Notes under the pieces: model-generated
The model's input: the letters and a program-made list of their open reading frames with translations, nothing else
Told to the model about the DNA's origin: nothing
Database searches by the model: none
Assembly: GCA_964373925.1 (NCBI GenBank)
Contig: CAYJWS010000003.1
Coordinates: 1-43,715 of the forward strand
Origin: an uncultured Gammaproteobacteria bacterium
GTDB lineage: Bacteria > Patescibacteriota > Patescibacteriia > Buchananbacterales > GWA2-38-13
Length of the DNA stretch: 43,715 nt
Direction: 5' to 3'
Program-made: the position numbers and the translations under genes
Shown: one piece after another, positions 1 through 43,715 of the stretch
Layout of the letters: each line of letters starts with the position of its first letter
Position numbering within the stretch: the first letter of the stretch is position 1

Positions 1-88
1 ACAAAAAAATAGAGTTGTTGAAAAAATTATAAACAGTTCATGCACATGTTATTAACAAAAAATAATAATTCCCTTATAATAATTCTCA

Positions 89-97
89 TGCTATAAT
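89..97 (+). promoter_or_regulatory. Candidate extended -10 element (TGcTATAAT) upstream of dnaA
   Basis: tgctataat at 89-97, about 60 nt upstream of the ATG at 160. No convincing -35 hexamer. Motif only. Confidence 0.3.
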
Positions 98-159
98 ACA
101 AGTTGTTTTTCTCCTAGTACTCCTTGTTTGCCCAAAAATTTAAAAATAAACAAATACAT

Positions 160-1515
160 ATGGATAAAAATCAGCTCTGGCAATCTGCTCTGGGTGAACT
201 TGAAATTTCGCTGAGTAGGGCGAATTTTATGACATGGTTTAAAAATACCTTCATAGTCTCATGGGAACAAAACAAAGTAATAGTTGGAGTTCCCAATACT
301 TTTACAAAAGCCTGGTTTGAAAAAAAATATCATAGCGATATAATAAAGTCTCTTCAAAAAATATCAGATAACCATGTTCGTGAAGTTGTATATCAGGTAG
401 TTGTAAGTAGAAATAATCCAGCATACATAGAATATCACACCGACAAGGTTTCATTAAAAGAAAATGTCTATAAACCACCAAGCAACGCCGTTCATGAAAT
501 CGGGCTTAATCCTCGATACACGTTTAATAATTTTATTATAGGTAAGGCCAATGAGCTGGCCCACGCGGCATGCATTGCGGTAGCGGAAAAACCAGGAAAT
601 GTTTATAATCCGCTCTTTATTTATGGCGGTGTGGGGCTGGGAAAAACCCATCTTTTACAGGCTATCGGCAACAAAGCCGTACACGAGGCTGAGAAAAAGG
701 TTTTGTATGTTTCGTGTGAAAAATTTACCAATGACTTTATTAAATCAATATCGTCAAATGTCACTGATAAATTTAAGAATATCTACCGGTCTGTGGATGT
801 TTTATTAATTGATGACATACAATTCTTGGCTGGAAAAGAGGGCACTCAAGAAGAATTTTTTCATACTTTTAATGCTCTTCATCAAAACAACAGACAAATT
901 GTCATTAGCTCGGATAGGCCGCCGAAAGCGATACCGGCGCTTGAACATAGGCTTGTTTCGCGCTTTGAATGGGGCATGATCGCCGATATTTCTTCGCCTG
1001 ACCTAGAAACGAGAATCGCCATTCTTGAAACAAAATGCAAAGAAAAAAACTTTTCTCTCGCGTCAGAAATTCTCCATCTTATAGCAGAAAATATTCAAAA
1101 CAATGTTCGCGAGCTTGAGGGCGCCCTAAATCGCATAATTGCTCATACGCAACTCCATAACAATTCGTCGATGTATGACATTGCAAAAAAAATTATCCAA
1201 ACAACAAACCCGACTCAACAAAAAAAATCAATTACTCCAAAACATGTAATAAATACGGTTGCGCAATATTTTGATATAAAAATAGATGATATTATGGGGA
1301 TATGCAGAAAGAAAAATTTTGCTCTACCTAGACAAATTATAATGTTTCTTATGAGAGAAGAAATAAAAAGCTCCTATCCCTTTATTGGACAAGAAGTTGG
1401 TAAAAGAGACCACACAACAGCGATACACGCGTATTCAAAAATAAGCAGGGCAATTAATTTTGACAACAAGCTCCGCCAAGATATAGAGTCATTAAGGGAA
1501 AAACTCTATAGTTAA
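160..1515 (+). CDS. dnaA: Chromosomal replication initiator protein DnaA
   Basis: Walker A GGVGLGKTHLL, Walker B LLIDDIQF, sensor SSDRPP, and a C-terminal HTH region (R-D-HTT-A-H). The ORF track begins at a TTG at 124. The first ATG (160, MDKNQLWQ...) is the more likely start, giving 451 aa. Confidence 0.95.
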   Translation: MDKNQLWQSALGELEISLSRANFMTWFKNTFIVSWEQNKVIVGVPNTFTKAWFEKKYHSDIIKSLQKISDNHVREVVYQVVVSRNNPAYIEYHTDKVSLKENVYKPPSNAVHEIGLNPRYTFNNFIIGKANELAHAACIAVAEKPGNVYNPLFIYGGVGLGKTHLLQAIGNKAVHEAEKKVLYVSCEKFTNDFIKSISSNVTDKFKNIYRSVDVLLIDDIQFLAGKEGTQEEFFHTFNALHQNNRQIVISSDRPPKAIPALEHRLVSRFEWGMIADISSPDLETRIAILETKCKEKNFSLASEILHLIAENIQNNVRELEGALNRIIAHTQLHNNSSMYDIAKKIIQTTNPTQQKKSITPKHVINTVAQYFDIKIDDIMGICRKKNFALPRQIIMFLMREEIKSSYPFIGQEVGKRDHTTAIHAYSKISRAINFDNKLRQDIESLREKLYS

Positions 1516-1740
1516 TATGCTGTGTATATAATGAGTATAAAAAGTGTGTTTTAATTATTTTAAAAATAATTATTTTCTTATTCACAGTTTATTCATATTT
1601 TATCCCACCACACTCAACAAGATATTATGTAAAAAAAAAATAAAACTACTCTTATAACACATAAAAACCACACTTCCACACATATCAACAGCGCTTACTA
1701 CTATTACTATTATATATTTATATAAATTAAAATAATATTT
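1516..1740. promoter_or_regulatory. Candidate oriC / dnaN promoter region (AT-rich dnaA-dnaN spacer with degenerate DnaA-box-like motifs)
   Basis: 225-nt non-coding spacer. TTATTCACA at 1578-1586 is one mismatch from TTATCCACA. TTATCCCAC lies at 1600-1608 and a TCCACA core at 1675-1680. A very AT-rich run at 1700-1740 could be a DNA unwinding element. No perfect box is present. Confidence 0.3.
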
Positions 1741-2889
1741 ATGAAGTTTACATGTACCCAAGAAAATTTAAAATACGGGTTGTCGCTTGTATCTCCAGTA
1801 TCATCTAAAAATATTAGCCTTCCAATACTTAATAATGTATTATTGCAAGTGGAAGATAGTATTATAAGACTTATCGCGACAAATCTAGAAATAGGCGTAA
1901 GTTGCGTTATTCGAGGAAAAATAGAAGAAGCGGGTTCTTATACCCTACCCGCAAAACTTATGAGTGACTATATACAATTGTTGCCAAAAGAAAAAGTTAA
2001 TATTTCTTTAGATAAAAATCAAGCACAACCTATTTTAGAAATTCAGTGTAAAAATTATAAGACAAAAATAAAGGGGGCACCCCCCTCAGACTATCCGCTT
2101 ATTCCAAAAATTAATAAAAAAACATCATACACCTGCGATATACATGATTTTAAAAAAGCAATCTCACAGGTAATTTTCTCGGTTTCTATAAATGAATCAC
2201 GCCCGGAAATTTGCGGAGTTTTGGCTATTTTTTTAGAAAACTCTCTTATTTTAGCCGCCACCGACAGCTATAGGCTCACAGAAAAAATGATTCCAATAAA
2301 GGGGTCGCAAAAAGAAAAAACAGAAGAACAAAGAATTATTATTCCGGCACGGTCCCTTTATGAATTTTCAAGGATTTTACATAATATTAAGACGGCAACA
2401 GATATTGATGATATTGACGATGTACAAATATCTTTTTCTGAAAATCAAATAGTTTTTACGGTCGGTGGCATTGAATTTACCTCTCGCCTCATAGAGGGCC
2501 AGTACCCAGACTATAAGCAGATTATCCCTCAAAAATTTGAAACATCATTTGAAGGAAACACGGAAGAATTTATTCAGGCCATAAAAACAACCAGCCTTTT
2601 TTCAAGAGGAGGAATATTTGATGTGATCTTAGAATTTTTACCAGAAACCAAAGAGGTGGTTATTCGATCGGGAAATAGCCAGGTAGGAGAAAATATTTGC
2701 AAGATTTCTTGCGCCATGCAGGGAAAAAAAAATAGCATTGTATTAAATTATAAATACATTCTTGATGGACTGCAAAACATTGATTCTCATGAATTAATAA
2801 TGGAGGTAATTGATGACGCGAACCCCTGCATTATAAAACCAAAAAACGTAAGCGGATATATGTATATAATAATGCCCATAAAACAATAG
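1741..2889 (+). CDS. dnaN: DNA polymerase III beta sliding clamp
   Basis: 382 aa immediately downstream of dnaA. Typical N-terminus (MKFTC.QE.L...L......S.K..LPIL.NVLL), ATD.YRL motif and RLIEG.YPDY motif. Confidence 0.93.
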   Translation: MKFTCTQENLKYGLSLVSPVSSKNISLPILNNVLLQVEDSIIRLIATNLEIGVSCVIRGKIEEAGSYTLPAKLMSDYIQLLPKEKVNISLDKNQAQPILEIQCKNYKTKIKGAPPSDYPLIPKINKKTSYTCDIHDFKKAISQVIFSVSINESRPEICGVLAIFLENSLILAATDSYRLTEKMIPIKGSQKEKTEEQRIIIPARSLYEFSRILHNIKTATDIDDIDDVQISFSENQIVFTVGGIEFTSRLIEGQYPDYKQIIPQKFETSFEGNTEEFIQAIKTTSLFSRGGIFDVILEFLPETKEVVIRSGNSQVGENICKISCAMQGKKNSIVLNYKYILDGLQNIDSHELIMEVIDDANPCIIKPKNVSGYMYIIMPIKQ

Positions 2890-3013
2890 GATTAAGAATT
2901 ATCGCGCGCGTAAAAATTTTTATTGGTAGATACAATAAATACGAGAGATGTATGTCAAAAACCCTCTCGAATCAAGAAGGTGTTTTTATAGAAACCTTAA
3001 GAGAATGCGGTAT

Positions 3014-5851
3014 TTATTGTATCTCAATAAGTATCTTTTCTCCTTGATACATATATCCGTCTTTATTTACAACACTAAAATATAGGCCATAAATTCCCGG
3101 ACCCGGGTATTGCGACCATGGCACCATTACCCTGGTTTCGGTAACTTGGCGCGATGATCCAATAAGCTGTTTTGTTTTTCCTGGGAATTCAGCATATGCG
3201 TTTATGGTATCTATGTTTTGCGGCCTAGAAATATCAAAAGCGATATCCAATGGAAAAGAATTTTTATTAAGAATTTTTCCATCTTTTGGGTATTCAAATA
3301 TAGCGCCCGGAGATATTTTTGGAAGATTGAGCACAACATCAACAAAGGCTTGCTTAACGTTTCCTACTTGATCATATGCCGATACGCGCAATGTTGTTGA
3401 TCCGTTAGGAATGTCATTATTATCTAGCAATATAGAGAGTGAATACGGTTCGAAATATTTTTCTCCAATAAGCTTGCCGCCAAGATAATATTCTATCCTC
3501 TGAATGCCTCTTGGGGAATATGCTTGCGTGTCTATAAAAATATTTCGTGAAGCTATAACTGCATTATTTTGGGGAGAGAATATTGCCACCGTGGGCTGGT
3601 TTTGGGGAGTATGAACATCATCATATTCAGTTGGAGGCTCTTCGGATATAATATTATTTCGCTTGCCCCAGTCTTGTATTGCGGATTCCCATATTTCAAA
3701 TTGAGGATCTGTATTGGGGTTTTGAGGAGGAGTGCCTCGAGGATCGTCTTTGTTTATGTAATAGAGAATAGAATGAAGCACTCGATAGGTTCTTTCTTCA
3801 ATAAAATCTGCTGGAGTATACTCTGTCGCGAGTTTTCCTGATATTGTATCAACCTTAACTTTAAGACCATCTTTCATAGAACCATTAAGCACAGGATTAT
3901 CAAGGGTGTTTAGTTCCGGCTGGATAAAATTTTCAACGGGGGTGTTTGCGAGCGCGGCTGCCATGTACGCGTTCCAGATGGGCGCGGCAACAACCGATCC
4001 GTCAGCGCCTTTTTTCATGGCTGAAAAATCATTATTTCCCACCCATACTCCCGCTACAAGCGATGGTGTGTATCCGAGTGTCCACGCGTCGCGATAGTCG
4101 TTTGTGGTGCCAGTTTTTACGGCAACGGCACGATCTTTAAGCGTTAATGAATTATTTTCTCCAAAAATAAAGGAGCGTGCCGAATTGTCAGAGAGAATGC
4201 TTGTGATTTGGCGGGCGATCTCCGTTTCCAAAACCTTGGATTTTTTTTCTTTATACTCTTCCAAAATTTCTCCATCTTTATTCTCAACGCGCAAAACACC
4301 CGTGGTTGGATGAAATTCGCCTTCGCGGGCAAATACGGCAAATGCGTTGGCGTGCTCAAGCAGCTTTACTTCGCCTCCGCCCAATACCAGAGAAAGGCCA
4401 AAACGCCACCGGTCTTTAAGCGTTGCGTAGCCGAGCTCGTCAGCGAGGTCAAGCACGTTGTTTATGCCAGTGAGATAAATCACTTTAACCGCTGGAATAT
4501 TGAGCGATCCCGCGAGAGCCTGGCGAAGTGTTACAGTCCCGTGTTCTTTGAGGTCATAATTTTTTGGGGCATATTCTTTACCGTCAAAATTTATAAATTT
4601 TGTCTCTACATCAAAAAGAACTGTTTCCGGAGTGTAGCCTTTTTTAAACGCGGCCGCGTATACAATTGGCTTAAACGATGAACCGGGTTGGCGCGCGCGA
4701 GTTGTGACATTAACCTGCCCGTCAATTTCTTCATTGAAATAATCTGCGGATCCGACCATGGCAAGAATTTGTCCTGTTTTTGGGTCAAGAGACAGTAACG
4801 CGGCATTGGAGGCGTTATATTGTTTGTTTTTTTCAACACGGTTATTTATTGCATCTTCGGCGAATTTTTGCTTGTCTCTATCAAGCGTTGTAATGATTTT
4901 GAGGCCTCCCTCGCCAACGGTTTTTTCGCCGTATTTTTCAGTGAGATATTCTTTTACGAACATAACAAAGTGGGGCGCGACAATATTTTCCAGCGACTTG
5001 CGATATGTTATCTTTTCTTCTTTTGCGGCCCGCGCTTCTTCCGCAGTGACGTAACCAAGTTTAGCCATGCTGTCCAAAACCCATTTTTGTCTGTCAGAGA
5101 GCTTATCCGTATGATTTCCTGTCGGGGAGTAATATGTCGGAGCCTGTGGAATCGCGGCAAGTATAGCGGCCTCGGCAAGCGTTATGTCTTTTGCGCTTTT
5201 GCCAAAAAAAGTCTGCGATGCCGCTTCAATTCCATACACCACCGAACCGTAGGGGATTTCATTAAAATACATTTTTAAAATATCGTCTTTTGAGAATTTT
5301 TTTTCAATCTGATATGAGAGGATCAATTCTTTTGCTTTCCGAGTGTATGTTTTTTCCGAGGAGAGAATGGCGTTTTTTACAAGCTGCTGCGTAATAGTGG
5401 ATCCTCCAACCCTCTCTTGTGATGCAATATTTTTAATTATCGAACGAATAATTCCAGCGACACTAAACCCCCTGTGTTCATAAAATCCACGGTCTTCCGC
5501 GGTAATGGTCGCCTGAATGGCATATTGTGGAATATCGGCAAGACTAATAGCCGTTCTCTTTTCGGCCCCGTGTATTTCGTATAGCACTGTTTGCCCCGTT
5601 CGGTCATATATCTTGGTAGTAAGGGGGACTTCACGGTCAATTATTTTATTTGGATTTGGAAGATCTCGTGATACCCACGAAATAAAAGCAACACCCGCGA
5701 TCCCAGTGCCGAGGATTCCGATAATTGCGCTATTGATGATATATTTAAAGAAAGACCTGATTTTTGAAGGTCTTGTATTGTGATTTCTACTAAAAAGTGG
5801 CCTGCGCTTTTCTGTTTTTTGATTACTGCGATTTGGAAAAAATTGAGACAT
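3014..5851 (-). CDS. Class A penicillin-binding protein (bifunctional transglycosylase/transpeptidase, PBP1A-type) with a roughly 300-aa C-terminal Ig-like extension
   Basis: N-terminal TM anchor. GT51 motifs EDRGFYEHRGF, GGSTITQQLVKN and RKAKE. Transpeptidase motifs SSFKP and KTGTTND. The C-terminal third resembles two bacterial Ig-like repeats (IQRIEYYLGGKLIG...LRVSAYDQVGN). Confidence 0.92.
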   Translation of the reverse strand: MSQFFPNRSNQKTEKRRPLFSRNHNTRPSKIRSFFKYIINSAIIGILGTGIAGVAFISWVSRDLPNPNKIIDREVPLTTKIYDRTGQTVLYEIHGAEKRTAISLADIPQYAIQATITAEDRGFYEHRGFSVAGIIRSIIKNIASQERVGGSTITQQLVKNAILSSEKTYTRKAKELILSYQIEKKFSKDDILKMYFNEIPYGSVVYGIEAASQTFFGKSAKDITLAEAAILAAIPQAPTYYSPTGNHTDKLSDRQKWVLDSMAKLGYVTAEEARAAKEEKITYRKSLENIVAPHFVMFVKEYLTEKYGEKTVGEGGLKIITTLDRDKQKFAEDAINNRVEKNKQYNASNAALLSLDPKTGQILAMVGSADYFNEEIDGQVNVTTRARQPGSSFKPIVYAAAFKKGYTPETVLFDVETKFINFDGKEYAPKNYDLKEHGTVTLRQALAGSLNIPAVKVIYLTGINNVLDLADELGYATLKDRWRFGLSLVLGGGEVKLLEHANAFAVFAREGEFHPTTGVLRVENKDGEILEEYKEKKSKVLETEIARQITSILSDNSARSFIFGENNSLTLKDRAVAVKTGTTNDYRDAWTLGYTPSLVAGVWVGNNDFSAMKKGADGSVVAAPIWNAYMAAALANTPVENFIQPELNTLDNPVLNGSMKDGLKVKVDTISGKLATEYTPADFIEERTYRVLHSILYYINKDDPRGTPPQNPNTDPQFEIWESAIQDWGKRNNIISEEPPTEYDDVHTPQNQPTVAIFSPQNNAVIASRNIFIDTQAYSPRGIQRIEYYLGGKLIGEKYFEPYSLSILLDNNDIPNGSTTLRVSAYDQVGNVKQAFVDVVLNLPKISPGAIFEYPKDGKILNKNSFPLDIAFDISRPQNIDTINAYAEFPGKTKQLIGSSRQVTETRVMVPWSQYPGPGIYGLYFSVVNKDGYMYQGEKILIEIQ

Positions 5852-5914
5852 AGTAAAAAGAAAAATGAAAACATGCGATGCGCACGTTGTTGCGTAAAAA
5901 TAACGCGTGGGAGA

Positions 5915-6802
5915 TTATTTTTCTGTTATAAGGGCGGCGCCAAGGATGTTTGCCTTTTCCTTTAGCTTCGCGCGAACTATTTTTGTTTTTTTTGAGACTA
6001 AAAATGGATTTTCTTTTCGCGCCACTGCAAACGCTGACCTCCAAAGCGCCTTTACTCGCACAAGACCCCCGCCGACAATAATAATATCGGGGTTGAGCGA
6101 GATAATAATATTACAGAGCCCTATGCCCAAGGCGTCGGACATTATGGATATGACTCGCTTTGCCGCGGCTTCTCCCTCAATGGCCTTATTTTCAATATAA
6201 AAAGTATCTTTTGTTTTTCCGGTAAGTTCTTGATAGAGGCTCACCATTCCAGTTCCCGATGCGTAGGATTCAAGATGTCCGCGCTTTGAACATCCGCAGG
6301 GATGACCATTTTCAGCAATGGTGGTATGCGCGAATTCTCCAGCAATTCCCTGTGAGCCGCTCAAGACACGCTTGTGCATGACAATTCCTCCGCCAATTCC
6401 GGTTCCGAAAGTTAATCCTACAACAAATTCATATTTTTTTCCAGCTCCGTACACGGCTTCGGCAAGCGCAAAGCAGTGACCATCATTATCAATGGATACA
6501 TCTTTCGCGAATTCTTTTTTAATTATTTTCGTAAGAGCGACATTTTTGAAATTTTTCGGCAGGTTTGGGCTTGATATGACTAGTCCATCGCGCGAGTTTA
6601 TCTGACCGGCAATGCCCACCCCAATAGCGTGTATTTTTGGGTTATCAAATATTTTAATCACCTTGATAATATTCGCAATAATTTTTGATTTTCCCAGATG
6701 CGCCTCCGTAGGAATTTTAATAACCTTTGGAACCTGGTTGTTGTATACGAGTCCAGCGGCAATTTTTGTGGCGCCCACATCGACGCCTATGATGTATTTC
6801 AT
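5915..6802 (-). CDS. ROK-family sugar kinase (glucokinase-like)
   Basis: N-terminal ATP-binding motif GVDVGATKIAAGLV. ROK signature GIGGGIV. Zinc motif PCGCSKRGHLESYASG. No N-terminal HTH, so a kinase rather than a repressor. Confidence 0.8.
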   Translation of the reverse strand: MKYIIGVDVGATKIAAGLVYNNQVPKVIKIPTEAHLGKSKIIANIIKVIKIFDNPKIHAIGVGIAGQINSRDGLVISSPNLPKNFKNVALTKIIKKEFAKDVSIDNDGHCFALAEAVYGAGKKYEFVVGLTFGTGIGGGIVMHKRVLSGSQGIAGEFAHTTIAENGHPCGCSKRGHLESYASGTGMVSLYQELTGKTKDTFYIENKAIEGEAAAKRVISIMSDALGIGLCNIIISLNPDIIIVGGGLVRVKALWRSAFAVARKENPFLVSKKTKIVRAKLKEKANILGAALITEK

Positions 6803-6888
6803 AACGAAAATTTTTAATTTAGAATTTCGAATTTTGAATCAATTTCGAATTTTTAAAAATTTAATTACTCAAAAGTCGAAATTCAAAA

Positions 6889-7812
6889 TTATTTCCTATA
6901 GTATTTCGCCGCCTCTTCGGGTGCGATAGGATTAATAATAACGCCTGATCCTATTTCTACTCCCGCCCAAACGCTTCCCCGCGGCACTATTTTCATATAG
7001 AGGTGCTGGTCTTCGTCGTGTACGACTTGATGAAAATAGAAGTTGTATGGAAGCTTTAGCATAGAAATTTTACCAAGGATGCGTTTGAGGATTTTTGCCC
7101 ACGAAAGCCTCTCCTGCGCGCTTAAGAGAGTAATATTATCAATGTGCCTTACGGGCATAATCCAGCATTCGTAATTATACATGGAGGCATAGGGAGTGAA
7201 TGTGATGACATTTTGATCTTGATACACCATCCTCGGGCCCTTGGATTCTTTCTTTATTACGTCACAGTAAACGCATCGGCCATGTTCAAGTTTGTATGCC
7301 TGGACTTTTTGCGATTTATCCAAAAGATGCGGAGGAAGAAAGGATGTGGCAAATATCTGTGAGTGCGTGTGCTGGATAGAGGCGCCCGCGCCGGCGGTGT
7401 TTTTGTGTATGAGAATATATTCTATTTTTTGGTTTTCCGAAATAATCTTTGTTCGCTGGGCGTATACTTCAAGAATTTTCGCCACATGCCCGTCTGAAAG
7501 TTTGTGAAATTGCTCGGTATGTTTAGCCGTCTCAATCACCACTTCTTGCTGGCCGTACGCGCGCGTGTTATCAAGCGTAACAGCAGAGAATTTATTGGGT
7601 ATTACCATGATATCCCATTTTTTAGAGCGTGTGGATTGCGTGGCAAGCACGGTATTATTTTTTTCTACGGTGCCGGGGCAGAAGACGCATATGCCCGCAG
7701 GTTTTTTTATCGGCACGCAATGGATGACGATATCGTTGGGGCGCTTGCCACGCTTAGGGGCGATTATGACGTACTCGTCTTGAATATAGTCTTTGCGAAT
7801 TTCAGAACGCAT
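6889..7812 (-). CDS. galT: Galactose-1-phosphate uridylyltransferase family (HIT-superfamily hexose-1-phosphate nucleotidyltransferase)
   Basis: N-terminal zinc knuckle CVFCPG and active-site motif GAGASIQHTHSQIF (H-x-H-x-Q). 307 aa. Confidence 0.82.
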   Translation of the reverse strand: MRSEIRKDYIQDEYVIIAPKRGKRPNDIVIHCVPIKKPAGICVFCPGTVEKNNTVLATQSTRSKKWDIMVIPNKFSAVTLDNTRAYGQQEVVIETAKHTEQFHKLSDGHVAKILEVYAQRTKIISENQKIEYILIHKNTAGAGASIQHTHSQIFATSFLPPHLLDKSQKVQAYKLEHGRCVYCDVIKKESKGPRMVYQDQNVITFTPYASMYNYECWIMPVRHIDNITLLSAQERLSWAKILKRILGKISMLKLPYNFYFHQVVHDEDQHLYMKIVPRGSVWAGVEIGSGVIINPIAPEEAAKYYRK

Positions 7813-7816
7813 AATT

Positions 7817-9685
7817 TTATATTTTTTTATATCTTGGAGAGGTTACGAGCTCTGAATATTTTCTTAATATTCTTCGAGCGCCAACGGCAGACCAAAGCTG
7901 CACTTTTGACATCTGTGATCCGGAGAATTTTTGCTCAGTGTAAAATTTTGGCTCGCCGTCTTTATCGTAATGGAGTTCGGGAATGGCCTCCAGTCCCACA
8001 AAGGCCGAGATTATGGCTTCGCAGGTTTCGAGAATGGCTTGCTTTATCTCGGCAAGTATTTTTTTATCCCATCCTCGCGCAATTCCTATTTTTAAATGTT
8101 TTGATAGACCCAATACGGCAAAGGCTACCTGTTTTGTCCAAATAACTACGCCATGGTAGTCAAGTGTAGTGTATCCAAAATGGTTGTTTTTTGCAATAAT
8201 CGTGGGTCCGGAATGTGTGTAGAAATACTTTTCATCCATAAGCCTTTTGCAAAAACTCATAACCTCTTCAATGGCGCAGTCCCGATACGTAAAAAGATAC
8301 GATTCATCAAGGTGATTGACTTTTAATTGCTTGAAGTCGATTTTTTCGTTTTTTTCTTTAATGTCATAGAGAGCCAGCGAATAGGCGCGAGTCCCATCGG
8401 AATTTTTAAACGCATACCAGCCTTTTGTGCGCTCCCATTTTTTTATAAGCGAGTGGATGTCAGCGATGTCAAGGCCAAGTTCTTTTTGAAATAAGCTTAT
8501 CACCTTTAATGCTTCCGGATAAAAAACACAGTTAACATCAAACGGCGCGACGCTTTCGGAAATTTTCTTGTAAGCATACTCCGAGTCGCGCCAATTTCCA
8601 TGAGAATAAAACTTTCCCGTTTCCGTATCTTTTTTGAATACAATAAGAGAGTTTTCGCGCGCCTTACTAAGAATATAGTTCGCAATTGAGCGCGTTTTTT
8701 TTCTTGTTTCCGGATTTTTTAGATATTTTTTTGTCAGAAGCTTAAGGCCGATAATGTGTCGAGGCTCAATATCAATCATGTGCCTGTCAAAAATATCTTT
8801 TCCGGCAAGCTCGTGCTGATAACGGTATTCCCCCACAACGTCTTCGTGCCAGCTCTCACCCTCTCGCGTTACGTTTTTTAAGCTTGCGTAATACATGTAG
8901 TCGCGCGCATGCGGCGAGAGATCATGTACCCCAAGATCGGCAGACTCCATCCAGTCTCGCGGAAAAATCGTCCCAAAACTATCGCCCGATGTTTTTCCCC
9001 ATTCCACCAAATGCTTAATTTCCGCCTCGGTGCGCTTCCAAAAGTAATGTATCATTGAGCCCTCTTCGTTTTTTTTGTCAATTTTTTTAAAGATTTTTGT
9101 AGGCGGTCTTTTTATTACAAACATTGTAGGAATGTTTTGTTTAACGGAGCAGTCATTTGTTTCCGCAATCAAAGTAAATGGAATATCTTTGTATTTTCCC
9201 GTTATCGTATGCCCTCGGTACGGATGCTTCACCTCATCCACTTTTGTTTTTTGAGGGAAGATGAAGGTTGCTTGATAATTTTTTTGCTCGCCGTAAAATC
9301 TTTTATAGTTGATATGGTTTTTCCCTTTTATTTTTTTATGTTCAATGGAGTGGGGAACCATCTTGTCGGAATATTGGCGGCGCACCTCCAAAAAGGAAAC
9401 AAACGGCTTTTCTTGGTACGAGCGCCCAATAAGCTCTCTCATCTCGCGTATATCTTCCATGGCGGGAGAATAGAGATTAATATTTTTTGTCAAAAATACA
9501 CCAGACACTTCCACAGCGTACCCCCGTTTTTTGGAAATTATTTTTTTGATAATGATTTTATGGCGAGGAATATCAATGAGTCCGCAGTAGAGATGGTTGT
9601 TGGGCCCGATAATTCTTAACTCGTCAAGCATATCAAAATCAATATAATACCCACCCGCGATCCAAAGATCATGTGCTAAGCGCAT
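7817..9685 (-). CDS. Hypothetical protein, possibly an (alpha/alpha)6-barrel glycoside-hydrolase-like enzyme (GDE_C/GH63-like)
   Basis: Long intact ORF 4 nt from both neighbours. Motifs FPRDWMESADLG, WHEDV, NWRDSEY, HGVVIWTKQVAFAVLGL and QLWSAVG recall amylo-alpha-1,6-glucosidase/GH15/GH63-type barrels. Start set at the ATG at 9685 (622 aa), because the 658-aa track ORF would overlap the upstream gene by 104 nt. Confidence 0.45.
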   Translation of the reverse strand: MRLAHDLWIAGGYYIDFDMLDELRIIGPNNHLYCGLIDIPRHKIIIKKIISKKRGYAVEVSGVFLTKNINLYSPAMEDIREMRELIGRSYQEKPFVSFLEVRRQYSDKMVPHSIEHKKIKGKNHINYKRFYGEQKNYQATFIFPQKTKVDEVKHPYRGHTITGKYKDIPFTLIAETNDCSVKQNIPTMFVIKRPPTKIFKKIDKKNEEGSMIHYFWKRTEAEIKHLVEWGKTSGDSFGTIFPRDWMESADLGVHDLSPHARDYMYYASLKNVTREGESWHEDVVGEYRYQHELAGKDIFDRHMIDIEPRHIIGLKLLTKKYLKNPETRKKTRSIANYILSKARENSLIVFKKDTETGKFYSHGNWRDSEYAYKKISESVAPFDVNCVFYPEALKVISLFQKELGLDIADIHSLIKKWERTKGWYAFKNSDGTRAYSLALYDIKEKNEKIDFKQLKVNHLDESYLFTYRDCAIEEVMSFCKRLMDEKYFYTHSGPTIIAKNNHFGYTTLDYHGVVIWTKQVAFAVLGLSKHLKIGIARGWDKKILAEIKQAILETCEAIISAFVGLEAIPELHYDKDGEPKFYTEQKFSGSQMSKVQLWSAVGARRILRKYSELVTSPRYKKI

Positions 9686-9689
9686 ATGT

Positions 9690-10700
9690 TTACACGTTTT
9701 GTAAAAATGAAAGAGGCTTTGTGAGCGCTCGCGAAAGCGTTTTTTTATGTGAAACGAGGGCTTGCCTATTTTGTATTTTTCTTGGATCAACAAGAGCTAT
9801 TTTTTTTCCTTCAATAACGCTCCAGGAATGTGTGTCGTGCTTTGAGCGCACCCATAAGCCTATTTCTCGTAAAGAAAAATAAAGTATCATAACTGGAACA
9901 AGTTTTTTGAAGAGCGAACCATTCTGTATTTTTGCCATATATTCTTTCAAAAAGTCTTTTCTCCATTCGGGATTTTTCCATGTTTGTATCCATAAAAAAC
10001 ATGGATCAAATGCCATATTATCAACGTGGCATTGCTCCCAATCCATAAGATAAATTTTTTTATCCGTTCCCAAGATGTGGTTTGAAAGCGCTGTGTCGCC
10101 GTGTGCTAGCACGAGATGCTTTTTTAAAAGTGCTGCACTCCTTTGTATTTTTTGTATAGCGATATTATAAGTTTTTTGCGGTATCGTCTCTAGGATTTCT
10201 GATTTGAAGCCTTCGAGTAGGCTTACATAATATGGCGCAAGGCGCGTCCGCAATGTTTCGTCTATTTTTTTTACATGTAAAGCGGGGATTTTTTGCAGCT
10301 CCGCGATATTGTGCGCAAATTGTTTAATATATATTTTTTTATCCGCGCCTACCGTAAAATCAAAATACAGCCCGCACGGTTTTCCCGGTATGAATTCAAG
10401 CAATATCCATGTTGAGTTTTTAGAAATTTTTGAATGAGCGAGTTTTTGCGTGTTGAGTTTTTTATAAATCTGAATTTTTTTCAAGAAACGATTGAAATGG
10501 ATTTCGCGCGCAAGCCTGTATTTTTCGCTCCCCGCCAAAAGGCCCTTGAACATATATTTTCTGCCAGCGCGGTCTTTGCACGGAGTCGTATACCATCGCC
10601 GCCTAAGTTGGATATGTTCTTTTGGAGGTATTGAAGGCGCGAGATTGAGTTGCTTGAGCTCGTGCGTGAATATTTCCCGAATGCCCGGTATCATTTCCAT
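9690..10700 (-). CDS. Aminoglycoside-phosphotransferase-fold (APH/choline-kinase-like) kinase, possibly a sugar kinase
   Basis: Catalytic loop LAHGDTALSNHIL (H-x-D-x4-N) and metal-binding motif YLMDWEQ, as in the APH/ChoK/NahK/maltokinase fold. Overlaps the stop of the upstream GT4 gene by 10 nt. Confidence 0.65.
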   Translation of the reverse strand: MEMIPGIREIFTHELKQLNLAPSIPPKEHIQLRRRWYTTPCKDRAGRKYMFKGLLAGSEKYRLAREIHFNRFLKKIQIYKKLNTQKLAHSKISKNSTWILLEFIPGKPCGLYFDFTVGADKKIYIKQFAHNIAELQKIPALHVKKIDETLRTRLAPYYVSLLEGFKSEILETIPQKTYNIAIQKIQRSAALLKKHLVLAHGDTALSNHILGTDKKIYLMDWEQCHVDNMAFDPCFLWIQTWKNPEWRKDFLKEYMAKIQNGSLFKKLVPVMILYFSLREIGLWVRSKHDTHSWSVIEGKKIALVDPRKIQNRQALVSHKKTLSRALTKPLSFLQNV

Positions 10701-11776
10701 GATTTTCGGTTTAGTGTTTTATAATATATGTCTTCATACCCGTCCACCATGCGCTCAATGGTAAAATTGTCTTCAACGTGTTTTCGACACTTTATTCTAT
10801 CAATAGAGTCGACCTGCCTCATGGCACTCATAAGAGAGCGAATGTTGTTTTTTACGACAAATCCGACCTTTTTGTCCTTTACTATTTCTGGAACCGACCC
10901 GCGGTTATACGCTATAACAGGAGTACCGCACGCGAGCGCCTCGGCCATAACAAGCCCAAAGGGTTCATCCCATTCTATAGGATAGAGAAGCGCTTTCGCA
11001 TTTCCAAAAAAATTTGATTTTTGCGCCTTGCTAATCTCTCCCACATATCGTATTTGTTTTCCGTCAATAAAGGGTTTAATTTTTTTCTTGAAATATTTTT
11101 TTTCGCTGTAATCAATTCTTCCCGCGAGTTTAAGCTTTACCCCAAGAGCGCGCGCGGCGCGTATGGCGTTTTCAACCCCTTTTTCTCTTGAGAATCTCGC
11201 GATCCAAATAAATGTATCCGAGCCTTTTGGATTGAAGGCAAAATTTTTAATGTCAATGCCATTATACACGACGCCGACAAAATTATATTTATTTTGTTTG
11301 AGCGCGAGCTTTTTTTGCGAATGGCTTATGGCTACGAGCCTGTGTTTATGGAAGTGCTTGTATATTTGAATGCGGGTGTTGTTGGGATTTCCCGAAAAAA
11401 GCCTGTTGTGCATAGTGGCGACTATTGGCGTGGACACAAAGGGCGCAAAATAAAGGTCATATTGGTCAACGTGAGAATGGATTATGTCGAATTTATGAGA
11501 TTGTCGCAGCGCCTCCGAAACATGAAGTAGCGTCCACGATTGGTTTGTCCACGGTATTTTGTCGTCAAAAAGGGATCGGGGGTATACGGAGGAGAGCTTG
11601 GTTGAGACCGGGGAGTCTCCTGAGGCAAATAATGTGACGTCATGTCCTCGTTTTTTAAGCTCTTCCACCAGATAATAGATAATCCATTCAGTGCCGCCGT
11701 ATTTTTTGGGCGGAATTCTAAGCCAAATAGGGGCAAGCACCGCAATTTTCAATTTTTTTTTCTTTTTTATATTCAC
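10691..11776 (-). CDS. Glycosyltransferase family 4 (GT-B)
   Basis: N-terminal KIAVLAPIW...PPKKYGGTE and C-terminal E-x7-E region (EPFGLVMAEALACGTPVIA). Apparent GTG start at 11776. Confidence 0.85.
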   Translation of the reverse strand: MNIKKKKKLKIAVLAPIWLRIPPKKYGGTEWIIYYLVEELKKRGHDVTLFASGDSPVSTKLSSVYPRSLFDDKIPWTNQSWTLLHVSEALRQSHKFDIIHSHVDQYDLYFAPFVSTPIVATMHNRLFSGNPNNTRIQIYKHFHKHRLVAISHSQKKLALKQNKYNFVGVVYNGIDIKNFAFNPKGSDTFIWIARFSREKGVENAIRAARALGVKLKLAGRIDYSEKKYFKKKIKPFIDGKQIRYVGEISKAQKSNFFGNAKALLYPIEWDEPFGLVMAEALACGTPVIAYNRGSVPEIVKDKKVGFVVKNNIRSLMSAMRQVDSIDRIKCRKHVEDNFTIERMVDGYEDIYYKTLNRKSWK

Positions 11777-11836
11777 GGTTTTGTATTAAGTGAGTTTTTC
11801 TTTATGTTATTATAGCATTTTTTTTGTTCCTACTAA

Positions 11837-11874
11837 AGCGCAAAAAAACAGCGTAGCACGTATTTGCGCTGTTT
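11837..11874 (-). terminator. Candidate rho-independent terminator after the GT4 gene ending at 11891
   Basis: On the minus strand: aaacagcg-caaatacgtgcta-cgctgttt followed by a T-run (ttttttt). Confidence 0.45.
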
Positions 11875-11890
11875 CATCCAAACGGACCTC

Positions 11891-12943
11891 TTACATGCCT
11901 AAGACCTTATAGTACGCTTTTTCGTAGTTTTCCGCCATAGTTTCAAGGGAGAAATTTTTTTCAACATGCTCTCGGCACCTGCTTCGCGAGATGTGAGAGA
12001 TGGCAAGAAGTTTTTTCGCGGCATCATTGGGGTTATCTGCGAAAAATCCCGTTGCATTGTTTATTATCAGTTCGGGAAGTGCGCCTTTGGGCGTGGCTAT
12101 GACGGGAGTTCCGCACGCCATAGCCTCAATGACAAAAAGCCCAAATGGTTCGCGCCATTGAATGAGCGCAAAAAGCGCAAGGGCATTTTTTAAGAGATTA
12201 TTTTTTTCTTTGGGCCCGACTTCGCCGATAAATTTTACCCGCTTTCCGTCAATGAGCGGGCGGATTTCTTTGGTAAAATATTTTTTATCAACTACATCAA
12301 TTTTTGCCGCCATAATGAGGGGGATTTTGGCTTTTTTCGCCGCAAGTATGGCCTCTTTGGGCCCTTTCTCGGGAGACATTCTCCCTAAAAAAGCGACATA
12401 ATTTTTTGGAGAGGGATTATATGAAAATTTTTTTACATCAATTCCATTATAGACAGTCGCGATAAAATTAAGTTTTGAGTTTGGAATTCTTTGGTTATTA
12501 CTTATGCTTACATACGGAGAATTGCGAAAAGCGTTATAGACATAATTTTGATAGCCGATATTGAGGGGGCCATGAAGGGTGGTTACCATTTTGTGTCCTA
12601 TGAGATTTGAAAAAAGCAAAAGCCTCCAGCCTATGTGATTATGCACGATATCAAATTTTTCTTTCCTTAACATTTCTATTGACTCGGCGATTTTTTGGAG
12701 TTTTACTATCTCGCGTGTCTTTTCGTCTTGACCGAACACATCATTTCGTAATGGTTTTTTGGTGAGTGGTATAAGGCGCGCTCGCGTTTTTGAACCGCCT
12801 GATGCCATGAGGGTCACGCGGTGCCCGCGCTCAACCAATCCTTCGCATAAGTTGTAGACTACCAGCTCCGTGCCCCCATATTTTTTTGGAGGAGTGGTTT
12901 CTTCAATTGGAGCGATAAGCGCTATATTAAGTTTTTTTTTCAT
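11891..12943 (-). CDS. Glycosyltransferase family 4 (GT-B)
   Basis: Paralogous to the previous GT4 (LNIALIAPIEETTPPKKYGGTE; EPFGLFVIEAMACGTPVIA). Start set at the ATG at 12943 (350 aa). The longer track ORF would run 113 nt into the upstream gene. Confidence 0.85.
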   Translation of the reverse strand: MKKKLNIALIAPIEETTPPKKYGGTELVVYNLCEGLVERGHRVTLMASGGSKTRARLIPLTKKPLRNDVFGQDEKTREIVKLQKIAESIEMLRKEKFDIVHNHIGWRLLLFSNLIGHKMVTTLHGPLNIGYQNYVYNAFRNSPYVSISNNQRIPNSKLNFIATVYNGIDVKKFSYNPSPKNYVAFLGRMSPEKGPKEAILAAKKAKIPLIMAAKIDVVDKKYFTKEIRPLIDGKRVKFIGEVGPKEKNNLLKNALALFALIQWREPFGLFVIEAMACGTPVIATPKGALPELIINNATGFFADNPNDAAKKLLAISHISRSRCREHVEKNFSLETMAENYEKAYYKVLGM

Positions 12944-14216
12944 GGTTATTGTGTATAAGCGAGGAATAGAGATCGCTAAACTCTTTTGCGACCGTGGGCC
13001 AGGTAAATTTTTCTTTAACTCGTATTTTAGCGTTTGCAATAAGCTTTTCCGCCAATAGGGGATTTGTGAGAAGCATGTTTATTTTTTCCGCAAAAATATT
13101 AGAAGCTCTCGGGGGGGCCTGAAGTCCTGTTTTATTGTCTTTAATGCTGTATTGAAGGCCGCCCACGCTTGATGCTATAGTGGGGACTCCAGAGGCCATT
13201 GCCTCCAGTGGCACAATGCCAAAAGGCTCGTAGTACGAAGGAACAACGCAGATATTCGCGGAGTTGTAATAGTATTTTACCTTGTCTTGGCTTATTTGCC
13301 CGATAAACGACACTTGTTGTTCAACGCCTTTTTGAATGGCAACTTCCTTTAAGCGCTTGCATTCTTTTTTATCATTGGCGTTTCCTCTTTTGCCAACGCT
13401 TCCGCCGACAATCATAAGCCGTATGTCGTCATCCGACGTCGGATTCATTTTTAGGAGTTTGGCAAACGCGGAAATAAGAGTCCCTATGCCTTTTCTCCAT
13501 TCAAGCCTTCCGATATAGAGTATGATGATTGCGTCCTCATCGAGTTTAAGCATCTGACGGCAGATTTTTTTGTCAAGCGGCTTGAATTTTTTTGGATCAA
13601 CTCCGGCAGGGATTATTTTTATTTTTGAAGGATTGACGCTGTAAAATTTTATCAGATCTTCTTTTTCATACGGACTCTCAGCAATTATTCTTTCTGAAGA
13701 TTTAATGATTTCTTTTTCTGTAGAGATTCTATTCTTAAATTCTTCCGAGTCAGCGCTTTGAGCCTCGAAATTTTTTAAAATATTGTAGCGTATGATTCCG
13801 AGGGAATGAAATGTTTCAACTGCGGGCACTTGCAAGATATTTTTAAGCCTTGATACCACCCAGCCTCCATCCCAGTAGTGGCCGTGCAGGAGGTGGTATG
13901 TGGCGTTGTTCGCTTTTTGCCACGACAGGAGATTTCCGATAAACTCAGGAAGATGGGGCAAAAGCTTGCTTTTTGGGACGTATCTCATAGGCCCCGCGTG
14001 CAAGCGGATGACGCGCACTCTTTTGTTTACAGAGACGACGATTTTTTTTCGTTTTCTGTCCGCGCGCGTGAATATATCCACTTCCCAGCCAAGGCGGCTC
14101 AACGCGCGGCCAAGCTCATTGACATAGACGTTTTGCCCGCCGGCTTCGTGCGAGCCCATTGTGGCAAGAGGATCGCTGTGGACCGAGACCATGGCGATTT
14201 TTTTATGATTTTTCAT
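12927..14216 (-). CDS. Glycosyltransferase family 4, sucrose-phosphate-synthase/MshA-like subgroup
   Basis: N-terminal HSDPLATMGSHEAGGQNVYVNELGRAL is typical of SPS/MshA-like GT4 enzymes. C-terminal EPFGIVPLEAMASGVPTIAS. ATGA overlap with ruvC. Confidence 0.82.
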   Translation of the reverse strand: MKNHKKIAMVSVHSDPLATMGSHEAGGQNVYVNELGRALSRLGWEVDIFTRADRKRKKIVVSVNKRVRVIRLHAGPMRYVPKSKLLPHLPEFIGNLLSWQKANNATYHLLHGHYWDGGWVVSRLKNILQVPAVETFHSLGIIRYNILKNFEAQSADSEEFKNRISTEKEIIKSSERIIAESPYEKEDLIKFYSVNPSKIKIIPAGVDPKKFKPLDKKICRQMLKLDEDAIIILYIGRLEWRKGIGTLISAFAKLLKMNPTSDDDIRLMIVGGSVGKRGNANDKKECKRLKEVAIQKGVEQQVSFIGQISQDKVKYYYNSANICVVPSYYEPFGIVPLEAMASGVPTIASSVGGLQYSIKDNKTGLQAPPRASNIFAEKINMLLTNPLLAEKLIANAKIRVKEKFTWPTVAKEFSDLYSSLIHNNHEKKT

Positions 14217-14719
14217 AGTTTGTTTTGAAAATTTTTACTATGCGCGCAGCATATTGCTACTGCCAGCGCATCAGAGGCGTGATTTGGCTTCGGAATAGAA
14301 GAGAGGCGAAGAATAATTTTTACCATTTGTTGAACTTGGTTTTTGTCAGCCTTTCCGTAGCCTGTAATTGATTGTTTTATTTCAAGCGGAGTGTATTCTT
14401 GTATGGGGATTTGAAAATGGTTGCATGTAGCGATAACCGCGCCTTTTGCCTGCCCAACCTTAAGGGCGCTTGAAACGTTTTTGTAAAAAAAAAGGCTTTC
14501 AATGGCCGCGCGAGTCGGCGAATGTTTTTTTATGATATTCTCTACGTGCTTTGTAATATCGCCCAATCGTTTAGCAAAATCAGTCTTTTTTTTCGTTGTA
14601 ATGCATCCACACCCTATCATTGATAGCGATCCTTTGTTGCCTATCGCTATTATACCAAATCCTGTGTTCGAAAGCCCCGGGTCAATACCCAAGATAATTT
14701 CACGGTTAGATATTCGCAT
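14213..14719 (-). CDS. ruvC: Crossover junction endodeoxyribonuclease RuvC
   Basis: ILGIDPGLSNTGFGII N-terminus and C-terminal HASDALAVAICC. 168 aa. Confidence 0.92.
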   Translation of the reverse strand: MRISNREIILGIDPGLSNTGFGIIAIGNKGSLSMIGCGCITTKKKTDFAKRLGDITKHVENIIKKHSPTRAAIESLFFYKNVSSALKVGQAKGAVIATCNHFQIPIQEYTPLEIKQSITGYGKADKNQVQQMVKIILRLSSIPKPNHASDALAVAICCAHSKNFQNKL

Positions 14720-15419
14720 TCGTATAATAGTTATTTACTTCTTCCAGTTCCTCAATATCGGATATGAATTTTTCTATCTTTTCTTTTGTCGCTTGGTTCG
14801 ATACATCCGCGGTATTTTTGGGAATATATTCAATATCCGCGAATTCAATGTGTATTTCTTTTGTTTCAAGGATTTTTTTAAGCTTTTCAAGCGCCGCGAC
14901 GTCGCACGTTAGGGTGAATAAGCTGTCTGTTTTTTCAATGTTTTCAGCACCTTCATCTATAAGCATAAGCTCAGTGTCTTCATTAATATCCTTTATCCCT
15001 ATCATGCCCTTTTTTTCAAATTGCCACAATACGCTGTTGGGCGATCCTAGGCTTCCTCCATACAGCGAGAATAGGTGCTTGATGTTCGCGCTCGTGCGAT
15101 TGCGATTATCTGTGAGGCATTCAATAATAAAAGCCGCGCCACCCGGACCGAAGCCTTCGTATGCCACCTCTTCTATTTTTTTGTCATCGCTCTCTCCCGT
15201 GCCTCGCGCAATAGCCCTGTCAATATTGTCTTTTGGCATATTCGCCTGTTTTGCTTTTTCTATTGCCAGCTTGAGCTTGAAGTTCATTTCGGGATCTCCG
15301 CCGCCCGCGCGAGCCGCAATCGTTATGATATTCGCGTGTTTTGTAAATATCGTGCCTTTTTTCGCGTCAGTCACGGCCTTTTGCCTGTGAATTTTTGCCC
15401 ACTTGCTGTGCCCAGACAT
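14706..15419 (-). CDS. yebC: YebC/PmpR-family DNA-binding transcriptional regulator
   Basis: MSGHSKWAKIHRQKAVTDAKKG... is a near-canonical YebC N-terminus. 237 aa. Confidence 0.93.
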   Translation of the reverse strand: MSGHSKWAKIHRQKAVTDAKKGTIFTKHANIITIAARAGGGDPEMNFKLKLAIEKAKQANMPKDNIDRAIARGTGESDDKKIEEVAYEGFGPGGAAFIIECLTDNRNRTSANIKHLFSLYGGSLGSPNSVLWQFEKKGMIGIKDINEDTELMLIDEGAENIEKTDSLFTLTCDVAALEKLKKILETKEIHIEFADIEYIPKNTADVSNQATKEKIEKFISDIEELEEVNNYYTNANI

Positions 15420-15543
15420 AATTATATGTTCATAAATTTTTTTTCTTGGTAAGAATACTATAGCATAATTTTGTCAGCACATCAATCCATCAAATTTTTT
15501 TTAAGGTTGATTTAGTGCTAAAAATTTATTATAATAAACTTAA

Positions 15544-15667
15544 ATTACGAAATTCGCTCTTTATGTCATTCCCCCGAACGCTTTCGCGGGAATGACAGTA
15601 TTTCCTAGTTTTCTGGATCCTCCCGAAAGCTATCGGGAGGATGACAATCTTAGAGAGTTTCGTGGTT
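15544..15667. repeat. Composite palindromic repeat, copy A1 (GTCATTCCCCCGAACGCTTTCG-type hairpins bracketed by AATTACGAAAyT-type termini)
   Basis: Hairpin tgtcattcccccgaacgctttcgcgggaatgacag at 15564-15598 and hairpin ggatcctcccgaaagctatcgggaggatgacaa at 15615-15646. Imperfect flanking inverted repeat aattacgaaattcgctct / agagagtttcgtggtt. Confidence 0.8.
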
Positions 15668-15718
15668 CAAAGTAGTTAACAAAACAAGAGGAGTTGAATT
15701 AAGCTTGTTTTAACGCCC

Positions 15719-17344
15719 ATGAATAGCCAGAAATTTCACACAATACAAAAAATTTTAAAAAAAAATACTTTTTTGCCATATTTTATAATATTTGAAGTGG
15801 CGTTTATAGTCTTTTATTTCTTGCAAAACCAGCTGACATTTGCCGATCCCGACTCTTTCTATCACGTGAAAATGGCAATGCTCATGAAAGAACGCGGCAT
15901 CATTAGGGATTTCCCATGGCTTCAATTCACTATACTTAAAAATTATTATACCGACCATCATCTCCTCTATCATATCGCGCTTATTCCTTTTGTTTCCATC
16001 TTGCCGCCGCTTGTCGGAGTAAAGCTCGCGACGATTATTTTTTCAAGCCTGGCAATCACAGTATTTTATTGGCTACTAAGAAAGTTCGAAGTGCGCGGCG
16101 CGTGGTTTTATGCACTTGTTTTAATGGTGAGCGCTTCGTTTATCTTTCGAATTAATCTCGCGAAAGCCCAGTCGCTTGCGTTGATAGCTTTCTTGATAGG
16201 ATACTATCTCATAGAACAGAAAAAAATATACAGCCTTATAATTTTTTCTTGTATCTATGTGTGGCTGTATGGCGGGTGGCCGCTTATTTTCGTGGTTTTT
16301 GGAGTATATTTTTTTGCTGGGCTTGTATTTCAGTTCAAGTCACATAGAAAAAATTTAGCAAACAGGATTAAAGAATTTTTTTTTGGCACGCATTATTATC
16401 TTGATACGAAACGAATGTTTCAATGGGTGCGGTCGCAGCATAAAAGCCTTGCCGCGATATGTGTCGGGATTGTAGCCGGCCTTGTTATCAACCCTTATTT
16501 TCCCAAGAACTTATTTTTTTATTGGTATCAGATAGTCCATGTCGCGGTTATCAACTATAAGGGAAAAATCGGCGTTGGAGGAGAGTGGTATGGCTATAAT
16601 CCAATTGAGCTTATCTCAAGCTCAAGCCTCGCATTTATCGTGGCAATTGTGGCATGCACGTTTTTTGTTCTTGCCATTAAAAAGCAGACGATACGCTCAG
16701 TGAGCCTCATGTTTTTAACGGTGACTTTTTTTATTCTCACCATAAAATCGCGAAGAAACGTGGAGTATCTTATTCCTACCATGCTTCTCTTCTCGGGAGT
16801 TTCACTCACCATATTTGCCGATACCGTGAACATAAAAAATTTTTACAAGGAGCTCAAGAGTTTTTTCATGGAACAAAAAATACTTTTTATAGCAGCTCTT
16901 ATTCCCTTGTTTCTTATTCCCTATGTTATCGGACGCGATTATATGGTGGTGAGGGGTATTTATGGCGATGGGCAGAAATTCGACAAGTACAAGGGGGCGC
17001 TTGAGTGGCTTGAGGGAAATAGTCCGAAAAACTCCATTGTATTTCACAGTGACTGGGATGAGTTTCCAATACTTTTTTACCACAACACCCATAATTACTA
17101 CATTGTCGGCCTTGATCCAACCTTTATGTATGACTACGACCAGAATTTATACAGAAAATGGAAAGACGTTACTACGGGGCAGGAAAAGTCAAATATGTAT
17201 TCAATTATTAAAAACGATTTTCGGTCGGAGTTTGTTTTTGTATCGCTTGATAGGCATGAGAGCTTTGACAACAATCTAAAAGATAATTTTTTATTTGAGA
17301 AGGTGTTTCAGGATGGAAAATTAAAAATTTACAAGGTGCTCTAG
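15719..17344 (+). CDS. Polytopic membrane protein, GT-C-fold glycosyltransferase-like (STT3/AglB/ArnT-like)
   Basis: 541 aa with at least 11 hydrophobic segments followed by a soluble C-terminal domain. Acidic first-loop motif ADPDSFYHVKM resembles the D-x-D loop of GT-C enzymes. First gene of the operon. Confidence 0.55.
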   Translation: MNSQKFHTIQKILKKNTFLPYFIIFEVAFIVFYFLQNQLTFADPDSFYHVKMAMLMKERGIIRDFPWLQFTILKNYYTDHHLLYHIALIPFVSILPPLVGVKLATIIFSSLAITVFYWLLRKFEVRGAWFYALVLMVSASFIFRINLAKAQSLALIAFLIGYYLIEQKKIYSLIIFSCIYVWLYGGWPLIFVVFGVYFFAGLVFQFKSHRKNLANRIKEFFFGTHYYLDTKRMFQWVRSQHKSLAAICVGIVAGLVINPYFPKNLFFYWYQIVHVAVINYKGKIGVGGEWYGYNPIELISSSSLAFIVAIVACTFFVLAIKKQTIRSVSLMFLTVTFFILTIKSRRNVEYLIPTMLLFSGVSLTIFADTVNIKNFYKELKSFFMEQKILFIAALIPLFLIPYVIGRDYMVVRGIYGDGQKFDKYKGALEWLEGNSPKNSIVFHSDWDEFPILFYHNTHNYYIVGLDPTFMYDYDQNLYRKWKDVTTGQEKSNMYSIIKNDFRSEFVFVSLDRHESFDNNLKDNFLFEKVFQDGKLKIYKVL

Positions 17345-17352
17345 CCATTATT

Positions 17353-18078
17353 ATGAAAATACTCATCGTGCTTCCGGCATACAATGAAGAAAAGATAATC
17401 CGAAAAAATATTATTATACTATATTCGTACATGGAGAAGAATTTTCCCGCGTATGATTGGAACATTATCGTTTCAGACAATAATTCAAAAGATACAACCA
17501 AAGATATTGTTTTGGATACGGCCATATCCCATGCCCGTTTGAAATATTTTTTTGTTCCAGAAAAAGGAAAGGGTGTTGCTATTCGCAGGGCGTGGGAGGC
17601 TCATGACGCCGATATATATTGTTTTATGGACGCGGATCTATCAACAGATATTGAGGCATTGCCGCTTCTTATTGGCGCAATTGAAAAAGATGGTTACGAC
17701 GTCGCGTGCGGTTCGCGGACGCACAAAGATTCAAAAGTTGAGCGCTCTGGTGTCCGAAGGCTCGTTTCTTTTGGATATAGAATAATTTTGAAGCTTGCAT
17801 TTAGCCTTTCCGTTGGCGACGCGCCATGCGGATTTAAGGCAATAAACAACAATATAAAAAAATACATACTTCCGAAAGTTCAAAACAACGAATGGTTTTA
17901 TGACAGCGAACTCATAATTCTTTCGGAGAAATCCGGATACAAAATACAAGAGATCCCAGTTCACTGGAACGGCCAAGAAGAGGCGGGAAGGGTGAGTAAG
18001 GTAAATATTTTTTCTTTAAGTATTGAATATATTAAAAAAGTGTTTGAGCTGTATTTCAGGATCAAAAAGGGAGTTTAA
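17353..18078 (+). CDS. Glycosyltransferase family 2 (polyprenol-phosphate glycosyltransferase-like)
   Basis: KILIVLPAYNEE, SDNNSKD and MDADLS (DxD) motifs. 241 aa. Confidence 0.85.
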   Translation: MKILIVLPAYNEEKIIRKNIIILYSYMEKNFPAYDWNIIVSDNNSKDTTKDIVLDTAISHARLKYFFVPEKGKGVAIRRAWEAHDADIYCFMDADLSTDIEALPLLIGAIEKDGYDVACGSRTHKDSKVERSGVRRLVSFGYRIILKLAFSLSVGDAPCGFKAINNNIKKYILPKVQNNEWFYDSELIILSEKSGYKIQEIPVHWNGQEEAGRVSKVNIFSLSIEYIKKVFELYFRIKKGV

Positions 18079-18080
18079 AT

Positions 18081-18947
18081 ATGTTTTCAAGTCAACAAGA
18101 TTTTTTAAGTATCATTATCCCCGTATATAACGAGGAGAAAATAGCTCGCGAGTTTTTTGAAAAGCTAAAGCAAGAGATGCGAAAACGTGTTATCAATTAC
18201 GAAATAATCGCGGTGAATGATGGATCAGAAGACCATTCGCATGAAATACTTAAAAGCATTAAGGATATTTTAGTCATTCACAATCCTTATAATCTGGGCT
18301 ATGGAGCGTCTTTAAAAAAGGGTTTGAAAGCAGCTCATGGAAACTGGGTTTTAATAATGGATAGCGATGGCACCTATCCCGTAGAAAGAATTTCTGATTT
18401 ATTGGAGTACACCAATGTCTATGATATGGTTGTTGGAAACAGAAATCACAAAAAAGACGCTCTGGGCAGAAAGCCGGCAAAATGGATTTTAAAAAAACTC
18501 GCCAGCTTTCTCGTGGGGCGCGATATTCCCGACCTCAACTCCGGCATGCGCGTGTTTCGCAAAGACCTAGCTTTGGAGTTTTTCGATCTTTATCCATCGG
18601 GATTTTCTCTCACTACAACCATTACTATGGCATTTTTTGTGAATGATTATGCGGTTCGGTACGTCAGTATCCCATACTATAAGAGAGTGGGGGACTCTAG
18701 TATACGGCCTTGGCATTTTTTTGATTTTATGGCGCTTGTAATGAAGCTTATTTTATATTTTAAGCCGCTTAAAATGCTTTTTATTCCAATAATTTTTCTT
18801 TTTTCTTTGGGTGTTGCCAAGGCCATAAAAGACATTATAACCATACGTTCCATTGGCAACCTCGCGCTTATTCTCATTGTATTTTCTTTTCAGATTCTCA
18901 CCATGGCGCTTGTTTTAAAGATTATTACCAAAAAGAATCTACAATAA
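18081..18947 (+). CDS. Glycosyltransferase family 2 with C-terminal transmembrane helices (GtrB/DPM-like polyprenol-phosphate glycosyltransferase)
   Basis: LSIIIPVYNEE, VNDGSED and MDSDGTYP motifs, plus two C-terminal TM helices. Confidence 0.85.
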   Translation: MFSSQQDFLSIIIPVYNEEKIAREFFEKLKQEMRKRVINYEIIAVNDGSEDHSHEILKSIKDILVIHNPYNLGYGASLKKGLKAAHGNWVLIMDSDGTYPVERISDLLEYTNVYDMVVGNRNHKKDALGRKPAKWILKKLASFLVGRDIPDLNSGMRVFRKDLALEFFDLYPSGFSLTTTITMAFFVNDYAVRYVSIPYYKRVGDSSIRPWHFFDFMALVMKLILYFKPLKMLFIPIIFLFSLGVAKAIKDIITIRSIGNLALILIVFSFQILTMALVLKIITKKNLQ

Positions 18948-18953
18948 AATACT

Positions 18954-19718
18954 ATGGATAGGTCTGAACGCGAAATTGCGCTTCATAAGATTATTTATAA
19001 AGATTATATCGAGCGAAGGAAGAATCCTGTGTGTAGGCTTGTTGATCATTTTTGGTATAGAGAAATGATGCGTGAGATTGTAATTTATGCAAAAAAACAA
19101 AAAATAAAAATTATTGATCTCGGAGCGGGCACATGTTTATTTTTTGAAACGATTAAGGATAACCAAGATATTGATTATACGGGAGTTGATTCAAGCCAAG
19201 AGATGCTCAATTATGCCAGCTCTATTTATGGATCATTTCCCAACTTTCATTCTTTTGTAAAAAATTTAGATGGTGACTTTGCAATGCGCGAACAATACGA
19301 CGTTTATGTCATGAGAAGCCTGGTGCACCACTTGGAACATAAAGATGAGTTTTTAAAAATGCTTATTTCCAGCATTCCTTCGGGAGCGCTTCTTGTTATC
19401 TCTGAACCCAATAAAAATTTTGCAACCCACGCGCTTCGGGAGCTTTTGAAAAAAATGAAAAAAGGGCATTTTGACCAGGATCATTATGACTTAAGCACTC
19501 AATACTTTTTAGAGCATTTTAAGAGAGATGATATATCTCTTTTAGGAATGAAATACTTTGGATATTTTTCTTACCCGTTTAGTTTCCCCTACATTCTTAA
19601 GCTCCCGATTCCCGCGTGGTGCATACGCCTGTTTATCCCCATAGACAGGATTTTGTCAAAATTGCCAATTATCAGGCGCTTGTCGTGGCATGTTATTTAT
19701 ATAGTACAAAAAAAATAA
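18954..19718 (+). CDS. Class I SAM-dependent methyltransferase
   Basis: Motif I IIDLGAGTC. Acidic post-I residue (GVDSSQEM). 254 aa. Confidence 0.78.
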   Translation: MDRSEREIALHKIIYKDYIERRKNPVCRLVDHFWYREMMREIVIYAKKQKIKIIDLGAGTCLFFETIKDNQDIDYTGVDSSQEMLNYASSIYGSFPNFHSFVKNLDGDFAMREQYDVYVMRSLVHHLEHKDEFLKMLISSIPSGALLVISEPNKNFATHALRELLKKMKKGHFDQDHYDLSTQYFLEHFKRDDISLLGMKYFGYFSYPFSFPYILKLPIPAWCIRLFIPIDRILSKLPIIRRLSWHVIYIVQKK

Positions 19719-19719
19719 A

Positions 19720-22020
19720 ATGAATATCGCAAAGAAAATATTAAACGGTTCGATAGTTGAGTGGGTATTTCTCTTGTGGTTTATCTTCGTGTATTTTTCA
19801 TATATATATTTTCACGGAGCATTTTTTGAATTTATGGCCTTGTTTTTTGTGGGACTTATTTTGTTTGGATACGGATATTTCATGTTGAGTCGCTATAATT
19901 TTTCTCAATATATGGCGCGCTTGAAATGGCCGTTGTGGCGTTTTGCCGTTGTCATATACGCAGGAATAATTTTTTTGTCTCTCATTTTTTATTTAAGCAC
20001 CCACGCAGTTGGAAGCGGTTCCATTTTTCTCTATTGGTGGATATTTCTTTCAAAGATAGCGGTTCATATAACGGCAAGAATCGTTTTCTTGATCCTACTG
20101 TTAATTGTAAGCGCAGGTCTTGGAAAAAAGATGAGTAAAAAATTTATAGAATTTTCAAGTAATATCTTTGAAGATCTTATTTTTTGTTTTGGAATTGGCT
20201 TTATGGCAATCAACTATTTTGCATTTTTGGCGGTTGCACTTCATTTGCAATATCAAATATTATTGGCGGCATTAACGCTTGCTATAATAGTATATGTGCG
20301 CGATGATATTTTCTATTTTATAAAAAAAATTATTAATTTAGAAATATCATTCGAATTTCGATTATCAAAAAATATTGAGCATCTTAAAACGTATGCCATC
20401 ATTTTCACCATACTTTTTTTTATTTTTGCTTTTTTGGGGACGCTACTCGTCGTTCCCATAGATTACGATGATTTGGATATTTATTATAGCGTGCCACTTC
20501 TTTACAATCATTACAACGCTGTTATACCTTTTAATAATTCATTGGCAATGCTTGGCGGTTTCGTAATGTTTTTTTACGCATATATCAACACCTTGGTCGC
20601 GCCAGTGTTTGTATTATCAATTTCTTTCTTCTTTTTACTCTTGGTTTTATTATCATTATATGTTTTTGTAAGAAAAATATTTTCACAATCGCTTGCTTTC
20701 GCTACATTATTTTTAGCGGCCTCACTCCCCATGGGTGTACATTTTATCATGACGCAAAAAGTTGACTTTATATTAGCCTTTTACTCCATACTTTGTATAT
20801 TTGCTTTATTTTTATGGTTTTCTGGGCGCAATAAACAATATCTTATACTATCATCTCTGTTTTTAGGATTTGCTGTGTCCGTAAAGCTCACTGGTCTTTT
20901 TTTATTTTTGACGGTGTGTTTTTTTATGCTTGCCCTTGTTTTAGCGCGAAAGCAAAAATTAAAAGATGTTGTTATCTTCGCCATTGTCGCAATTATGATG
21001 TTTTCTCCCACTGCATTAATGAACTTTTATTATTATCTAAATCCTATCGCACCTTTAACTTTTGCTGGTTTGCCACGTACTCGATCTGAAACGGTTTTTA
21101 ACCAAGGACGGAGAGTGCATCTTTATGAAATTTTCAATACGTCTTTCGCAAAAGAACGCCTACGCGAATATACGCACCTCACGCGACAAAATCATCTGTA
21201 CGATTCAAGTATTAAAAATTTTTTTTGGAGGATATGGAATACCACAATAAACCAGCGTGGCTTTTCTTTTACGTATTCCGAAGTAACTCCGTATTTTCTT
21301 TCATTTTTGCCGCTTTTAGCCTTTTATTTTTTCCAGAAAAAACTTTATAGGAAAAAAAATATTTTATACCTTGCTATTATTTCTTTTGCGTATCTTGCGG
21401 TGTGGTTTACATTTGGAAACGAAAGGTCGTGGTATGGCATACCCGGAGTGTATCTGTTGTTTATTCTCTGCGCGATGGCTTTTGCAAACATCAAAAACAG
21501 AAAAGCACTGATTGCCTCTTTATTTTTAGCCGTTCTTTTTTTCGTGCGGACATTTTCTTTTTTTATTTGGATTATTTTACAAGATCATAATATTATGAAA
21601 TCTCCCCAAGAGATTTCATATGAAAAAATTATTGACACCACCGATCTTCCATTTTACAATTTTTTAAATCAAAAAATCATTCCCTATAATGTAGGAAAAA
21701 GAATCCTCATGATTAACGAGTCAAGAAATGCACTGATTTATGAGGCTGATAAAAATATTATATCAGATCAGTTTAATGTTTTTTGGGGAAAGATTTTAGA
21801 CGAATCACGTACGTTAGAAGAAGTGAAAGAAATTTTATTGCAACAAGACGTGTCGCATATTGTGTATTCTATTCGCGGAGAGAATTACGTCGCTTCGTTC
21901 GCAGGAAGAGAGAAAGAAAAGTATCGCCTTTTGCGCGACATGGATGTGTTTCATGAGTTTAGAGAAAAATTTTTAACCGAAGTGCGCTGCGAAGACGAGT
22001 TTTGCATATATAAAATATAA
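19720..22020 (+). CDS. Large polytopic membrane protein, GT-C-like (ArnT/PMT-like) with a C-terminal soluble domain
   Basis: 766 aa with more than 15 hydrophobic segments and a roughly 170-aa hydrophilic C-terminus. Start is 1 nt after the preceding stop. Confidence 0.55.
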   Translation: MNIAKKILNGSIVEWVFLLWFIFVYFSYIYFHGAFFEFMALFFVGLILFGYGYFMLSRYNFSQYMARLKWPLWRFAVVIYAGIIFLSLIFYLSTHAVGSGSIFLYWWIFLSKIAVHITARIVFLILLLIVSAGLGKKMSKKFIEFSSNIFEDLIFCFGIGFMAINYFAFLAVALHLQYQILLAALTLAIIVYVRDDIFYFIKKIINLEISFEFRLSKNIEHLKTYAIIFTILFFIFAFLGTLLVVPIDYDDLDIYYSVPLLYNHYNAVIPFNNSLAMLGGFVMFFYAYINTLVAPVFVLSISFFFLLLVLLSLYVFVRKIFSQSLAFATLFLAASLPMGVHFIMTQKVDFILAFYSILCIFALFLWFSGRNKQYLILSSLFLGFAVSVKLTGLFLFLTVCFFMLALVLARKQKLKDVVIFAIVAIMMFSPTALMNFYYYLNPIAPLTFAGLPRTRSETVFNQGRRVHLYEIFNTSFAKERLREYTHLTRQNHLYDSSIKNFFWRIWNTTINQRGFSFTYSEVTPYFLSFLPLLAFYFFQKKLYRKKNILYLAIISFAYLAVWFTFGNERSWYGIPGVYLLFILCAMAFANIKNRKALIASLFLAVLFFVRTFSFFIWIILQDHNIMKSPQEISYEKIIDTTDLPFYNFLNQKIIPYNVGKRILMINESRNALIYEADKNIISDQFNVFWGKILDESRTLEEVKEILLQQDVSHIVYSIRGENYVASFAGREKEKYRLLRDMDVFHEFREKFLTEVRCEDEFCIYKI

Positions 22021-22052
22021 GGTATAATACCATTTACCATTTTATTGTCATT

Positions 22053-22778
22053 ATGAAAATATCAGATTTTAGAACTTTTTTGCGTTTAATGAAAAAAAGA
22101 AACGCGAGTGAAGAGGACTATTTTGCCTTTCAAAATTTTCAGGCGGAACGAACACTTGAAGATATGGCGCGGCACAATGTATTTATGAATGGAAAAAAAA
22201 CGCTAGACCTCGGTTGCGGACAGGGCGGATATACCGAAGTTTTTTATAAACACGGCGCGCGCATCACAGCAACTGATTTTCATGAGCCGGCGCTTCTTCG
22301 TAAGCGACAGCCTGAAATACCTTGGTTTTTTTCTAACCTTAATGCGGGCATCGAAACACAGGGCACTTTTCAATTTATTTATTGCTGCTCGGTAATAGAG
22401 CATATAAAAAACCAAAATAAGCTTATTTCAGAAATATATCGGGTATTAGATAAAAATGGCGAGCTTATTTTGAGTTTTCCGCCTTTTTACGCACCCCTTA
22501 ATGGGGGACACGTGTACAGTCCGTTTCATTATTTGCCAGAGAAGTACGCAGTAAAAATAGCCAGTTTTATTCGAAGAGAAAATTATTCTTCTTACGAAAC
22601 AACCTGGGGAGATTGGGGTCTTTACAAAACCACTATTGGGTCGGTCAAAAATATGCTACAACAGAATAGATTTTCTAACATTACAACTTGGACAAAATAT
22701 TTACCAATCAATTTTTCACGAATTCCGTTAATGAATGAATGTTGTACATGGCACGTTGTTTTTTATTGCAAGAAATAA
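22053..22778 (+). CDS. Class I SAM-dependent methyltransferase
   Basis: Motif I LDLGCGQGGY, then ATDF, then VIEHI. 241 aa. Confidence 0.75.
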   Translation: MKISDFRTFLRLMKKRNASEEDYFAFQNFQAERTLEDMARHNVFMNGKKTLDLGCGQGGYTEVFYKHGARITATDFHEPALLRKRQPEIPWFFSNLNAGIETQGTFQFIYCCSVIEHIKNQNKLISEIYRVLDKNGELILSFPPFYAPLNGGHVYSPFHYLPEKYAVKIASFIRRENYSSYETTWGDWGLYKTTIGSVKNMLQQNRFSNITTWTKYLPINFSRIPLMNECCTWHVVFYCKK

Positions 22779-22781
22779 TTC

Positions 22782-23483
22782 ATGAAAATATATATCATCA
22801 TTCCAACGTATAACGAAAAGAATAACATTGAAAAGCTTCTGCGCCTAATTTTTAGTCTCGGCATAAAAAATCTTTGGGTGCTTGTAGTTGATGACAATTC
22901 TCCAGATGGCACAGGTGAGGCGGTTGAAGCGCTAAAAAAAGAGTTTCCTTTTCTCGATATTATTCATAGGGAAAAAAAGCTCGGGCTTGGCACCGCATAT
23001 GTCGCGGGCTTTACAAGAGTACTGCGTGAAGGGGCGGATCTTATCTTTGAAATGGACGCTGACTTCTCGCACGATCCAAACTATATACCAAAAATTCTTG
23101 AGGCCACAAACGAATGCGATCTTGTTTTAGGATCAAGATATACGCCGGGCGGGGGAGTAAAGAATTGGAATTTTTTTCGAAGACTCATCAGCCGTTTTGG
23201 AAACTTGTATGCGCAGATTATTTTAAGCGTTCCTATAAAGGATCTCACCGGAGGGTTTAAATGTTATACAAGAAAGATTTTGGAAACCATAGAATTGGAG
23301 AGTTTAAGTTCTATAGGATATAATTTTCAGATAGAAACAACATATAAGGCCTACAAGCGAGGATTTCGTATAAAGGAAATTCCAATCATATTTACCGAGA
23401 GAGCGCAAGGAAAATCAAAATTTAACATAGCCATAATTCTTGAAAGTTTTTGGAAAGTTATAGTATTGCGCCTATTTTCTTAA
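22782..23483 (+). CDS. Polyprenol-monophosphate mannose synthase-like GT2 (Dpm1/Ppm1-like)
   Basis: IIIPTYNEKNNI, VVDDNSPDGTG, EMDADFSHDP, GSRY and the C-terminal RAQGKSK motif typical of Dpm1-type enzymes. Confidence 0.86.
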   Translation: MKIYIIIPTYNEKNNIEKLLRLIFSLGIKNLWVLVVDDNSPDGTGEAVEALKKEFPFLDIIHREKKLGLGTAYVAGFTRVLREGADLIFEMDADFSHDPNYIPKILEATNECDLVLGSRYTPGGGVKNWNFFRRLISRFGNLYAQIILSVPIKDLTGGFKCYTRKILETIELESLSSIGYNFQIETTYKAYKRGFRIKEIPIIFTERAQGKSKFNIAIILESFWKVIVLRLFS

Positions 23484-23485
23484 AT

Positions 23486-25126
23486 ATGCTTAAACACATA
23501 TCTCAAAGAGAGTGGAAATTTTTTGGTGTTTTCTCGGCGATTCTTACGGCAATTTTGGCATTGCCGTTTTTGTATGCTTATTTTTCCACGCCACCAAATT
23601 TGTATTTTTCGGGACTCCATATGCTCGCGCCGGGAGATTATTCAGTCTATTTTTCCTATATAACGCAAGCGCAGAACGGGCATTTTCTTTTTCGCGATCT
23701 TTTTACAACAGAATCAACTTCTTATAATATAATAAATACGTTTTGGGTTTTCGCGGGAATTGTTGGAAATTTTTTTTCTTTGAGTCCGCAGTGGGCGTTT
23801 CAAGCCGCGCGCCTCATCTCCATACCTTTTTTGGTGTTTACTCTTTATATTTTTTTTAGCTATTTTTATCAAAGCGAAAAACATAGAAAATTCATTTTGA
23901 TATTTGCATGTTTCGCGTCCGGGCTTGGAGTTTATTTTTTGCCATTTTTTCCCATGGTACGCCAGATACAGACGGATCGAGTGATGCTCCCTCCCGATAT
24001 TTGGGTTTCGGAGTCAAATATATTTTTGAGCATGCTTCATTCCGGCCATATGGTCTTTTCTTTGGCGCTCACGGTAATAATATTTTTTTTAAGCATTCTT
24101 TTCGCGGAAAAAAAGAATTATTTGTTGAGCGCGTGTTCTGGAGTTGTTGCTTTAGCGCTTTTTAGTTTTCATCCGTTTCAGGCGCCGGTAATATTCGGAG
24201 TGCAGATATTTTTCGCATTGTATGAGAGCATAAAAAATAAAAAAATAGAAATTTCGTACATTACGCACATATTTTTAACCTTCCTTATCTCGTCGCCAAT
24301 GATTGCGTATTATATTTTTATGTTACAGTTTGATCCCATTACCCAAGAGAGGGCTGTCCAAAACATTAATCTTAGTCCACCGCTTTATAGCATGTTTATG
24401 GGCTTTGGGTTTCTTGGGGTGTTTGCATTAGCTGGAACTATTTTTTGTAATAAAACGCCAATGAGGGACAAGAGAAGAGATTTTTTAGTAGTATGGATTG
24501 TGGTCCAGCTTATGCTTATGTACGCTCCTCTTAATTATCAAAGAAGGCTTATAGAAGGGTTTTCCGTCCCTTTGATAATTTTGAGTTTTGATTTTATTAT
24601 TTTTGTGTATGACAAACTTAAGATCATAATTCGTTCAAATACATGGCGTTTTTTATTGCTTAATACATTAAACGCCATAATTATTTTTATTCTGATATTC
24701 TTACCTTCAAATATTTTTGTTTATAGCGCGGATTTTTTGCGATATATTAAAAAAGATTCCTACATATATTTTCCAAAAAAAGACATTGAGCCATTGTTGT
24801 GGCTCTCACATAAAAACAATGAAGGGGCGGTGCTCGCAGAGATTAATACAAGCCATTTTATCCCCGCTATAGCGGGAAAGCAAGTATTTGCGGGCCACAT
24901 GATAGAGACCGTTCATTTTTCAGAGAAACTTAAAGAGGTAAATGATTTTTTTCGCGATAATTCAAATGATAATGAAAAGATAGAATTTTTGAAAAAAAAT
25001 AATATCCGGTATGTGTACTACGGTCCGAAGGAAAAAGCACTTGGCAATTTTAAACCGGAAGAAAAAATATATTTAAAAAAAATTTTTATCAATACGGCCG
25101 TAATAATTTATGAATTTTCCCAATAA
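23486..25126 (+). CDS. Polytopic membrane protein, GT-C-like, translationally coupled to the Dpm1-like GT2
   Basis: 546 aa from the ATG at 23486, 2 nt after the preceding stop. Loop motif APGDYSVYFSYITQAQNG. Multiple TM segments and a C-terminal soluble domain. Confidence 0.55.
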   Translation: MLKHISQREWKFFGVFSAILTAILALPFLYAYFSTPPNLYFSGLHMLAPGDYSVYFSYITQAQNGHFLFRDLFTTESTSYNIINTFWVFAGIVGNFFSLSPQWAFQAARLISIPFLVFTLYIFFSYFYQSEKHRKFILIFACFASGLGVYFLPFFPMVRQIQTDRVMLPPDIWVSESNIFLSMLHSGHMVFSLALTVIIFFLSILFAEKKNYLLSACSGVVALALFSFHPFQAPVIFGVQIFFALYESIKNKKIEISYITHIFLTFLISSPMIAYYIFMLQFDPITQERAVQNINLSPPLYSMFMGFGFLGVFALAGTIFCNKTPMRDKRRDFLVVWIVVQLMLMYAPLNYQRRLIEGFSVPLIILSFDFIIFVYDKLKIIIRSNTWRFLLLNTLNAIIIFILIFLPSNIFVYSADFLRYIKKDSYIYFPKKDIEPLLWLSHKNNEGAVLAEINTSHFIPAIAGKQVFAGHMIETVHFSEKLKEVNDFFRDNSNDNEKIEFLKKNNIRYVYYGPKEKALGNFKPEEKIYLKKIFINTAVIIYEFSQ

Positions 25127-25144
25127 TAACAATTTTATTAAAAT

Positions 25145-26956
25145 ATGACCGCTGGAAATTTTTTCTACAATTTTTTTGGAACCATAATTTTTCTATTTCT
25201 TTTTTTGATTATGATATATGTCGTTGCCATCATTCAAAAAAAGAATTTAGTAAGTTTTATGAAAGGATTTTTTCTTCATAAATCTTCAGGGGTAAATCTG
25301 GCAGTTTTTCGGATAGCTGTTTTTTTTAGTATTTTATTTCTCGTTCCAAAAAAGGCGACATGGATGACTCTTTTGCCGAATGATTTTTTTCGTCCGCCGC
25401 CGGGTACGTCTTGGTTCGCGCAGTTTTTACCGCTAGATAGCGGTACTATTTCTGTGGCAACATTTTTATTTATACTATTTTCGGTGATGGCTATGGTTGG
25501 ATTTTTTTCAAGAACCTCGGCGTTCTTTGCTTTTTTATTGGGATTATATGTTTTAGGACTGCCACAGTTTTATGGCAAGGTAAGCCATGACACACATCAT
25601 CTCATTTGGTTTTCAGCGCTTTTAGCTGTTTCTCCATGCGGTGATATGTTTTCTCTTGATGCTGTTATTCGCGCTTGGAGGCGCCCAGAGGGGTATCGAG
25701 CCACCTTATCTTCATTATCTATCAAGCATGGAGCGCCAATCCGTTTTGCGTGGGCGCTTTTTGGGATTATCTATTTTTTTCCCGGACTATGGAAGTTAAC
25801 AACATATCAGACATGGATTTTTGGAGAAAGCGTCCGTCAGCATACTTATTTGGCGTGGATTTTTCAGGATATTGCACGGCCATTTTTTCGCTTTGATTAT
25901 TATCCAATACTCTATAGATCGATTGGCGCGGCTACTATACTCTTTGAATTAATTTTTTTATTTTTTATTTTTTTTAAGCCAACTCGTATTTTTATGGCGA
26001 TTTTTGGAATATTTTTTCATCTCTCTATTTATGTATTTATGGGTATTAATTTTTTACCACTTATCGCATGTTATGTGATATTTTTTGATTGGGAAAAAAT
26101 TTTTAAGAATATTGGAAAATTTATATTTAAAAATAAAGTATATTTTTTATATGATGGTAAGTGTCGAGTATGCAGAAAAACAATTGCCATAATACTTTCG
26201 CTTGACGTGCTACAGCAAATAGTTCCGATTGATCTTTATGATCAAGAATCTCAAAAGCACCATCACTTGCCCTTCATTGATCGAAACATTCTTTTAGAAG
26301 AGTTGCATTGTATTTTGAAAGAAAAAAGATTTAAAGGGTTCTACGCATATCAGGTCTTGGCGTTTCGCATTCCTTTTTTTTGGTGCATCCTTCCATTATT
26401 ACATGTCTCGTACGTGGAGAAGGCGGGAAAGGCGATATATAATCGAGTTGCAAAAAATCGAACATGCGAAATTGGGCTAGTTGATGCGGGAGTTATAAAT
26501 ATATCGCCAACACGCGATTATTTTCCAATGCAAATTTTTATTGTTTTTTTAATATTATTTATACCCAATATTTATGCCGGAGTAGGCGATATCAATTCTT
26601 GGCCATATTCTGTATACCCGACATTTCATGTATCTGACGATGACTTTCGGGAGGATGTTATGAATATCCGCGTATTTGATAATGATGGGAAAGAAATTGC
26701 CATAGATCTTAAGCCGATGAAACAAAAACTTGGTTTTGTAGACGTTCGATGGCTTGAGCGAGATCTTATTTTTATTCGCGATAAAGACGCACAGCAATAT
26801 TATATCAAAAAATATCTTGAAGTACTTAATACATTTAACGTGGTGCCGAAAGATGTTAAAATCATAGAATTTAGCCATGATCTTATTTGGATTGATCCAG
26901 ATAAAAAATCATTGAATCCAGTGAATAGGGATACTCTACTTAAGGTTTCTTTATAA
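25145..26956 (+). CDS. HTTM-domain (vitamin-K-carboxylase-like membrane domain) protein fused to a DCC-family thiol-disulfide oxidoreductase domain and a C-terminal soluble domain
   Basis: HTTM-like NLAVFRIAVFFSILFL, GFFSRTSAFFAF and LAVSPCGDMFSLDAV. DCC/DUF393 motif FLYDGKCRVCRKT (DGxCxxC). 603 aa. Confidence 0.65.
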   Translation: MTAGNFFYNFFGTIIFLFLFLIMIYVVAIIQKKNLVSFMKGFFLHKSSGVNLAVFRIAVFFSILFLVPKKATWMTLLPNDFFRPPPGTSWFAQFLPLDSGTISVATFLFILFSVMAMVGFFSRTSAFFAFLLGLYVLGLPQFYGKVSHDTHHLIWFSALLAVSPCGDMFSLDAVIRAWRRPEGYRATLSSLSIKHGAPIRFAWALFGIIYFFPGLWKLTTYQTWIFGESVRQHTYLAWIFQDIARPFFRFDYYPILYRSIGAATILFELIFLFFIFFKPTRIFMAIFGIFFHLSIYVFMGINFLPLIACYVIFFDWEKIFKNIGKFIFKNKVYFLYDGKCRVCRKTIAIILSLDVLQQIVPIDLYDQESQKHHHLPFIDRNILLEELHCILKEKRFKGFYAYQVLAFRIPFFWCILPLLHVSYVEKAGKAIYNRVAKNRTCEIGLVDAGVINISPTRDYFPMQIFIVFLILFIPNIYAGVGDINSWPYSVYPTFHVSDDDFREDVMNIRVFDNDGKEIAIDLKPMKQKLGFVDVRWLERDLIFIRDKDAQQYYIKKYLEVLNTFNVVPKDVKIIEFSHDLIWIDPDKKSLNPVNRDTLLKVSL

Positions 26957-27085
26957 TTACCTTGAATTACGAAACTCATATCTTATTAGTCCCTGAGCCC
27001 AGTCGAAGGGCTGCCTTGAGCCAAACAGTTATCCAACGACTAGCTCAGGAAATAATTTTTTTGCAGTTTCGTAATTCAAGGTAAT
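26956..27085. repeat. Palindromic element with perfect 21-bp terminal inverted repeats filling a convergent intergenic gap (copy B)
   Basis: attaccttgaattacgaaact at 26956-26976 is the exact reverse complement of agtttcgtaattcaaggtaat at 27065-27085. Inner inverted repeat tccctgagc...gctcagga. The termini touch both flanking stop codons. Confidence 0.85.
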
Positions 27086-29058
27086 TAAATAGATTTTATA
27101 AATATTGGCCGTGAGAGTATTGACTCATGTGTAATAGAGTTTTTTATTGAAAGATCTGAATCAAGATATACTCCGCCTTCGTCTATTGTAATAACCTCAA
27201 GATACATATCCAATTTTAAAGGCGTGTATTTTTCGGGAATATGCGGCCAATAATTTGTCTGAATAGTTGTATTCTCCTGCCAATCGCTTGTTGGATACAC
27301 GCCAGAACCCAATGGATATATTTTTTCATATATTCTTTCTTTTTCTTCATTTGTGAAAAAGATTTTAATAAAATAGTTGTAATAAATATCTTGTTTTGTT
27401 TTCCAGTATAACTGTATCGGAACCATTTGATTTTTTATCTCGCCAATATTAAATCCCAAAAAATTTAAATCATCACCAATATCCGTGAACCGCTCGGCAT
27501 CAATATTTTTTGGAGAATTTTCTATAATTTCGTAAAGCTTGATTTGTGTGTTTTCATTTTTTGAAAAAAGCACAATATCATCCAAAACGTCGGTGGCAAC
27601 AAAGCCATCCTGTTCTATTCTTTGGCGCACCCTTGAACTGCCGGATGCGAAGGTATTTTTATACAGGGGGCTGTCTCTATATTGTATTTCATAGGTTACG
27701 AAATCCGAGAGATTCATAAGAAGGTATTCGGTGTCAGAAGGAAGTATATATTCTTTTTTTCCAAATTGCTCGGTTCCAATGAAAAAGTAGTTAAAACCGT
27801 ACACGCGCTCTCTTCCGGAAACCGAAGAAAGCATATCGTAGGATACCGCCACCGCTGCATCGACGGGAATTTTTTTTATAAGCAATGTCTTATAAGAATT
27901 CATTTTTTTGTCCATTCCAAAAATATCTTTTTGAACAGTTCCAATTACAGGGCCCAGTGTGAGCGAGCTGTATACAACGGCGACAATAAGAATAATTTGC
28001 CCTAAACGTTCTTTGAAAAATATTTTTATAAGCGGATTTTTCGGCTGCATTGTTTGAAGCGCCTTAAGTGAGGCGATAAAAGCTAAAAACAGAGAAGGCA
28101 AAAATAGGGCGGAGTATTGGGTCTTCAAGACAAGTCCGCTAGGTCCCGCGGAGCCTAAAAGAATCTGCGCGTATGGCAGGAGCGATAATAACAAATATCG
28201 GGGTCGTATCAAAGATATGAATGCAAAAGGCAAAAGAAGTCCCAAGACCATTTCAATGTTCCCTATGCTCAAAAGCCGAATAATAATTATCCATGGATGA
28301 AAAAAAAAGAATTTTATGGCCTCAAGCCAATTGTCTCCAAGCCATGAGTAGTATATAAAAAATTTATACCCTTCGTTTCCGTTAAAAAAGCTTATTATCT
28401 TTATTGAAAAGAAAAAATAGAGTACGGCAAGTATTGTTGGCGCGAAAATCCATATTTTCTTTTTTTTCTCAAGCAACGCGAGCGCGCCAAACATAAAAAC
28501 TATAAGCGATATGTCTTCGCGGATAACAAGCGCGAGAGAGGCAAAAAGAATAAATGCCCACAATCTATTTTTTTCAAAATAATAAAAAGCAAAAAAGAGA
28601 AAGACCAGCGCGAACGGCAAAAACGAAAATTCAAACAGCATGAGGCTATGAACCATGGGGTTGAAGAGCCACGCGCACGATATGCAAAGAGAAATATTTT
28701 GAGAAAAACGATTTTTTACAATGAGATATATCGGCCAGACAGGAAGAGTAACGGCGATAATTTGTAGTACGAGAAGTGTTAGAGCGCTTTTTTTAATAAG
28801 ATAGAGCGGAAGAAGGATAAAGAGAATGGGGCTGAAATGATCTTTTAGATATGTCGGGGGATGAATGGTTGATTGAAAAAAGTTTCCAACGCTTGAGTTG
28901 TAAAAAACCTGATGAATAATGGCGAGGTCTAAGCCATTGTATTGAAAGTTATTGAACTTCGCTATCGCGAGAAAGCTAAAAAAAGCGGCAAAGACCGCTT
29001 GTATGGCAAAGAGAATTATGAGGGGGGTTGTTTTTGGATTTGATGGCAGGTGAAGCAT
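27085..29058 (-). CDS. DUF2079-like polytopic membrane protein (putative GT-C-like)
   Basis: NGLDLAIIHQVFYNS...LKDHFSPILFILLP matches the remembered DUF2079 N-terminal signature. Many TM segments and a roughly 270-aa soluble C-terminus. The first ATG is at 29058; the track start at 29073 is a TTG. Confidence 0.65.
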   Translation of the reverse strand: MLHLPSNPKTTPLIILFAIQAVFAAFFSFLAIAKFNNFQYNGLDLAIIHQVFYNSSVGNFFQSTIHPPTYLKDHFSPILFILLPLYLIKKSALTLLVLQIIAVTLPVWPIYLIVKNRFSQNISLCISCAWLFNPMVHSLMLFEFSFLPFALVFLFFAFYYFEKNRLWAFILFASLALVIREDISLIVFMFGALALLEKKKKIWIFAPTILAVLYFFFSIKIISFFNGNEGYKFFIYYSWLGDNWLEAIKFFFFHPWIIIIRLLSIGNIEMVLGLLLPFAFISLIRPRYLLLSLLPYAQILLGSAGPSGLVLKTQYSALFLPSLFLAFIASLKALQTMQPKNPLIKIFFKERLGQIILIVAVVYSSLTLGPVIGTVQKDIFGMDKKMNSYKTLLIKKIPVDAAVAVSYDMLSSVSGRERVYGFNYFFIGTEQFGKKEYILPSDTEYLLMNLSDFVTYEIQYRDSPLYKNTFASGSSRVRQRIEQDGFVATDVLDDIVLFSKNENTQIKLYEIIENSPKNIDAERFTDIGDDLNFLGFNIGEIKNQMVPIQLYWKTKQDIYYNYFIKIFFTNEEKERIYEKIYPLGSGVYPTSDWQENTTIQTNYWPHIPEKYTPLKLDMYLEVITIDEGGVYLDSDLSIKNSITHESILSRPIFIKSI

Positions 29059-29122
29059 ATGGCATGCAGGCAAAATAAAAACCAGTCTTTATGATGGTTT
29101 TATATTTCTTTTTATGTTTATA

Positions 29123-29578
29123 TTACGTAATGCCGTTAAAAAAAAGGCACCATCCCGAATACGAGCTCACGGCGCATGTAATGCTTAGGAGGACATATCT
29201 TGTAATCGCGTACGACGCAAAAATTATAACAATGCCGACTATGCCGTTTCGAAGTATTCCCTTCCCTTTATTCACCTGGTCTTCCTCTCCCTTCGCCATC
29301 ATCCAAGTATATCCACCGTACACGATAAGAATAAAAAATATAATAGTGAGAATCAGTATGAATATCCTAATAATTGTTGCGGCAATAATTCTAATGTCTT
29401 GCGGAACGCCTGTAGGATACCCAAACGCCTGTCCAACTGGTTTTATCATCTGAAACATACCGTCCCAGATGTTTCGCTCTGGAGCTTGTGCTACAACATG
29501 TTGCGTGGGTGATAAGAGTGCCAGGAGAAAAAAAATAAAAAATTGTATAAAAAATTTATAAACCTTACTTTTTTTCAT
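29123..29578 (-). CDS. VirB2/TrbC-like (T4SS-pilin-type) small membrane protein, paralog P1
   Basis: Signal peptide ending VVAQA, then two TM helices flanking the conserved loop GGYTWMMAKGEEDQVNKGKGILRNGIVGIVIIFASYAI. Confidence 0.75.
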   Translation of the reverse strand: MKKSKVYKFFIQFFIFFLLALLSPTQHVVAQAPERNIWDGMFQMIKPVGQAFGYPTGVPQDIRIIAATIIRIFILILTIIFFILIVYGGYTWMMAKGEEDQVNKGKGILRNGIVGIVIIFASYAITRYVLLSITCAVSSYSGWCLFFNGIT

Positions 29579-29642
29579 AGTAAATATTTATATTTCATTA
29601 TAAACATTATATCATACTTTTTCGATAAAAAAGTAATAACTA

Positions 29643-29671
29643 TTGACATAATAATAATTTTATGGTATATT
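29643..29671 (+). promoter_or_regulatory. Sigma70-type promoter of the lipoprotein gene
   Basis: TTGACA at 29643-29648, a 17-nt spacer ending in TGg (extended -10), and TATATT at 29666-29671. AGGAG Shine-Dalgarno at 29722-29726, 6 nt before the ATG at 29733. Confidence 0.55.
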
Positions 29672-29732
29672 TGAATATCGGATTGTTCTTTACTTTTTTA
29701 GCAACAAAAAGCCCATTTTTTAGGAGATTTTT

Positions 29733-30254
29733 ATGAAGGTCACAACGTTTTCTTGCTTTGTAATAATTGGTTGTGTTTTCTTGAATGGTTGCTACTACGC
29801 CCAGCTCTTTGACGGTAAGGCTCAATTTAGCGGTCAGGCAATTCCTGCCTCGGTTCTAGAGCTTGTGGAAGCGCAAAGGCTTCAGTCGTTCACACAAGAG
29901 CAGGTCGCGGCTCTTCATGAGCTACAGGAACCCCAGAAGCGATCCCGACAAGATGTCTATGAAGACGCGACGTTTATTCAGACGCTTATGGATGGGCGAT
30001 ATGCTTCTGGAACCATTTCAAACAGAATAAACGAAGGCATCACGCTTGATATTTTTGAGCAAGATGACGATGGCAATAAGAGTAGGTTCGTCCAGCGGCT
30101 CTATCTCGGTCCTCGCGAAAAGATTTCCTATTTGCTTGAAAATGGCAAGAAATACATTTTTGAGTATTGGGAAAAAAATTTCGTCCACCCCAAGACCTGG
30201 AAGTTTCAAAACCCAGCACAAAGAGGCTGGGTGTGCGCATACGCACCGGCGTAG
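29733..30254 (+). CDS. Hypothetical lipoprotein
   Basis: Signal peptide with lipobox-like FLNGC (MKVTTFSCFVIIGCVFLNGCYY). Has its own promoter, SD and terminator. Visibly GC-richer than its neighbours. No recognisable domain. Confidence 0.65.
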   Translation: MKVTTFSCFVIIGCVFLNGCYYAQLFDGKAQFSGQAIPASVLELVEAQRLQSFTQEQVAALHELQEPQKRSRQDVYEDATFIQTLMDGRYASGTISNRINEGITLDIFEQDDDGNKSRFVQRLYLGPREKISYLLENGKKYIFEYWEKNFVHPKTWKFQNPAQRGWVCAYAPA

Positions 30255-30268
30255 CGTAATACAAAAAA

Positions 30269-30305
30269 GCGTTCCGAACTTTCAGTCGGAACGCTTTTCT
30301 TTTTG
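30269..30305 (+). terminator. Rho-independent terminator of the lipoprotein gene
   Basis: gcgttccga (30269-30277), 8-nt loop, tcggaacgc (30286-30294), then ttttcttttt. Confidence 0.7.
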
Positions 30306-30337
30306 TATATAATTTGAGACTATAGAAAAAGTAAAAT

Positions 30338-30439
30338 TGTCATTCCCCCGAACGCTTTCGGGGGAATCCAGATTTTTCGCCGAAACTTGTGGATCCCCGC
30401 TGGAGTTTACCCTCATAAAAATGGGGGCGAGGATGACAA
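30338..30439. repeat. Composite palindromic repeat, copy C (three hairpins closed by TGTCAT(T)CC / GGATGACA)
   Basis: tgtcattcccccgaacgctttcgggggaatcca...tggatccccgctggagtttaccctcataaaaatgggggcgaggatgacaa. It is the inverted counterpart of copy F at 41173-41273. Confidence 0.85.
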
Positions 30440-30458
30440 CAGATAAACTATACTATAT

Positions 30459-30890
30459 TTATGGGCCAGTTGGCGTGCCTTGCCCGTTGGTGGATAGCCA
30501 GTAGAGCACAAAATAGGCGATGGCGTAGGATGATAGGGTTATAATAAGCCCTATGATAGAGTGCCTAATTATTCCTCGTGCTCTATCTATCTCATTATCG
30601 TTTCCTCTGGCCATCATCCACACATATCCTCCAAAGAAAATAAGTCCTAAAAATACTATGGCAAGCACCGAGAGAAATGCTTGAATGACGGTTGCGACAA
30701 GTCCTGGCAGAGAGATGGGTTGAAATCCGATTTTTCCTATGAAGCTGTTAACTTTATTGTTGATATTTGACCCCAGTTCTTCTTTAAAAACAGGATTTTG
30801 CTGGGCGCTGATTGCTATAATGTTCGCGAACAATACGGAAGAAACAATGGCGCCGTTTTGAATATATTTTTTTACGTTTTTTATTTTCAT
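30459..30890 (-). CDS. VirB2/TrbC-like pilin-type protein, paralog P2
   Basis: Signal peptide ending AISAQQ. Loop GGYVWMMARGNDNEIDRARGIIRHSIIGLIITLSSYAI. Confidence 0.75.
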   Translation of the reverse strand: MKIKNVKKYIQNGAIVSSVLFANIIAISAQQNPVFKEELGSNINNKVNSFIGKIGFQPISLPGLVATVIQAFLSVLAIVFLGLIFFGGYVWMMARGNDNEIDRARGIIRHSIIGLIITLSSYAIAYFVLYWLSTNGQGTPTGP

Positions 30891-30899
30891 AAATATTTT

Positions 30900-31295
30900 T
30901 TATGGAGCCTGCGGAGCGAAAAAGATGCTACTCACCAAGAGCCAAATACTATATGACGCCGTAAGCACCACAAGCCCGATAATAGCGTCTTTGATTATTT
31001 TTTTTGCCTTATCTACCTCATTATCGTTCCCCCTCGCCATCATCCACACATATCCGCCGTATATTATAAGAATAATAAAAAGTATTCCAAGAAACGATAC
31101 AATAGTAAAGACCACTGTTCCGAGTGTTTCCGTAAATATAGTGTCCGGGTCTACATCGGTATTAAATCCTGCGCCATCAGCTACGCCGTTGAGCAGGGGA
31201 TTATTATTTAATGGATTTGCGGCAAATATCACCGATGGCAAGAGGATAAACGCCAAAAGGGATAGAAAAGCGGTTATTTTTATTTTTTGTATCAT
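30900..31295 (-). CDS. VirB2/TrbC-like pilin-type protein, paralog P3
   Basis: Start set at the ATG at 31295 (MIQKIKITAFLSLLAFILLPSVIFAANP), 4 nt after the P4 stop, giving 131 aa. Loop GGYVWMMARGNDNEVDKAKKIIKDAIIGLVVLTASYSI. Confidence 0.75.
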   Translation of the reverse strand: MIQKIKITAFLSLLAFILLPSVIFAANPLNNNPLLNGVADGAGFNTDVDPDTIFTETLGTVVFTIVSFLGILFIILIIYGGYVWMMARGNDNEVDKAKKIIKDAIIGLVVLTASYSIWLLVSSIFFAPQAP

Positions 31296-31299
31296 ATAT

Positions 31300-31722
31300 T
31301 TATTCTTGGAAAAGTCCGGCGCCAGATATAAGTGTTCCGATAAGGCGCGTGAGCGCGTACGCCATGCCGACAATAACAACCCCAATAATAGAAGTTTTAA
31401 GAATTGCCTGCGCTTTTTCAACCTGGCTTTCATTTCCCTTGGCAGTCATCCAAAGAAATCCGGCATAGATAATGAGAATAATAAATATAACCCCAGTAAA
31501 TGCCAATGCAGAGCCGATAATTTGTCCGATAATCGTTCCCACCCTTTGTTGGGCGTCGTTTGGATCGGAGGTGTCAACGGGAACCATGCCAAGACCTTCC
31601 GCAATACGATGGAGCCTATTAAGCATCTTATCTTCTTCTTGCGCGTATGTTCTTCGCGCAAAAAATACGGTTGTTGCGGTTACGAGAATAGAGGAAGAAT
31701 AGTAATATATTTTTTTAAGCAT
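31300..31722 (-). CDS. VirB2/TrbC-like pilin-type protein, paralog P4
   Basis: Signal-like N-terminus ending TYAQEE. Loop AGFLWMTAKGNESQVEKAQAILKTSIIGVVIVGMAYAL. Confidence 0.72.
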   Translation of the reverse strand: MLKKIYYYSSSILVTATTVFFARRTYAQEEDKMLNRLHRIAEGLGMVPVDTSDPNDAQQRVGTIIGQIIGSALAFTGVIFIILIIYAGFLWMTAKGNESQVEKAQAILKTSIIGVVIVGMAYALTRLIGTLISGAGLFQE

Positions 31723-31726
31723 AGAA

Positions 31727-32092
31727 TTACGCGGACCTAATGAGTGTTACGATTAATACGGTAATAAGATATGACGTTAAGACTATTATTATGCCAATAG
31801 CGGAGCTGATAATAATCTTTTTTGCTTTATCCACCTTGCTGTCATTTCCCGCCGCTGTCATCCACATAATACCCCCCCATATCATGAGAATAAAGAATAC
31901 GACCGCCAAAAAACCAAAGAGTTTTTCAAGGATTTGCCCGATAAAAAATTCCGGATCATCATTATTGCTCACATCAAGCGCGAGCCACCCGATATTTTGT
32001 TTCATCTTGTCAATAAGGCTTTGTGTCTGCGCGAAAACAGATTGAGGCAGAAAAAGTGTGATAAAGGTAACGAGAGTGAGAATACTATACAT
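31727..32092 (-). CDS. VirB2/TrbC-like pilin-type protein, paralog P5
   Basis: Start set at the ATG at 32092 (MYSILTLVTFITLFLPQSVFAQTQ), giving 121 aa. Loop GGIMWMTAAGNDSKVDKAKKIIISSAIGIIIVLTSYLI. Confidence 0.75.
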   Translation of the reverse strand: MYSILTLVTFITLFLPQSVFAQTQSLIDKMKQNIGWLALDVSNNDDPEFFIGQILEKLFGFLAVVFFILMIWGGIMWMTAAGNDSKVDKAKKIIISSAIGIIIVLTSYLITVLIVTLIRSA

Positions 32093-32096
32093 AGTG

Positions 32097-32639
32097 CTAC
32101 GGCGCCTCGGGCGCAAAGCTGTTAAGAATAAAGAATGTGATAACTTGCGAGAGAAGTATTATGGTAATGCCAATAGCGGAGCTGATAATAATCTTTTTTG
32201 CCTTATCCACCTTGCTGTCGTTTCCCGCCGCCGTCATCCACATAATACCCCCCCAGATCATGAGAAGCAAAAACACAACCCCAAGAAGCGTGAGAAGGGT
32301 ATTGATATAAGATCCTATCTGCACAAAAACAAGCTTGCTCGCCAGTTCAGGCGAAAGATCGCCGCTCGGATTGATAAGCTCGGCTTTTGTTGCCGTGTCT
32401 TTTGCGCTGTTGAAAAATTTGGTTGAAAGTGATTTTTTGTCTTTGGTTTGCGCTGCCACGTTAAGTACAAATAAAAAATTATAAAGCGCAAACGATCCAA
32501 TGCCAAAAGCGATTTTTTTTAATCCGCCAGCTGGCGGACGAGTCATTGGTTTAATGAAGCGTAGCGAGCTTTGGAAAAAGAGTCTAAGGCGAGCTTTGGG
32601 GACTATACTTGTTTGATTTTTTAAAAAAAAGGATTTCAT
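32097..32639 (-). CDS. VirB2/TrbC-like pilin-type protein, paralog P6
   Basis: Loop GGIMWMTAAGNDSKVDKAKKIIISSAIGITIILLSQVI. The start is ambiguous: either the ATG at 32639 (ATGA overlap with the P7 stop) or the ATG at 32546. Confidence 0.7.
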   Translation of the reverse strand: MKSFFLKNQTSIVPKARLRLFFQSSLRFIKPMTRPPAGGLKKIAFGIGSFALYNFLFVLNVAAQTKDKKSLSTKFFNSAKDTATKAELINPSGDLSPELASKLVFVQIGSYINTLLTLLGVVFLLLMIWGGIMWMTAAGNDSKVDKAKKIIISSAIGITIILLSQVITFFILNSFAPEAP

Positions 32640-33025
32640 GGTTTTTCAAACTGGGATATTACGCCTCCAACAAGAGCTGTGATGGCGTATGAGAAAAATA
32701 CGATGGCAATGCCTATAAATGCGGCAACCAAAAGTCCTTTTGCTCGAGTTATCCTTTGATCATTTCCCGCCGCCGTCATCCACATGACTCCTCCGACAAT
32801 CATAAGAATAAGAAATACCGTTCCAAGAATACCCAGGCCATATCCAACAACGCTTCCGGCAAGGCTTGAGAGGTCGTCGGTGCGAATCCCCGCCTCTCCA
32901 GCGGTATCCTCAAGCCCAGTTTTATCCACGGTTAGAGGCTGGGGCTTTTCTTGCGCCAATACTCCAAGAGGAGCGATGAGTACGAATAGCAATGCTACAA
33001 TAATACTCAATTTTTGCATCTTCAT
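32636..33025 (-). CDS. VirB2/TrbC-like pilin-type protein, paralog P7
   Basis: Signal peptide ending GVLAQE. Loop GGVMWMTAAGNDQRITRAKGLLVAAFIGIAIVFFSYAI. Confidence 0.75.
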   Translation of the reverse strand: MKMQKLSIIVALLFVLIAPLGVLAQEKPQPLTVDKTGLEDTAGEAGIRTDDLSSLAGSVVGYGLGILGTVFLILMIVGGVMWMTAAGNDQRITRAKGLLVAAFIGIAIVFFSYAITALVGGVISQFEKP

Positions 33026-33157
33026 ATTTTTCGATATATATCTCTATGTATTATATCACTCAATACGCAGGGATAAAGAGCGAAAGATTCTATATAAGGG
33101 AGACCTTATCAGCTAAAGTCTCCCCTATAATCAGTCGAGCTGAAGTAATGCAAATCT

Positions 33158-33529
33158 TTATGTTCCGGTTACGTTTACCAATGATCGTACAACGAATGTT
33201 GCTATGGCGTACGATGTAAATATAACTGCCATGCCAACGATTCCCGCGATAATAAGTTTTTTGGCTTCTGCGATTTTGTCTTCGTTTCCTCCGGCTGTCA
33301 TCCATTTGAAGCCTCCAGCCAGCACTATAATAATTGCGATAATGCTTAAGAATCCCAAAATAACATTGATAACCAAGAAAATAACCTCTCTAATATCTCG
33401 TGTTCCAAGTCCTGTAAATGTTCCATAGTTCAATCCTGTATTTACCTGTTCTGCTAAGTTAACTGCTAATGCCGGCAATGCGGCAAACATACTGCCCACT
33501 GCTGTTATACCAGCTGCAATTTTTTTCAT
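33158..33529 (-). CDS. VirB2/TrbC-like pilin-type protein, paralog P8
   Basis: Signal peptide ending ALPALA. Loop GGFKWMTAGGNEDKIAEAKKLIIAGIVGMAVIFTSYAI. Strong SD (GGGAGGTG) upstream of the ATG and its own 153-nt upstream spacer. Confidence 0.75.
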   Translation of the reverse strand: MKKIAAGITAVGSMFAALPALAVNLAEQVNTGLNYGTFTGLGTRDIREVIFLVINVILGFLSIIAIIIVLAGGFKWMTAGGNEDKIAEAKKLIIAGIVGMAVIFTSYAIATFVVRSLVNVTGT

Positions 33530-33682
33530 TGTTTTTCACCTCCCTTCGTTTATGATCTTAGATTTAAAATTTCAGCCAAAGGTAGATTTGCCTCGGTCTG
33601 AAGTCTTAAGTCTTTATCTGATTTAATTATAATAATTTTAAGCGCCTACGTCAATGTTGATATCTTTTTATTGCATTTTCTC

Positions 33683-34309
33683 TTATTTTGGCGCTTTTGG
33701 CGGTATTGTAATATCTTCACCTTGGAAGATTTTTGCATTTTTTCCAATATCTCCTTTTCCTCCGGTGAGCGTTAGAACTAAAAAATTAATGATAATCCAC
33801 GAGGTAAAAAGTATTATCATGCCAACGGTTGCGTTTGAGAGAATGGTTTTACCCTTATTTACGCGGTCCGAGTGTCCTGCAGATATCATAAACATCACGC
33901 CTCCATACACAAACATGATAAGCGCCGCGCTTCCTACTACGCCAAACATTATGCGGGTGATATTTACCAAGGTCAGTATTATTTCATTTATGCCGCAGTC
34001 TGTTTTTGTGGCCTGCCTTCCTTCCCGGCAGCCGGAAGGTATAAGTTCTTGTCCGCTTAGGACTTTTGTCACCCAGGATTGTTTTGTTTGATTTAGTTCA
34101 TCCGGATTTTTTTCAAGATCGGAGCAAGACTGCGCGGTGCCGACAGCCAGCATATCAGCCGGGCACGAAGGATCGGGATTGTCAAAGCATCGGCTATAGT
34201 CTATCGCGCAGCAGCAATTGGCGGCACGAGAGGCGCTTGGGAAAAATAAGAACGCGAGAATAAAAACTGTTATGCATGCAAAAAATATCTTTTTTATGAT
34301 TATGTTCAT
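33683..34309 (-). CDS. VirB2/TrbC-like pilin-type protein with a Cys-rich N-terminal ectodomain, paralog P9
   Basis: Signal peptide ending SASRAAN, followed by a roughly 85-aa region with 8 Cys (NCCCAIDYSRCFDNPDPSCPADM...SCSD...GCREG...DCG). Divergent loop GGVMFMISAGHSDRVNKGKTILSNATVGMIILFTSWII. Confidence 0.65.
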   Translation of the reverse strand: MNIIIKKIFFACITVFILAFLFFPSASRAANCCCAIDYSRCFDNPDPSCPADMLAVGTAQSCSDLEKNPDELNQTKQSWVTKVLSGQELIPSGCREGRQATKTDCGINEIILTLVNITRIMFGVVGSAALIMFVYGGVMFMISAGHSDRVNKGKTILSNATVGMIILFTSWIIINFLVLTLTGGKGDIGKNAKIFQGEDITIPPKAPK

Positions 34310-34318
34310 GATAAATAA

Positions 34319-35704
34319 TTATTCCGCAAAAGCGTTAAGGGTTTGCTGAACGCGAGCATTGGCAATTTCAATACTTTCCTTTACGTCATCCCCGGAATTT
34401 ATATGATTGATAAGATCTTTGAGAGTTTGTTCCGCTGTGTTAAAATCAAGACCCCTATACCATGTTTCTGATGTTAAGAGTTGAGAAGCAAACACGCTCA
34501 ACGTTTCATTTTGAAGTTCATCTTGGACCAAAGATCGAAGAGCCGTGGGCTTTAATGTCTTTTCAAGATATTTTTTAGCCTGCTCGGCTCTTGTAATGAA
34601 AAGGATAAAATCCCAAGCTTCATTTGGATTTTTTGTTCTTGACGACACGGCGTCCACCCAGTAGTTTGCCATATTCGTTTCTTGGCTTCCTTGAATTTGC
34701 GGCATCTTAGAAATTCCGAAGTTAATGGCGTTTTTGCTGTATGCTTTTATAAAAGGAATATCATGGGCGTAGCCGAAGTACATGGCGAGCTTGCCGTCGG
34801 CAAACGCCTTGAGAGAATCGGGCATTTCGTTGTTCCATGTGTATACTTCTTTTCTTGGGTTGGCAAAGTCCGTGTAAAATTTTAAAGCCTCTATGCCCGG
34901 ATTGTATTCTTTAGCCTGCGTTCTGGAAAAAAGAGTCGCGCCCCCGGAAATTATGGTCGCCCCGTTTTGTCTCATAAGGAGAGTGAGTATATCCGCGCTT
35001 CTTCTTATATTGTCCGCAGTCCCAAGTGCGGCTCCCGCCTGTACAATATTTTTTTTCTCGTCAAAAAAAGTTGTTTTTTTAACCGCCTCCTGAAATTCCT
35101 GCCAATTGGTAGGAGGAAGCGGGACGCGAGCTTTATTAAGCAGATCTCTATTATAGAACAAGACCATAGTATCAAGGCTTAGGGGCACTCCATAAATTTT
35201 TTTGTTTATCACCACGTCATTGGAAACGGTTCCCAAAAAATCATCTTTGAGTTTTGTGGGCGTGAGGGTGGGATTGGTACGAAGCTCGGTGAGCACTTCT
35301 TTTTTTATGCCCAAGCTTGTTTTTTCGAACTGATACGCCATGGTTGTTTTTTCGGGCATTGGCTGGATAAATTCTTTTTTGGCGTATTTTTGAAGCCAGC
35401 CGTAATGAAGCGAAATAATATCGGGCGGCTTGAGTTGCGCGAATGATTCTAAGAGCCGCTTCTCATACTCTTCATACCTTAGCTTTACCACGCTGATTGT
35501 GATGTTGGGATGAAGCGCCTTGTATTTTGCGATAAGCTCGCTAAAATCATTTTGCGCGTCCCATACCTGCCAGTACACGAGATCAACCGGTTTGAGGAGT
35601 TGCTGCACCTCTCTTGATTTGATCCATGTACAGCGAAAGCCAGTGCTTACCATGAGAATCCCAAAAAGAAATAAAATTTTTAATTTTGTTTTTGGATGTA
35701 TCAT
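34319..35704 (-). CDS. Extracellular solute-binding protein (ABC-transporter family 1, sugar-type) without adjacent permease or ATPase genes
   Basis: 461 aa with an N-terminal hydrophobic anchor. Typical family-1 SBP features (VYWQVWD..., PDIISLHYGWLQKYAKKEFIQPMP, aromatic-rich C-terminal half). Confidence 0.8.
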   Translation of the reverse strand: MIHPKTKLKILFLFGILMVSTGFRCTWIKSREVQQLLKPVDLVYWQVWDAQNDFSELIAKYKALHPNITISVVKLRYEEYEKRLLESFAQLKPPDIISLHYGWLQKYAKKEFIQPMPEKTTMAYQFEKTSLGIKKEVLTELRTNPTLTPTKLKDDFLGTVSNDVVINKKIYGVPLSLDTMVLFYNRDLLNKARVPLPPTNWQEFQEAVKKTTFFDEKKNIVQAGAALGTADNIRRSADILTLLMRQNGATIISGGATLFSRTQAKEYNPGIEALKFYTDFANPRKEVYTWNNEMPDSLKAFADGKLAMYFGYAHDIPFIKAYSKNAINFGISKMPQIQGSQETNMANYWVDAVSSRTKNPNEAWDFILFITRAEQAKKYLEKTLKPTALRSLVQDELQNETLSVFASQLLTSETWYRGLDFNTAEQTLKDLINHINSGDDVKESIEIANARVQQTLNAFAE

Positions 35705-35720
35705 ACTTTAAAAAAACTTT

Positions 35721-36587
35721 TTATATTATTTTTTGTATATATTTTCTGAGCTCATCTTTCACCCCTACGTCTTTTAATCCAAGCTCAACATTTGCCTTAA
35801 GCCAGCCGAGCTTTGAGCCTAAATCAAGATACTCGCCATTAATAATTTTTGCGTAAATAGTTCGCTTTTTTAGCATTAAGGAAATAGCATCCACAAGCCA
35901 AAGCTCATTATTCTTGCCAATCTTTGTTTTTTCTAGCGCTTCAAAAATGTCGTATGTAAAAATATATCCACCCAAAGAAGCTATGCGCGAAGGAGCTTTT
36001 TTCGGTCCGGGCTTTTCTATAACAGAATCTACTCTGTAAATTCCCGTTTCAATTTTTTCTCCGTCAATAATCCCGTATTTTTTTGTGCCGGAGTCATCGG
36101 TCATCATGGCGGTAATCACAGGCTCCTCGTATTTTTCGTATACTTCAATGAGCTGTTTGAGCTGTGGTTTTTTCGGGCAGTTCCATATATCATCTCCCCA
36201 CACCACTGCAAACGGCTCTCGGCCGATAATATGCTTGGCATTGAGTACTGGGGTGCCGTTGCCATACGGACCCTTTTGCCTGATATAGATGAAATTGGCA
36301 AGCTTTGAAATAGTTCTGATTTTTTCAGCATAGTCTTCTTTGCCTGATTCCCTCAGCCATTTTTCAAGATACTCGTCTCGGTCAAAATGGTCTTCAATGG
36401 CGCGTTTGGTTTTGCCAGTGACAAGGATAATATCTTCAATTCCGGATTCCACGGCGCTCTCTATTATATATTGTATGATAGGCTTATCAACAATGGGAAG
36501 CATTTCCTTGGGCTGGGCTTTGGTAGCCGGCAAAAAGCGAGTGCCGAGTCCTGCCACAGGGATGACAAGTTTTCGGATTTTAGACAT
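35721..36587 (-). CDS. galU: UTP--glucose-1-phosphate uridylyltransferase
   Basis: KLVIPVAGLGTRFLPATKAQPKEMLPIVDKPIIQYIIESAVESGIEDIILVTG is a canonical GalU N-terminus. 288 aa. Confidence 0.92.
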   Translation of the reverse strand: MSKIRKLVIPVAGLGTRFLPATKAQPKEMLPIVDKPIIQYIIESAVESGIEDIILVTGKTKRAIEDHFDRDEYLEKWLRESGKEDYAEKIRTISKLANFIYIRQKGPYGNGTPVLNAKHIIGREPFAVVWGDDIWNCPKKPQLKQLIEVYEKYEEPVITAMMTDDSGTKKYGIIDGEKIETGIYRVDSVIEKPGPKKAPSRIASLGGYIFTYDIFEALEKTKIGKNNELWLVDAISLMLKKRTIYAKIINGEYLDLGSKLGWLKANVELGLKDVGVKDELRKYIQKII

Positions 36588-36613
36588 TGAGATTAAAGAT
36601 TTAATTTGTAAGA

Positions 36614-36658
36614 TTTTCCCGAAGGCTTTCGGGAATCCGCCTTTGGCGGAAAGGATTT
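36614..36658. repeat. Double-hairpin repeat D (TCCCGAAGGCTTTCGGGA + TCCGCCTTTGGCGGA)
   Basis: Hairpins at 36617-36634 and 36636-36650. The 24-nt atccgcctttggcggaaaggattt (36635-36658) recurs inverted at 37086-37109 with one mismatch. Confidence 0.75.
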
Positions 36659-36782
36659 AAGTTATTTTTTGTGATTTTTAAGAAGTGATCGTTCTAATCC
36701 ATAAAACATTTTTGAACATTCGATATATTTTTTCTGAAAATGTTTGGAAATATTGATATTGAGACCGTAAAAATAGTAATAT

Positions 36783-36877
36783 TGTCATTCCCCCGAACGC
36801 TTTCGGGAGAATCCAGTAGATTGATATACTTCATTTTTTCAGATCCCCCGATAGCCATCGGGGATGTGGGATGACAG
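36783..36877. repeat. Composite palindromic repeat, copy E
   Basis: tgtcattcccccgaacgctttcgggagaatccag...agatcccccgatagccatcggggatgtgggatgacag. Confidence 0.8.
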
Positions 36878-37085
36878 TTTTTATAGCCTTATGTTATATC
36901 ATGAATCTCTAAGGCAAGCTTAAATAATTTTTTATATACCTCTAAATCTGAGAAAATCATTGAAAATTATTCACTTTAATTTTAAACCCTTAATCTTAAA
37001 TCTATTATGATTATAACATAAAAGTTGAAAAAAGAGGAGCAATATGGTAATTTTGAGTAGATTCGTGGTTAGATAAATATAGCAT

Positions 37086-37109
37086 AAATCTTTTCCGCCA
37101 AAGGCGGAT
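37086..37109. repeat. Inverted copy (D') of the 24-nt segment of repeat D
   Basis: aaatcttttccgccaaaggcggat is the reverse complement of 36635-36658, with 23/24 identity. Confidence 0.75.
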
Positions 37110-37149
37110 GCGCCTGGGGAGCACACCCTGGGCGGAAATGTATTTAGAT

Positions 37150-37413
37150 ATGTTCTACGTTTATATTATTTACAGTCATAAAATAAAGAAATGTTATAAG
37201 GGATCAACTATTGATTTACGAAGAAGGATTTCTGATCACAATAACGGCAATGTTCGTTCGACTAAGTTTGGAATGCCTTGGCATTTACTATACTATGAGG
37301 GTTTTAAAAATAAAGTTTATTGTCGTAGGGAGGAGTTATTTTTAAAATCAGGAAATGGTCGCGATAGAATAAAGTATCTTTTAAATGAAACACTTAAAGA
37401 AATAAAACGTTGA
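37150..37413 (+). CDS. GIY-YIG nuclease-family protein (stand-alone, about 87 aa)
   Basis: FYVYIIYSHKIKKCYKGSTIDLRRRISDHNNG...W.LLYYEGF....RREELFLKSG matches the GIY-YIG/UPF0213 pattern. Start set at the ATG at 37150, because the longer track ORF begins inside repeat D'. Confidence 0.78.
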   Translation: MFYVYIIYSHKIKKCYKGSTIDLRRRISDHNNGNVRSTKFGMPWHLLYYEGFKNKVYCRREELFLKSGNGRDRIKYLLNETLKEIKR

Positions 37414-37448
37414 TTTATTGATTACATAGATTTATTTAACTGAATTAT

Positions 37449-37535
37449 GGAGAGGTGCCAGAGTGGTTGAACGGGCCGCTCTCGAAAAGCGGTATGCCCG
37501 CAAGGGTATCGAGGGTTCGAATCCCTCCCTCTCCG
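37449..37535 (+). tRNA. tRNA-Ser (anticodon CGA), long variable arm, CCA not encoded
   Basis: Acceptor stem GGAGAGG/CCTCTCC. Anticodon stem-loop CCGCT-CTCGAAA-AGCGG. Variable arm TATGCCCGCAAGGGTATC. T arm GAGGG-TTCGAAT-CCCTC. Close to the remembered E. coli tRNA-Ser sequence. Confidence 0.92.
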
Positions 37536-37595
37536 ATTTTGCCAGATAATGAGTTCGCCCCATCATTCGATGGGGCGCCCCGTCGTATGACGGGG

Positions 37596-37618
37596 CGAAT
37601 CCCTCCCTCTCCGATTTT
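37596..37618 (+). repeat. 23-nt perfect direct duplicate of the tRNA-Ser 3' end (att-like scar)
   Basis: cgaatccctccctctccgatttt occurs at 37518-37540 and again at 37596-37618. The 55-nt spacer holds two GC-rich hairpins. Confidence 0.85.
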
Positions 37619-37736
37619 TAATCCTGTTAAGCTGAAAGCAGCGATTAACCAAAAAATCAAAGAGTCGCAAAAAGGAAAGATCTCAACATTTTATTTTTTT
37701 CATAACAGAGTAGATAATAATTAATTTTATACAATT

Positions 37737-38123
37737 ATGCCAGAAAAAGAATCTCAACATATTCCCCCCGAAGAGAGCGGTGAAAAAGATGAGTCGAAAA
37801 AAGCAATTGATTCCGAGGCTGAAAAAAAAGAAGATGGCCCTGAAGCAGAATTATTAAAAAATTTACGCCTGGCCGTAAGGCATACTCAATGGGAACTGGA
37901 CTCTCGAGATGCTCATTTGGAGGAAGGCATTAAAGGAAAGATGTTGGGCGGTAACTTTAATAACATAATCTTTTATCTCCGTAAGGCCGAGCGCTATGGA
38001 GAAGAAATTGATGAAATTAGTGAGTTCATAAAAAAGTCAAATGTTGATAATGTCACTTTTATTCGTGATAATATTATGAAAACTGATGAAACAACCCTGT
38101 GGCATTCTACTACTGCCGGATAG
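37737..38123 (+). CDS. Hypothetical acidic protein (N-terminal part of an ORF interrupted by an in-frame TAG)
   Basis: 128-aa ORF with an ATG start and no recognisable domain. It is in the same frame as 38199-38588, with no other stop between them. Confidence 0.5.
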   Translation: MPEKESQHIPPEESGEKDESKKAIDSEAEKKEDGPEAELLKNLRLAVRHTQWELDSRDAHLEEGIKGKMLGGNFNNIIFYLRKAERYGEEIDEISEFIKKSNVDNVTFIRDNIMKTDETTLWHSTTAG

Positions 38124-38198
38124 TCTCCTACCGCGCTTATCTCTCATTATCCATTTACAGTTTTTGGAAATTATGAGTACCCACATCCAAGTGAAGAC

Positions 38199-38588
38199 TT
38201 GCGGAAGGATGCGTATTATACTGCCTTAGGTAGGATGTGCGCGAAATATTATTCTTTGTCGGGAGGAAATCAGTACGAAAATGCAATAGGAATTTATGAA
38301 AAAATTGGCGAGGAAGATGAAGCACAAAGGTGTCAGTCTCTCTATGAACAATGGAAAGAAAAAACGGTAAGAGAGCATAATGACCAAACATTTCGAGAAG
38401 ATCAAGATCGACAATATAAAGAGTGGCAACACCATATATTCACTCATAAGCAGGACATAGTAGACGCCATGAATGAATTTATTGAGGCGACCAAGGATGG
38501 ACCATATATGGCACTTGATGTTAACAGCTACCTTGAAGCGCTGAAGATGAAACTTGAGAAAGATATTTCAGCTATGCAATCAAAATAG
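38199..38588 (+). CDS. Hypothetical protein (C-terminal part of the interrupted ORF); start uncertain
   Basis: The track ORF starts at a TTG at 38199; the first in-frame ATG is at 38235. Helical, charged sequence. Confidence 0.4.
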   Translation: MRKDAYYTALGRMCAKYYSLSGGNQYENAIGIYEKIGEEDEAQRCQSLYEQWKEKTVREHNDQTFREDQDRQYKEWQHHIFTHKQDIVDAMNEFIEATKDGPYMALDVNSYLEALKMKLEKDISAMQSK

Positions 38589-38624
38589 TTTTTAGTAATC
38601 AAACCCAATAATGCCCTACAATTC

Positions 38625-39872
38625 ATGAAAAAGAATTTAGAATATTTTGATGTTGTCGTTATCGGCGGCGGCGCGGCAGGCATGATGGCGGCTGGGCGCG
38701 CTGGAGAGCGCGGCAGGCGAGTATTGCTTCTTGAAAAAAATAAGCGGCTTGGAGAGAAGCTCGGCATTACCGGAGGCGGGCGGTGCAATATCACGAACGC
38801 CGAATACAATGTCCGATTGCTCCTTAAAAATTATGGCGCGGGAGAAAAGCACCTGTATTCTCCTTTTTCGCAGTTTGGCGTTGAGGAAACGTTTGCTTTT
38901 TTTGAAGGAAGGAAATTGCCATTGGTCGTGCAGGAGAGGGGGCGCGTTTTTCCCAAAAGCGAAAAAGCGCTGGATGTCGTGCGAGTGATGGAAGACTACG
39001 CGCGCGAAAATGGAGTTGTGGTAAAGATAAGTACGGCGGTAATGAATATAGCTTTGCATAAAGGTAAGCCCACGGAAATTATTGCCAATCATAGTTTGTA
39101 TAGTGCCGAGTCTGTTATTGTAGCCACTGGCGGAATGTCGCATCCAGAAACAGGATCTACCGGAGATGGCTTTGCATGGCTGAAAGCTTGCGGACATACC
39201 ATAGCCAAGCCAACGCCGGGGATTGTTCCATTGGCCGTGCGCGATAGCTGGATAAAAAATTTGTCCGGTGTAACGCTTGAGCCAATGAAAATCACATTTT
39301 TTTTAAATAACAAAAAGCAATTCTCGCGAGCGGGGAAAATTTTATTTGCGCATTTCGGCCTGTCCGGTCCTATGATTTTAAATTGCGCGTCCGCCGTAGG
39401 CGATCTTTTGCACGAGGGAGAGGTAACGGCAAAAATTGACGCGTGTCCACTTGAAGATGAGGGGGCGCTTGAGCGCAGGCTTATTGGGATTTTTGACGAG
39501 AATAAAAACAAGACTTTAAAAAATATTTTTAAGCTTATAGCGCCGCCCGGAATGGCGCAAGAGATTTTTTCTCTTATGGGCGGAGTTTTTAAAGATACTA
39601 AAGTGCACAGTGTTACCAAAGCTCAGCGAAAAAAGATCGTCCAGACACTCAAGGCTTTGCCTGTAACCATTGCCGATCTGATGGGCTATGATCGCGCCGT
39701 GGTCGCGGACGGCGGCGTGGATATAAAAGAAATAGACATGAAAACCATGCGCTCGCGCCCGCATCATAATCTTTTTATTGTCGGTGATCTTTTGCACATC
39801 GCCCGCCCGTCAGGCGGATACTCGCTTCAGCTCTGCTGGACCACAGGATATATCGCGGGAAATAACGCGTAG
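38625..39872 (+). CDS. NAD(P)/FAD-dependent oxidoreductase, HI0933/BaiN family flavoprotein
   Basis: DVVVIGGGAAGMMAAGRAGERGRRVLLLEKNKRLGEKLGITGGGRCNITN is the family's diagnostic N-terminus. C-terminal GGY.LQ.CW.TG. Confidence 0.9.
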   Translation: MKKNLEYFDVVVIGGGAAGMMAAGRAGERGRRVLLLEKNKRLGEKLGITGGGRCNITNAEYNVRLLLKNYGAGEKHLYSPFSQFGVEETFAFFEGRKLPLVVQERGRVFPKSEKALDVVRVMEDYARENGVVVKISTAVMNIALHKGKPTEIIANHSLYSAESVIVATGGMSHPETGSTGDGFAWLKACGHTIAKPTPGIVPLAVRDSWIKNLSGVTLEPMKITFFLNNKKQFSRAGKILFAHFGLSGPMILNCASAVGDLLHEGEVTAKIDACPLEDEGALERRLIGIFDENKNKTLKNIFKLIAPPGMAQEIFSLMGGVFKDTKVHSVTKAQRKKIVQTLKALPVTIADLMGYDRAVVADGGVDIKEIDMKTMRSRPHHNLFIVGDLLHIARPSGGYSLQLCWTTGYIAGNNA

Positions 39873-39909
39873 AAGACTCGCAATTATTTATTATTAATAT
39901 GCAAAAACT

Positions 39910-40395
39910 ATGAAAAAAATTCATACGCACACACCCGTATGCTTTGAGCCGACGCCGAAGTTGTTTTGCGGACACAAGCAAGGCGCCATAGGCAGCCATG
40001 GCGGATATAGAAAAGACGAAGTTTTTCAGTATCAGGAAAGCGGCGTGATGAAAGATAGCTCGCTTGCGCTTTCAGGAAAATTCTTGGCAGAGCAAGAATA
40101 TATTGAATCGCAAGAAGCCGGCGCGGAGCTTATTGTGCATTTTCACGCGACAGAGGTGAATCTTGTGATGGCGGCGCAAGGCGCACAAGCGTCCGTAGAA
40201 ATTGAATTTAACGGCGAAATACTCACAGGCGGAAATCGAGGGCGAGACGTGTCAGAAAAGGGCGAAGTGAAAATAATAAAATCCGGTTCATACAACCTGC
40301 TCACAAGCTCGGCGCTTTCGGAGGGAATATTGCGCGTACGCGCGAAACAGGGAAATTTTCAAGCATTTGCCTTTACTTTTTTGGGCTGTACTTAA
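39910..40395 (+). CDS. Hypothetical protein resembling the C-terminal beta-sandwich domain of DipZ/thioredoxin-like proteins (no thioredoxin domain present)
   Basis: The pattern ...LALSGKF...AELIVHFHATEVNLVMAAQG...VEIEFNGE...G.DV...G.V.I...SYNLL recalls the DipZ C-terminal domain. Recognition is from memory only. Confidence 0.4.
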   Translation: MKKIHTHTPVCFEPTPKLFCGHKQGAIGSHGGYRKDEVFQYQESGVMKDSSLALSGKFLAEQEYIESQEAGAELIVHFHATEVNLVMAAQGAQASVEIEFNGEILTGGNRGRDVSEKGEVKIIKSGSYNLLTSSALSEGILRVRAKQGNFQAFAFTFLGCT

Positions 40396-40447
40396 TAGCG
40401 GTGTAGCGGATGTTGTGATATAATAAAAATGTATTTACGATGGTTTT

Positions 40448-41134
40448 ATGGCGCAATTCCTAAAAAAACATTCTCTTCTAGACTTCCAAAAATTTATAGA
40501 AAGCGTCTATAGCCTGCCCGATGATAGGCTTTTTTCTTTGTGGGATCTGCTTTCGCATCAAGAGCGATTTACCATGCGCGCGCTCAAAGGCATACGAAAA
40601 AATAACAGGAAAAAACTCGAGCTCAACCTTCTGATTGCTTTTTCATGGCTTATGTCCGTGGCAAATAGGCTTCATATTATTGTTGAAGACGCGGTATGGA
40701 GGCGTTTTCCCATGCAATGCTCATATTGCGGCGCCTTGCCCTGCGCATGTAAGAAAATAAAACCAAAACAACGCGTGAAGATTATACGAAAAAATTCAAT
40801 GCGCCCAAAAACACTTTCTCAATTCCAAGAAATGTTTTCTCGCATCTATCCGCCCTCTTCCCGCACGCTCTCCGACGCCGGTGTGCATTTGGCGGAGGAG
40901 ATGGGAGAGTTGAGCGAAGCGGTGCTGTGTTTTTTGGGCGAGCACAAACATAAGCAGTTTGTGGATTTGCAAAATGAGCTTGCGGATTTTGTTTCATGCA
41001 TTTTCGGCGTTGCCAATTCCGCGAATATTGATATGGCGAATGGGCTATCAAAGATGTTTTATAAAAATTGCCATGTGTGCCATAAGGCGCCATGCGAGTG
41101 TTCTTTTTCCCTTATCGCGAAATTTTCATCATAA
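40448..41134 (+). CDS. MazG-like nucleotide pyrophosphohydrolase-fold protein, internally duplicated, with two CxxCxxxPCxC knuckles
   Basis: The second half carries EEMGELSEA and NELADFV (MazG EExGE/ELAD motifs). The first half is a degenerate copy. Each half ends in CSYCGALPCAC or CHVCHKAPCEC. Confidence 0.55.
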   Translation: MAQFLKKHSLLDFQKFIESVYSLPDDRLFSLWDLLSHQERFTMRALKGIRKNNRKKLELNLLIAFSWLMSVANRLHIIVEDAVWRRFPMQCSYCGALPCACKKIKPKQRVKIIRKNSMRPKTLSQFQEMFSRIYPPSSRTLSDAGVHLAEEMGELSEAVLCFLGEHKHKQFVDLQNELADFVSCIFGVANSANIDMANGLSKMFYKNCHVCHKAPCECSFSLIAKFSS

Positions 41135-41172
41135 AAAAATAGAACCTATCTCAAAAGTATTATTTATCATTT

Positions 41173-41273
41173 TGTCATCCTCGCCCCGTATCAATGTACG
41201 GGGTAAACTCCAGCGGGGATCCATGATTCTTAATATGGATTCCCCGAAAGCTTTCGGGGGGCCGGAATGACAG
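41173..41273. repeat. Composite palindromic repeat, copy F (inverted orientation relative to copy C)
   Basis: tgtcatcctcgccccgtatcaatgtacggggtaaactccagcggggatcca...tggattccccgaaagctttcggggggccggaatgacag. Confidence 0.85.
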
Positions 41274-41319
41274 TTACATTATTTTTTTGAGACGGGTTCT
41301 AATACATAACAATAAAAAT

Positions 41320-41745
41320 ATGAACGAAGTCGTCGTTAACTATTGGGCGGTGCTTGTGTGCGGCGTAGCAAGCCAAATTTTGGGAATGTTGTGGTATTCA
41401 CCCATGCTTTTTGGAAGGGCATGGATGAAAATAATTGGCATGGCGGATATGAGTCCGGAGGCAACGAAAGAGATGAAAAAAAAGGCAATGCCGGGGTATT
41501 TGGTAAGTTTTATCGGGGCGCTTGTTATGGCATATGTTTTAAAGCATTTTCTTGCGTACGCGGGAGCTAAAGATGCGGTCGGAGGACTTCAAGGCGCGTT
41601 TTGGGCGTGGCTTGGGTTTGTGGGAACGGTGGGGCTCACAAATGCCATGTTTGACGTTAGACCAAAAAAGTTTTTTTTAATAAATTCCGGATTCTTTTTA
41701 GCATTGCTTCTTATTATGGGGGCGATTTTGGGCGCGTGGCAGTAA
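41320..41745 (+). CDS. DUF1761-family small membrane protein
   Basis: NYWAVLVCGVASQILGMLWYSPMLFGRAWMK matches the DUF1761 N-terminal signature. Four hydrophobic segments. ATG at 41320; the track start at 41287 is a TTG. Confidence 0.72.
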   Translation: MNEVVVNYWAVLVCGVASQILGMLWYSPMLFGRAWMKIIGMADMSPEATKEMKKKAMPGYLVSFIGALVMAYVLKHFLAYAGAKDAVGGLQGAFWAWLGFVGTVGLTNAMFDVRPKKFFLINSGFFLALLLIMGAILGAWQ

Positions 41746-41812
41746 TATGGTGTTTTGTGGATAAAAAAATTCTTGAAGAATTGAATTTTCAGGAATCTTT
41801 TCTATTACATAG

Positions 41813-42883
41813 TTAATTTTTTTTCGCTTTATCCGCTACAATGAGTTGTCCGCAGGCGGCCGCTATATCTTCTCCCATGGTTCTTCGGGTTGTGGCAATA
41901 ACCGTATGCTTGTGGAGGTATTCTAAGAATTTTTGCGTCTGCCCATCCGGCGTTTTTTGGAACTCCGAGTCAGTAAAATTATACGGTATCAGATTTACCT
42001 TTATTTTTCCAGTGGTGGTAACGAAGTTCGCGAGCTTTTTCGCGTCTACAAGCGAGTCATTTACGCCCGCGAGCATGACATATTCGTAGGTGAGGTGATG
42101 CGATCGATTGCCGAATTTTTTTAAATAGCGCTTGGACCACTGCGCCAGCTTTGGCAAAAAATCCTCAAAAGAAGTCGGAACGATATTTTTTCTGATAACG
42201 GAATCGGCGCTGTGAAGCGACACGGCCAAGCGAACGCGCGGCCAATCTTTGTCTTGGAGAATTTTCTCCATAACAGGCAGAACCCCCACAGTGGAAACCG
42301 TGATGTGCGTCTCGCCGATAACGGCATACTTGAGAAGGGCGTGTATGGCGGATTTTACATTCTCATAGTTTGCCAGCGGCTCTCCCATGCCCATAAAAAC
42401 AATATTGGATATTTTTTGGTCAAGTCCCGGATGATCGCAGAGAAAATTCATCCAAAACCGATATTGGTCCACTATTTCATCGGATGTCATATTGCGCGTA
42501 AATCCCATTTTTCCGGTAGCGCAAAACCCGCACCGCATGGCGCATCCAACCTGCGACGATACGCATATCGTCCAGTTGTTTTTTCTATTTAACATGAGCA
42601 CCGTTTCTATTTTTTTTCCGTCAAAAAGCTCAAGAAGCGCCTTATAGGTATCCTTCTTTTTGCTTTCTAAAATTTTAGAGGTAGTATAGGAAACCCATGG
42701 GATATCTTGAGAGAGTACGTCTCGCATTTCCTTTGAAAACATAGTAGCATCGTCCCAGCCCGTCCATCCGCGCGTAAATTGCGCCGCGTGCATCTGGTCA
42801 AGGCGGTATCGCGGGGCTTGGGGGAAAAGTTTTCTAAATATTTGTGATCGCAGTTCGTATTCCATAACTATCAAAGCTATCAT
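41813..42883 (-). CDS. rlmN: 23S rRNA/tRNA (adenine-C2)-methyltransferase RlmN (radical SAM)
   Basis: CAMRCGFCATG (CxxxCxxC), GMGEPLANYENV, VSTVG, LAVSLHS, VNLIPYN and C-terminal AACGQL. An alternative start is the ATG at 42865. Confidence 0.9.
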   Translation of the reverse strand: MIALIVMEYELRSQIFRKLFPQAPRYRLDQMHAAQFTRGWTGWDDATMFSKEMRDVLSQDIPWVSYTTSKILESKKKDTYKALLELFDGKKIETVLMLNRKNNWTICVSSQVGCAMRCGFCATGKMGFTRNMTSDEIVDQYRFWMNFLCDHPGLDQKISNIVFMGMGEPLANYENVKSAIHALLKYAVIGETHITVSTVGVLPVMEKILQDKDWPRVRLAVSLHSADSVIRKNIVPTSFEDFLPKLAQWSKRYLKKFGNRSHHLTYEYVMLAGVNDSLVDAKKLANFVTTTGKIKVNLIPYNFTDSEFQKTPDGQTQKFLEYLHKHTVIATTRRTMGEDIAAACGQLIVADKAKKN

Positions 42884-42965
42884 ATAATCTAAGAAAAGTC
42901 AATTTCTTTTTTTCATAAAATTATATTACAATTCTTTATATAGCCTAATTCATGGAGAAATTATT

Positions 42966-43517
42966 ATGCCCCTGTCTCACATAAAGGATGAAGTCGTTTT
43001 TGACGGAAAATATACACAGATGATTTTGCGCCATGTAAAAGCCAAGTCCGGCAAGCCCATTGTTTGGGAGATGGTAAAACGAAAAACGCATGGCAGGATA
43101 GTTGCGATAGTTCCCGTGACTCCAAAAAAGGAAGTAGTTTTGGTAAAAATATACCGCGTTCCGATACAGTCGTATGTTATTGAAGCATGCGCGGGCCTTA
43201 TGGATGTGCGAGGAGAAAGTGAAGAAGAAGCGGCTCGGCGCGAGATGCTTGAGGAGACTGGGTTTCAGTCGGAACATATCGTGCGAGTAGTATGCGGTTT
43301 TTTTAATAGCGGCCTTCTTGCCGATGAGATAGTGTATTTTATTGCTCCAGACGCTCAAAAGGTTTCAGAGCCTGTGCTGGAAGATGCCGAGGATTTGGAG
43401 GTAGTGCGCATACCACTTGAGAAACTAGAAAGTTTTTTAGAGCATATGCCGGATAACGTAAAGGTAGATGTAAAGCTTTTTGGCATATTGTATTTTTTAG
43501 AAAAAATGTTTCGCTAA
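42966..43517 (+). CDS. NUDIX hydrolase (ADP-ribose pyrophosphatase-like)
   Basis: Nudix box GLMDVRGESEEEAARREMLEETGF (G-x5-E-x7-REUxEExGU). 183 aa. Confidence 0.88.
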   Translation: MPLSHIKDEVVFDGKYTQMILRHVKAKSGKPIVWEMVKRKTHGRIVAIVPVTPKKEVVLVKIYRVPIQSYVIEACAGLMDVRGESEEEAARREMLEETGFQSEHIVRVVCGFFNSGLLADEIVYFIAPDAQKVSEPVLEDAEDLEVVRIPLEKLESFLEHMPDNVKVDVKLFGILYFLEKMFR

Positions 43518-43543
43518 TAAAAAAAATCAGACTGCCCGACAGC

Positions 43544-43666
43544 TGTCATTCTGAACCCATGGTGAAGAATCTCAAGAATTCATTTCGTTAGAATACTAGA
43601 TTCTTCGACCATTCAATATCTTCAGGTCGCCTTGAGCTTATCGAAAGGCGGCGGCCTCAGAATGGG
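43544..43666. repeat. Composite palindromic repeat, copy G (divergent member; shares the GCCTTGAGC core with copy B)
   Basis: Outer tgtcattctga / ctcagaatggg. Inner perfect 9-bp hairpin arms gaagaatct (43564-43572) and agattcttc (43598-43606). Hairpin cgcctt...aaggcg. Confidence 0.7.
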
Positions 43667-43715
43667 TATAAAGGTAGGTAACTTGTTGCTAATTAGTTAT
43701 TATTTTTGAAATAAA

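Follow-up and report, generated by a model that had tools for sequence, protein, structure and literature searches.

The window analysed here, a stretch of 43,715 nucleotides, derives from a reduced-genome Patescibacterium (candidate phyla radiation) of the ABY1/Parcubacteria type and carries dnaA and dnaN at its start, with dnaA lying 15 kb from the locus described below. Nine plus-strand genes, termed g1 to g9, occupy positions 15719-26956 with intergenic gaps of 8, 2, 6, 1, 32, 3, 2 and 18 nt in order, and both the coordinates and the 1-32 nt spacing given in the initial annotation were reproduced exactly. The g8 gene starts at the ATG at 23486, and a TTG is also present upstream at 23450. 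The block converges, with a gap of 128 nt after g9, on a minus-strand gene for a DUF2079 membrane protein (g10; 27085-29058; Pfam DUF2079, E = 1.9e-53), which is co-directional with, and 64 nt downstream of, the VirB2-like T4SS_pilin gene P1 (29123-29578, minus strand; PF18895, E = 9.2e-07), as had also been described. Seven further VirB2-like pilin paralogues lie on the minus strand at 30459-34309.

The three GT2 proteins are g2 (17353-18078, plus strand; soluble and DPMS-like; Pfam GT2, E = 2.1e-24), g3 (18081-18947, plus strand; GtrB/ArnC/DPMS-like; Pfam GT2, E = 6.3e-32) and g7 (22782-23483, plus strand; Dpm1/DPMS-like; Pfam GT2). The best PDB sequence match of all three was P. furiosus DPMS (5mlz), with E-values of 3.5e-38 for g7 (residues 1-222), 2.9e-15 for g3 and 1.8e-15 for g2, followed by ArnC and GtrB. 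ArnC ranked second for g2 and g7, while for g3 ArnC entries stood at rank two (9hwj) and, below GtrB sll0501, at ranks six and seven. The description of these proteins as polyprenol-P-sugar synthase-like is borne out by these DPMS, ArnC and GtrB matches. The top NCBIfam matches across the trio were Dol-P-hexose transferase, AglJ and ArnC (the top three for g3), PpgS and PgfS; all scores, however, fell far under every equivalog cut-off, and the matches therefore fix neither the sugar nor even the lipid specificity. D-x-D motifs are present in g2 (DAD at residue 93), g3 (DSD at 94) and g7 (DAD at 92). Transmembrane prediction placed two C-terminal helices in g3, at approximately residues 223-279, and none in g2 or g7, whose association with the membrane, and hence use of a lipid acceptor, is an assumption from analogy. 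A g2-type gene lies immediately 3' of g1 in 21 of 28 cases, and g2 is likely to be the polyprenol-P-sugar synthase partner of g1. Orthologues of g7 (41-70% identity) are flanked in related genomes by g8 or other GT-C genes, and g3-type genes are rare beyond the lineage of the window. The pairing of GT2 with membrane-protein genes, on which the original proposal had leaned, is thus seen across lineages.

The head gene of the conserved locus, g1 (15719-17344, plus strand), encodes a 541-aa membrane protein that gave no sequence match in Pfam, NCBIfam or the PDB, either as a single sequence or as a profile. More than 1093 homologues were found, every one labelled hypothetical, and the family is present in at least 571 Patescibacteria species genomes; g1 founds an unannotated Patescibacteria family. 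An AF2 model (pLDDT 91.2) contained about 13 helices in an N-in, C-out arrangement, and a Foldseek search with it returned STT3, AglB and PglB as best matches (E 1e-10 to 4e-8; TMq 0.50-0.65), with DPY19, ArnT and AftD next in rank, and all 28 PDB matches at E <= 0.001 were GT-C enzymes. Family conservation is 40-60%, and the conserved residues include D43/D45, D79, R144, E289/W290, R346 and W446/D447. The N-terminal ADPDSFYH motif singled out in the initial annotation spans residues 42-49, with D43 kept in 78 of 81 sequences and D45 in all 81.

The gene g8 (23486-25126, plus strand; 546 aa), at the tail of the conserved plus-strand block, likewise had no match to Pfam or the PDB by sequence. 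Its AF2 model (pLDDT 90.5) best matched STT3, AglB and PglB (E 9e-9 to 1e-4), then DPY19, AftA (TMq 0.59) and ArnT, and its 25 PDB matches at E <= 0.001 were again GT-C enzymes without exception. For both proteins transporters surfaced only at E > 0.3 and probability < 0.15, and a transporter identity is ruled out, since the significant PDB structural neighbours are all GT-C; neither this check nor the one on co-occurrence of GT2 and membrane-protein genes, both named in the initial annotation as possible refutations, went against the proposal. Judged by their predicted structures, g1 and g8 are GT-C-fold enzymes, and they represent two enzyme families missed by current databases. The g8 residue D51 is invariant (55/55), and hhalign finds the C-terminal modules of g8 and g1 homologous (96.6%).

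The remaining two GT-C-like proteins were recognized by sequence. The 766-aa g5 (19720-22020, plus strand) is of the PMT_2 type (Pfam PMT_2 at residues 299-431; 29.3 bits against a gathering cut-off of 26.1 bits), with roughly six additional TM helices as a block at its N-terminus, a first-loop DYDDLD motif in which D250, D251 and D253 are kept in 8 of 8 sequences, and a C-terminal domain that aligns weakly to that of g8; it is lineage-restricted, being found in 8 of 86 loci. In hhalign, DUF2079 aligned weakly to the families of g1 (probability 80%, 394 columns) and g8 (64%, 376 columns), its D49 (37/37) falling in register with g8 D51, and on these moderate profile-profile probabilities it is probably a GT-C protein. 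By profile comparison g1, g8 and DUF2079 are mutually related, and each of the four families keeps a first-loop Asp. Of the 'four or five' GT-C-like proteins counted originally, four (g1, g5, g8 and g10) were retained and the HTTM-DCC protein encoded by g9 was removed.

That protein (25145-26956, plus strand) is a fusion of HTTM and DCC1-like domains by Pfam, and a glycosyltransferase assignment was rejected. Elsewhere, full-length HTTM-DCC fusions are widespread (616 cluster representatives at E <= 1e-30), the closest to g9 sharing only 38-39% identity; no g9 homologue was found in 86 related loci, and sister strain L001 has nothing that corresponds to the window segment 25092-27131. Both methyltransferase genes of the operon encode class-I SAM enzymes, namely g4 (18954-19718, plus strand; Pfam Methyltransf_23/12/31/25/11), which is kept in sister strains, and g6 (22053-22778, plus strand; Methyltransf_11 and related families), which was not found in strains L001-L003, the segment 22020-22762 having no counterpart in L001. 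PDB and NCBIfam searches gave generic methyltransferase matches for both, from which no substrate could be assigned. The methylated glycan proposed earlier drew on these two generic enzymes, one of them strain-specific, and finds no further support. The genes g6 and g9 are strain-specific insertions outside the conserved machine, and the functional unit is therefore not a fixed nine-gene operon; the operon is present as such in the window, but its closest relatives lack these two genes.

The gene order repeats in sister strains at 82-90% nucleotide identity, and the locus core was found again in 66 species-level genomes, so the cluster is not a chance arrangement. A recurrent layout runs from RuvC-YebC to g1, a variable GT2/GT-C cassette and g8, with DUF2079 and then the pilin array on the opposing strand. 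Among the 66 species loci, GT2 genes lie downstream of g1 in 39, g8 in 38 and DUF2079 in 35, and in 27 of 37 cases g8 and DUF2079 converge. Cassettes hold between one and seven GT-C-like genes and between zero and three GT2 genes. Classification of 87 previously unclassified polytopic proteins from related loci, mostly from cassettes with a few from flanks, yielded 23 GT87, 18 PMT_2, 7 ALG3, 6 PMT, 2 Alg6/8 and 1 YfhO; Wzx-type (4) and Wzy_C (2) proteins also occur, as do MptA_B-family matches in loci L005 and L006. The stretch from a PBP1a gene through RuvC-YebC belongs to the same conserved neighbourhood. In streamlined genomes, part of such conservation near oriC could stem from a backbone order that was inherited, and not from function.

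P1 has a signal peptide and two TM helices. The seven further array ORFs all match PF18895, five of them above the 26.6-bit cut-off and two just under it (32636-33025, 25.0 bits; 33158-33529, 23.7 bits), and 115 of 115 sampled array ORFs from relatives match the same family. Of 66 species, 41 have pilin arrays 3' of g1 and 1 has them 5' of it, and a co-directional pilin gene directly precedes DUF2079 in 18 of 29 cases. The eight pilins of the window showed neither a conserved sequon nor a Ser/Thr-rich tract. The inter-helix loop is the sole conserved pilin segment; following VirB2 topology, this loop presumably faces the cytoplasm. The suggested link between the locus and the pilins gains support from the synteny, and these paralogues are candidate acceptors or just conserved neighbours.

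One interpretation of these data, which we consider probable, is that the region encodes a modular machinery for extracytoplasmic glycosylation that draws on polyprenol-phosphate sugars. Beyond the observed folds, family similarities, conserved motifs and conserved gene order, we infer lipid-linked donors, the identity of their sugars, flipping, the identity of the acceptor and any methylation of the glycan. At the cytoplasmic face, g2, g3 and g7 would move sugar from nucleotide sugars onto polyprenol phosphate, and the lipid-linked monosaccharides would then be flipped by a flippase encoded outside the window, within which no GtrA- or Wzx-type flippase was detected. The four GT-C-like proteins (g1, g5, g8 and DUF2079), each with a catalytic-type Asp conserved in the first outer loop, would take the flipped lipids as donors and add sugar to at least one envelope acceptor on the outer side of the membrane. 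Here g1 and g2 would form the conserved core pair, g3-(g4)-g5 a lineage-specific cassette and g7-g8 a second recurrent pair, and DUF2079 may be expressed together with the pilin array, as the last gene in its direction of transcription.

As the acceptor, a cell-wall or lipid-anchored glycopolymer is given close to an even chance and secreted or surface proteins, including the pilins, an appreciable but lower one, the remainder going to mixed or other acceptors. A glycopolymer or lipoglycan assembled or decorated step by step, with several GT-C enzymes acting in series on a growing glycan, is put forward tentatively, at somewhat under even, on the models of actinobacterial lipomannan, LAM and arabinogalactan and of LTA, WTA and SCWP decoration in Firmicutes. 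It is consistent with the as many as seven GT-C-like genes per locus, with the prevalence in the cassettes of families characteristic of PIM/LM assembly (GT87, PMT_2 and ALG3-like), with the Wzx-type, Wzy_C and MptA_B proteins, with the neighbouring PBP1a gene, and with a weak match of DUF2079 to an NCBIfam family whose name refers to the formation of cell-surface glycopolymer; the high conservation of g1 suggests a conserved, non-protein acceptor. However, the window yielded neither a lipid anchor nor a priming enzyme (PimA-like or PGT), we know of no such polymer from Patescibacteria of this kind, and the upstream GT4 genes are probably not in the pathway, since relatives carry GT5, GH57 and GH15 storage-glucan genes in their place. 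It could instead be that g1, g8 and DUF2079 O-, N- or C-glycosylate the exposed tails of the pilins, and perhaps other secreted proteins, from polyprenol-P-monosaccharides, by analogy with PMT, DPY19 and STT3; this is rather unlikely. The downstream bias of the arrays and the pilin adjacent to DUF2079 point in this direction, as do the persistence of the g1-pilin neighbourhood in rearranged upstream contexts (L036, L078, L079) and after tandem g1 duplication (L051, L072, L077) and the activity of the nearest structural relatives of g1 (STT3, AglB, PglB, DPY19) on proteins. Against it stand the missing sequon or Ser/Thr-rich tract, the cytoplasmic side expected for the one conserved pilin segment, the 25 of 66 loci without a pilin inside 10 kb, a synteny that may be inherited backbone order, and the contrast between a well-conserved g1 and highly variable pilin paralogues of about 25% identity (PMC12102498).

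A true STT3-type oligosaccharyltransferase, moving a pre-assembled oligosaccharide en bloc from lipid pyrophosphate to Asn residues of secreted proteins, is a highly improbable identity for g1 despite its best Foldseek matches, its helix number and topology, and a PglB-like order of residues (D43/D45, R144, E289, R346, W446-D447), in which hhalign sets SRRNVEYxxP of g1 on GLR375FTIY379xxP382 of PglB. No g1-family member matches Pfam STT3, the profile-profile probability against PglB is just 9.8%, WWDYG is replaced by HSDWDEFP, DPY19 and ArnT give TM-scores like those of STT3, and neither a phosphoglycosyl transferase nor a flippase lies nearby; moreover, the conserved DPMS-like partner gene argues for a monosaccharide lipid donor, nearer DPY19, PMT or ArnT. 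There might also be no single pathway, the locus having accreted independent two-gene GT2/GT-C modules with unrelated acceptors that stay beside the pilins only through low rearrangement near the replication origin. The wide variation of cassettes between species, the gain or loss of g6 and g9 among close strains, the conservation of the entire PBP1a-to-RuvC-YebC neighbourhood and the proximity of dnaA fit this alternative. It is nevertheless unlikely, as the end-points g1, g8 and DUF2079 persist while the interior turns over and are related to one another, and as the strong upstream/downstream asymmetry of the pilin arrays endures in rearranged contexts.

The proposed glycosylation scheme matches the known multi-component (three-component) transmembrane glycosylation systems of Gram-positives, such as CsbB/GtcA/YfhO, GtlA/GtlB and L. 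lactis CsdAB, CsdCD and CsdEF with flippase CflA (PMC8035078). In both, a GT-A/GT2 enzyme making C55-P-sugar (putatively so here) is encoded beside a GT-C-fold transferase, several such pairs occur within one organism, and the barely similar GT-C sequences are recognized mainly by fold and first-loop Asp. The window differs in its lack of a GtrA- or Wzx-type flippase, in two of three GT2 proteins without TM helices, in GT-C families (g1, g8, DUF2079) distinct from YfhO and GtrC, and in a conserved cassette-like array that holds as many as seven GT-C genes and is linked to VirB2-like pilin arrays. Patescibacteria of this kind are, to our knowledge, not makers of LTA or WTA.

In actinobacteria, Ppm1 serves PMT and the PIM/lipomannan/LAM GT-Cs MptA, MptB, PimE, Emb and Aft (PMC5882110, PMC2157549, PMC12041525). 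Likenesses are a DPMS-like synthase feeding many GT-C enzymes, the GT87, PMT and MptA_B-type families in related CPR cassettes, and AftA and AftD among the structural neighbours of g1 and g8; unlike that system, PI-anchor or priming genes were not identified here, g1 and g8 fall outside its GT-C Pfam families, and the host is a reduced-genome Patescibacterium. ArnC/ArnT, an undecaprenyl-P-L-Ara4FN synthase with a GT-C transferase acting on lipid A, resembles the locus in pairing synthase with GT-C enzyme and in ArnT being a structural neighbour of g1 and g8, whereas Arn sugar-modification genes are absent here, sequence identity is low and, as far as we know, such Patescibacteria have no lipid A. 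With GT-C class A (STT3/AglB/PglB and DPY19), the closest structural group, g1 and g8 share about 13 TM helices, a C-terminal extracytoplasmic alpha/beta domain, the first-loop Asp and an Arg-x3-Tyr-x2-Pro helix motif that falls on PglB R375, although the C-terminal domain, at about 125 aa, is far smaller than its counterparts.

Genes consistent with sugar supply to the proposed pathway also occur around the locus. In 44 of 76 species the gene directly 5' of g1 is of the bifunctional PGI/PMI type, in one further species it is mannose-1-P guanylyltransferase-like, and an NTP_transferase gene flanks the pilin array of the window.

The ORF map of the window reproduced exactly the nine plus-strand genes at 15719-26956 (g1 to g9, in order) that the initial annotation had described, with gaps of, in order, 8, 2, 6, 1, 32, 3, 2 and 18 nt between them. 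Pfam assigned g2, g3 and g7 to GT2, g4 and g6 to the class-I SAM methyltransferases, g5 to PMT_2 (29.3 bits against a cut-off of 26.1 bits) and g9 to HTTM plus DCC1-like, and both g1 (541 aa) and g8 (546 aa) were without a match in Pfam or NCBIfam. The end of g9 faces, across a gap of 128 nt, a convergent gene at 27085-29058(-) (g10) that encodes a DUF2079 protein (Pfam, E = 1.9e-53). This gene lies 64 nt downstream of, and runs in the same direction as, a small PF18895 'T4SS_pilin' gene at 29123-29578(-) (pilin paralogue P1), again as first described. Beyond P1 there are seven further pilin paralogues at 30459-34309(-). A scan of the operon for promoters and terminators was uninformative: promoter-like sites did not exceed shuffled expectation, and terminator-like sites were inside genes. 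The window opens with dnaA and dnaN (124-2889), which places the locus ~15-35 kb from the replication origin, and the glycosylation block is ~10-13 kb long in this genome.

The closest solved structure by sequence for each of the three GT2 proteins was 5mlz, the dolichol-phosphate mannose synthase of Pyrococcus furiosus (E = 3.5e-38 for g7, 2.9e-15 for g3 and 1.8e-15 for g2), and the next PDB matches were ArnC and the GtrB homologue sll0501. The leading NCBIfam matches were Dol-P-hexose transferase, AglJ, ArnC, PpgS and PgfS, all of them polyprenol-P glycosyltransferases, with scores far under every equivalog cut-off. Each protein carries a D-x-D motif (DAD, DSD and DAD in g2, g3 and g7, respectively). 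The PDB and NCBIfam matches and the motifs thus give good support, at the family level and as judged from sequence, to the proposal that these are polyprenol-P-sugar synthase-like enzymes. Hydropathy analysis indicated two C-terminal TM helices in g3, none in g2, and a marginal and unconvincing C-terminal hydrophobic segment in g7. DPMS-like enzymes that are soluble and dependent on a membrane partner are on record (PMC8035078).

The membrane proteins g1, g5, g8 and g10 each contain ~11-19 hydrophobic segments by hydropathy, in keeping with a polytopic GT-C module. Sequence searches of the PDB with g1, g5 and g8, using single sequences and profiles, returned no match or nanobody noise, and a Pfam scan at E <= 1 of 45 g1-family and 19 g8-family members gave no consistent family. 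AlphaFold2 models of g1 (pLDDT 91.2, pTM 0.91) and g8 (pLDDT 90.5, pTM 0.90) contained ~13 long helices, with an alpha/beta domain at the C-terminus. When these models were compared with the PDB using Foldseek (E <= 0.001), 28 matches were obtained for g1 and 25 for g8, and every one was a GT-C protein (TMq 0.43-0.65), drawn from STT3, AglB, PglB, DPY19, ArnT, AftA, AftD, ALG9 and ALG12. For g1, STT3/AglB/PglB led the ranking (E 1.5e-10 to 4e-8, TMq 0.50-0.65), followed by DPY19, ArnT, AftD, ALG9/12 and AftA; for g8 the order was STT3/AglB/PglB (9e-9 to 1e-4), DPY19, AftA (TMq 0.59) and ArnT. Transporters were matched only at E > 0.3 with negligible probability, so the possibility raised in the initial annotation, that structural searches might assign these proteins to transporters or other non-GT families, was not borne out.

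The initial annotation had also suggested locating conserved acidic residues in the first loop, and such residues, in the first extracytoplasmic loop, were found in all four GT-C-like families: D43 (78/81) and D45 (81/81) in g1, D51 (55/55) in g8, D250, D251 and D253 (each 8/8) in g5, and D49 (37/37) in DUF2079. More than 1093 homologues of g1 were found, all of them Patescibacteria 'hypothetical proteins' without Pfam domains. In a 45-sequence alignment of the g1 family (A1, mean column identity 47%) the invariant or near-invariant positions are D43-P-D45-S-F-Y-H directly after TM1, D79, F143-R144, G287-x-E289-W290, R346/Y350/P353 and W446-D447. A word-indexed search gave 19 homologues for the g8 family, in which D51 is invariant. 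Profile comparison with hhalign showed that g1 and g8 have a homologous C-terminal module (probability 96.6% over 194 columns), made up of an SRR/QRR motif, the final TM helices and a small alpha/beta domain that ends in IYKV. DUF2079, which we take to be a member of the Pfam GT-C clan, aligned with g1 (80% probability, 394 columns) and with g8 (64%, 376 columns), and D49 of DUF2079 was in register with D51 of g8. Sub-domain scans returned no matches for the N-terminal six-TM extension of g5 or for the C-terminal domains of g1, g9 and g10. The earlier count of four or five GT-C-like proteins can accordingly be set at four (g1, g5, g8 and g10); the fifth candidate, the HTTM-DCC fusion g9, is a different kind of protein and was rejected.

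The ranking of g1 close to the oligosaccharyltransferases was explored by comparing A1 with an alignment of 18 PglB sequences (A5), all annotated with Pfam STT3. The hhalign probability was 9.8%, and the sole aligned segment placed S-R-R346-N-V-E-Y350-x-x-P353 of g1 on G-L-R375-F-T-I-Y379-x-x-P382 of PglB. None of the 45 g1-family members matched STT3 (PF02516) at E <= 1. The WWDYG motif, invariant in the PglB alignment, is absent from g1, which has HSDWDEFP in its stead; within this motif W446 and D447 are invariant and D445 is at least 90% conserved. The TM-scores of g1 with DPY19 and ArnT were about as high as with STT3. Membership of STT3 was rejected on these grounds, and we class g1 as a putative class-A-like GT-C enzyme that represents a new sequence family. 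Note that a phosphoglycosyl transferase and a flippase for assembly of a lipid-PP-oligosaccharide were not found among the window ORFs scanned.

The methyltransferases g4 and g6 gave generic methyltransferase matches alone, with no substrate-specific match in the PDB or NCBIfam. The sister strains (L001-L003) carry a g1 of 93% identity and the same cluster at 82-90% nucleotide identity, minus g6 and g9; the stretches without counterpart are 22020-22762 (g6 is at 22053-22778) and 25092-27131 (g9 is at 25145-26956). The methylated glycan of the initial annotation thus stays unverified, because the matches of both proteins are generic and g6 is strain-specific. A homologue of g9 was found in 0/86 related loci, and the HTTM-DCC protein was rejected as a conserved part of the glycosylation system, being missing from these loci and from the sister strains. 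Metagenomes commonly contain full-length HTTM-DCC fusions (616 cluster representatives at E <= 1e-30), but the one closest to g9 is only 38-39% identical. The gene resembles an accessory gene that was acquired.

The distribution of g1 was determined by a motif and tblastn scan in which each GTDB species was represented by one genome, and relatives were present in at least 571 species genomes. The best 80 of these were all Patescibacteria, namely Falkow-, Buchanan-, Kerfeld-, Kuenen-, Uhr- and Veblenbacteria together with one Microgenomates genome. Many MAGs with g1-family genes (L012, L020, L022, L028 and others) have Patescibacteria-type neighbours and the public title 'uncultured Gammaproteobacteria bacterium', which looks like a default or erroneous label.

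In the related loci, ORFs were called and classed using HMMs derived from the proteins of the window, the gene calling being crude and the classes iterated once. A recurrent gene order was evident. On the left, GT4/GT5, APH, GH57 and related genes, then RuvC and YebC, point away from g1, and are followed by (PGI/PMI) and g1 in the forward direction; on the right, g1 is followed by a variable cassette of GT2, polytopic protein and methyltransferase genes and by g8, which are met from the opposite strand by DUF2079, a run of pilin genes and a solute-binding protein (SBP) gene. Counted over the 66 species loci in which the sequence extends 4 kb or more downstream of g1, YebC was found no more than three genes upstream of g1 in 46/66 loci, and downstream of g1 there was a GT2 gene in 39/66, g8 in 38/66, DUF2079 in 35/66 and pilin genes in 41/66. 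Pilin genes were upstream of g1 in 1/66. A g2-type GT2 gene (35-57% identical) stood immediately 3' of g1 in 21/28 cases, the g7 type adjoined g8 or other GT-C genes, and the g3 type was rare. The GT2 and membrane-protein genes therefore do co-occur across relatives, the absence of which would have counted against the pairings first proposed. The g8 and DUF2079 genes were convergent in 27/37 cases, and DUF2079 had a co-directional pilin gene before it in 18/29. The 87 otherwise unclassified polytopic proteins of the related loci were mostly GT-C (GT87 23, PMT_2 18, ALG3 7, PMT 6, Alg6/8 2 and YfhO 1), with four of Wzx type and two Wzy_C.

Directly 5' of g1 and in the same direction, 44/76 species have a bact-PGI_C/SIS isomerase gene (for example L011:8802-9869), of a family that includes bifunctional PGI/PMI, and one further species has a mannose-1-P guanylyltransferase-like gene there. 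These neighbours are a weak hint of a hexose or mannose donor. The window has a 299-nt intergenic region in place of the isomerase gene. Tandem full-length g1 paralogues with 4-nt overlaps were seen in L051 (1029-4135), L072 (9938-12996), L077 (8385-11419) and L065, where the sequence stops within the second copy. In the first three, the pilin array comes right after the g1 pair, and neither g8 nor DUF2079 was present within the locus segment examined.

Further upstream in the window, a minus-strand block at 6889-14216(-) encodes a GalT-like protein, a 658-aa protein, an APH kinase and three GT4 proteins. At the corresponding position upstream of RuvC-YebC, L004, L006 and many other loci carry GT5 glycogen-synthase-like, GH57, GH15 and maltokinase-like APH genes. 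In view of these storage-glucan genes in relatives, the GT4 and APH genes are probably not pathway members, and the block probably serves storage alpha-glucan or sugar metabolism and not an envelope pathway. The 658-aa ORF, at 7817-9793(-), encodes a soluble protein that lacks TM helices and was unmatched in Pfam; by gene calling its counterparts have 622 aa (sister strains) or 620 aa (L005), and there too the gene is kept beside the APH-kinase and GT4 genes.

All eight pilin ORFs of the window matched PF18895, 6/8 over the 26.6-bit cut-off, and the signal peptide and two TM helices expected of such pilins are present, for example in P1. The 'pilin' ORFs sampled from related loci also matched PF18895 (115/115), and 26 of them matched TrbC/VirB2 in addition. 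VirB2-like pilin arrays have been described in Patescibacteria already, without mention of glycosylation, and for a cultivated relative a related array is reported as essential (PMC12102498). The eighth paralogue of the window, at 33683-34309(-), differs from the other seven in having a Cys-rich extension at its N-terminus (CCCAIDYSRCFDNPDPSCPADM...) together with three N-x-S/T sites. Between P1 and P2, on the opposite strand at 29733-30254(+), lies a 173-aa ORF (172 aa in the sister strains) with no Pfam match and a hydrophobic, Cys-containing, lipoprotein-like N-terminal segment. Upstream of the array on the minus strand, 34319-36587(-) encodes a sugar-type SBP and an NTP_transferase, and SBP genes were beside the pilin arrays of 20/22 sampled relatives. 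A small GIY-YIG ORF is present at 37108-37536, just 5' of tRNA-Ser(CGA).

The best-supported reading of the folds, family similarities, conserved motifs and synteny observed here is a modular 'multi-component transmembrane glycosylation'-type system (PMC8035078), for which we infer lipid donors, flipping, sugars, acceptors and any methylation. On the inside, the DPMS-like GT2 enzymes would load sugar onto polyprenol phosphate; a flippase, which is not among the window genes, would carry the lipid-linked sugar over the membrane; and on the outside the GT-C enzymes would pass it to envelope acceptors. That the GT-C enzymes would use a polyprenol-phosphate-linked sugar is suggested by the adjacency of their genes to those for DPMS-like GT2 proteins. 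GT2/GT-C adjacency is present and phylogenetically conserved, and no GtrA or Wzx flippase was found among the window ORFs. Within such a system g1 and g2 would form the conserved core pair, g7-g8 a second recurrent pair and g3-(g4)-g5 a lineage-specific cassette, and DUF2079 would go transcriptionally with the pilin array. The known systems that come closest are those in which Gram-positive bacteria combine a GT2, a flippase and a GT-C enzyme and, in actinobacteria, the Ppm1 pathway together with its GT-C enzymes; the structures nearest to g1 and g8 are STT3, AglB, PglB and DPY19.

The initial annotation had named the pilins as candidate acceptors. Their arrays are conserved and placed with strong asymmetry relative to g1, DUF2079 is transcribed in the pilin direction, and the g1-pilin neighbourhood survives both rearranged contexts (L036, L078 and L079) and the tandem duplication of g1 (L051, L072 and L077); moreover, the structural relatives of g1 are protein-modifying enzymes. 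Against protein glycosylation of this kind, no conserved N-x-S/T sequon or Ser/Thr-rich tract common to the eight window pilins was found, pilin paralogues are hypervariable (PMC12102498) whereas g1 is highly conserved, and pilin genes are absent within 10 kb in 25/66 loci. It could also be that the entire neighbourhood, including PBP1a, is inherited backbone near oriC. The large number of GT-C genes in a locus (as many as seven) and the GT87, PMT_2 and MptA-like content of the cassettes favour a non-protein polymer, that is, a glycopolymer or lipoglycan, for which there is a slight preference.

A more specific proposal, which we consider rather unlikely as a whole, is that g1, g8 and DUF2079 are an unrecognized, Patescibacteria-wide GT-C machinery with the conserved role of glycosylating the hypervariable arrays of VirB2-like pilins, or some surface structure that these pilins make up. 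Polyprenol-P-monosaccharide donors would come from the paired DPMS-like GT2 enzymes, and g1 would found a new STT3/DPY19-like family of protein glycosyltransferases. If so, cassette turnover in the glycan, along with variation among the pilin paralogues, would adjust how these epibionts recognize or evade their hosts.

The literature search yielded no paper describing this CPR locus, DUF2079 or the GT-C enzymes of CPR bacteria. Two GT-C families missed by Pfam and NCBIfam, one of them in at least 571 species, the conserved cassette-like architecture of the locus and its link to the pilin array all appear to be new; the enzymology as such is of a familiar type. Members of the Patescibacteria (CPR) possess very small genomes, and most of them live attached to host cells; to our knowledge, almost nothing is known of their surface chemistry. 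The retention by a big clade of a putative lipid-linked-sugar glycosylation block ~15-35 kb from dnaA is a large genomic investment, and its position beside VirB2-like pilin arrays may tie it to host contact. The locus supplies concrete targets with candidate catalytic residues for work on the cell coat and pilus glycosylation, and the variable GT2/GT-C cassette may serve as a marker of strain-level surface diversity.

Two features of the DNA itself were also observed. Over ~18000-28000, the part of the cluster rich in membrane proteins, the G+C content falls to 0.34-0.37, compared with 0.40-0.43 on either side; the amino-acid make-up of polytopic proteins or a different origin of the cassette could account for the drop. 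In addition, a short hairpin palindrome with the core CCCGAA-N-GCT-N-TCGGG is present at seven intergenic sites in the window (15564-15597, 15617-15642, ~30345-30364, 36616-36635, 36790-36809, 36845-36862 and 41241-41260), giving 13 strand-matches where 0.01 were expected. Two copies are in the 5' leader of g1, 3' of a promoter-like site at 15507-15535, and the hairpin may be a REP-like or regulatory element.

What the first reader, a model, noticed from the sequence alone, without database searches (positions are those of the whole stretch)
25145..26956. HTTM (vitamin-K-carboxylase-like) membrane domain fused to a DCC thiol-disulfide oxidoreductase as the last gene of the glycosylation operon
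The 603-aa protein has four parts in order:
- An N-terminal multi-pass domain with HTTM-like motifs (NLAVFRIAVFF, GFFSRTSAFFAF, LAVSPCGDMFSLDAV).
- A DGxCxxC motif (LYDGKCRVCRKT) typical of DCC/DUF393 thiol-disulfide oxidoreductases.
- One further TM helix.
- A soluble tail of about 140 aa.

The HTTM domain is the membrane core of the eukaryotic vitamin-K-dependent gamma-carboxylase. Its bacterial homologues have no established function. A covalent link to a CxxC redox module suggests an envelope redox or modification step, placed in an operon otherwise devoted to glycan transfer. The organism type is generally thought to lack quinone biosynthesis, which makes the cofactor question interesting.
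Basis: partly seen in the sequence, partly recalled or inferred. Interest (0 to 1): 0.6.

Follow-up and report, generated by a model that had tools for sequence, protein, structure and literature searches.

The report
Carboxylase-like membrane enzyme in glycan operon
The gene encodes a bacterial look-alike of the human vitamin-K-dependent carboxylase with a thiol-redox module on its cytoplasmic side; it sits at the end of a surface-sugar operon in a tiny bacterium that cannot make any quinone, so what it modifies and which cofactor it uses are open but testable.

Summary
ORF 25145-26956 (+) is one intact 603-aa gene, with HTTM (PF05090) and DCC1-like (PF04134) hits both above Pfam's cut-offs.

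- **Fold:** the predicted structure (pLDDT 87) matches only human vitamin-K carboxylase (GGCX), at Z 22.8.
- **Active site:** K217, H148, W224, F291-H292 and F303 align with GGCX K218, H160, W223, F286-H287 and F299. They are kept in 240-244 of 245 relatives.
- **Layout:** the DCC domain (DxxCxxC present) is inserted in a loop that is cytoplasmic by inference. A last membrane helix and a 122-aa outer domain with no match to any solved structure follow.
- **Family:** at least 616 clusters across many phyla. About 17% of nearest neighbour genes are glycosyltransferases, so the glycan-operon setting is typical of the family.
- **This genome:** the gene was not found in 60 related genomes and sits on a long branch among other phyla. 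The genome (96.5% complete) has no UbiA, MqnA, MenD, VKOR or cytochrome bd.

My reading is a quinol- and oxygen-driven modification of a surface glycoconjugate on the outer face, with the DCC domain recycling the cofactor. That part is inferred, not shown. This scan has flagged the same architecture in more than 100 other genomes. It is a new member of a known, uncharacterised family.

The parts
25145..26956 (+). Whole gene: 603-aa HTTM / DCC1-like / TM / ectodomain protein (P0001)
   Evidence: Intact ORF. Both Pfam domains score above their cut-offs. The colinear architecture is seen in more than 100 homologues.
25148..25234 (+). N-terminal extra TM helix (aa 2-30), followed by a K-rich loop that is cytoplasmic by inference (aa 31-48)
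   Evidence: Model helix 2-30. Loop 31-48 has 4 K+R and 0 D+E.
25247..26134 (+). GGCX-like (HTTM) transmembrane core, aa 35-330
   Evidence: VIA-align Z 22.8, rmsd 3.6 A, 307 residues aligned to human GGCX 9l6q_A. Foldseek finds only GGCX chains at E<=1e-3. A family profile hits the GGCX sequence at E=1.5e-4.
25586..25588 (+). H148 codon, aligned with GGCX His160 (which binds the substrate carboxylate)
   Evidence: Profile alignment. H in 240 of 245 relatives. Role of H160 from PMC12647623.
25793..25795 (+). K217 codon, aligned with GGCX Lys218 (general base that deprotonates vitamin K hydroquinone)
   Evidence: Profile alignment GlwK / GVKK. K in 244 of 245 relatives. Codon AAG.
25814..25816 (+). 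W224 codon, aligned with GGCX Trp223 (which stacks on the catalytic lysine)
   Evidence: W in 241 of 245 relatives.
25946..25948 (+). E268 codon, a near-invariant acidic residue one column from GGCX Asp263
   Evidence: E in 243 of 245 relatives. The profile alignment places D263 on the neighbouring column F267, so the equivalence is inferred.
26015..26053 (+). F291-H292 ... F303, aligned with GGCX Phe286-His287 (floor of the naphthoquinone pocket) and Phe299 (CO2 pocket)
   Evidence: F291 in 243, H292 in 241 and F303 in 241 of 245 relatives. Roles from PMC12647623.
26138..26464 (+). DCC1-like thioredoxin-fold domain (aa 332-440), inserted relative to GGCX and predicted to be cytoplasmic
   Evidence: PF04134, 45-50 bits. 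It is skipped in the structural alignment to GGCX (model 35..536 against chain 34..436). Weak thioredoxin-fold matches at Z 4.4-4.7. Loop 314-461 has 22 K+R against 15 D+E.
26153..26173 (+). DxxCxxC motif (D337, C340, C343)
   Evidence: Read directly from the sequence. C340 is kept in 140 and C343 in 138 of about 207 relatives aligned at those columns.
26528..26587 (+). Last TM helix (aa 462-481), superposed on the last TM helix of GGCX
   Evidence: Model helix 462-481, pLDDT above 90. Structural alignments run through it to GGCX residues about 403-436.
26588..26953 (+). Extracytoplasmic C-terminal domain (aa 482-603). It starts with the conserved W-P-x-x-x-Y-P-T-F loop; the remaining alpha/beta domain has no match to a solved structure.
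   Evidence: W486, P487, P492 and F494 are kept in 197-201 of the 201 relatives aligned at those columns. The domain model has pLDDT 90.4. The best structural match is Z 3.6 and Foldseek gives nothing at E<=0.001. No Pfam hit.
15719..25126 (+). Upstream co-directional glycan operon: unassigned 541-aa membrane protein, two GT2, methyltransferase, PMT_2-type GT-C (766 aa), methyltransferase, GT2, unassigned 558-aa membrane protein
   Evidence: Pfam. The three GT2 proteins resemble polyprenyl-phosphate-sugar synthases in NCBIfam, all below the cut-offs. The ORFs are tightly spaced.
27085..29073 (-). Convergent DUF2079 membrane protein gene
   Evidence: PF09852, E=1.9e-53.

Best explanation
Shown:
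- It keeps the residues aligned with the GGCX active site: K217, H148, W224, F291-H292, F303, and E268 next to the Asp263 column.
- A DCC-type thioredoxin-fold domain with an intact DxxCxxC is inserted before the last TM helix.
- A family-specific 122-aa domain follows that helix.
- The protein belongs to a widespread, uncharacterised family that recurs inside surface-polysaccharide gene clusters of many phyla.
- In this small-genome bacterium the gene has no counterpart in 60 related genomes.

Inferred from the GGCX topology and the charge bias:
- The active site and the C-terminal domain face outward. This is the side where the operon's GT-C-type transferases use polyprenyl-phosphate sugars.
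- The DCC domain faces the cytoplasm.

Proposed mechanism (inferred, not shown):
- The enzyme binds a prenylated naphthoquinol in the outer leaflet.
- K217 deprotonates the quinol and O2 converts it into a strong base.
- That base removes a proton next to a carboxylate of a glycan or glycoconjugate made by the operon. Carboxylation or a related change follows.
- The cytoplasmic CxxC, fed by thioredoxin, re-reduces the spent quinone or epoxide and so stands in for the missing VKOR.
- Because the genome encodes no quinone synthesis, the cofactor would have to be scavenged, for example with host lipids.
For: - **Domains:** both Pfam domains score above their cut-offs.
- **Model:** AF2 pLDDT 87.3, pTM 0.88.
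- **Fold:** GGCX is the only significant match. Foldseek gives 15 chains at E<=1e-3, all GGCX. VIA gives Z 22.8, rmsd 3.6 A over 307 residues, and the next unrelated hit is Z 5.8.
- **Active site:** a profile-to-sequence alignment with human GGCX at E=1.5e-4 pairs K217/K218, H148/H160, W224/W223, F291-H292/F286-H287 and F303/F299. These residues are kept in 240-244 of 245 relatives. Their roles in GGCX are described in PMC12647623.
- **Topology:** the structural alignment skips aa 332-440, so the DCC domain is an insertion. The flanking loops are K/R-rich and the C-terminal domain is acidic.
- **Family size:** 616 representative clusters at E<=1e-30.
- **Glycan context:** 4 of 11 sampled homologues lie inside polysaccharide clusters and a fifth lies directly beside one. 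Among 131 nearest neighbours at 34 taxonomically spread loci, GT1/GT4 (13) and GT2 (9) are the commonest families. Glycosyltransferases are usually put at about 1-2% of bacterial genes (general knowledge).
- **Outer-face chemistry:** the operon's GT2 proteins look like polyprenyl-P-sugar synthases, and it carries PMT_2 and DUF2079 membrane transferases that act on the outer face.
- **Redox supply:** the genome has thioredoxin, has no VKOR, and has a UDP-glucose/GDP-mannose dehydrogenase family gene that could supply uronic acids.
Against: - No UbiA-family prenyltransferase, MqnA, MenD or cytochrome bd was found in a 96.5%-complete genome. The proposed cofactor is therefore not made by the cell, and scavenging is an assumption.
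- Organisms of this kind are mostly thought to be fermentative, and O2 use is unproven.
- About a third of the DCC-bearing relatives lack the CxxC yet keep the HTTM site. Cofactor recycling by the DCC domain cannot be a general requirement.
- No substrate was identified. The glycan link is guilt by association and holds for about half of the sampled loci only (searches show other contexts).
- N159 of GGCX is Ser here.
- The Asp263 equivalence is off by one column.
Confidence: 0.45

Rival explanations
1. Protein carboxylase. The enzyme acts, like GGCX and MloH, on Glu/Asp residues of a secreted or surface protein or peptide (for example a glycoprotein that the operon's PMT_2-type transferase mannosylates, or the pilin-like proteins encoded 2 kb downstream). 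It would create calcium-binding residues. The glycan operon would then be only the place where surface-protein modification genes are collected.
For: - All characterised members of the superfamily act on peptide-bound Glu or Asp (PMC12647623; bioRxiv 10.64898/2026.08.19.745780).
- H148, which aligns with the Glu-carboxylate ligand H160, is near-invariant.
- PMT_2 family enzymes modify proteins.
- Earlier scan notes on other genomes report family members next to acidic peptide or poly-Asp protein genes. Those notes are unchecked leads.
Against: - The propeptide-binding part of GGCX is missing. The protein ends after a 122-aa domain with no structural match, and structural alignments reach only GGCX residue about 490.
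- No candidate acidic substrate gene is adjacent in the window.
- The neighbours of relatives are dominated by glycosyltransferases, not by small secreted proteins.
Confidence: 0.2
2. Quinone-independent use of the fold. [quoted passage not shown] K217, E268 and H148 would then act as ordinary acid-base residues for a transfer, epimerisation or trimming step. The DCC domain would be regulatory or structural.
For: - No quinone-biosynthesis marker was found in this genome.
- Five of nine HTTM-carrying genomes of the phylum have no UbiA-family gene at all.
- The operon is built around polyprenyl-phosphate sugar chemistry.
- The CxxC is dispensable in a third of the relatives.
- In GGCX the isoprenyl tail lies in a long hydrophobic tunnel (PMC12647623), a site that could take another polyprenyl lipid.
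Against: - The residues that sandwich and hydrogen-bond the naphthoquinone ring and form the CO2 pocket in GGCX are as conserved as the base itself. That is hard to explain without a similar ring-shaped cofactor.
- Most carriers of the family (Nostoc, Acidobacteriota, Planctomycetota) belong, by general knowledge, to aerobic groups that make quinones.
- The window's protein keeps its CxxC.
Confidence: 0.2
3. Recently acquired passenger gene with no role in this host. A horizontally transferred copy sits at the operon's end and is decaying or idle because its cofactor is missing.
For: - The gene was not found in 60 related genomes.
- It sits on a long branch (1.65) among other phyla, separated by a 98% SH-aLRT branch from the DCC-less Peregrinibacteria proteins, which is how NCBI labels those rows.
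- Its best identity to any relative is only 38-39%.
- The genome makes no quinone.
Against: - The ORF is intact over 603 codons and keeps every near-invariant family residue, the CxxC included.
- It is packed 18 nt behind the preceding gene of a tight operon.
- Its G+C (0.349) is like that of its operon neighbours (0.334-0.387) and only about 1.4 sd below the genome mean.
- Small genomes rarely keep a 1.8-kb idle gene (general knowledge).
Confidence: 0.07

Closest known systems
[quoted passage not shown]
   Same: - The transmembrane fold matches (Z 22.8, 307 residues at 3.6 A).
- The residues aligned with the general base Lys218, Trp223, His160, Phe286-His287 and Phe299 are kept.
- The last TM helix is followed by a conserved loop at the outer face.
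   Different: - Sequence identity is only 15-16%.
- A 110-aa DCC thioredoxin-fold domain is inserted on the cytoplasmic side.
- The large lumenal propeptide clamp (jelly-roll part) and the C-terminal domain of GGCX are missing, replaced by a 122-aa domain with no structural match.
- There is an extra N-terminal TM helix.
- Asn159 is Ser here.
- The host makes no quinone.
HTTM + DCC1-like protein with its adjacent DUF5819 partner (Melghirimyces thermohalophilus pair; bioRxiv 10.64898/2026.08.19.745780)
   Same: The order is the same: HTTM, then DCC1-like, then a single TM helix carrying a small outer domain. The preprint models that TM helix and domain onto the corresponding parts of GGCX.
   Different: - There the TM-plus-domain part is a separate neighbouring gene. 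Here it is fused in one chain.
- The window's C-terminal domain gives no Pfam hit of any kind at E<=0.01.
- The window's protein is part of a glycan operon.
MloH, the vitamin-K-dependent aspartyl carboxylase of malonomycin biosynthesis in Streptomyces (Law et al. 2018, as cited in PMC12647623 and in the preprint above)
   Same: It is a bacterial HTTM enzyme with a fused outer domain, and the only bacterial relative with a demonstrated carboxylation according to the papers read here.
   Different: - It acts on a polyketide-peptide intermediate in a natural-product cluster.
- No inserted DCC domain is reported for it.
DCC family (PF04134, DUF393; B. subtilis YuxK, Arabidopsis DCC1)
   Same: The DxxCxxC motif is present and the Pfam match is above the cut-off. 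The predicted fold is thioredoxin-like.
   Different: Here the domain does not stand alone. It is inserted in a membrane enzyme. Its redox partner is unknown, and a third of the fused relatives have lost the cysteines.
Bacterial VKOR-thioredoxin fusions (my own knowledge, not examined here)
   Same: The logic is the same: a quinone-handling membrane enzyme is covalently joined to a thioredoxin-fold CxxC domain that passes electrons.
   Different: - VKOR is an unrelated four-helix fold, and its Trx partner lies outside the cytoplasm.
- Here the CxxC domain is predicted to be inside.
- No VKOR is present in the genome.

Membership tests
HTTM / GGCX superfamily (PF05090) | Profile match above Pfam's gathering score | tested here: met
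   33.9 bits against a cut-off of 27.7, aa 51-314. 36.1 bits in the genome search.
HTTM / GGCX superfamily (PF05090) | GGCX-type multi-pass transmembrane fold | tested here: met
   Z 22.8, rmsd 3.6 A, 307 residues aligned to 9l6q_A. All 16 top hits are GGCX and the next hit is Z 5.8. Foldseek probability is 1.00.
HTTM / GGCX superfamily (PF05090) | Catalytic lysine (human Lys218) with its stacking tryptophan (Trp223) | tested here: met
   K217 and W224 align with K218 and W223. They are kept in 244 and 241 of 245 relatives.
HTTM / GGCX superfamily (PF05090) | Substrate-carboxylate and CO2-pocket residues (His160, Asn159, Phe299) and the quinone-ring floor (Phe286) | tested here: met
   H148, F303 and F291 are aligned and near-invariant. 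Asn159 is Ser147 here; among relatives it is N in 127, D in 63 and S in 24.
HTTM / GGCX superfamily (PF05090) | Acidic partner of the lysine (human Asp263) | tested here: inconclusive
   The near-invariant E268 lies one column from the position aligned with D263.
Vitamin-K-dependent carboxylase in the strict sense (GGCX orthologue) | Lumenal propeptide-binding clamps and C-terminal domain | tested here: not met
   The protein ends 122 aa after the last TM helix. Structural alignments reach only GGCX residue about 490 of 758. The C-terminal domain alone matches no solved structure.
Vitamin-K-dependent carboxylase in the strict sense (GGCX orthologue) | Quinol- and O2-dependent epoxidation coupled to carboxylation | not testable with these tools
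   This needs an enzyme assay.
Vitamin-K-dependent carboxylase in the strict sense (GGCX orthologue) | A naphthoquinone supply and a VKOR-type recycling enzyme in the same cell | tested here: not met
   No UbiA/MenA, MqnA, MenD, VKOR or cytochrome bd in a 96.5%-complete genome. Uptake from outside is not excluded.
DCC family thiol-disulfide oxidoreductases (PF04134) | Profile match above the gathering score | tested here: met
   45.1 bits and 50 bits against a cut-off of 27.8.
DCC family thiol-disulfide oxidoreductases (PF04134) | DxxCxxC motif | tested here: met
   D337-G-K-C340-R-V-C343.
DCC family thiol-disulfide oxidoreductases (PF04134) | Thioredoxin-like fold | tested here: inconclusive
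   Only weak matches of aa 326-454 to thioredoxin-fold proteins: GST N-terminal domain Z 4.7, PDILT b' domain Z 4.4, Grx5 by Foldseek at E 0.95. The domain was not folded on its own.
DUF5819 (outer partner domain of split HTTM-DCC proteins) | Sequence match of the C-terminal TM-plus-domain part | tested here: inconclusive
   No Pfam family, DUF5819 included, was hit at E<=0.01 by the C-terminal parts of seven family members. A positional analogy remains. No DUF5819 sequence was at hand for a profile or structure comparison.

The most novel reading that the evidence does not exclude
A bacterium that cannot make quinones keeps a complete vitamin-K-type active site together with its own built-in thiol reductase. 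It would run a self-contained 'vitamin K cycle' on a quinone scavenged from its host or surroundings, and use the strong base so formed to carboxylate or epimerise a sugar acid of a surface glycoconjugate. No such reaction has been described for any glycan, and it would be the first case of cofactor piracy for envelope chemistry in ultra-small bacteria.
Probability: 0.2. Interest if true: 0.85.

Novelty: new member of a known kind. Interest (0 to 1): 0.5.

Why it matters
Bacterial relatives of the blood-clotting carboxylase are numerous. This sub-family alone has at least 616 clusters at 50% identity. Apart from MloH, none has a known substrate in the papers found here.

- **Conserved chemistry:** the data show that the sub-family keeps the whole GGCX catalytic constellation.
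- **Redox domain:** a thioredoxin-fold domain sits on the side that is cytoplasmic by inference.
- **Glycan link:** the family is strongly linked to surface-polysaccharide clusters across phyla.

The copy in this window adds a sharp test case. Its host has no quinone pathway, no VKOR and no respiratory oxidase. Either the cofactor is taken up from outside, or the fold works without a quinone, and each answer would be informative. Cultured carriers such as Nostoc strains appear among the closest relatives, so knock-out and glycan-chemistry experiments may be feasible.

Tried and rejected
- **Frameshift or assembly fusion of two genes:** rejected. The frame is open with no stops, and more than 100 homologues are colinear over 93-99% of the length.
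- **Sequence-only links to solved structures:** the whole-family profile and the single HTTM segment found no GGCX. Only a profile that included the DCC-less relatives reached it.
- **NCBIfam:** no model matches the protein, nor the unassigned or GT-C-like neighbours.
- **C-terminal domain:** no Pfam family at E<=0.01 for seven members. The model of the domain alone gave a best Z of 3.6 in pdb_via_wide and nothing at E<=0.001 by Foldseek. A match to GGCX's lumenal clamp A could be neither shown nor excluded.
- **Close relatives:** the protein was not found in 60 genomes of the same family, order and class. Other HTTM proteins of the phylum are only 21-27% identical.
- **G+C as a sign of transfer:** not decisive. 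The gene is at 0.349, the genome mean is 0.399 with sd 0.037, and the operon neighbours are similarly low.
- **Lead from earlier scan notes that relatives travel with genes for one unusual amino sugar:** not seen in this operon. DegT-type aminotransferases were only 2 of 131 neighbours in my sample. The lead may hold for another sub-family.
- **Literature:** searches for HTTM, DCC, DUF393 or YuxK function returned almost nothing relevant. My recollection that the 2004 DCC paper by Ginalski et al. already noted the HTTM-DCC fusion could not be checked.
- **Model geometry:** The distance from the CxxC to the membrane and the K217-E268 geometry could not be measured.
- **Promoter and terminator scan:** nothing above the shuffled background that would separate the gene from the operon.
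Full report
**1. The observation**

The ORF at 25145..26956 (+) is open from ATG to TAA and encodes 603 aa. Pfam gives DCC1-like (PF04134, aa 335-440, 45.1 bits against a cut-off of 27.8) and HTTM (PF05090, aa 51-314, 33.9 bits against a cut-off of 27.7). A six-frame search of the whole genome finds the same two hits in one stop-free frame, and no second copy of either domain. More than 100 database proteins match 93-99% of the length in the same domain order, so this is not two genes joined by an error. The gene starts 18 nt after the preceding gene. It is the last of nine co-directional genes (15719-26956): three GT2, two methyltransferases, a PMT_2-type GT-C and two unassigned multi-pass proteins. 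A convergent DUF2079 gene follows.

**2. Anatomy**

An AlphaFold2 model built on 37 homologues is confident (pLDDT 87.3, pTM 0.88).

- **Fold.** Foldseek finds only human GGCX at E<=1e-3, 15 chains in all. VIA-align gives Z 22.8, rmsd 3.6 A and 307 aligned residues (model 35..536 against GGCX 34..436), while the best unrelated hit is Z 5.8.
- **DCC insertion.** The structural alignment jumps over aa 332-440, so the DCC domain is an insertion between the HTTM core and the last TM helix (aa 462-481). That helix superposes on the last TM helix of GGCX.
- **Topology (inferred).** In GGCX the region before TM1 is cytoplasmic and the domain after the last helix is lumenal (older topology work, from my own knowledge; the structure paper PMC12647623 describes the active site at the lumenal membrane interface). 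The charge bias here agrees. Loop 31-48 has 4 K+R and 0 D+E. The DCC-containing loop has 22 K+R against 15 D+E. The C-terminal domain has 18 K+R against 22 D+E. I therefore place the CxxC in the cytoplasm, and the active site and C-terminal domain outside.
- **C-terminal domain.** Modelled alone it has pLDDT 90.4. It has no Pfam match and no significant match to a solved structure (best Z 3.6; no Foldseek hit at E<=0.001).

**3. Active site**

A profile made from the HTTM part plus DCC-less relatives reaches the human GGCX sequence at E=1.5e-4. The pairings are:

| Window protein | Human GGCX |
|---|---|
| K217 | Lys218 |
| W224 | Trp223 |
| H148 | His160 |
| S147 | Asn159 |
| F291-H292 | Phe286-His287 |
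| F303 | Phe299 |

The near-invariant E268 sits one column from Asp263. According to PMC12647623, these GGCX residues are the general base for quinol deprotonation, its stacking partner, the ligands of the substrate carboxylate, the floor of the naphthoquinone pocket and the CO2 pocket. In an HMM alignment of 245 relatives they are kept in 240-244 sequences. By contrast, both cysteines of the DxxCxxC are kept in only about 138-140 of the roughly 207 sequences aligned at those columns. The window's protein has both.

**4. Family and distribution**

A full scan of 1.84 billion representatives finds 2378 relatives at E<=1e-3 and 616 at E<=1e-30. The closest is 38-39% identical. In species-representative genomes the family occurs in Cyanobacteriota (several Nostoc), Acidobacteriota, Chloroflexota, Planctomycetota, Omnitrophota, Dadabacteria, Deinococcota, Bacteroidota and others. 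A DCC-less form occurs in Peribacteria.

- None of 60 genomes of the same family, order or class has the protein.
- HTTM of any kind occurs in 11 of 401 sampled genomes of the phylum, this genome included. Those copies are only 21-27% identical to this one.
- In a maximum-likelihood tree the protein sits on a long branch (1.65) inside a mixed-phylum group. A branch with 98% SH-aLRT support separates that group from the group holding the Peribacteria proteins.

This fits horizontal acquisition followed by fast divergence. The long branch makes the exact donor unknowable. G+C is not decisive.

**5. Context elsewhere**

Of 11 homologues with enough flanking DNA:

- Four lie inside polysaccharide clusters, with Wzy, Wzt ABC exporter, GT1/GT2/GT4, AsnB-type amidotransferases, UDP-glucose dehydrogenase and epimerases.
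- A fifth lies directly beside such a cluster, and a sixth has weaker signs.
- Five lie elsewhere.

In a wider sample of 131 nearest neighbours at 34 loci from many phyla, GT1/GT4 (13) and GT2 (9) are the commonest families, about 17% of neighbours. The usual figure for glycosyltransferases is about 1-2% of bacterial genes (general knowledge; no matched control was run). The window's operon setting is therefore characteristic of the family. The three GT2 proteins of the window resemble polyprenyl-phosphate-sugar synthases, all below the NCBIfam cut-offs. Together with the PMT_2 and DUF2079 proteins this points to glycosyl transfer on the outer face, the same side as the predicted HTTM active site.

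**6. Cofactor question**

The genome is 96.5% complete. It has no UbiA-family prenyltransferase (the family that includes MenA and UbiA), and no MqnA, MenD, VKOR or cytochrome bd, while the control genomes responded as expected. Five of nine HTTM-carrying genomes of the phylum, this one included, have no UbiA-family gene. Thioredoxin is present.

**7. Interpretation**

Solid points:

- This is a GGCX-fold enzyme with a conserved GGCX-like active site.
- It carries an inserted DCC domain and a family-specific outer domain.
- It belongs to a large uncharacterised family that is linked to glycan clusters.

Most likely, but unproven (about 0.45):

- The chemistry is quinol- and O2-driven generation of a strong base.
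- The base acts on a carboxylate-bearing glycoconjugate outside the membrane.
- The cytoplasmic CxxC recycles the cofactor.
- In this host the quinone is scavenged.

Rivals:

- A protein substrate, as for GGCX and MloH (0.2).
- A quinone-independent use of the lipid tunnel for polyprenyl-linked sugars (0.2).
- An idle acquired gene (0.07).

**8. Comparison with what is known**

The split form of this architecture (HTTM-DCC plus a neighbouring TM-DUF5819 protein) was modelled and compared with GGCX and MloH in a 2026 preprint. NCBI and JGI already label relatives as 'DCC1-like thiol-disulfide oxidoreductase family protein' or 'YuxK'. This scan has flagged the same architecture in at least 107 other genomes. 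Earlier follow-ups reached the same structural reading and the same glycan link. I re-derived both independently here, but did not find the amino-sugar link they mention. The find is a new member of a known, uncharacterised family. Its particular value is the quinone-less host.

Noticed in passing
window 26956-27085: The 130-nt gap between the convergent HTTM-DCC and DUF2079 genes is bounded by a perfect 21-nt inverted repeat (26956-26976 and the reverse complement of 27065-27085). The repeat touches both stop codons. It could be a small mobile element or a two-way terminator.
   Followed up: partly
window 17353-18947 and 22782-23483: All three GT2 proteins of the operon score best against polyprenyl- or dolichyl-phosphate sugar synthases (AglJ, ArnC, PpgS, DPhHxTase), all far below the family cut-offs. 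This suggests several lipid-linked sugar donors for the GT-C-type proteins next to them.
   Followed up: partly
window 15719-17341 and 23450-25123: Two large multi-pass membrane proteins (541 and 558 aa) in the operon match no Pfam or NCBIfam model.
   Followed up: partly
genomes G062, G343, G349, G421 (loci L004-L007): Other genomes of the same phylum carry divergent HTTM proteins, some with a DCC part, yet show no UbiA-family gene. HTTM enzymes without quinone synthesis therefore recur in this phylum.
   Followed up: partly
loci L015, L016 and the contig of P0013: AsnB-type (glutamine-hydrolysing) amidotransferase genes lie at or near the family member in three unrelated polysaccharide clusters. 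In L015 the two genes overlap by 4 nt.
   Followed up: no
34 loci L026-L099 (neighbour survey, alignment A4): After glycosyltransferases, the next recurrent neighbours are pyridine-nucleotide-disulphide or FAD oxidoreductases (Pyr_redox_2 in 4, DAO/FAD in 4 of 131). These are possible electron donors for a quinone or thiol cycle.
   Followed up: no
relatives P0063, P0068, P0070, P0077, P0079, P0084, P0086, P0112, P0115: These full-length relatives keep the DCC-like domain but have lost one or both cysteines of the CxxC, while all HTTM active-site residues stay.
   Followed up: partly

Follow-up and report, generated by a model that had tools for sequence, protein, structure and literature searches.

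The pilin array examined here spans positions 29123-34309 of a 43.7-kb window (the whole stretch of DNA that was analyzed) and comprises nine minus-strand genes, P1 to P9, all of whose ORFs were confirmed. The host is a Patescibacterium of the ABY1 class, most closely related, among named groups, to Buchananbacteria, Uhrbacteria, Magasanikbacteria and Falkowbacteria, and the locus is chromosomal with the replication origin nearby (dnaA at position 124). The features of the array and its borders are as follows.

35721..36587, minus strand: galU, UTP-glucose-1-phosphate uridylyltransferase, opening the conserved galU-SBP-pilin block (TIGR01099, 324 bits; Pfam NTP_transferase)
34319..35704, minus strand: carbohydrate solute-binding protein (SBP) of the lipoprotein type (Pfam match, SBP_bac_8/SBP_bac_1)
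33683..34309, minus strand: P9, the first pilin, 208 aa (PF18895, 34.7 bits)
33626..33654, minus strand: promoter-like site upstream of P8, TTGACG-17-TATAAT (11/12; consensus scan only)
33158..33529, minus strand: P8, 123 aa, with the shortest exposed segment (PF18895, 23.7 bits; NF045849, 31.3 bits)
32636..33025, minus strand: P7, 129 aa (PF18895, 25.0 bits; nine-hairpin HMM, 99 bits)
32097..32639, minus strand: P6, 180 aa with a start at 32639, 149 aa if the ATG at 32546 is used (PF18895, 30.3 bits)
31727..32092, minus strand: P5, 121 aa when read from the ATG at 32092, with an upstream TTG at 32116 (PF18895, 34.0 bits)
31300..31722, minus strand: P4, 140 aa (PF18895, 26.3 bits; TrbC PF04956, 17.3 bits)
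30900..31295, minus strand: P3, 131 aa (PF18895, 35.9 bits); a longer ORF to 31433 would overlap P4
30459..30890, minus strand: P2, 143 aa, end of the tightly packed P7-P2 run (PF18895, 28.3 bits)
30265-30298 and 30342-30367, unstranded: two G+C-rich terminator-like hairpins in the gap that separates P2 from the convergent plus-strand gene (consensus scan; inverted repeat I4)
29733..30254, plus strand: lineage-specific gene for a 173-aa secreted or lipoprotein-like protein, between P2 and P1 (no Pfam or NCBIfam match)
29123..29578, minus strand: P1, 151 aa, the detached last paralog (PF18895, 29.3 bits), with its own promoter-like site at 29597-29625
27085..29073, minus strand: DUF2079 polytopic membrane protein, where the glycan-synthesis region begins (PF09852, 1.9e-53)

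The SBP gene starts 16 nt past galU, and P9 starts only 9 nt past the SBP stop codon, which contradicts the first-pass annotation, where P9 had been given an upstream spacer of its own. The same annotation had placed gaps of -4 to +9 nt between the genes from P7 to P2 and had quoted the loop sequences of P1-P9; both were correct on recheck.

The layout that had been proposed for all nine ORFs, in which a signal peptide is followed by a segment that varies between paralogs and then by a conserved hairpin of two helices, was borne out by the ORF check and by hydropathy, as every protein has a hydrophobic N-terminal segment and two TM segments. The cleavage sites, said to end in A-Q or A-A-N, do so in eight of the proteins (A/Q in six and AA/N in two, the slash marking the cut), but P8 reads ALA/VN; all are of the A-x-A type. 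As a type-I signal peptide is combined with two TM helices, Sec export followed by signal-peptide cleavage is predicted for P1-P9. The mature protein is predicted to be a membrane hairpin with both termini facing outward and a basic loop (consensus W-M-T-A-x-G-N-D/E-x-x-V-x-K-A-K) in the cytoplasm. An AlphaFold model of P1 consists of a signal-peptide helix and hairpin helices at residues 62-94 and 99-137 (pLDDT 84-91). In relatives, Ig-like (Big_5, TIG) or SLT lytic-transglycosylase domains are fused at either end of the hairpin, indicating that its termini are exposed. As had been claimed, the hairpin is conserved among paralogs while the pre-TM1 segment (23-79 aa) diverges, mean identities being 36% and 15%, respectively.

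Profile searches substantiated the VirB2/T4SS_pilin-type identity of the hairpin, both for the window proteins and for their relatives. PF18895 (T4SS_pilin; curated cut-off, 26.6 bits) matched all nine window proteins, six of them above the cut-off and three just under it, whereas none reached the cut-off of PF04956 (TrbC/VirB2). Among 149 family members, PF18895 matched 148 and PF04956 30 (E <=0.01, best 1.2e-8), while NF045849, a Mycoplasma ICE pilin-like conjugal transfer protein, matched 145 nearly end to end (best 2e-13) and the pLS20_p028 family matched four. No significant match to solved conjugative pilins was obtained by Foldseek with the P1 model, and a sequence profile search of the PDB returned spurious matches only.

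The SBP had been regarded as an orphan, but its pairing with the first pilin is conserved rather than incidental. A same-strand pilin gene directly follows SBP in 43 of 45 genome loci chosen by their pilin (median gap, 9 nt), and the same arrangement occurs in 69 of 71 metagenome loci chosen by SBP itself; galU lies directly upstream in 20 of the 45 SBP-bearing loci. The lipobox Cys25 of SBP is invariant in 35 orthologs, and among solved structures the nearest to SBP are those of sugar-binding proteins (best, SmoF, 1.3e-15). No ABC permease or ATPase gene was found near SBP. The adjoining pilin is the cysteine-bearing one, with a median of four Cys as against none in other pilins, and two pre-TM1 Cys are invariant in these P9-type proteins. 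P9 itself consists of a signal peptide, a cysteine-rich exposed head of 79 aa, the hairpin and a 27-aa tail, and in other genomes its ortholog always leads the array.

P8 is the most conserved paralog (97.6% identity to its ortholog in the related locus L084, 100% in the hairpin; 53-64% across genera), and it alone among the array genes has a clear Shine-Dalgarno sequence, GGGAGGTG. Over a 128-nt stretch, P6 is 88% identical to P5, possibly as a result of gene conversion. The P5 ortholog likewise has 121 aa. The start of P6 is uncertain between 32639 and the internal ATG at 32546; its L084 ortholog, at 152 aa, is without the N-terminal insertion. The detached position of P1 is repeated in L084-L089, L061 and L075. 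The intervening plus-strand gene is equipped with a promoter-like site of its own and with two strong terminator hairpins; it is kept in close relatives (81% identity, dN/dS 0.16), and no homolog was found in 80 more distant loci.

Pfam scans of all window ORFs of at least 100 aa detected no VirB4, VirD4, type IV pilus or sortase gene, and no T4SS ATPase or channel gene was found in the 43.7 kb, although two polytopic ORFs without any match (541 and 558 aa) might conceivably encode divergent VirB6-like proteins. The first-pass annotation considered both this and the high copy number unusual. However, in about 80 related ABY1-class loci no VirB4-like ATPase, nor any other T4SS ATPase or channel gene, was found less than 10 kb away from the array, and 81 related sources carry a median of six pilin genes per locus (range 1-14; norm 4-14). 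As arrays of 4-14 genes lacking a nearby VirB4 are common among relatives, neither trait is out of the ordinary. In published assemblies, too, arrays have 2-11 copies, and pilin genes lie near virB4 in only 1135 of 1948 assemblies (PMC12102498). Since no T4SS gene is near the array, its connection to a T4SS comes from homology and from other classes of the phylum. VirB4 was reported in 2417 of 3035 Patescibacteria assemblies, and in nine of ten ABY1 assemblies among the Table S1 rows listed (PMC12102498).

VirB2-like pilin arrays of Patescibacteria are already known as a kind, and the nine genes are a typical T4SS "pilin-like" protein array of these ultra-small bacteria, such as have been described since 2023. 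Quinonero-Coronel et al. 2025 (PMC12102498) described VirB2 arrays in 383 assemblies. Like the present one, these are chromosomal, often near dnaA, without relaxase, and made of tandem PF18895/PF04956 genes that are sometimes broken by a non-pilin gene; mean identity is about 25% (maximum 54%) there and 28% (maximum 47%) among mature P1-P9. That work centered on virB4 neighborhoods and found arrays most abundant in Microgenomatia and Saccharimonadia, whereas the window array is ABY1-like, away from virB4, and led by an SBP lipoprotein and galU, neither of which its main text mentions. The six-gene array of Southlakia epibionticum ML1, a monoderm epibiont (Wang et al. 2023, PMC10633639), is likewise origin-proximal (locus tags 0006-0019) and divergent in sequence with similar structure, but it lies within a cluster of VirB4-, VirB3- and VirB6-like genes and is essential by Tn-seq together with that cluster (PMC10633639; PMC12857230), while no such machinery was found within 43.7 kb in the window. 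In other Patescibacteria, T4SS pilins rank among the unknown genes with the highest expression (PMC10936435). Diderm VirB2, TrbC and TraA share the signal peptide, two hydrophobic helices and short basic loop and give weak profile matches; however, they rely on one major pilin rather than many paralogs, the window host is monoderm, and no VirB5 or cyclization/processing genes were seen. The Mbov_0395 (NF045849) and pLS20_p028 families are also small two-TM proteins of monoderm conjugation systems, but they are single-copy, are carried on mobile elements, and have neither a long exposed segment nor an SBP partner; the window proteins score at most about 31 bits against the NF045849 cut-off of 40. 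What appears to be new is the SBP gene heading the array and the closer match to monoderm pilin-like proteins than to TrbC/VirB2.

Several other readings must be weighed. The hairpin proteins might be T4SS parts that form no extended pilus, but rather a short channel or stalk across membrane and wall, with the paralogs in stoichiometric use as in monoderm conjugation. The predominance of NF045849 and pLS20_p028 over PF04956 matches, the nesting of Patescibacterial VirB4 within the monoderm MPF-FATA class (PMC12102498), and a fixed gene order with purifying selection on each paralog would suit such an obligate assembly; we nevertheless consider it rather unlikely, as copy numbers of 4-14 are awkward for a fixed stoichiometry and Ig-like extensions of 500-1600 aa in some relatives suggest display well past the wall. 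Somewhat more doubtful is a role independent of any T4SS, in which Sec-inserted proteins serve as anchors or blocks of a glycosylated envelope structure together with SBP, galU and GT2/GT-C enzymes. This would agree with the lack of any VirB4 within 10 kb in 80 loci, the nearly invariant SBP-pilin pairing, and the genes for GT2, polytopic GT-C-like proteins, Wzx, Wzy (Wzy_C) and GalU that recurrently flank arrays in two synteny types, as well as with the DUF2079 gene, a conserved downstream neighbor (L028, L061, L075, L078, L084-L089). Glycosylation of the pilins by neighboring enzymes is suggested by this context, but no N-x-S/T sequon occurs in the exposed segments of P1-P8, nor are these rich in Ser or Thr, synteny is weak functional evidence in tiny genomes, and homologous arrays in Saccharimonadia and Microgenomatia lie inside the essential T4SS cluster.

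Phase or antigenic variation, also put forward in the first-pass annotation, would have one expressed pilin swapped with cassettes, so that host defenses are evaded or host range is changed. Tandem divergent VirB2 copies also occur in the host-dependent Bartonella and Anaplasma, whose paralogs are thought to be tools of this kind, and the idea has been suggested for Patescibacteria (PMC12102498); moreover, most of the divergence between paralogs falls in the exposed segment, and the P5/P6 stretch could reflect conversion. Yet this reading is largely refuted and very improbable: all nine genes are complete, each with a signal peptide; the array region has no long direct or inverted repeats, invertible-segment repeats or recombinase; with orthologs in a close relative, the paralog-specific segments share 81-96% identity (dN/dS 0.02-0.22), the signal peptides evolving fastest; four contigs of a close relative carry the identical nine-gene order; and three independent read sets are 99.97-100% identical. 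The same purifying selection, with positional orthologs of P9, P8 and P7 conserved across genera, makes a differentiated subunit set plausible. A decayed conjugative element that has lost its transfer genes, as homology to pilin-like conjugal transfer proteins might suggest, is refuted by conserved synteny with housekeeping and glycan genes in dozens of genomes. Many genera have the array in this same place, flanked by dnaA/dnaN and housekeeping genes, the GC content of the array resembles that of the remaining window, no VirB4, integrase, relaxase or tRNA-flanked boundary was found, and every copy is intact and under purifying selection.

With moderate confidence, we favor the interpretation that the array is an origin-proximal chromosomal operon set encoding nine differentiated VirB2-like pilin paralogs of a Patescibacteria-type T4SS. 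To our knowledge, a pilus has never been observed on any Patescibacterium of the ABY1 class. The pilin subunits would be extracted by a T4SS whose genes (VirB4, TrsD, VirB3, VirB6) would lie in another part of the genome, and would build an envelope structure resembling a pilus or a stalk for contact with a host cell. Judging from conservation and expression signals, P8 is likely the major subunit, and P9, presumably co-transcribed with the lipoprotein SBP and bearing a disulfide-bonded head, may work with SBP as a specialized subunit; P7 to P1 would supply additional minor or alternative subunits. The paralogs would be stable, specialized subunits of this structure, not interchangeable antigenic variants.

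As the first-pass annotation had proposed, a nine-gene array with a common layout is present on the minus strand between positions 29123 and 34309:

29123-29578, minus strand, pilin paralog P1
30459-30890, minus strand, pilin paralog P2
30900-31295, minus strand, pilin paralog P3
31300-31722, minus strand, pilin paralog P4
31727-32092, minus strand, pilin paralog P5
32097-32639 (alternative start 32546), minus strand, pilin paralog P6
32636-33025, minus strand, pilin paralog P7
33158-33529, minus strand, pilin paralog P8
33683-34309, minus strand, pilin paralog P9

Each protein begins with an N-terminal hydrophobic segment leading to an A-x-A type site, followed by two strong hydrophobic segments (from hydropathy, with the sites read from the sequence). 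The proposed topology of a signal peptide plus a two-helix hairpin is borne out, as hydropathy, the A-x-A sites located by eye and the AlphaFold hairpin of P1 agree. The P1 model, computed on an alignment of the nine paralogs, comprises the helix of the signal peptide, one short helix within the exposed segment (the paralog-specific part before TM1) and hairpin helices at 62-94 and 99-137, the hairpin being confident (pLDDT 84-91). The conserved-loop sequences reported for P1-P9 were correct. Among the nine paralogs, mean identity is 36% in the hairpin and 15% in the exposed segment (23-79 aa).

The intergenic distances of −4 to +9 nt from P7 to P2 were confirmed. P9 had been credited with its own upstream spacer, but its start lies just 9 nt past the stop codon of a gene for a lipoprotein-type carbohydrate solute-binding protein (SBP; 34319-35704, minus strand), which in turn starts 16 nt after galU (35721-36587). 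Because of these 9-nt and 16-nt gaps, P9 is most likely co-transcribed with the SBP gene and galU. P8 has its own promoter-like site and the sole clear Shine-Dalgarno sequence in the array. The layout is galU-SBP-P9, then P8, then the tight P7-P2 run to terminator hairpins, and then P1. The start of P6 is uncertain because its N-terminal insertion is absent from the closest ortholog. A plus-strand gene (29733-30254) lies between P2 and P1; it has a promoter-like site of its own as well as two strong terminator hairpins, and its 173-aa product has a lipoprotein-like N-terminus. Compared with its ortholog in a close relative, it shows 81% identity and a dN/dS of 0.16, with conservation limited to close relatives. 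As it matched no Pfam or NCBIfam family and no homolog was found outside close relatives, we rejected it as a core part of the array. In other genomes, this position is taken by an unrelated gene on the opposite strand.

Several further features of the nine genes were observed. P5 and P6 share a 128-nt stretch (31784-31911 versus 32160-32287) at 88% DNA identity, with 29 identical residues across the loop, whereas other paralog pairs have 60-78% DNA identity, pointing to gene conversion between these neighbours or to a recent duplication. Proline-containing C-terminal tails (APQAP, APEAP, TPTGP, PPKAPK) are found in P2, P3, P6, P7 and P9, and among 518 family members, proline occurs in the last two residues of 15.6% of the small pilins versus 7.2% of neighbouring non-pilin proteins. 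The predicted mature N-terminus is glutamine in six of the nine pilins, and pyroglutamate formation is therefore possible.

All nine proteins match the T4SS_pilin profile (Pfam PF18895), as anticipated. Six of them score at or above the gathering score of 26.6 bits (P1 29.3, P2 28.3, P3 35.9, P5 34.0, P6 30.3 and P9 34.7 bits), and P4 (26.3), P7 (25.0) and P8 (23.7 bits) fall just under it (E ≤ 5e-5). When these nine and 140 proteins from related loci were scanned together, PF18895 was matched by 148 of the 149. Membership in TrbC/VirB2 (PF04956) could not be upheld: no window protein reaches the cut-off of 27.9 bits, the best being P4 (17.3 bits) and P8 (13.4), and 30/149 family members match at E ≤ 0.01 (best 1.2e-8). 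By comparison, NF045849, the Mbov_0395 family of pilin-like conjugal transfer proteins from Mycoplasma ICEs, was matched by 145/149 at E ≤ 0.01 (best 2e-13), with window scores of 31.3 (P8), 25.6 (P5) and 23.2 bits (P3), below the 40-bit cut-off; four of the 149 match the pLS20_p028 conjugation membrane protein family. Judged by profile scores, P1-P9 are thus members of PF18895 and, since none attains the PF04956 or NF045849 cut-offs, homologs rather than members of those two families. The family appears to be closer to hairpin proteins of monoderm conjugation systems than to VirB2/TrbC. A Foldseek search of the PDB with the P1 model gave a best E of 1.4 and no pilin among the 50 matches listed, a plain hairpin carrying too little signal for such a comparison.

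Other assignments were considered and set aside. The hairpin profile retrieved only designed 'Pizza' repeat proteins from the PDB sequences, through a short motif, and these were discarded as spurious; weak Pfam matches of the pilins to DctQ, FixQ and Cyt_bd_oxida_II were read as hydrophobic-helix noise. Type IV pilus pilins are marked by a class III signal peptide (G|F/M-x-x-x-E) and by only one hydrophobic helix, at the N-terminus, whereas the signal peptides of the nine proteins are of type I (A-x-A) and two more TM helices come after them; PilD, PilB and PilC were not found in the window. Sortase-assembled Gram-positive pilins were dismissed, as there is no LPXTG in the nine sequences and no sortase in the window.

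The window is a chromosomal origin region, as dnaA and dnaN (124-2889) open it. Between dnaN and the array are genes for a class-A PBP, a ROK kinase, a GalT-like protein, three GT4 glycosyltransferases, ruvC and yebC, together with three GT2 glycosyltransferases, methyltransferases, a PMT_2-type GT-C protein, an HTTM/DCC1 fusion and a DUF2079 protein; beyond the array lie the SBP gene, galU, a GIY-YIG gene, a tRNA-Ser gene and housekeeping-type genes. The reported lack of secretion machinery was confirmed, as VirB4, VirD4, VirB11, type IV pilus proteins and sortases are absent from window ORFs of at least 100 aa. Three larger ORFs of 658, 541 and 558 aa have no Pfam or PDB match. The 541- and 558-aa proteins are polytopic (9-10 TM segments), are encoded among the glycosyltransferases and are probably GT-C-like. 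The 658-aa protein (7817-9793) is soluble, is encoded between GalT-like and APH/choline-kinase-like genes, and also has no NCBIfam match and no Walker A motif. The HTTM/DCC1 fusion (25145-26956, 603 aa) joins a polytopic, vitamin-K-dependent carboxylase-like part to a DCC1-like thiol-disulfide oxidoreductase and is placed between the glycosylation genes and the DUF2079 gene; a thioredoxin_10 gene is located at 39910-40395, and the fusion may bear on how disulfides form in the cysteine-rich head of P9.

Much of what had seemed unusual about the array has been described before. Quinonero-Coronel et al. (2025) applied CONJScan profiles together with PF18895 and PF04956 to 3035 Patescibacteria genomes and found VirB4 in 2417 of them; VirB2-like pilins were present in 1948 VirB4-positive assemblies, near virB4 in only 1135, with an average identity of 25% and a maximum of 54% (PMC12102498). 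The present array falls within the definition of a patescibacterial VirB2 array in that study (tandem PF18895/PF04956 genes, at most one interposed gene, low identity), having nine genes, one interposed plus-strand gene and a mature identity of 28% on average and 47% at most. This kind of array is therefore already known, and the claim of unusualness falls because published arrays already show the copy number, the divergence and the distance from virB4.

The conserved hairpin motif was searched against GTDB species representatives, using an alignment of five hairpins, as that of all nine paralogs was too divergent. The 80 loci that this yielded belong to MAGs with names such as Falkowbacteria, Uhrbacteria, Magasanikbacteria and Parcubacteria. 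Complete ABY1 genomes with arrays of this type also exist (CP066698.1, OW818634.1 and DAIOHD010000001.1). Entries for such relatives in the published dataset place their MAGs in class ABY1, and among the assemblies listed from its Table S1, most of those in ABY1 have VirB4 (PMC12102498). An HMM of the nine hairpins detected 523 pilin genes in 84 sources, with a median of 6 per locus (range 1-14), so that a nine-gene array is ordinary for the clade and the copy number is not, as had been thought, unusually high. The array neighbours in related loci are housekeeping and surface-glycan genes, arranged in a few recurrent orders. The order galU > SBP > pilins > DUF2079 > polytopic proteins > GT2 is found in the window and in four related loci (L028, L061, L075 and L078); the others are Wzx > Wzy_C > galU > SBP > pilins, SMC > ComM > SBP > one pilin > RodZ-like > methyltransferase ... 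GT2 < polytopic < six pilins, and dnaA > dnaN > PBP < (GT2 < polytopic <) pilins. Arrays lie from a few genes to about 30 kb off dnaA-dnaN in the window and in L026, L030, L031, L035 and L080, in agreement with the published remark that patescibacterial T4SS genes are often near dnaA (PMC12102498).

Exact-sequence look-ups retrieved P8 from just three Logan contigs, none longer than 3 kb, and gave nothing for P9 or DnaN. A search for P9 homologs recovered four metagenome contigs of a close relative (L084-L087), with P9 at 84% identity, the same nine pilins in identical order, the interposed opposite-strand gene and DUF2079. The stretch from galU to an HI0933-like gene differs: window positions 36600-38600 carry the GIY-YIG gene, tRNA-Ser(CGA) (37448-37536) and two small ORFs without an assigned family, and L084:1100-7700 carries 23S_rRNA_IVP, an MvaI/BcnI-type restriction enzyme, a LexA-methyltransferase fusion, DUF4256, Fic/RhuM and a glyoxalase-family gene. 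This interval looks like a small variable island. In a Buchananbacteria-like locus (L088), the same surroundings enclose ten pilins. Two extra pilins there (L088:2500-5733) adjoin a gene for a 762-aa protein with a precomputed match to PF05108 (T7SS_ESX1_EccB), which is also present in a contig sharing the array surroundings (L089:371-2659), where the left neighbour is lost at the contig end. This protein could be an unrecognised machinery component.

The gene preceding P9 proved to be closely tied to the pilins. A 460-aa SBP_bac_8 protein recurs in the 80 pilin-picked loci, and a same-strand pilin is the next gene downstream in 43 of 45 cases (median gap 9 nt), even in the synteny type whose main array is 5 kb farther along. 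Since these loci had been picked by the pilin, the reverse test was made with 80 metagenome loci chosen by the SBP family alone: a PF18895-type pilin lies directly downstream on the same strand in 69 of the 71 loci with at least 700 nt downstream of the SBP gene (gaps −56 to 210 nt). The gene pair is thus nearly invariant. We found no mention of this coupling in the main text of PMC12102498 or by full-text search of the searchable literature. In the SBP, the lipobox cysteine and many aromatic and acidic residues are invariant. Among solved structures, the SBP is closest to the carbohydrate-binding proteins of ABC importers; genes for an ABC permease or ATPase are absent from the window and do not recur in related loci. 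Its partner, the P9-type pilin, forms a distinct subfamily with two invariant cysteines just before TM1 and a median of 4 cysteines versus 0 in other pilins. The SBP and this cysteine-bearing first pilin might be a conserved two-gene module that makes the ABY1 array a carbohydrate-sensing or -harvesting surface apparatus, with the SBP docking on or signalling through the pilin structure, perhaps assembled or glycosylated with galU, GT2 and GT-C functions and perhaps independent of any T4SS; we regard this whole proposal as quite improbable.

Some family members are fused to other domains. Ig-like Big_5/TIG domains lie C-terminal to the pilin hairpin in proteins of 600-1750 aa (L036:6744-14542, L045:4130-11232, L047, L058, L060 and L062), large cysteine-rich N-terminal domains precede it in L008, and in L056:1079-2500 it carries a C-terminal SLT lytic-transglycosylase (VirB1-like) domain. 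Large domains on either side of the hairpin agree with a predicted orientation in which both termini face outward, and they fit a putative role of the hairpin as a membrane or filament module displaying other domains. Signal peptidase I and hisS are encoded just upstream in several loci with fused pilins.

The array had also been viewed as an antigen- or phase-variable surface system, and five results speak against this notion. Gene order is maintained: by best-match assignment, most related genomes begin the array with a P9-type gene, followed by a P8-type and then a P7-type gene, and L061 and L015 are nearly completely collinear. The exposed segments are 81-96% identical to their L084 orthologs with a dN/dS of 0.02-0.22 (dS about 0.5-1.0), as constrained as the hairpins, the signal peptides being the fastest-evolving part. 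P8 is the most conserved paralog (97.6% identity to its L084 ortholog, with an identical hairpin). As to recombination repeats, the array DNA contains only the homologous hairpin cores (60-78%) and the P5/P6 stretch, with no inverted repeats suited to inversion; all nine copies are complete, and there are no silent partial cassettes. Finally, positions 32172-35194 are 99.97-100% identical in three independent read sets; runs ERR3478686, ERR4904391 and ERR4904392 contain the population from which the window comes. On these comparisons, the paralogs are best taken as old, individually maintained and non-interchangeable, and antigenic variation is very improbable.

P1-P9 are PF18895 proteins with a two-helix membrane hairpin and predicted Sec-type secretion. 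We lean, if only a little, towards a reading in which they serve as substrates of a Patescibacteria-type T4SS encoded elsewhere and make up a structure resembling a pilus or stalk that contacts the host, in which P8 may be the main subunit and P9 with the sugar-binding lipoprotein a specialised part. In Southlakia epibionticum, a run of predicted pilin genes within the T4SS cluster was shown to be essential (Wang et al. 2023; PMC10633639), in a metatranscriptome T4SS pilins of other Patescibacteria count among the unknown genes with the highest expression (PMC10936435), and the possibility of a pilus in a monoderm has been raised (PMC12857230). That the proteins belong to a T4SS but make a short channel instead of a pilus seems unlikely to us, and a T4SS-independent envelope or glycan-linked structure a little less likely still. 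No VirB4-like ATPase was found within 10 kb of the array in the 80 related loci, in which recurrent clusters of neighbouring genes were annotated and every unannotated Walker-A ORF of at least 350 aa was scanned; these ORFs proved to be Der, IF-2, FtsH, a DUF4143 ATPase and two T2SSE-family ATPases. The latter (PilB/PilT/VirB11 type), which were the sole ATPases of a secretion type in these loci, lie just downstream of the array in 2 of the 80 loci (L043:3460-4509 and L066:11473-12660). VirB4 and the other mating-pair-formation genes expected beside a VirB2/TrbC pilin (PF04956) were found neither in the window nor within 10 kb in those loci, and the window ORFs of at least 100 aa include no relaxase or integrase families; a conjugative-element remnant is scarcely credible.

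A recent perspective calls the function of the patescibacterial T4SS completely unknown (PMC11665869), though it is essential in the one species tested. This locus does not represent a new kind of system, and its comparisons narrow the hypotheses. The interest lies in three side results: the SBP-pilin pair, purifying selection on the paralog-specific segments, and the apparent affinity to monoderm proteins over VirB2/TrbC. The resemblance to monoderm hairpin proteins weakens the idea of a pilin borrowed from diderm systems; the SBP coupled to the first pilin is a concrete partner candidate, as a receptor or ligand sensor, for the structure; and the paralogs in this lineage would be stable, individually conserved subunits, not variable antigens.
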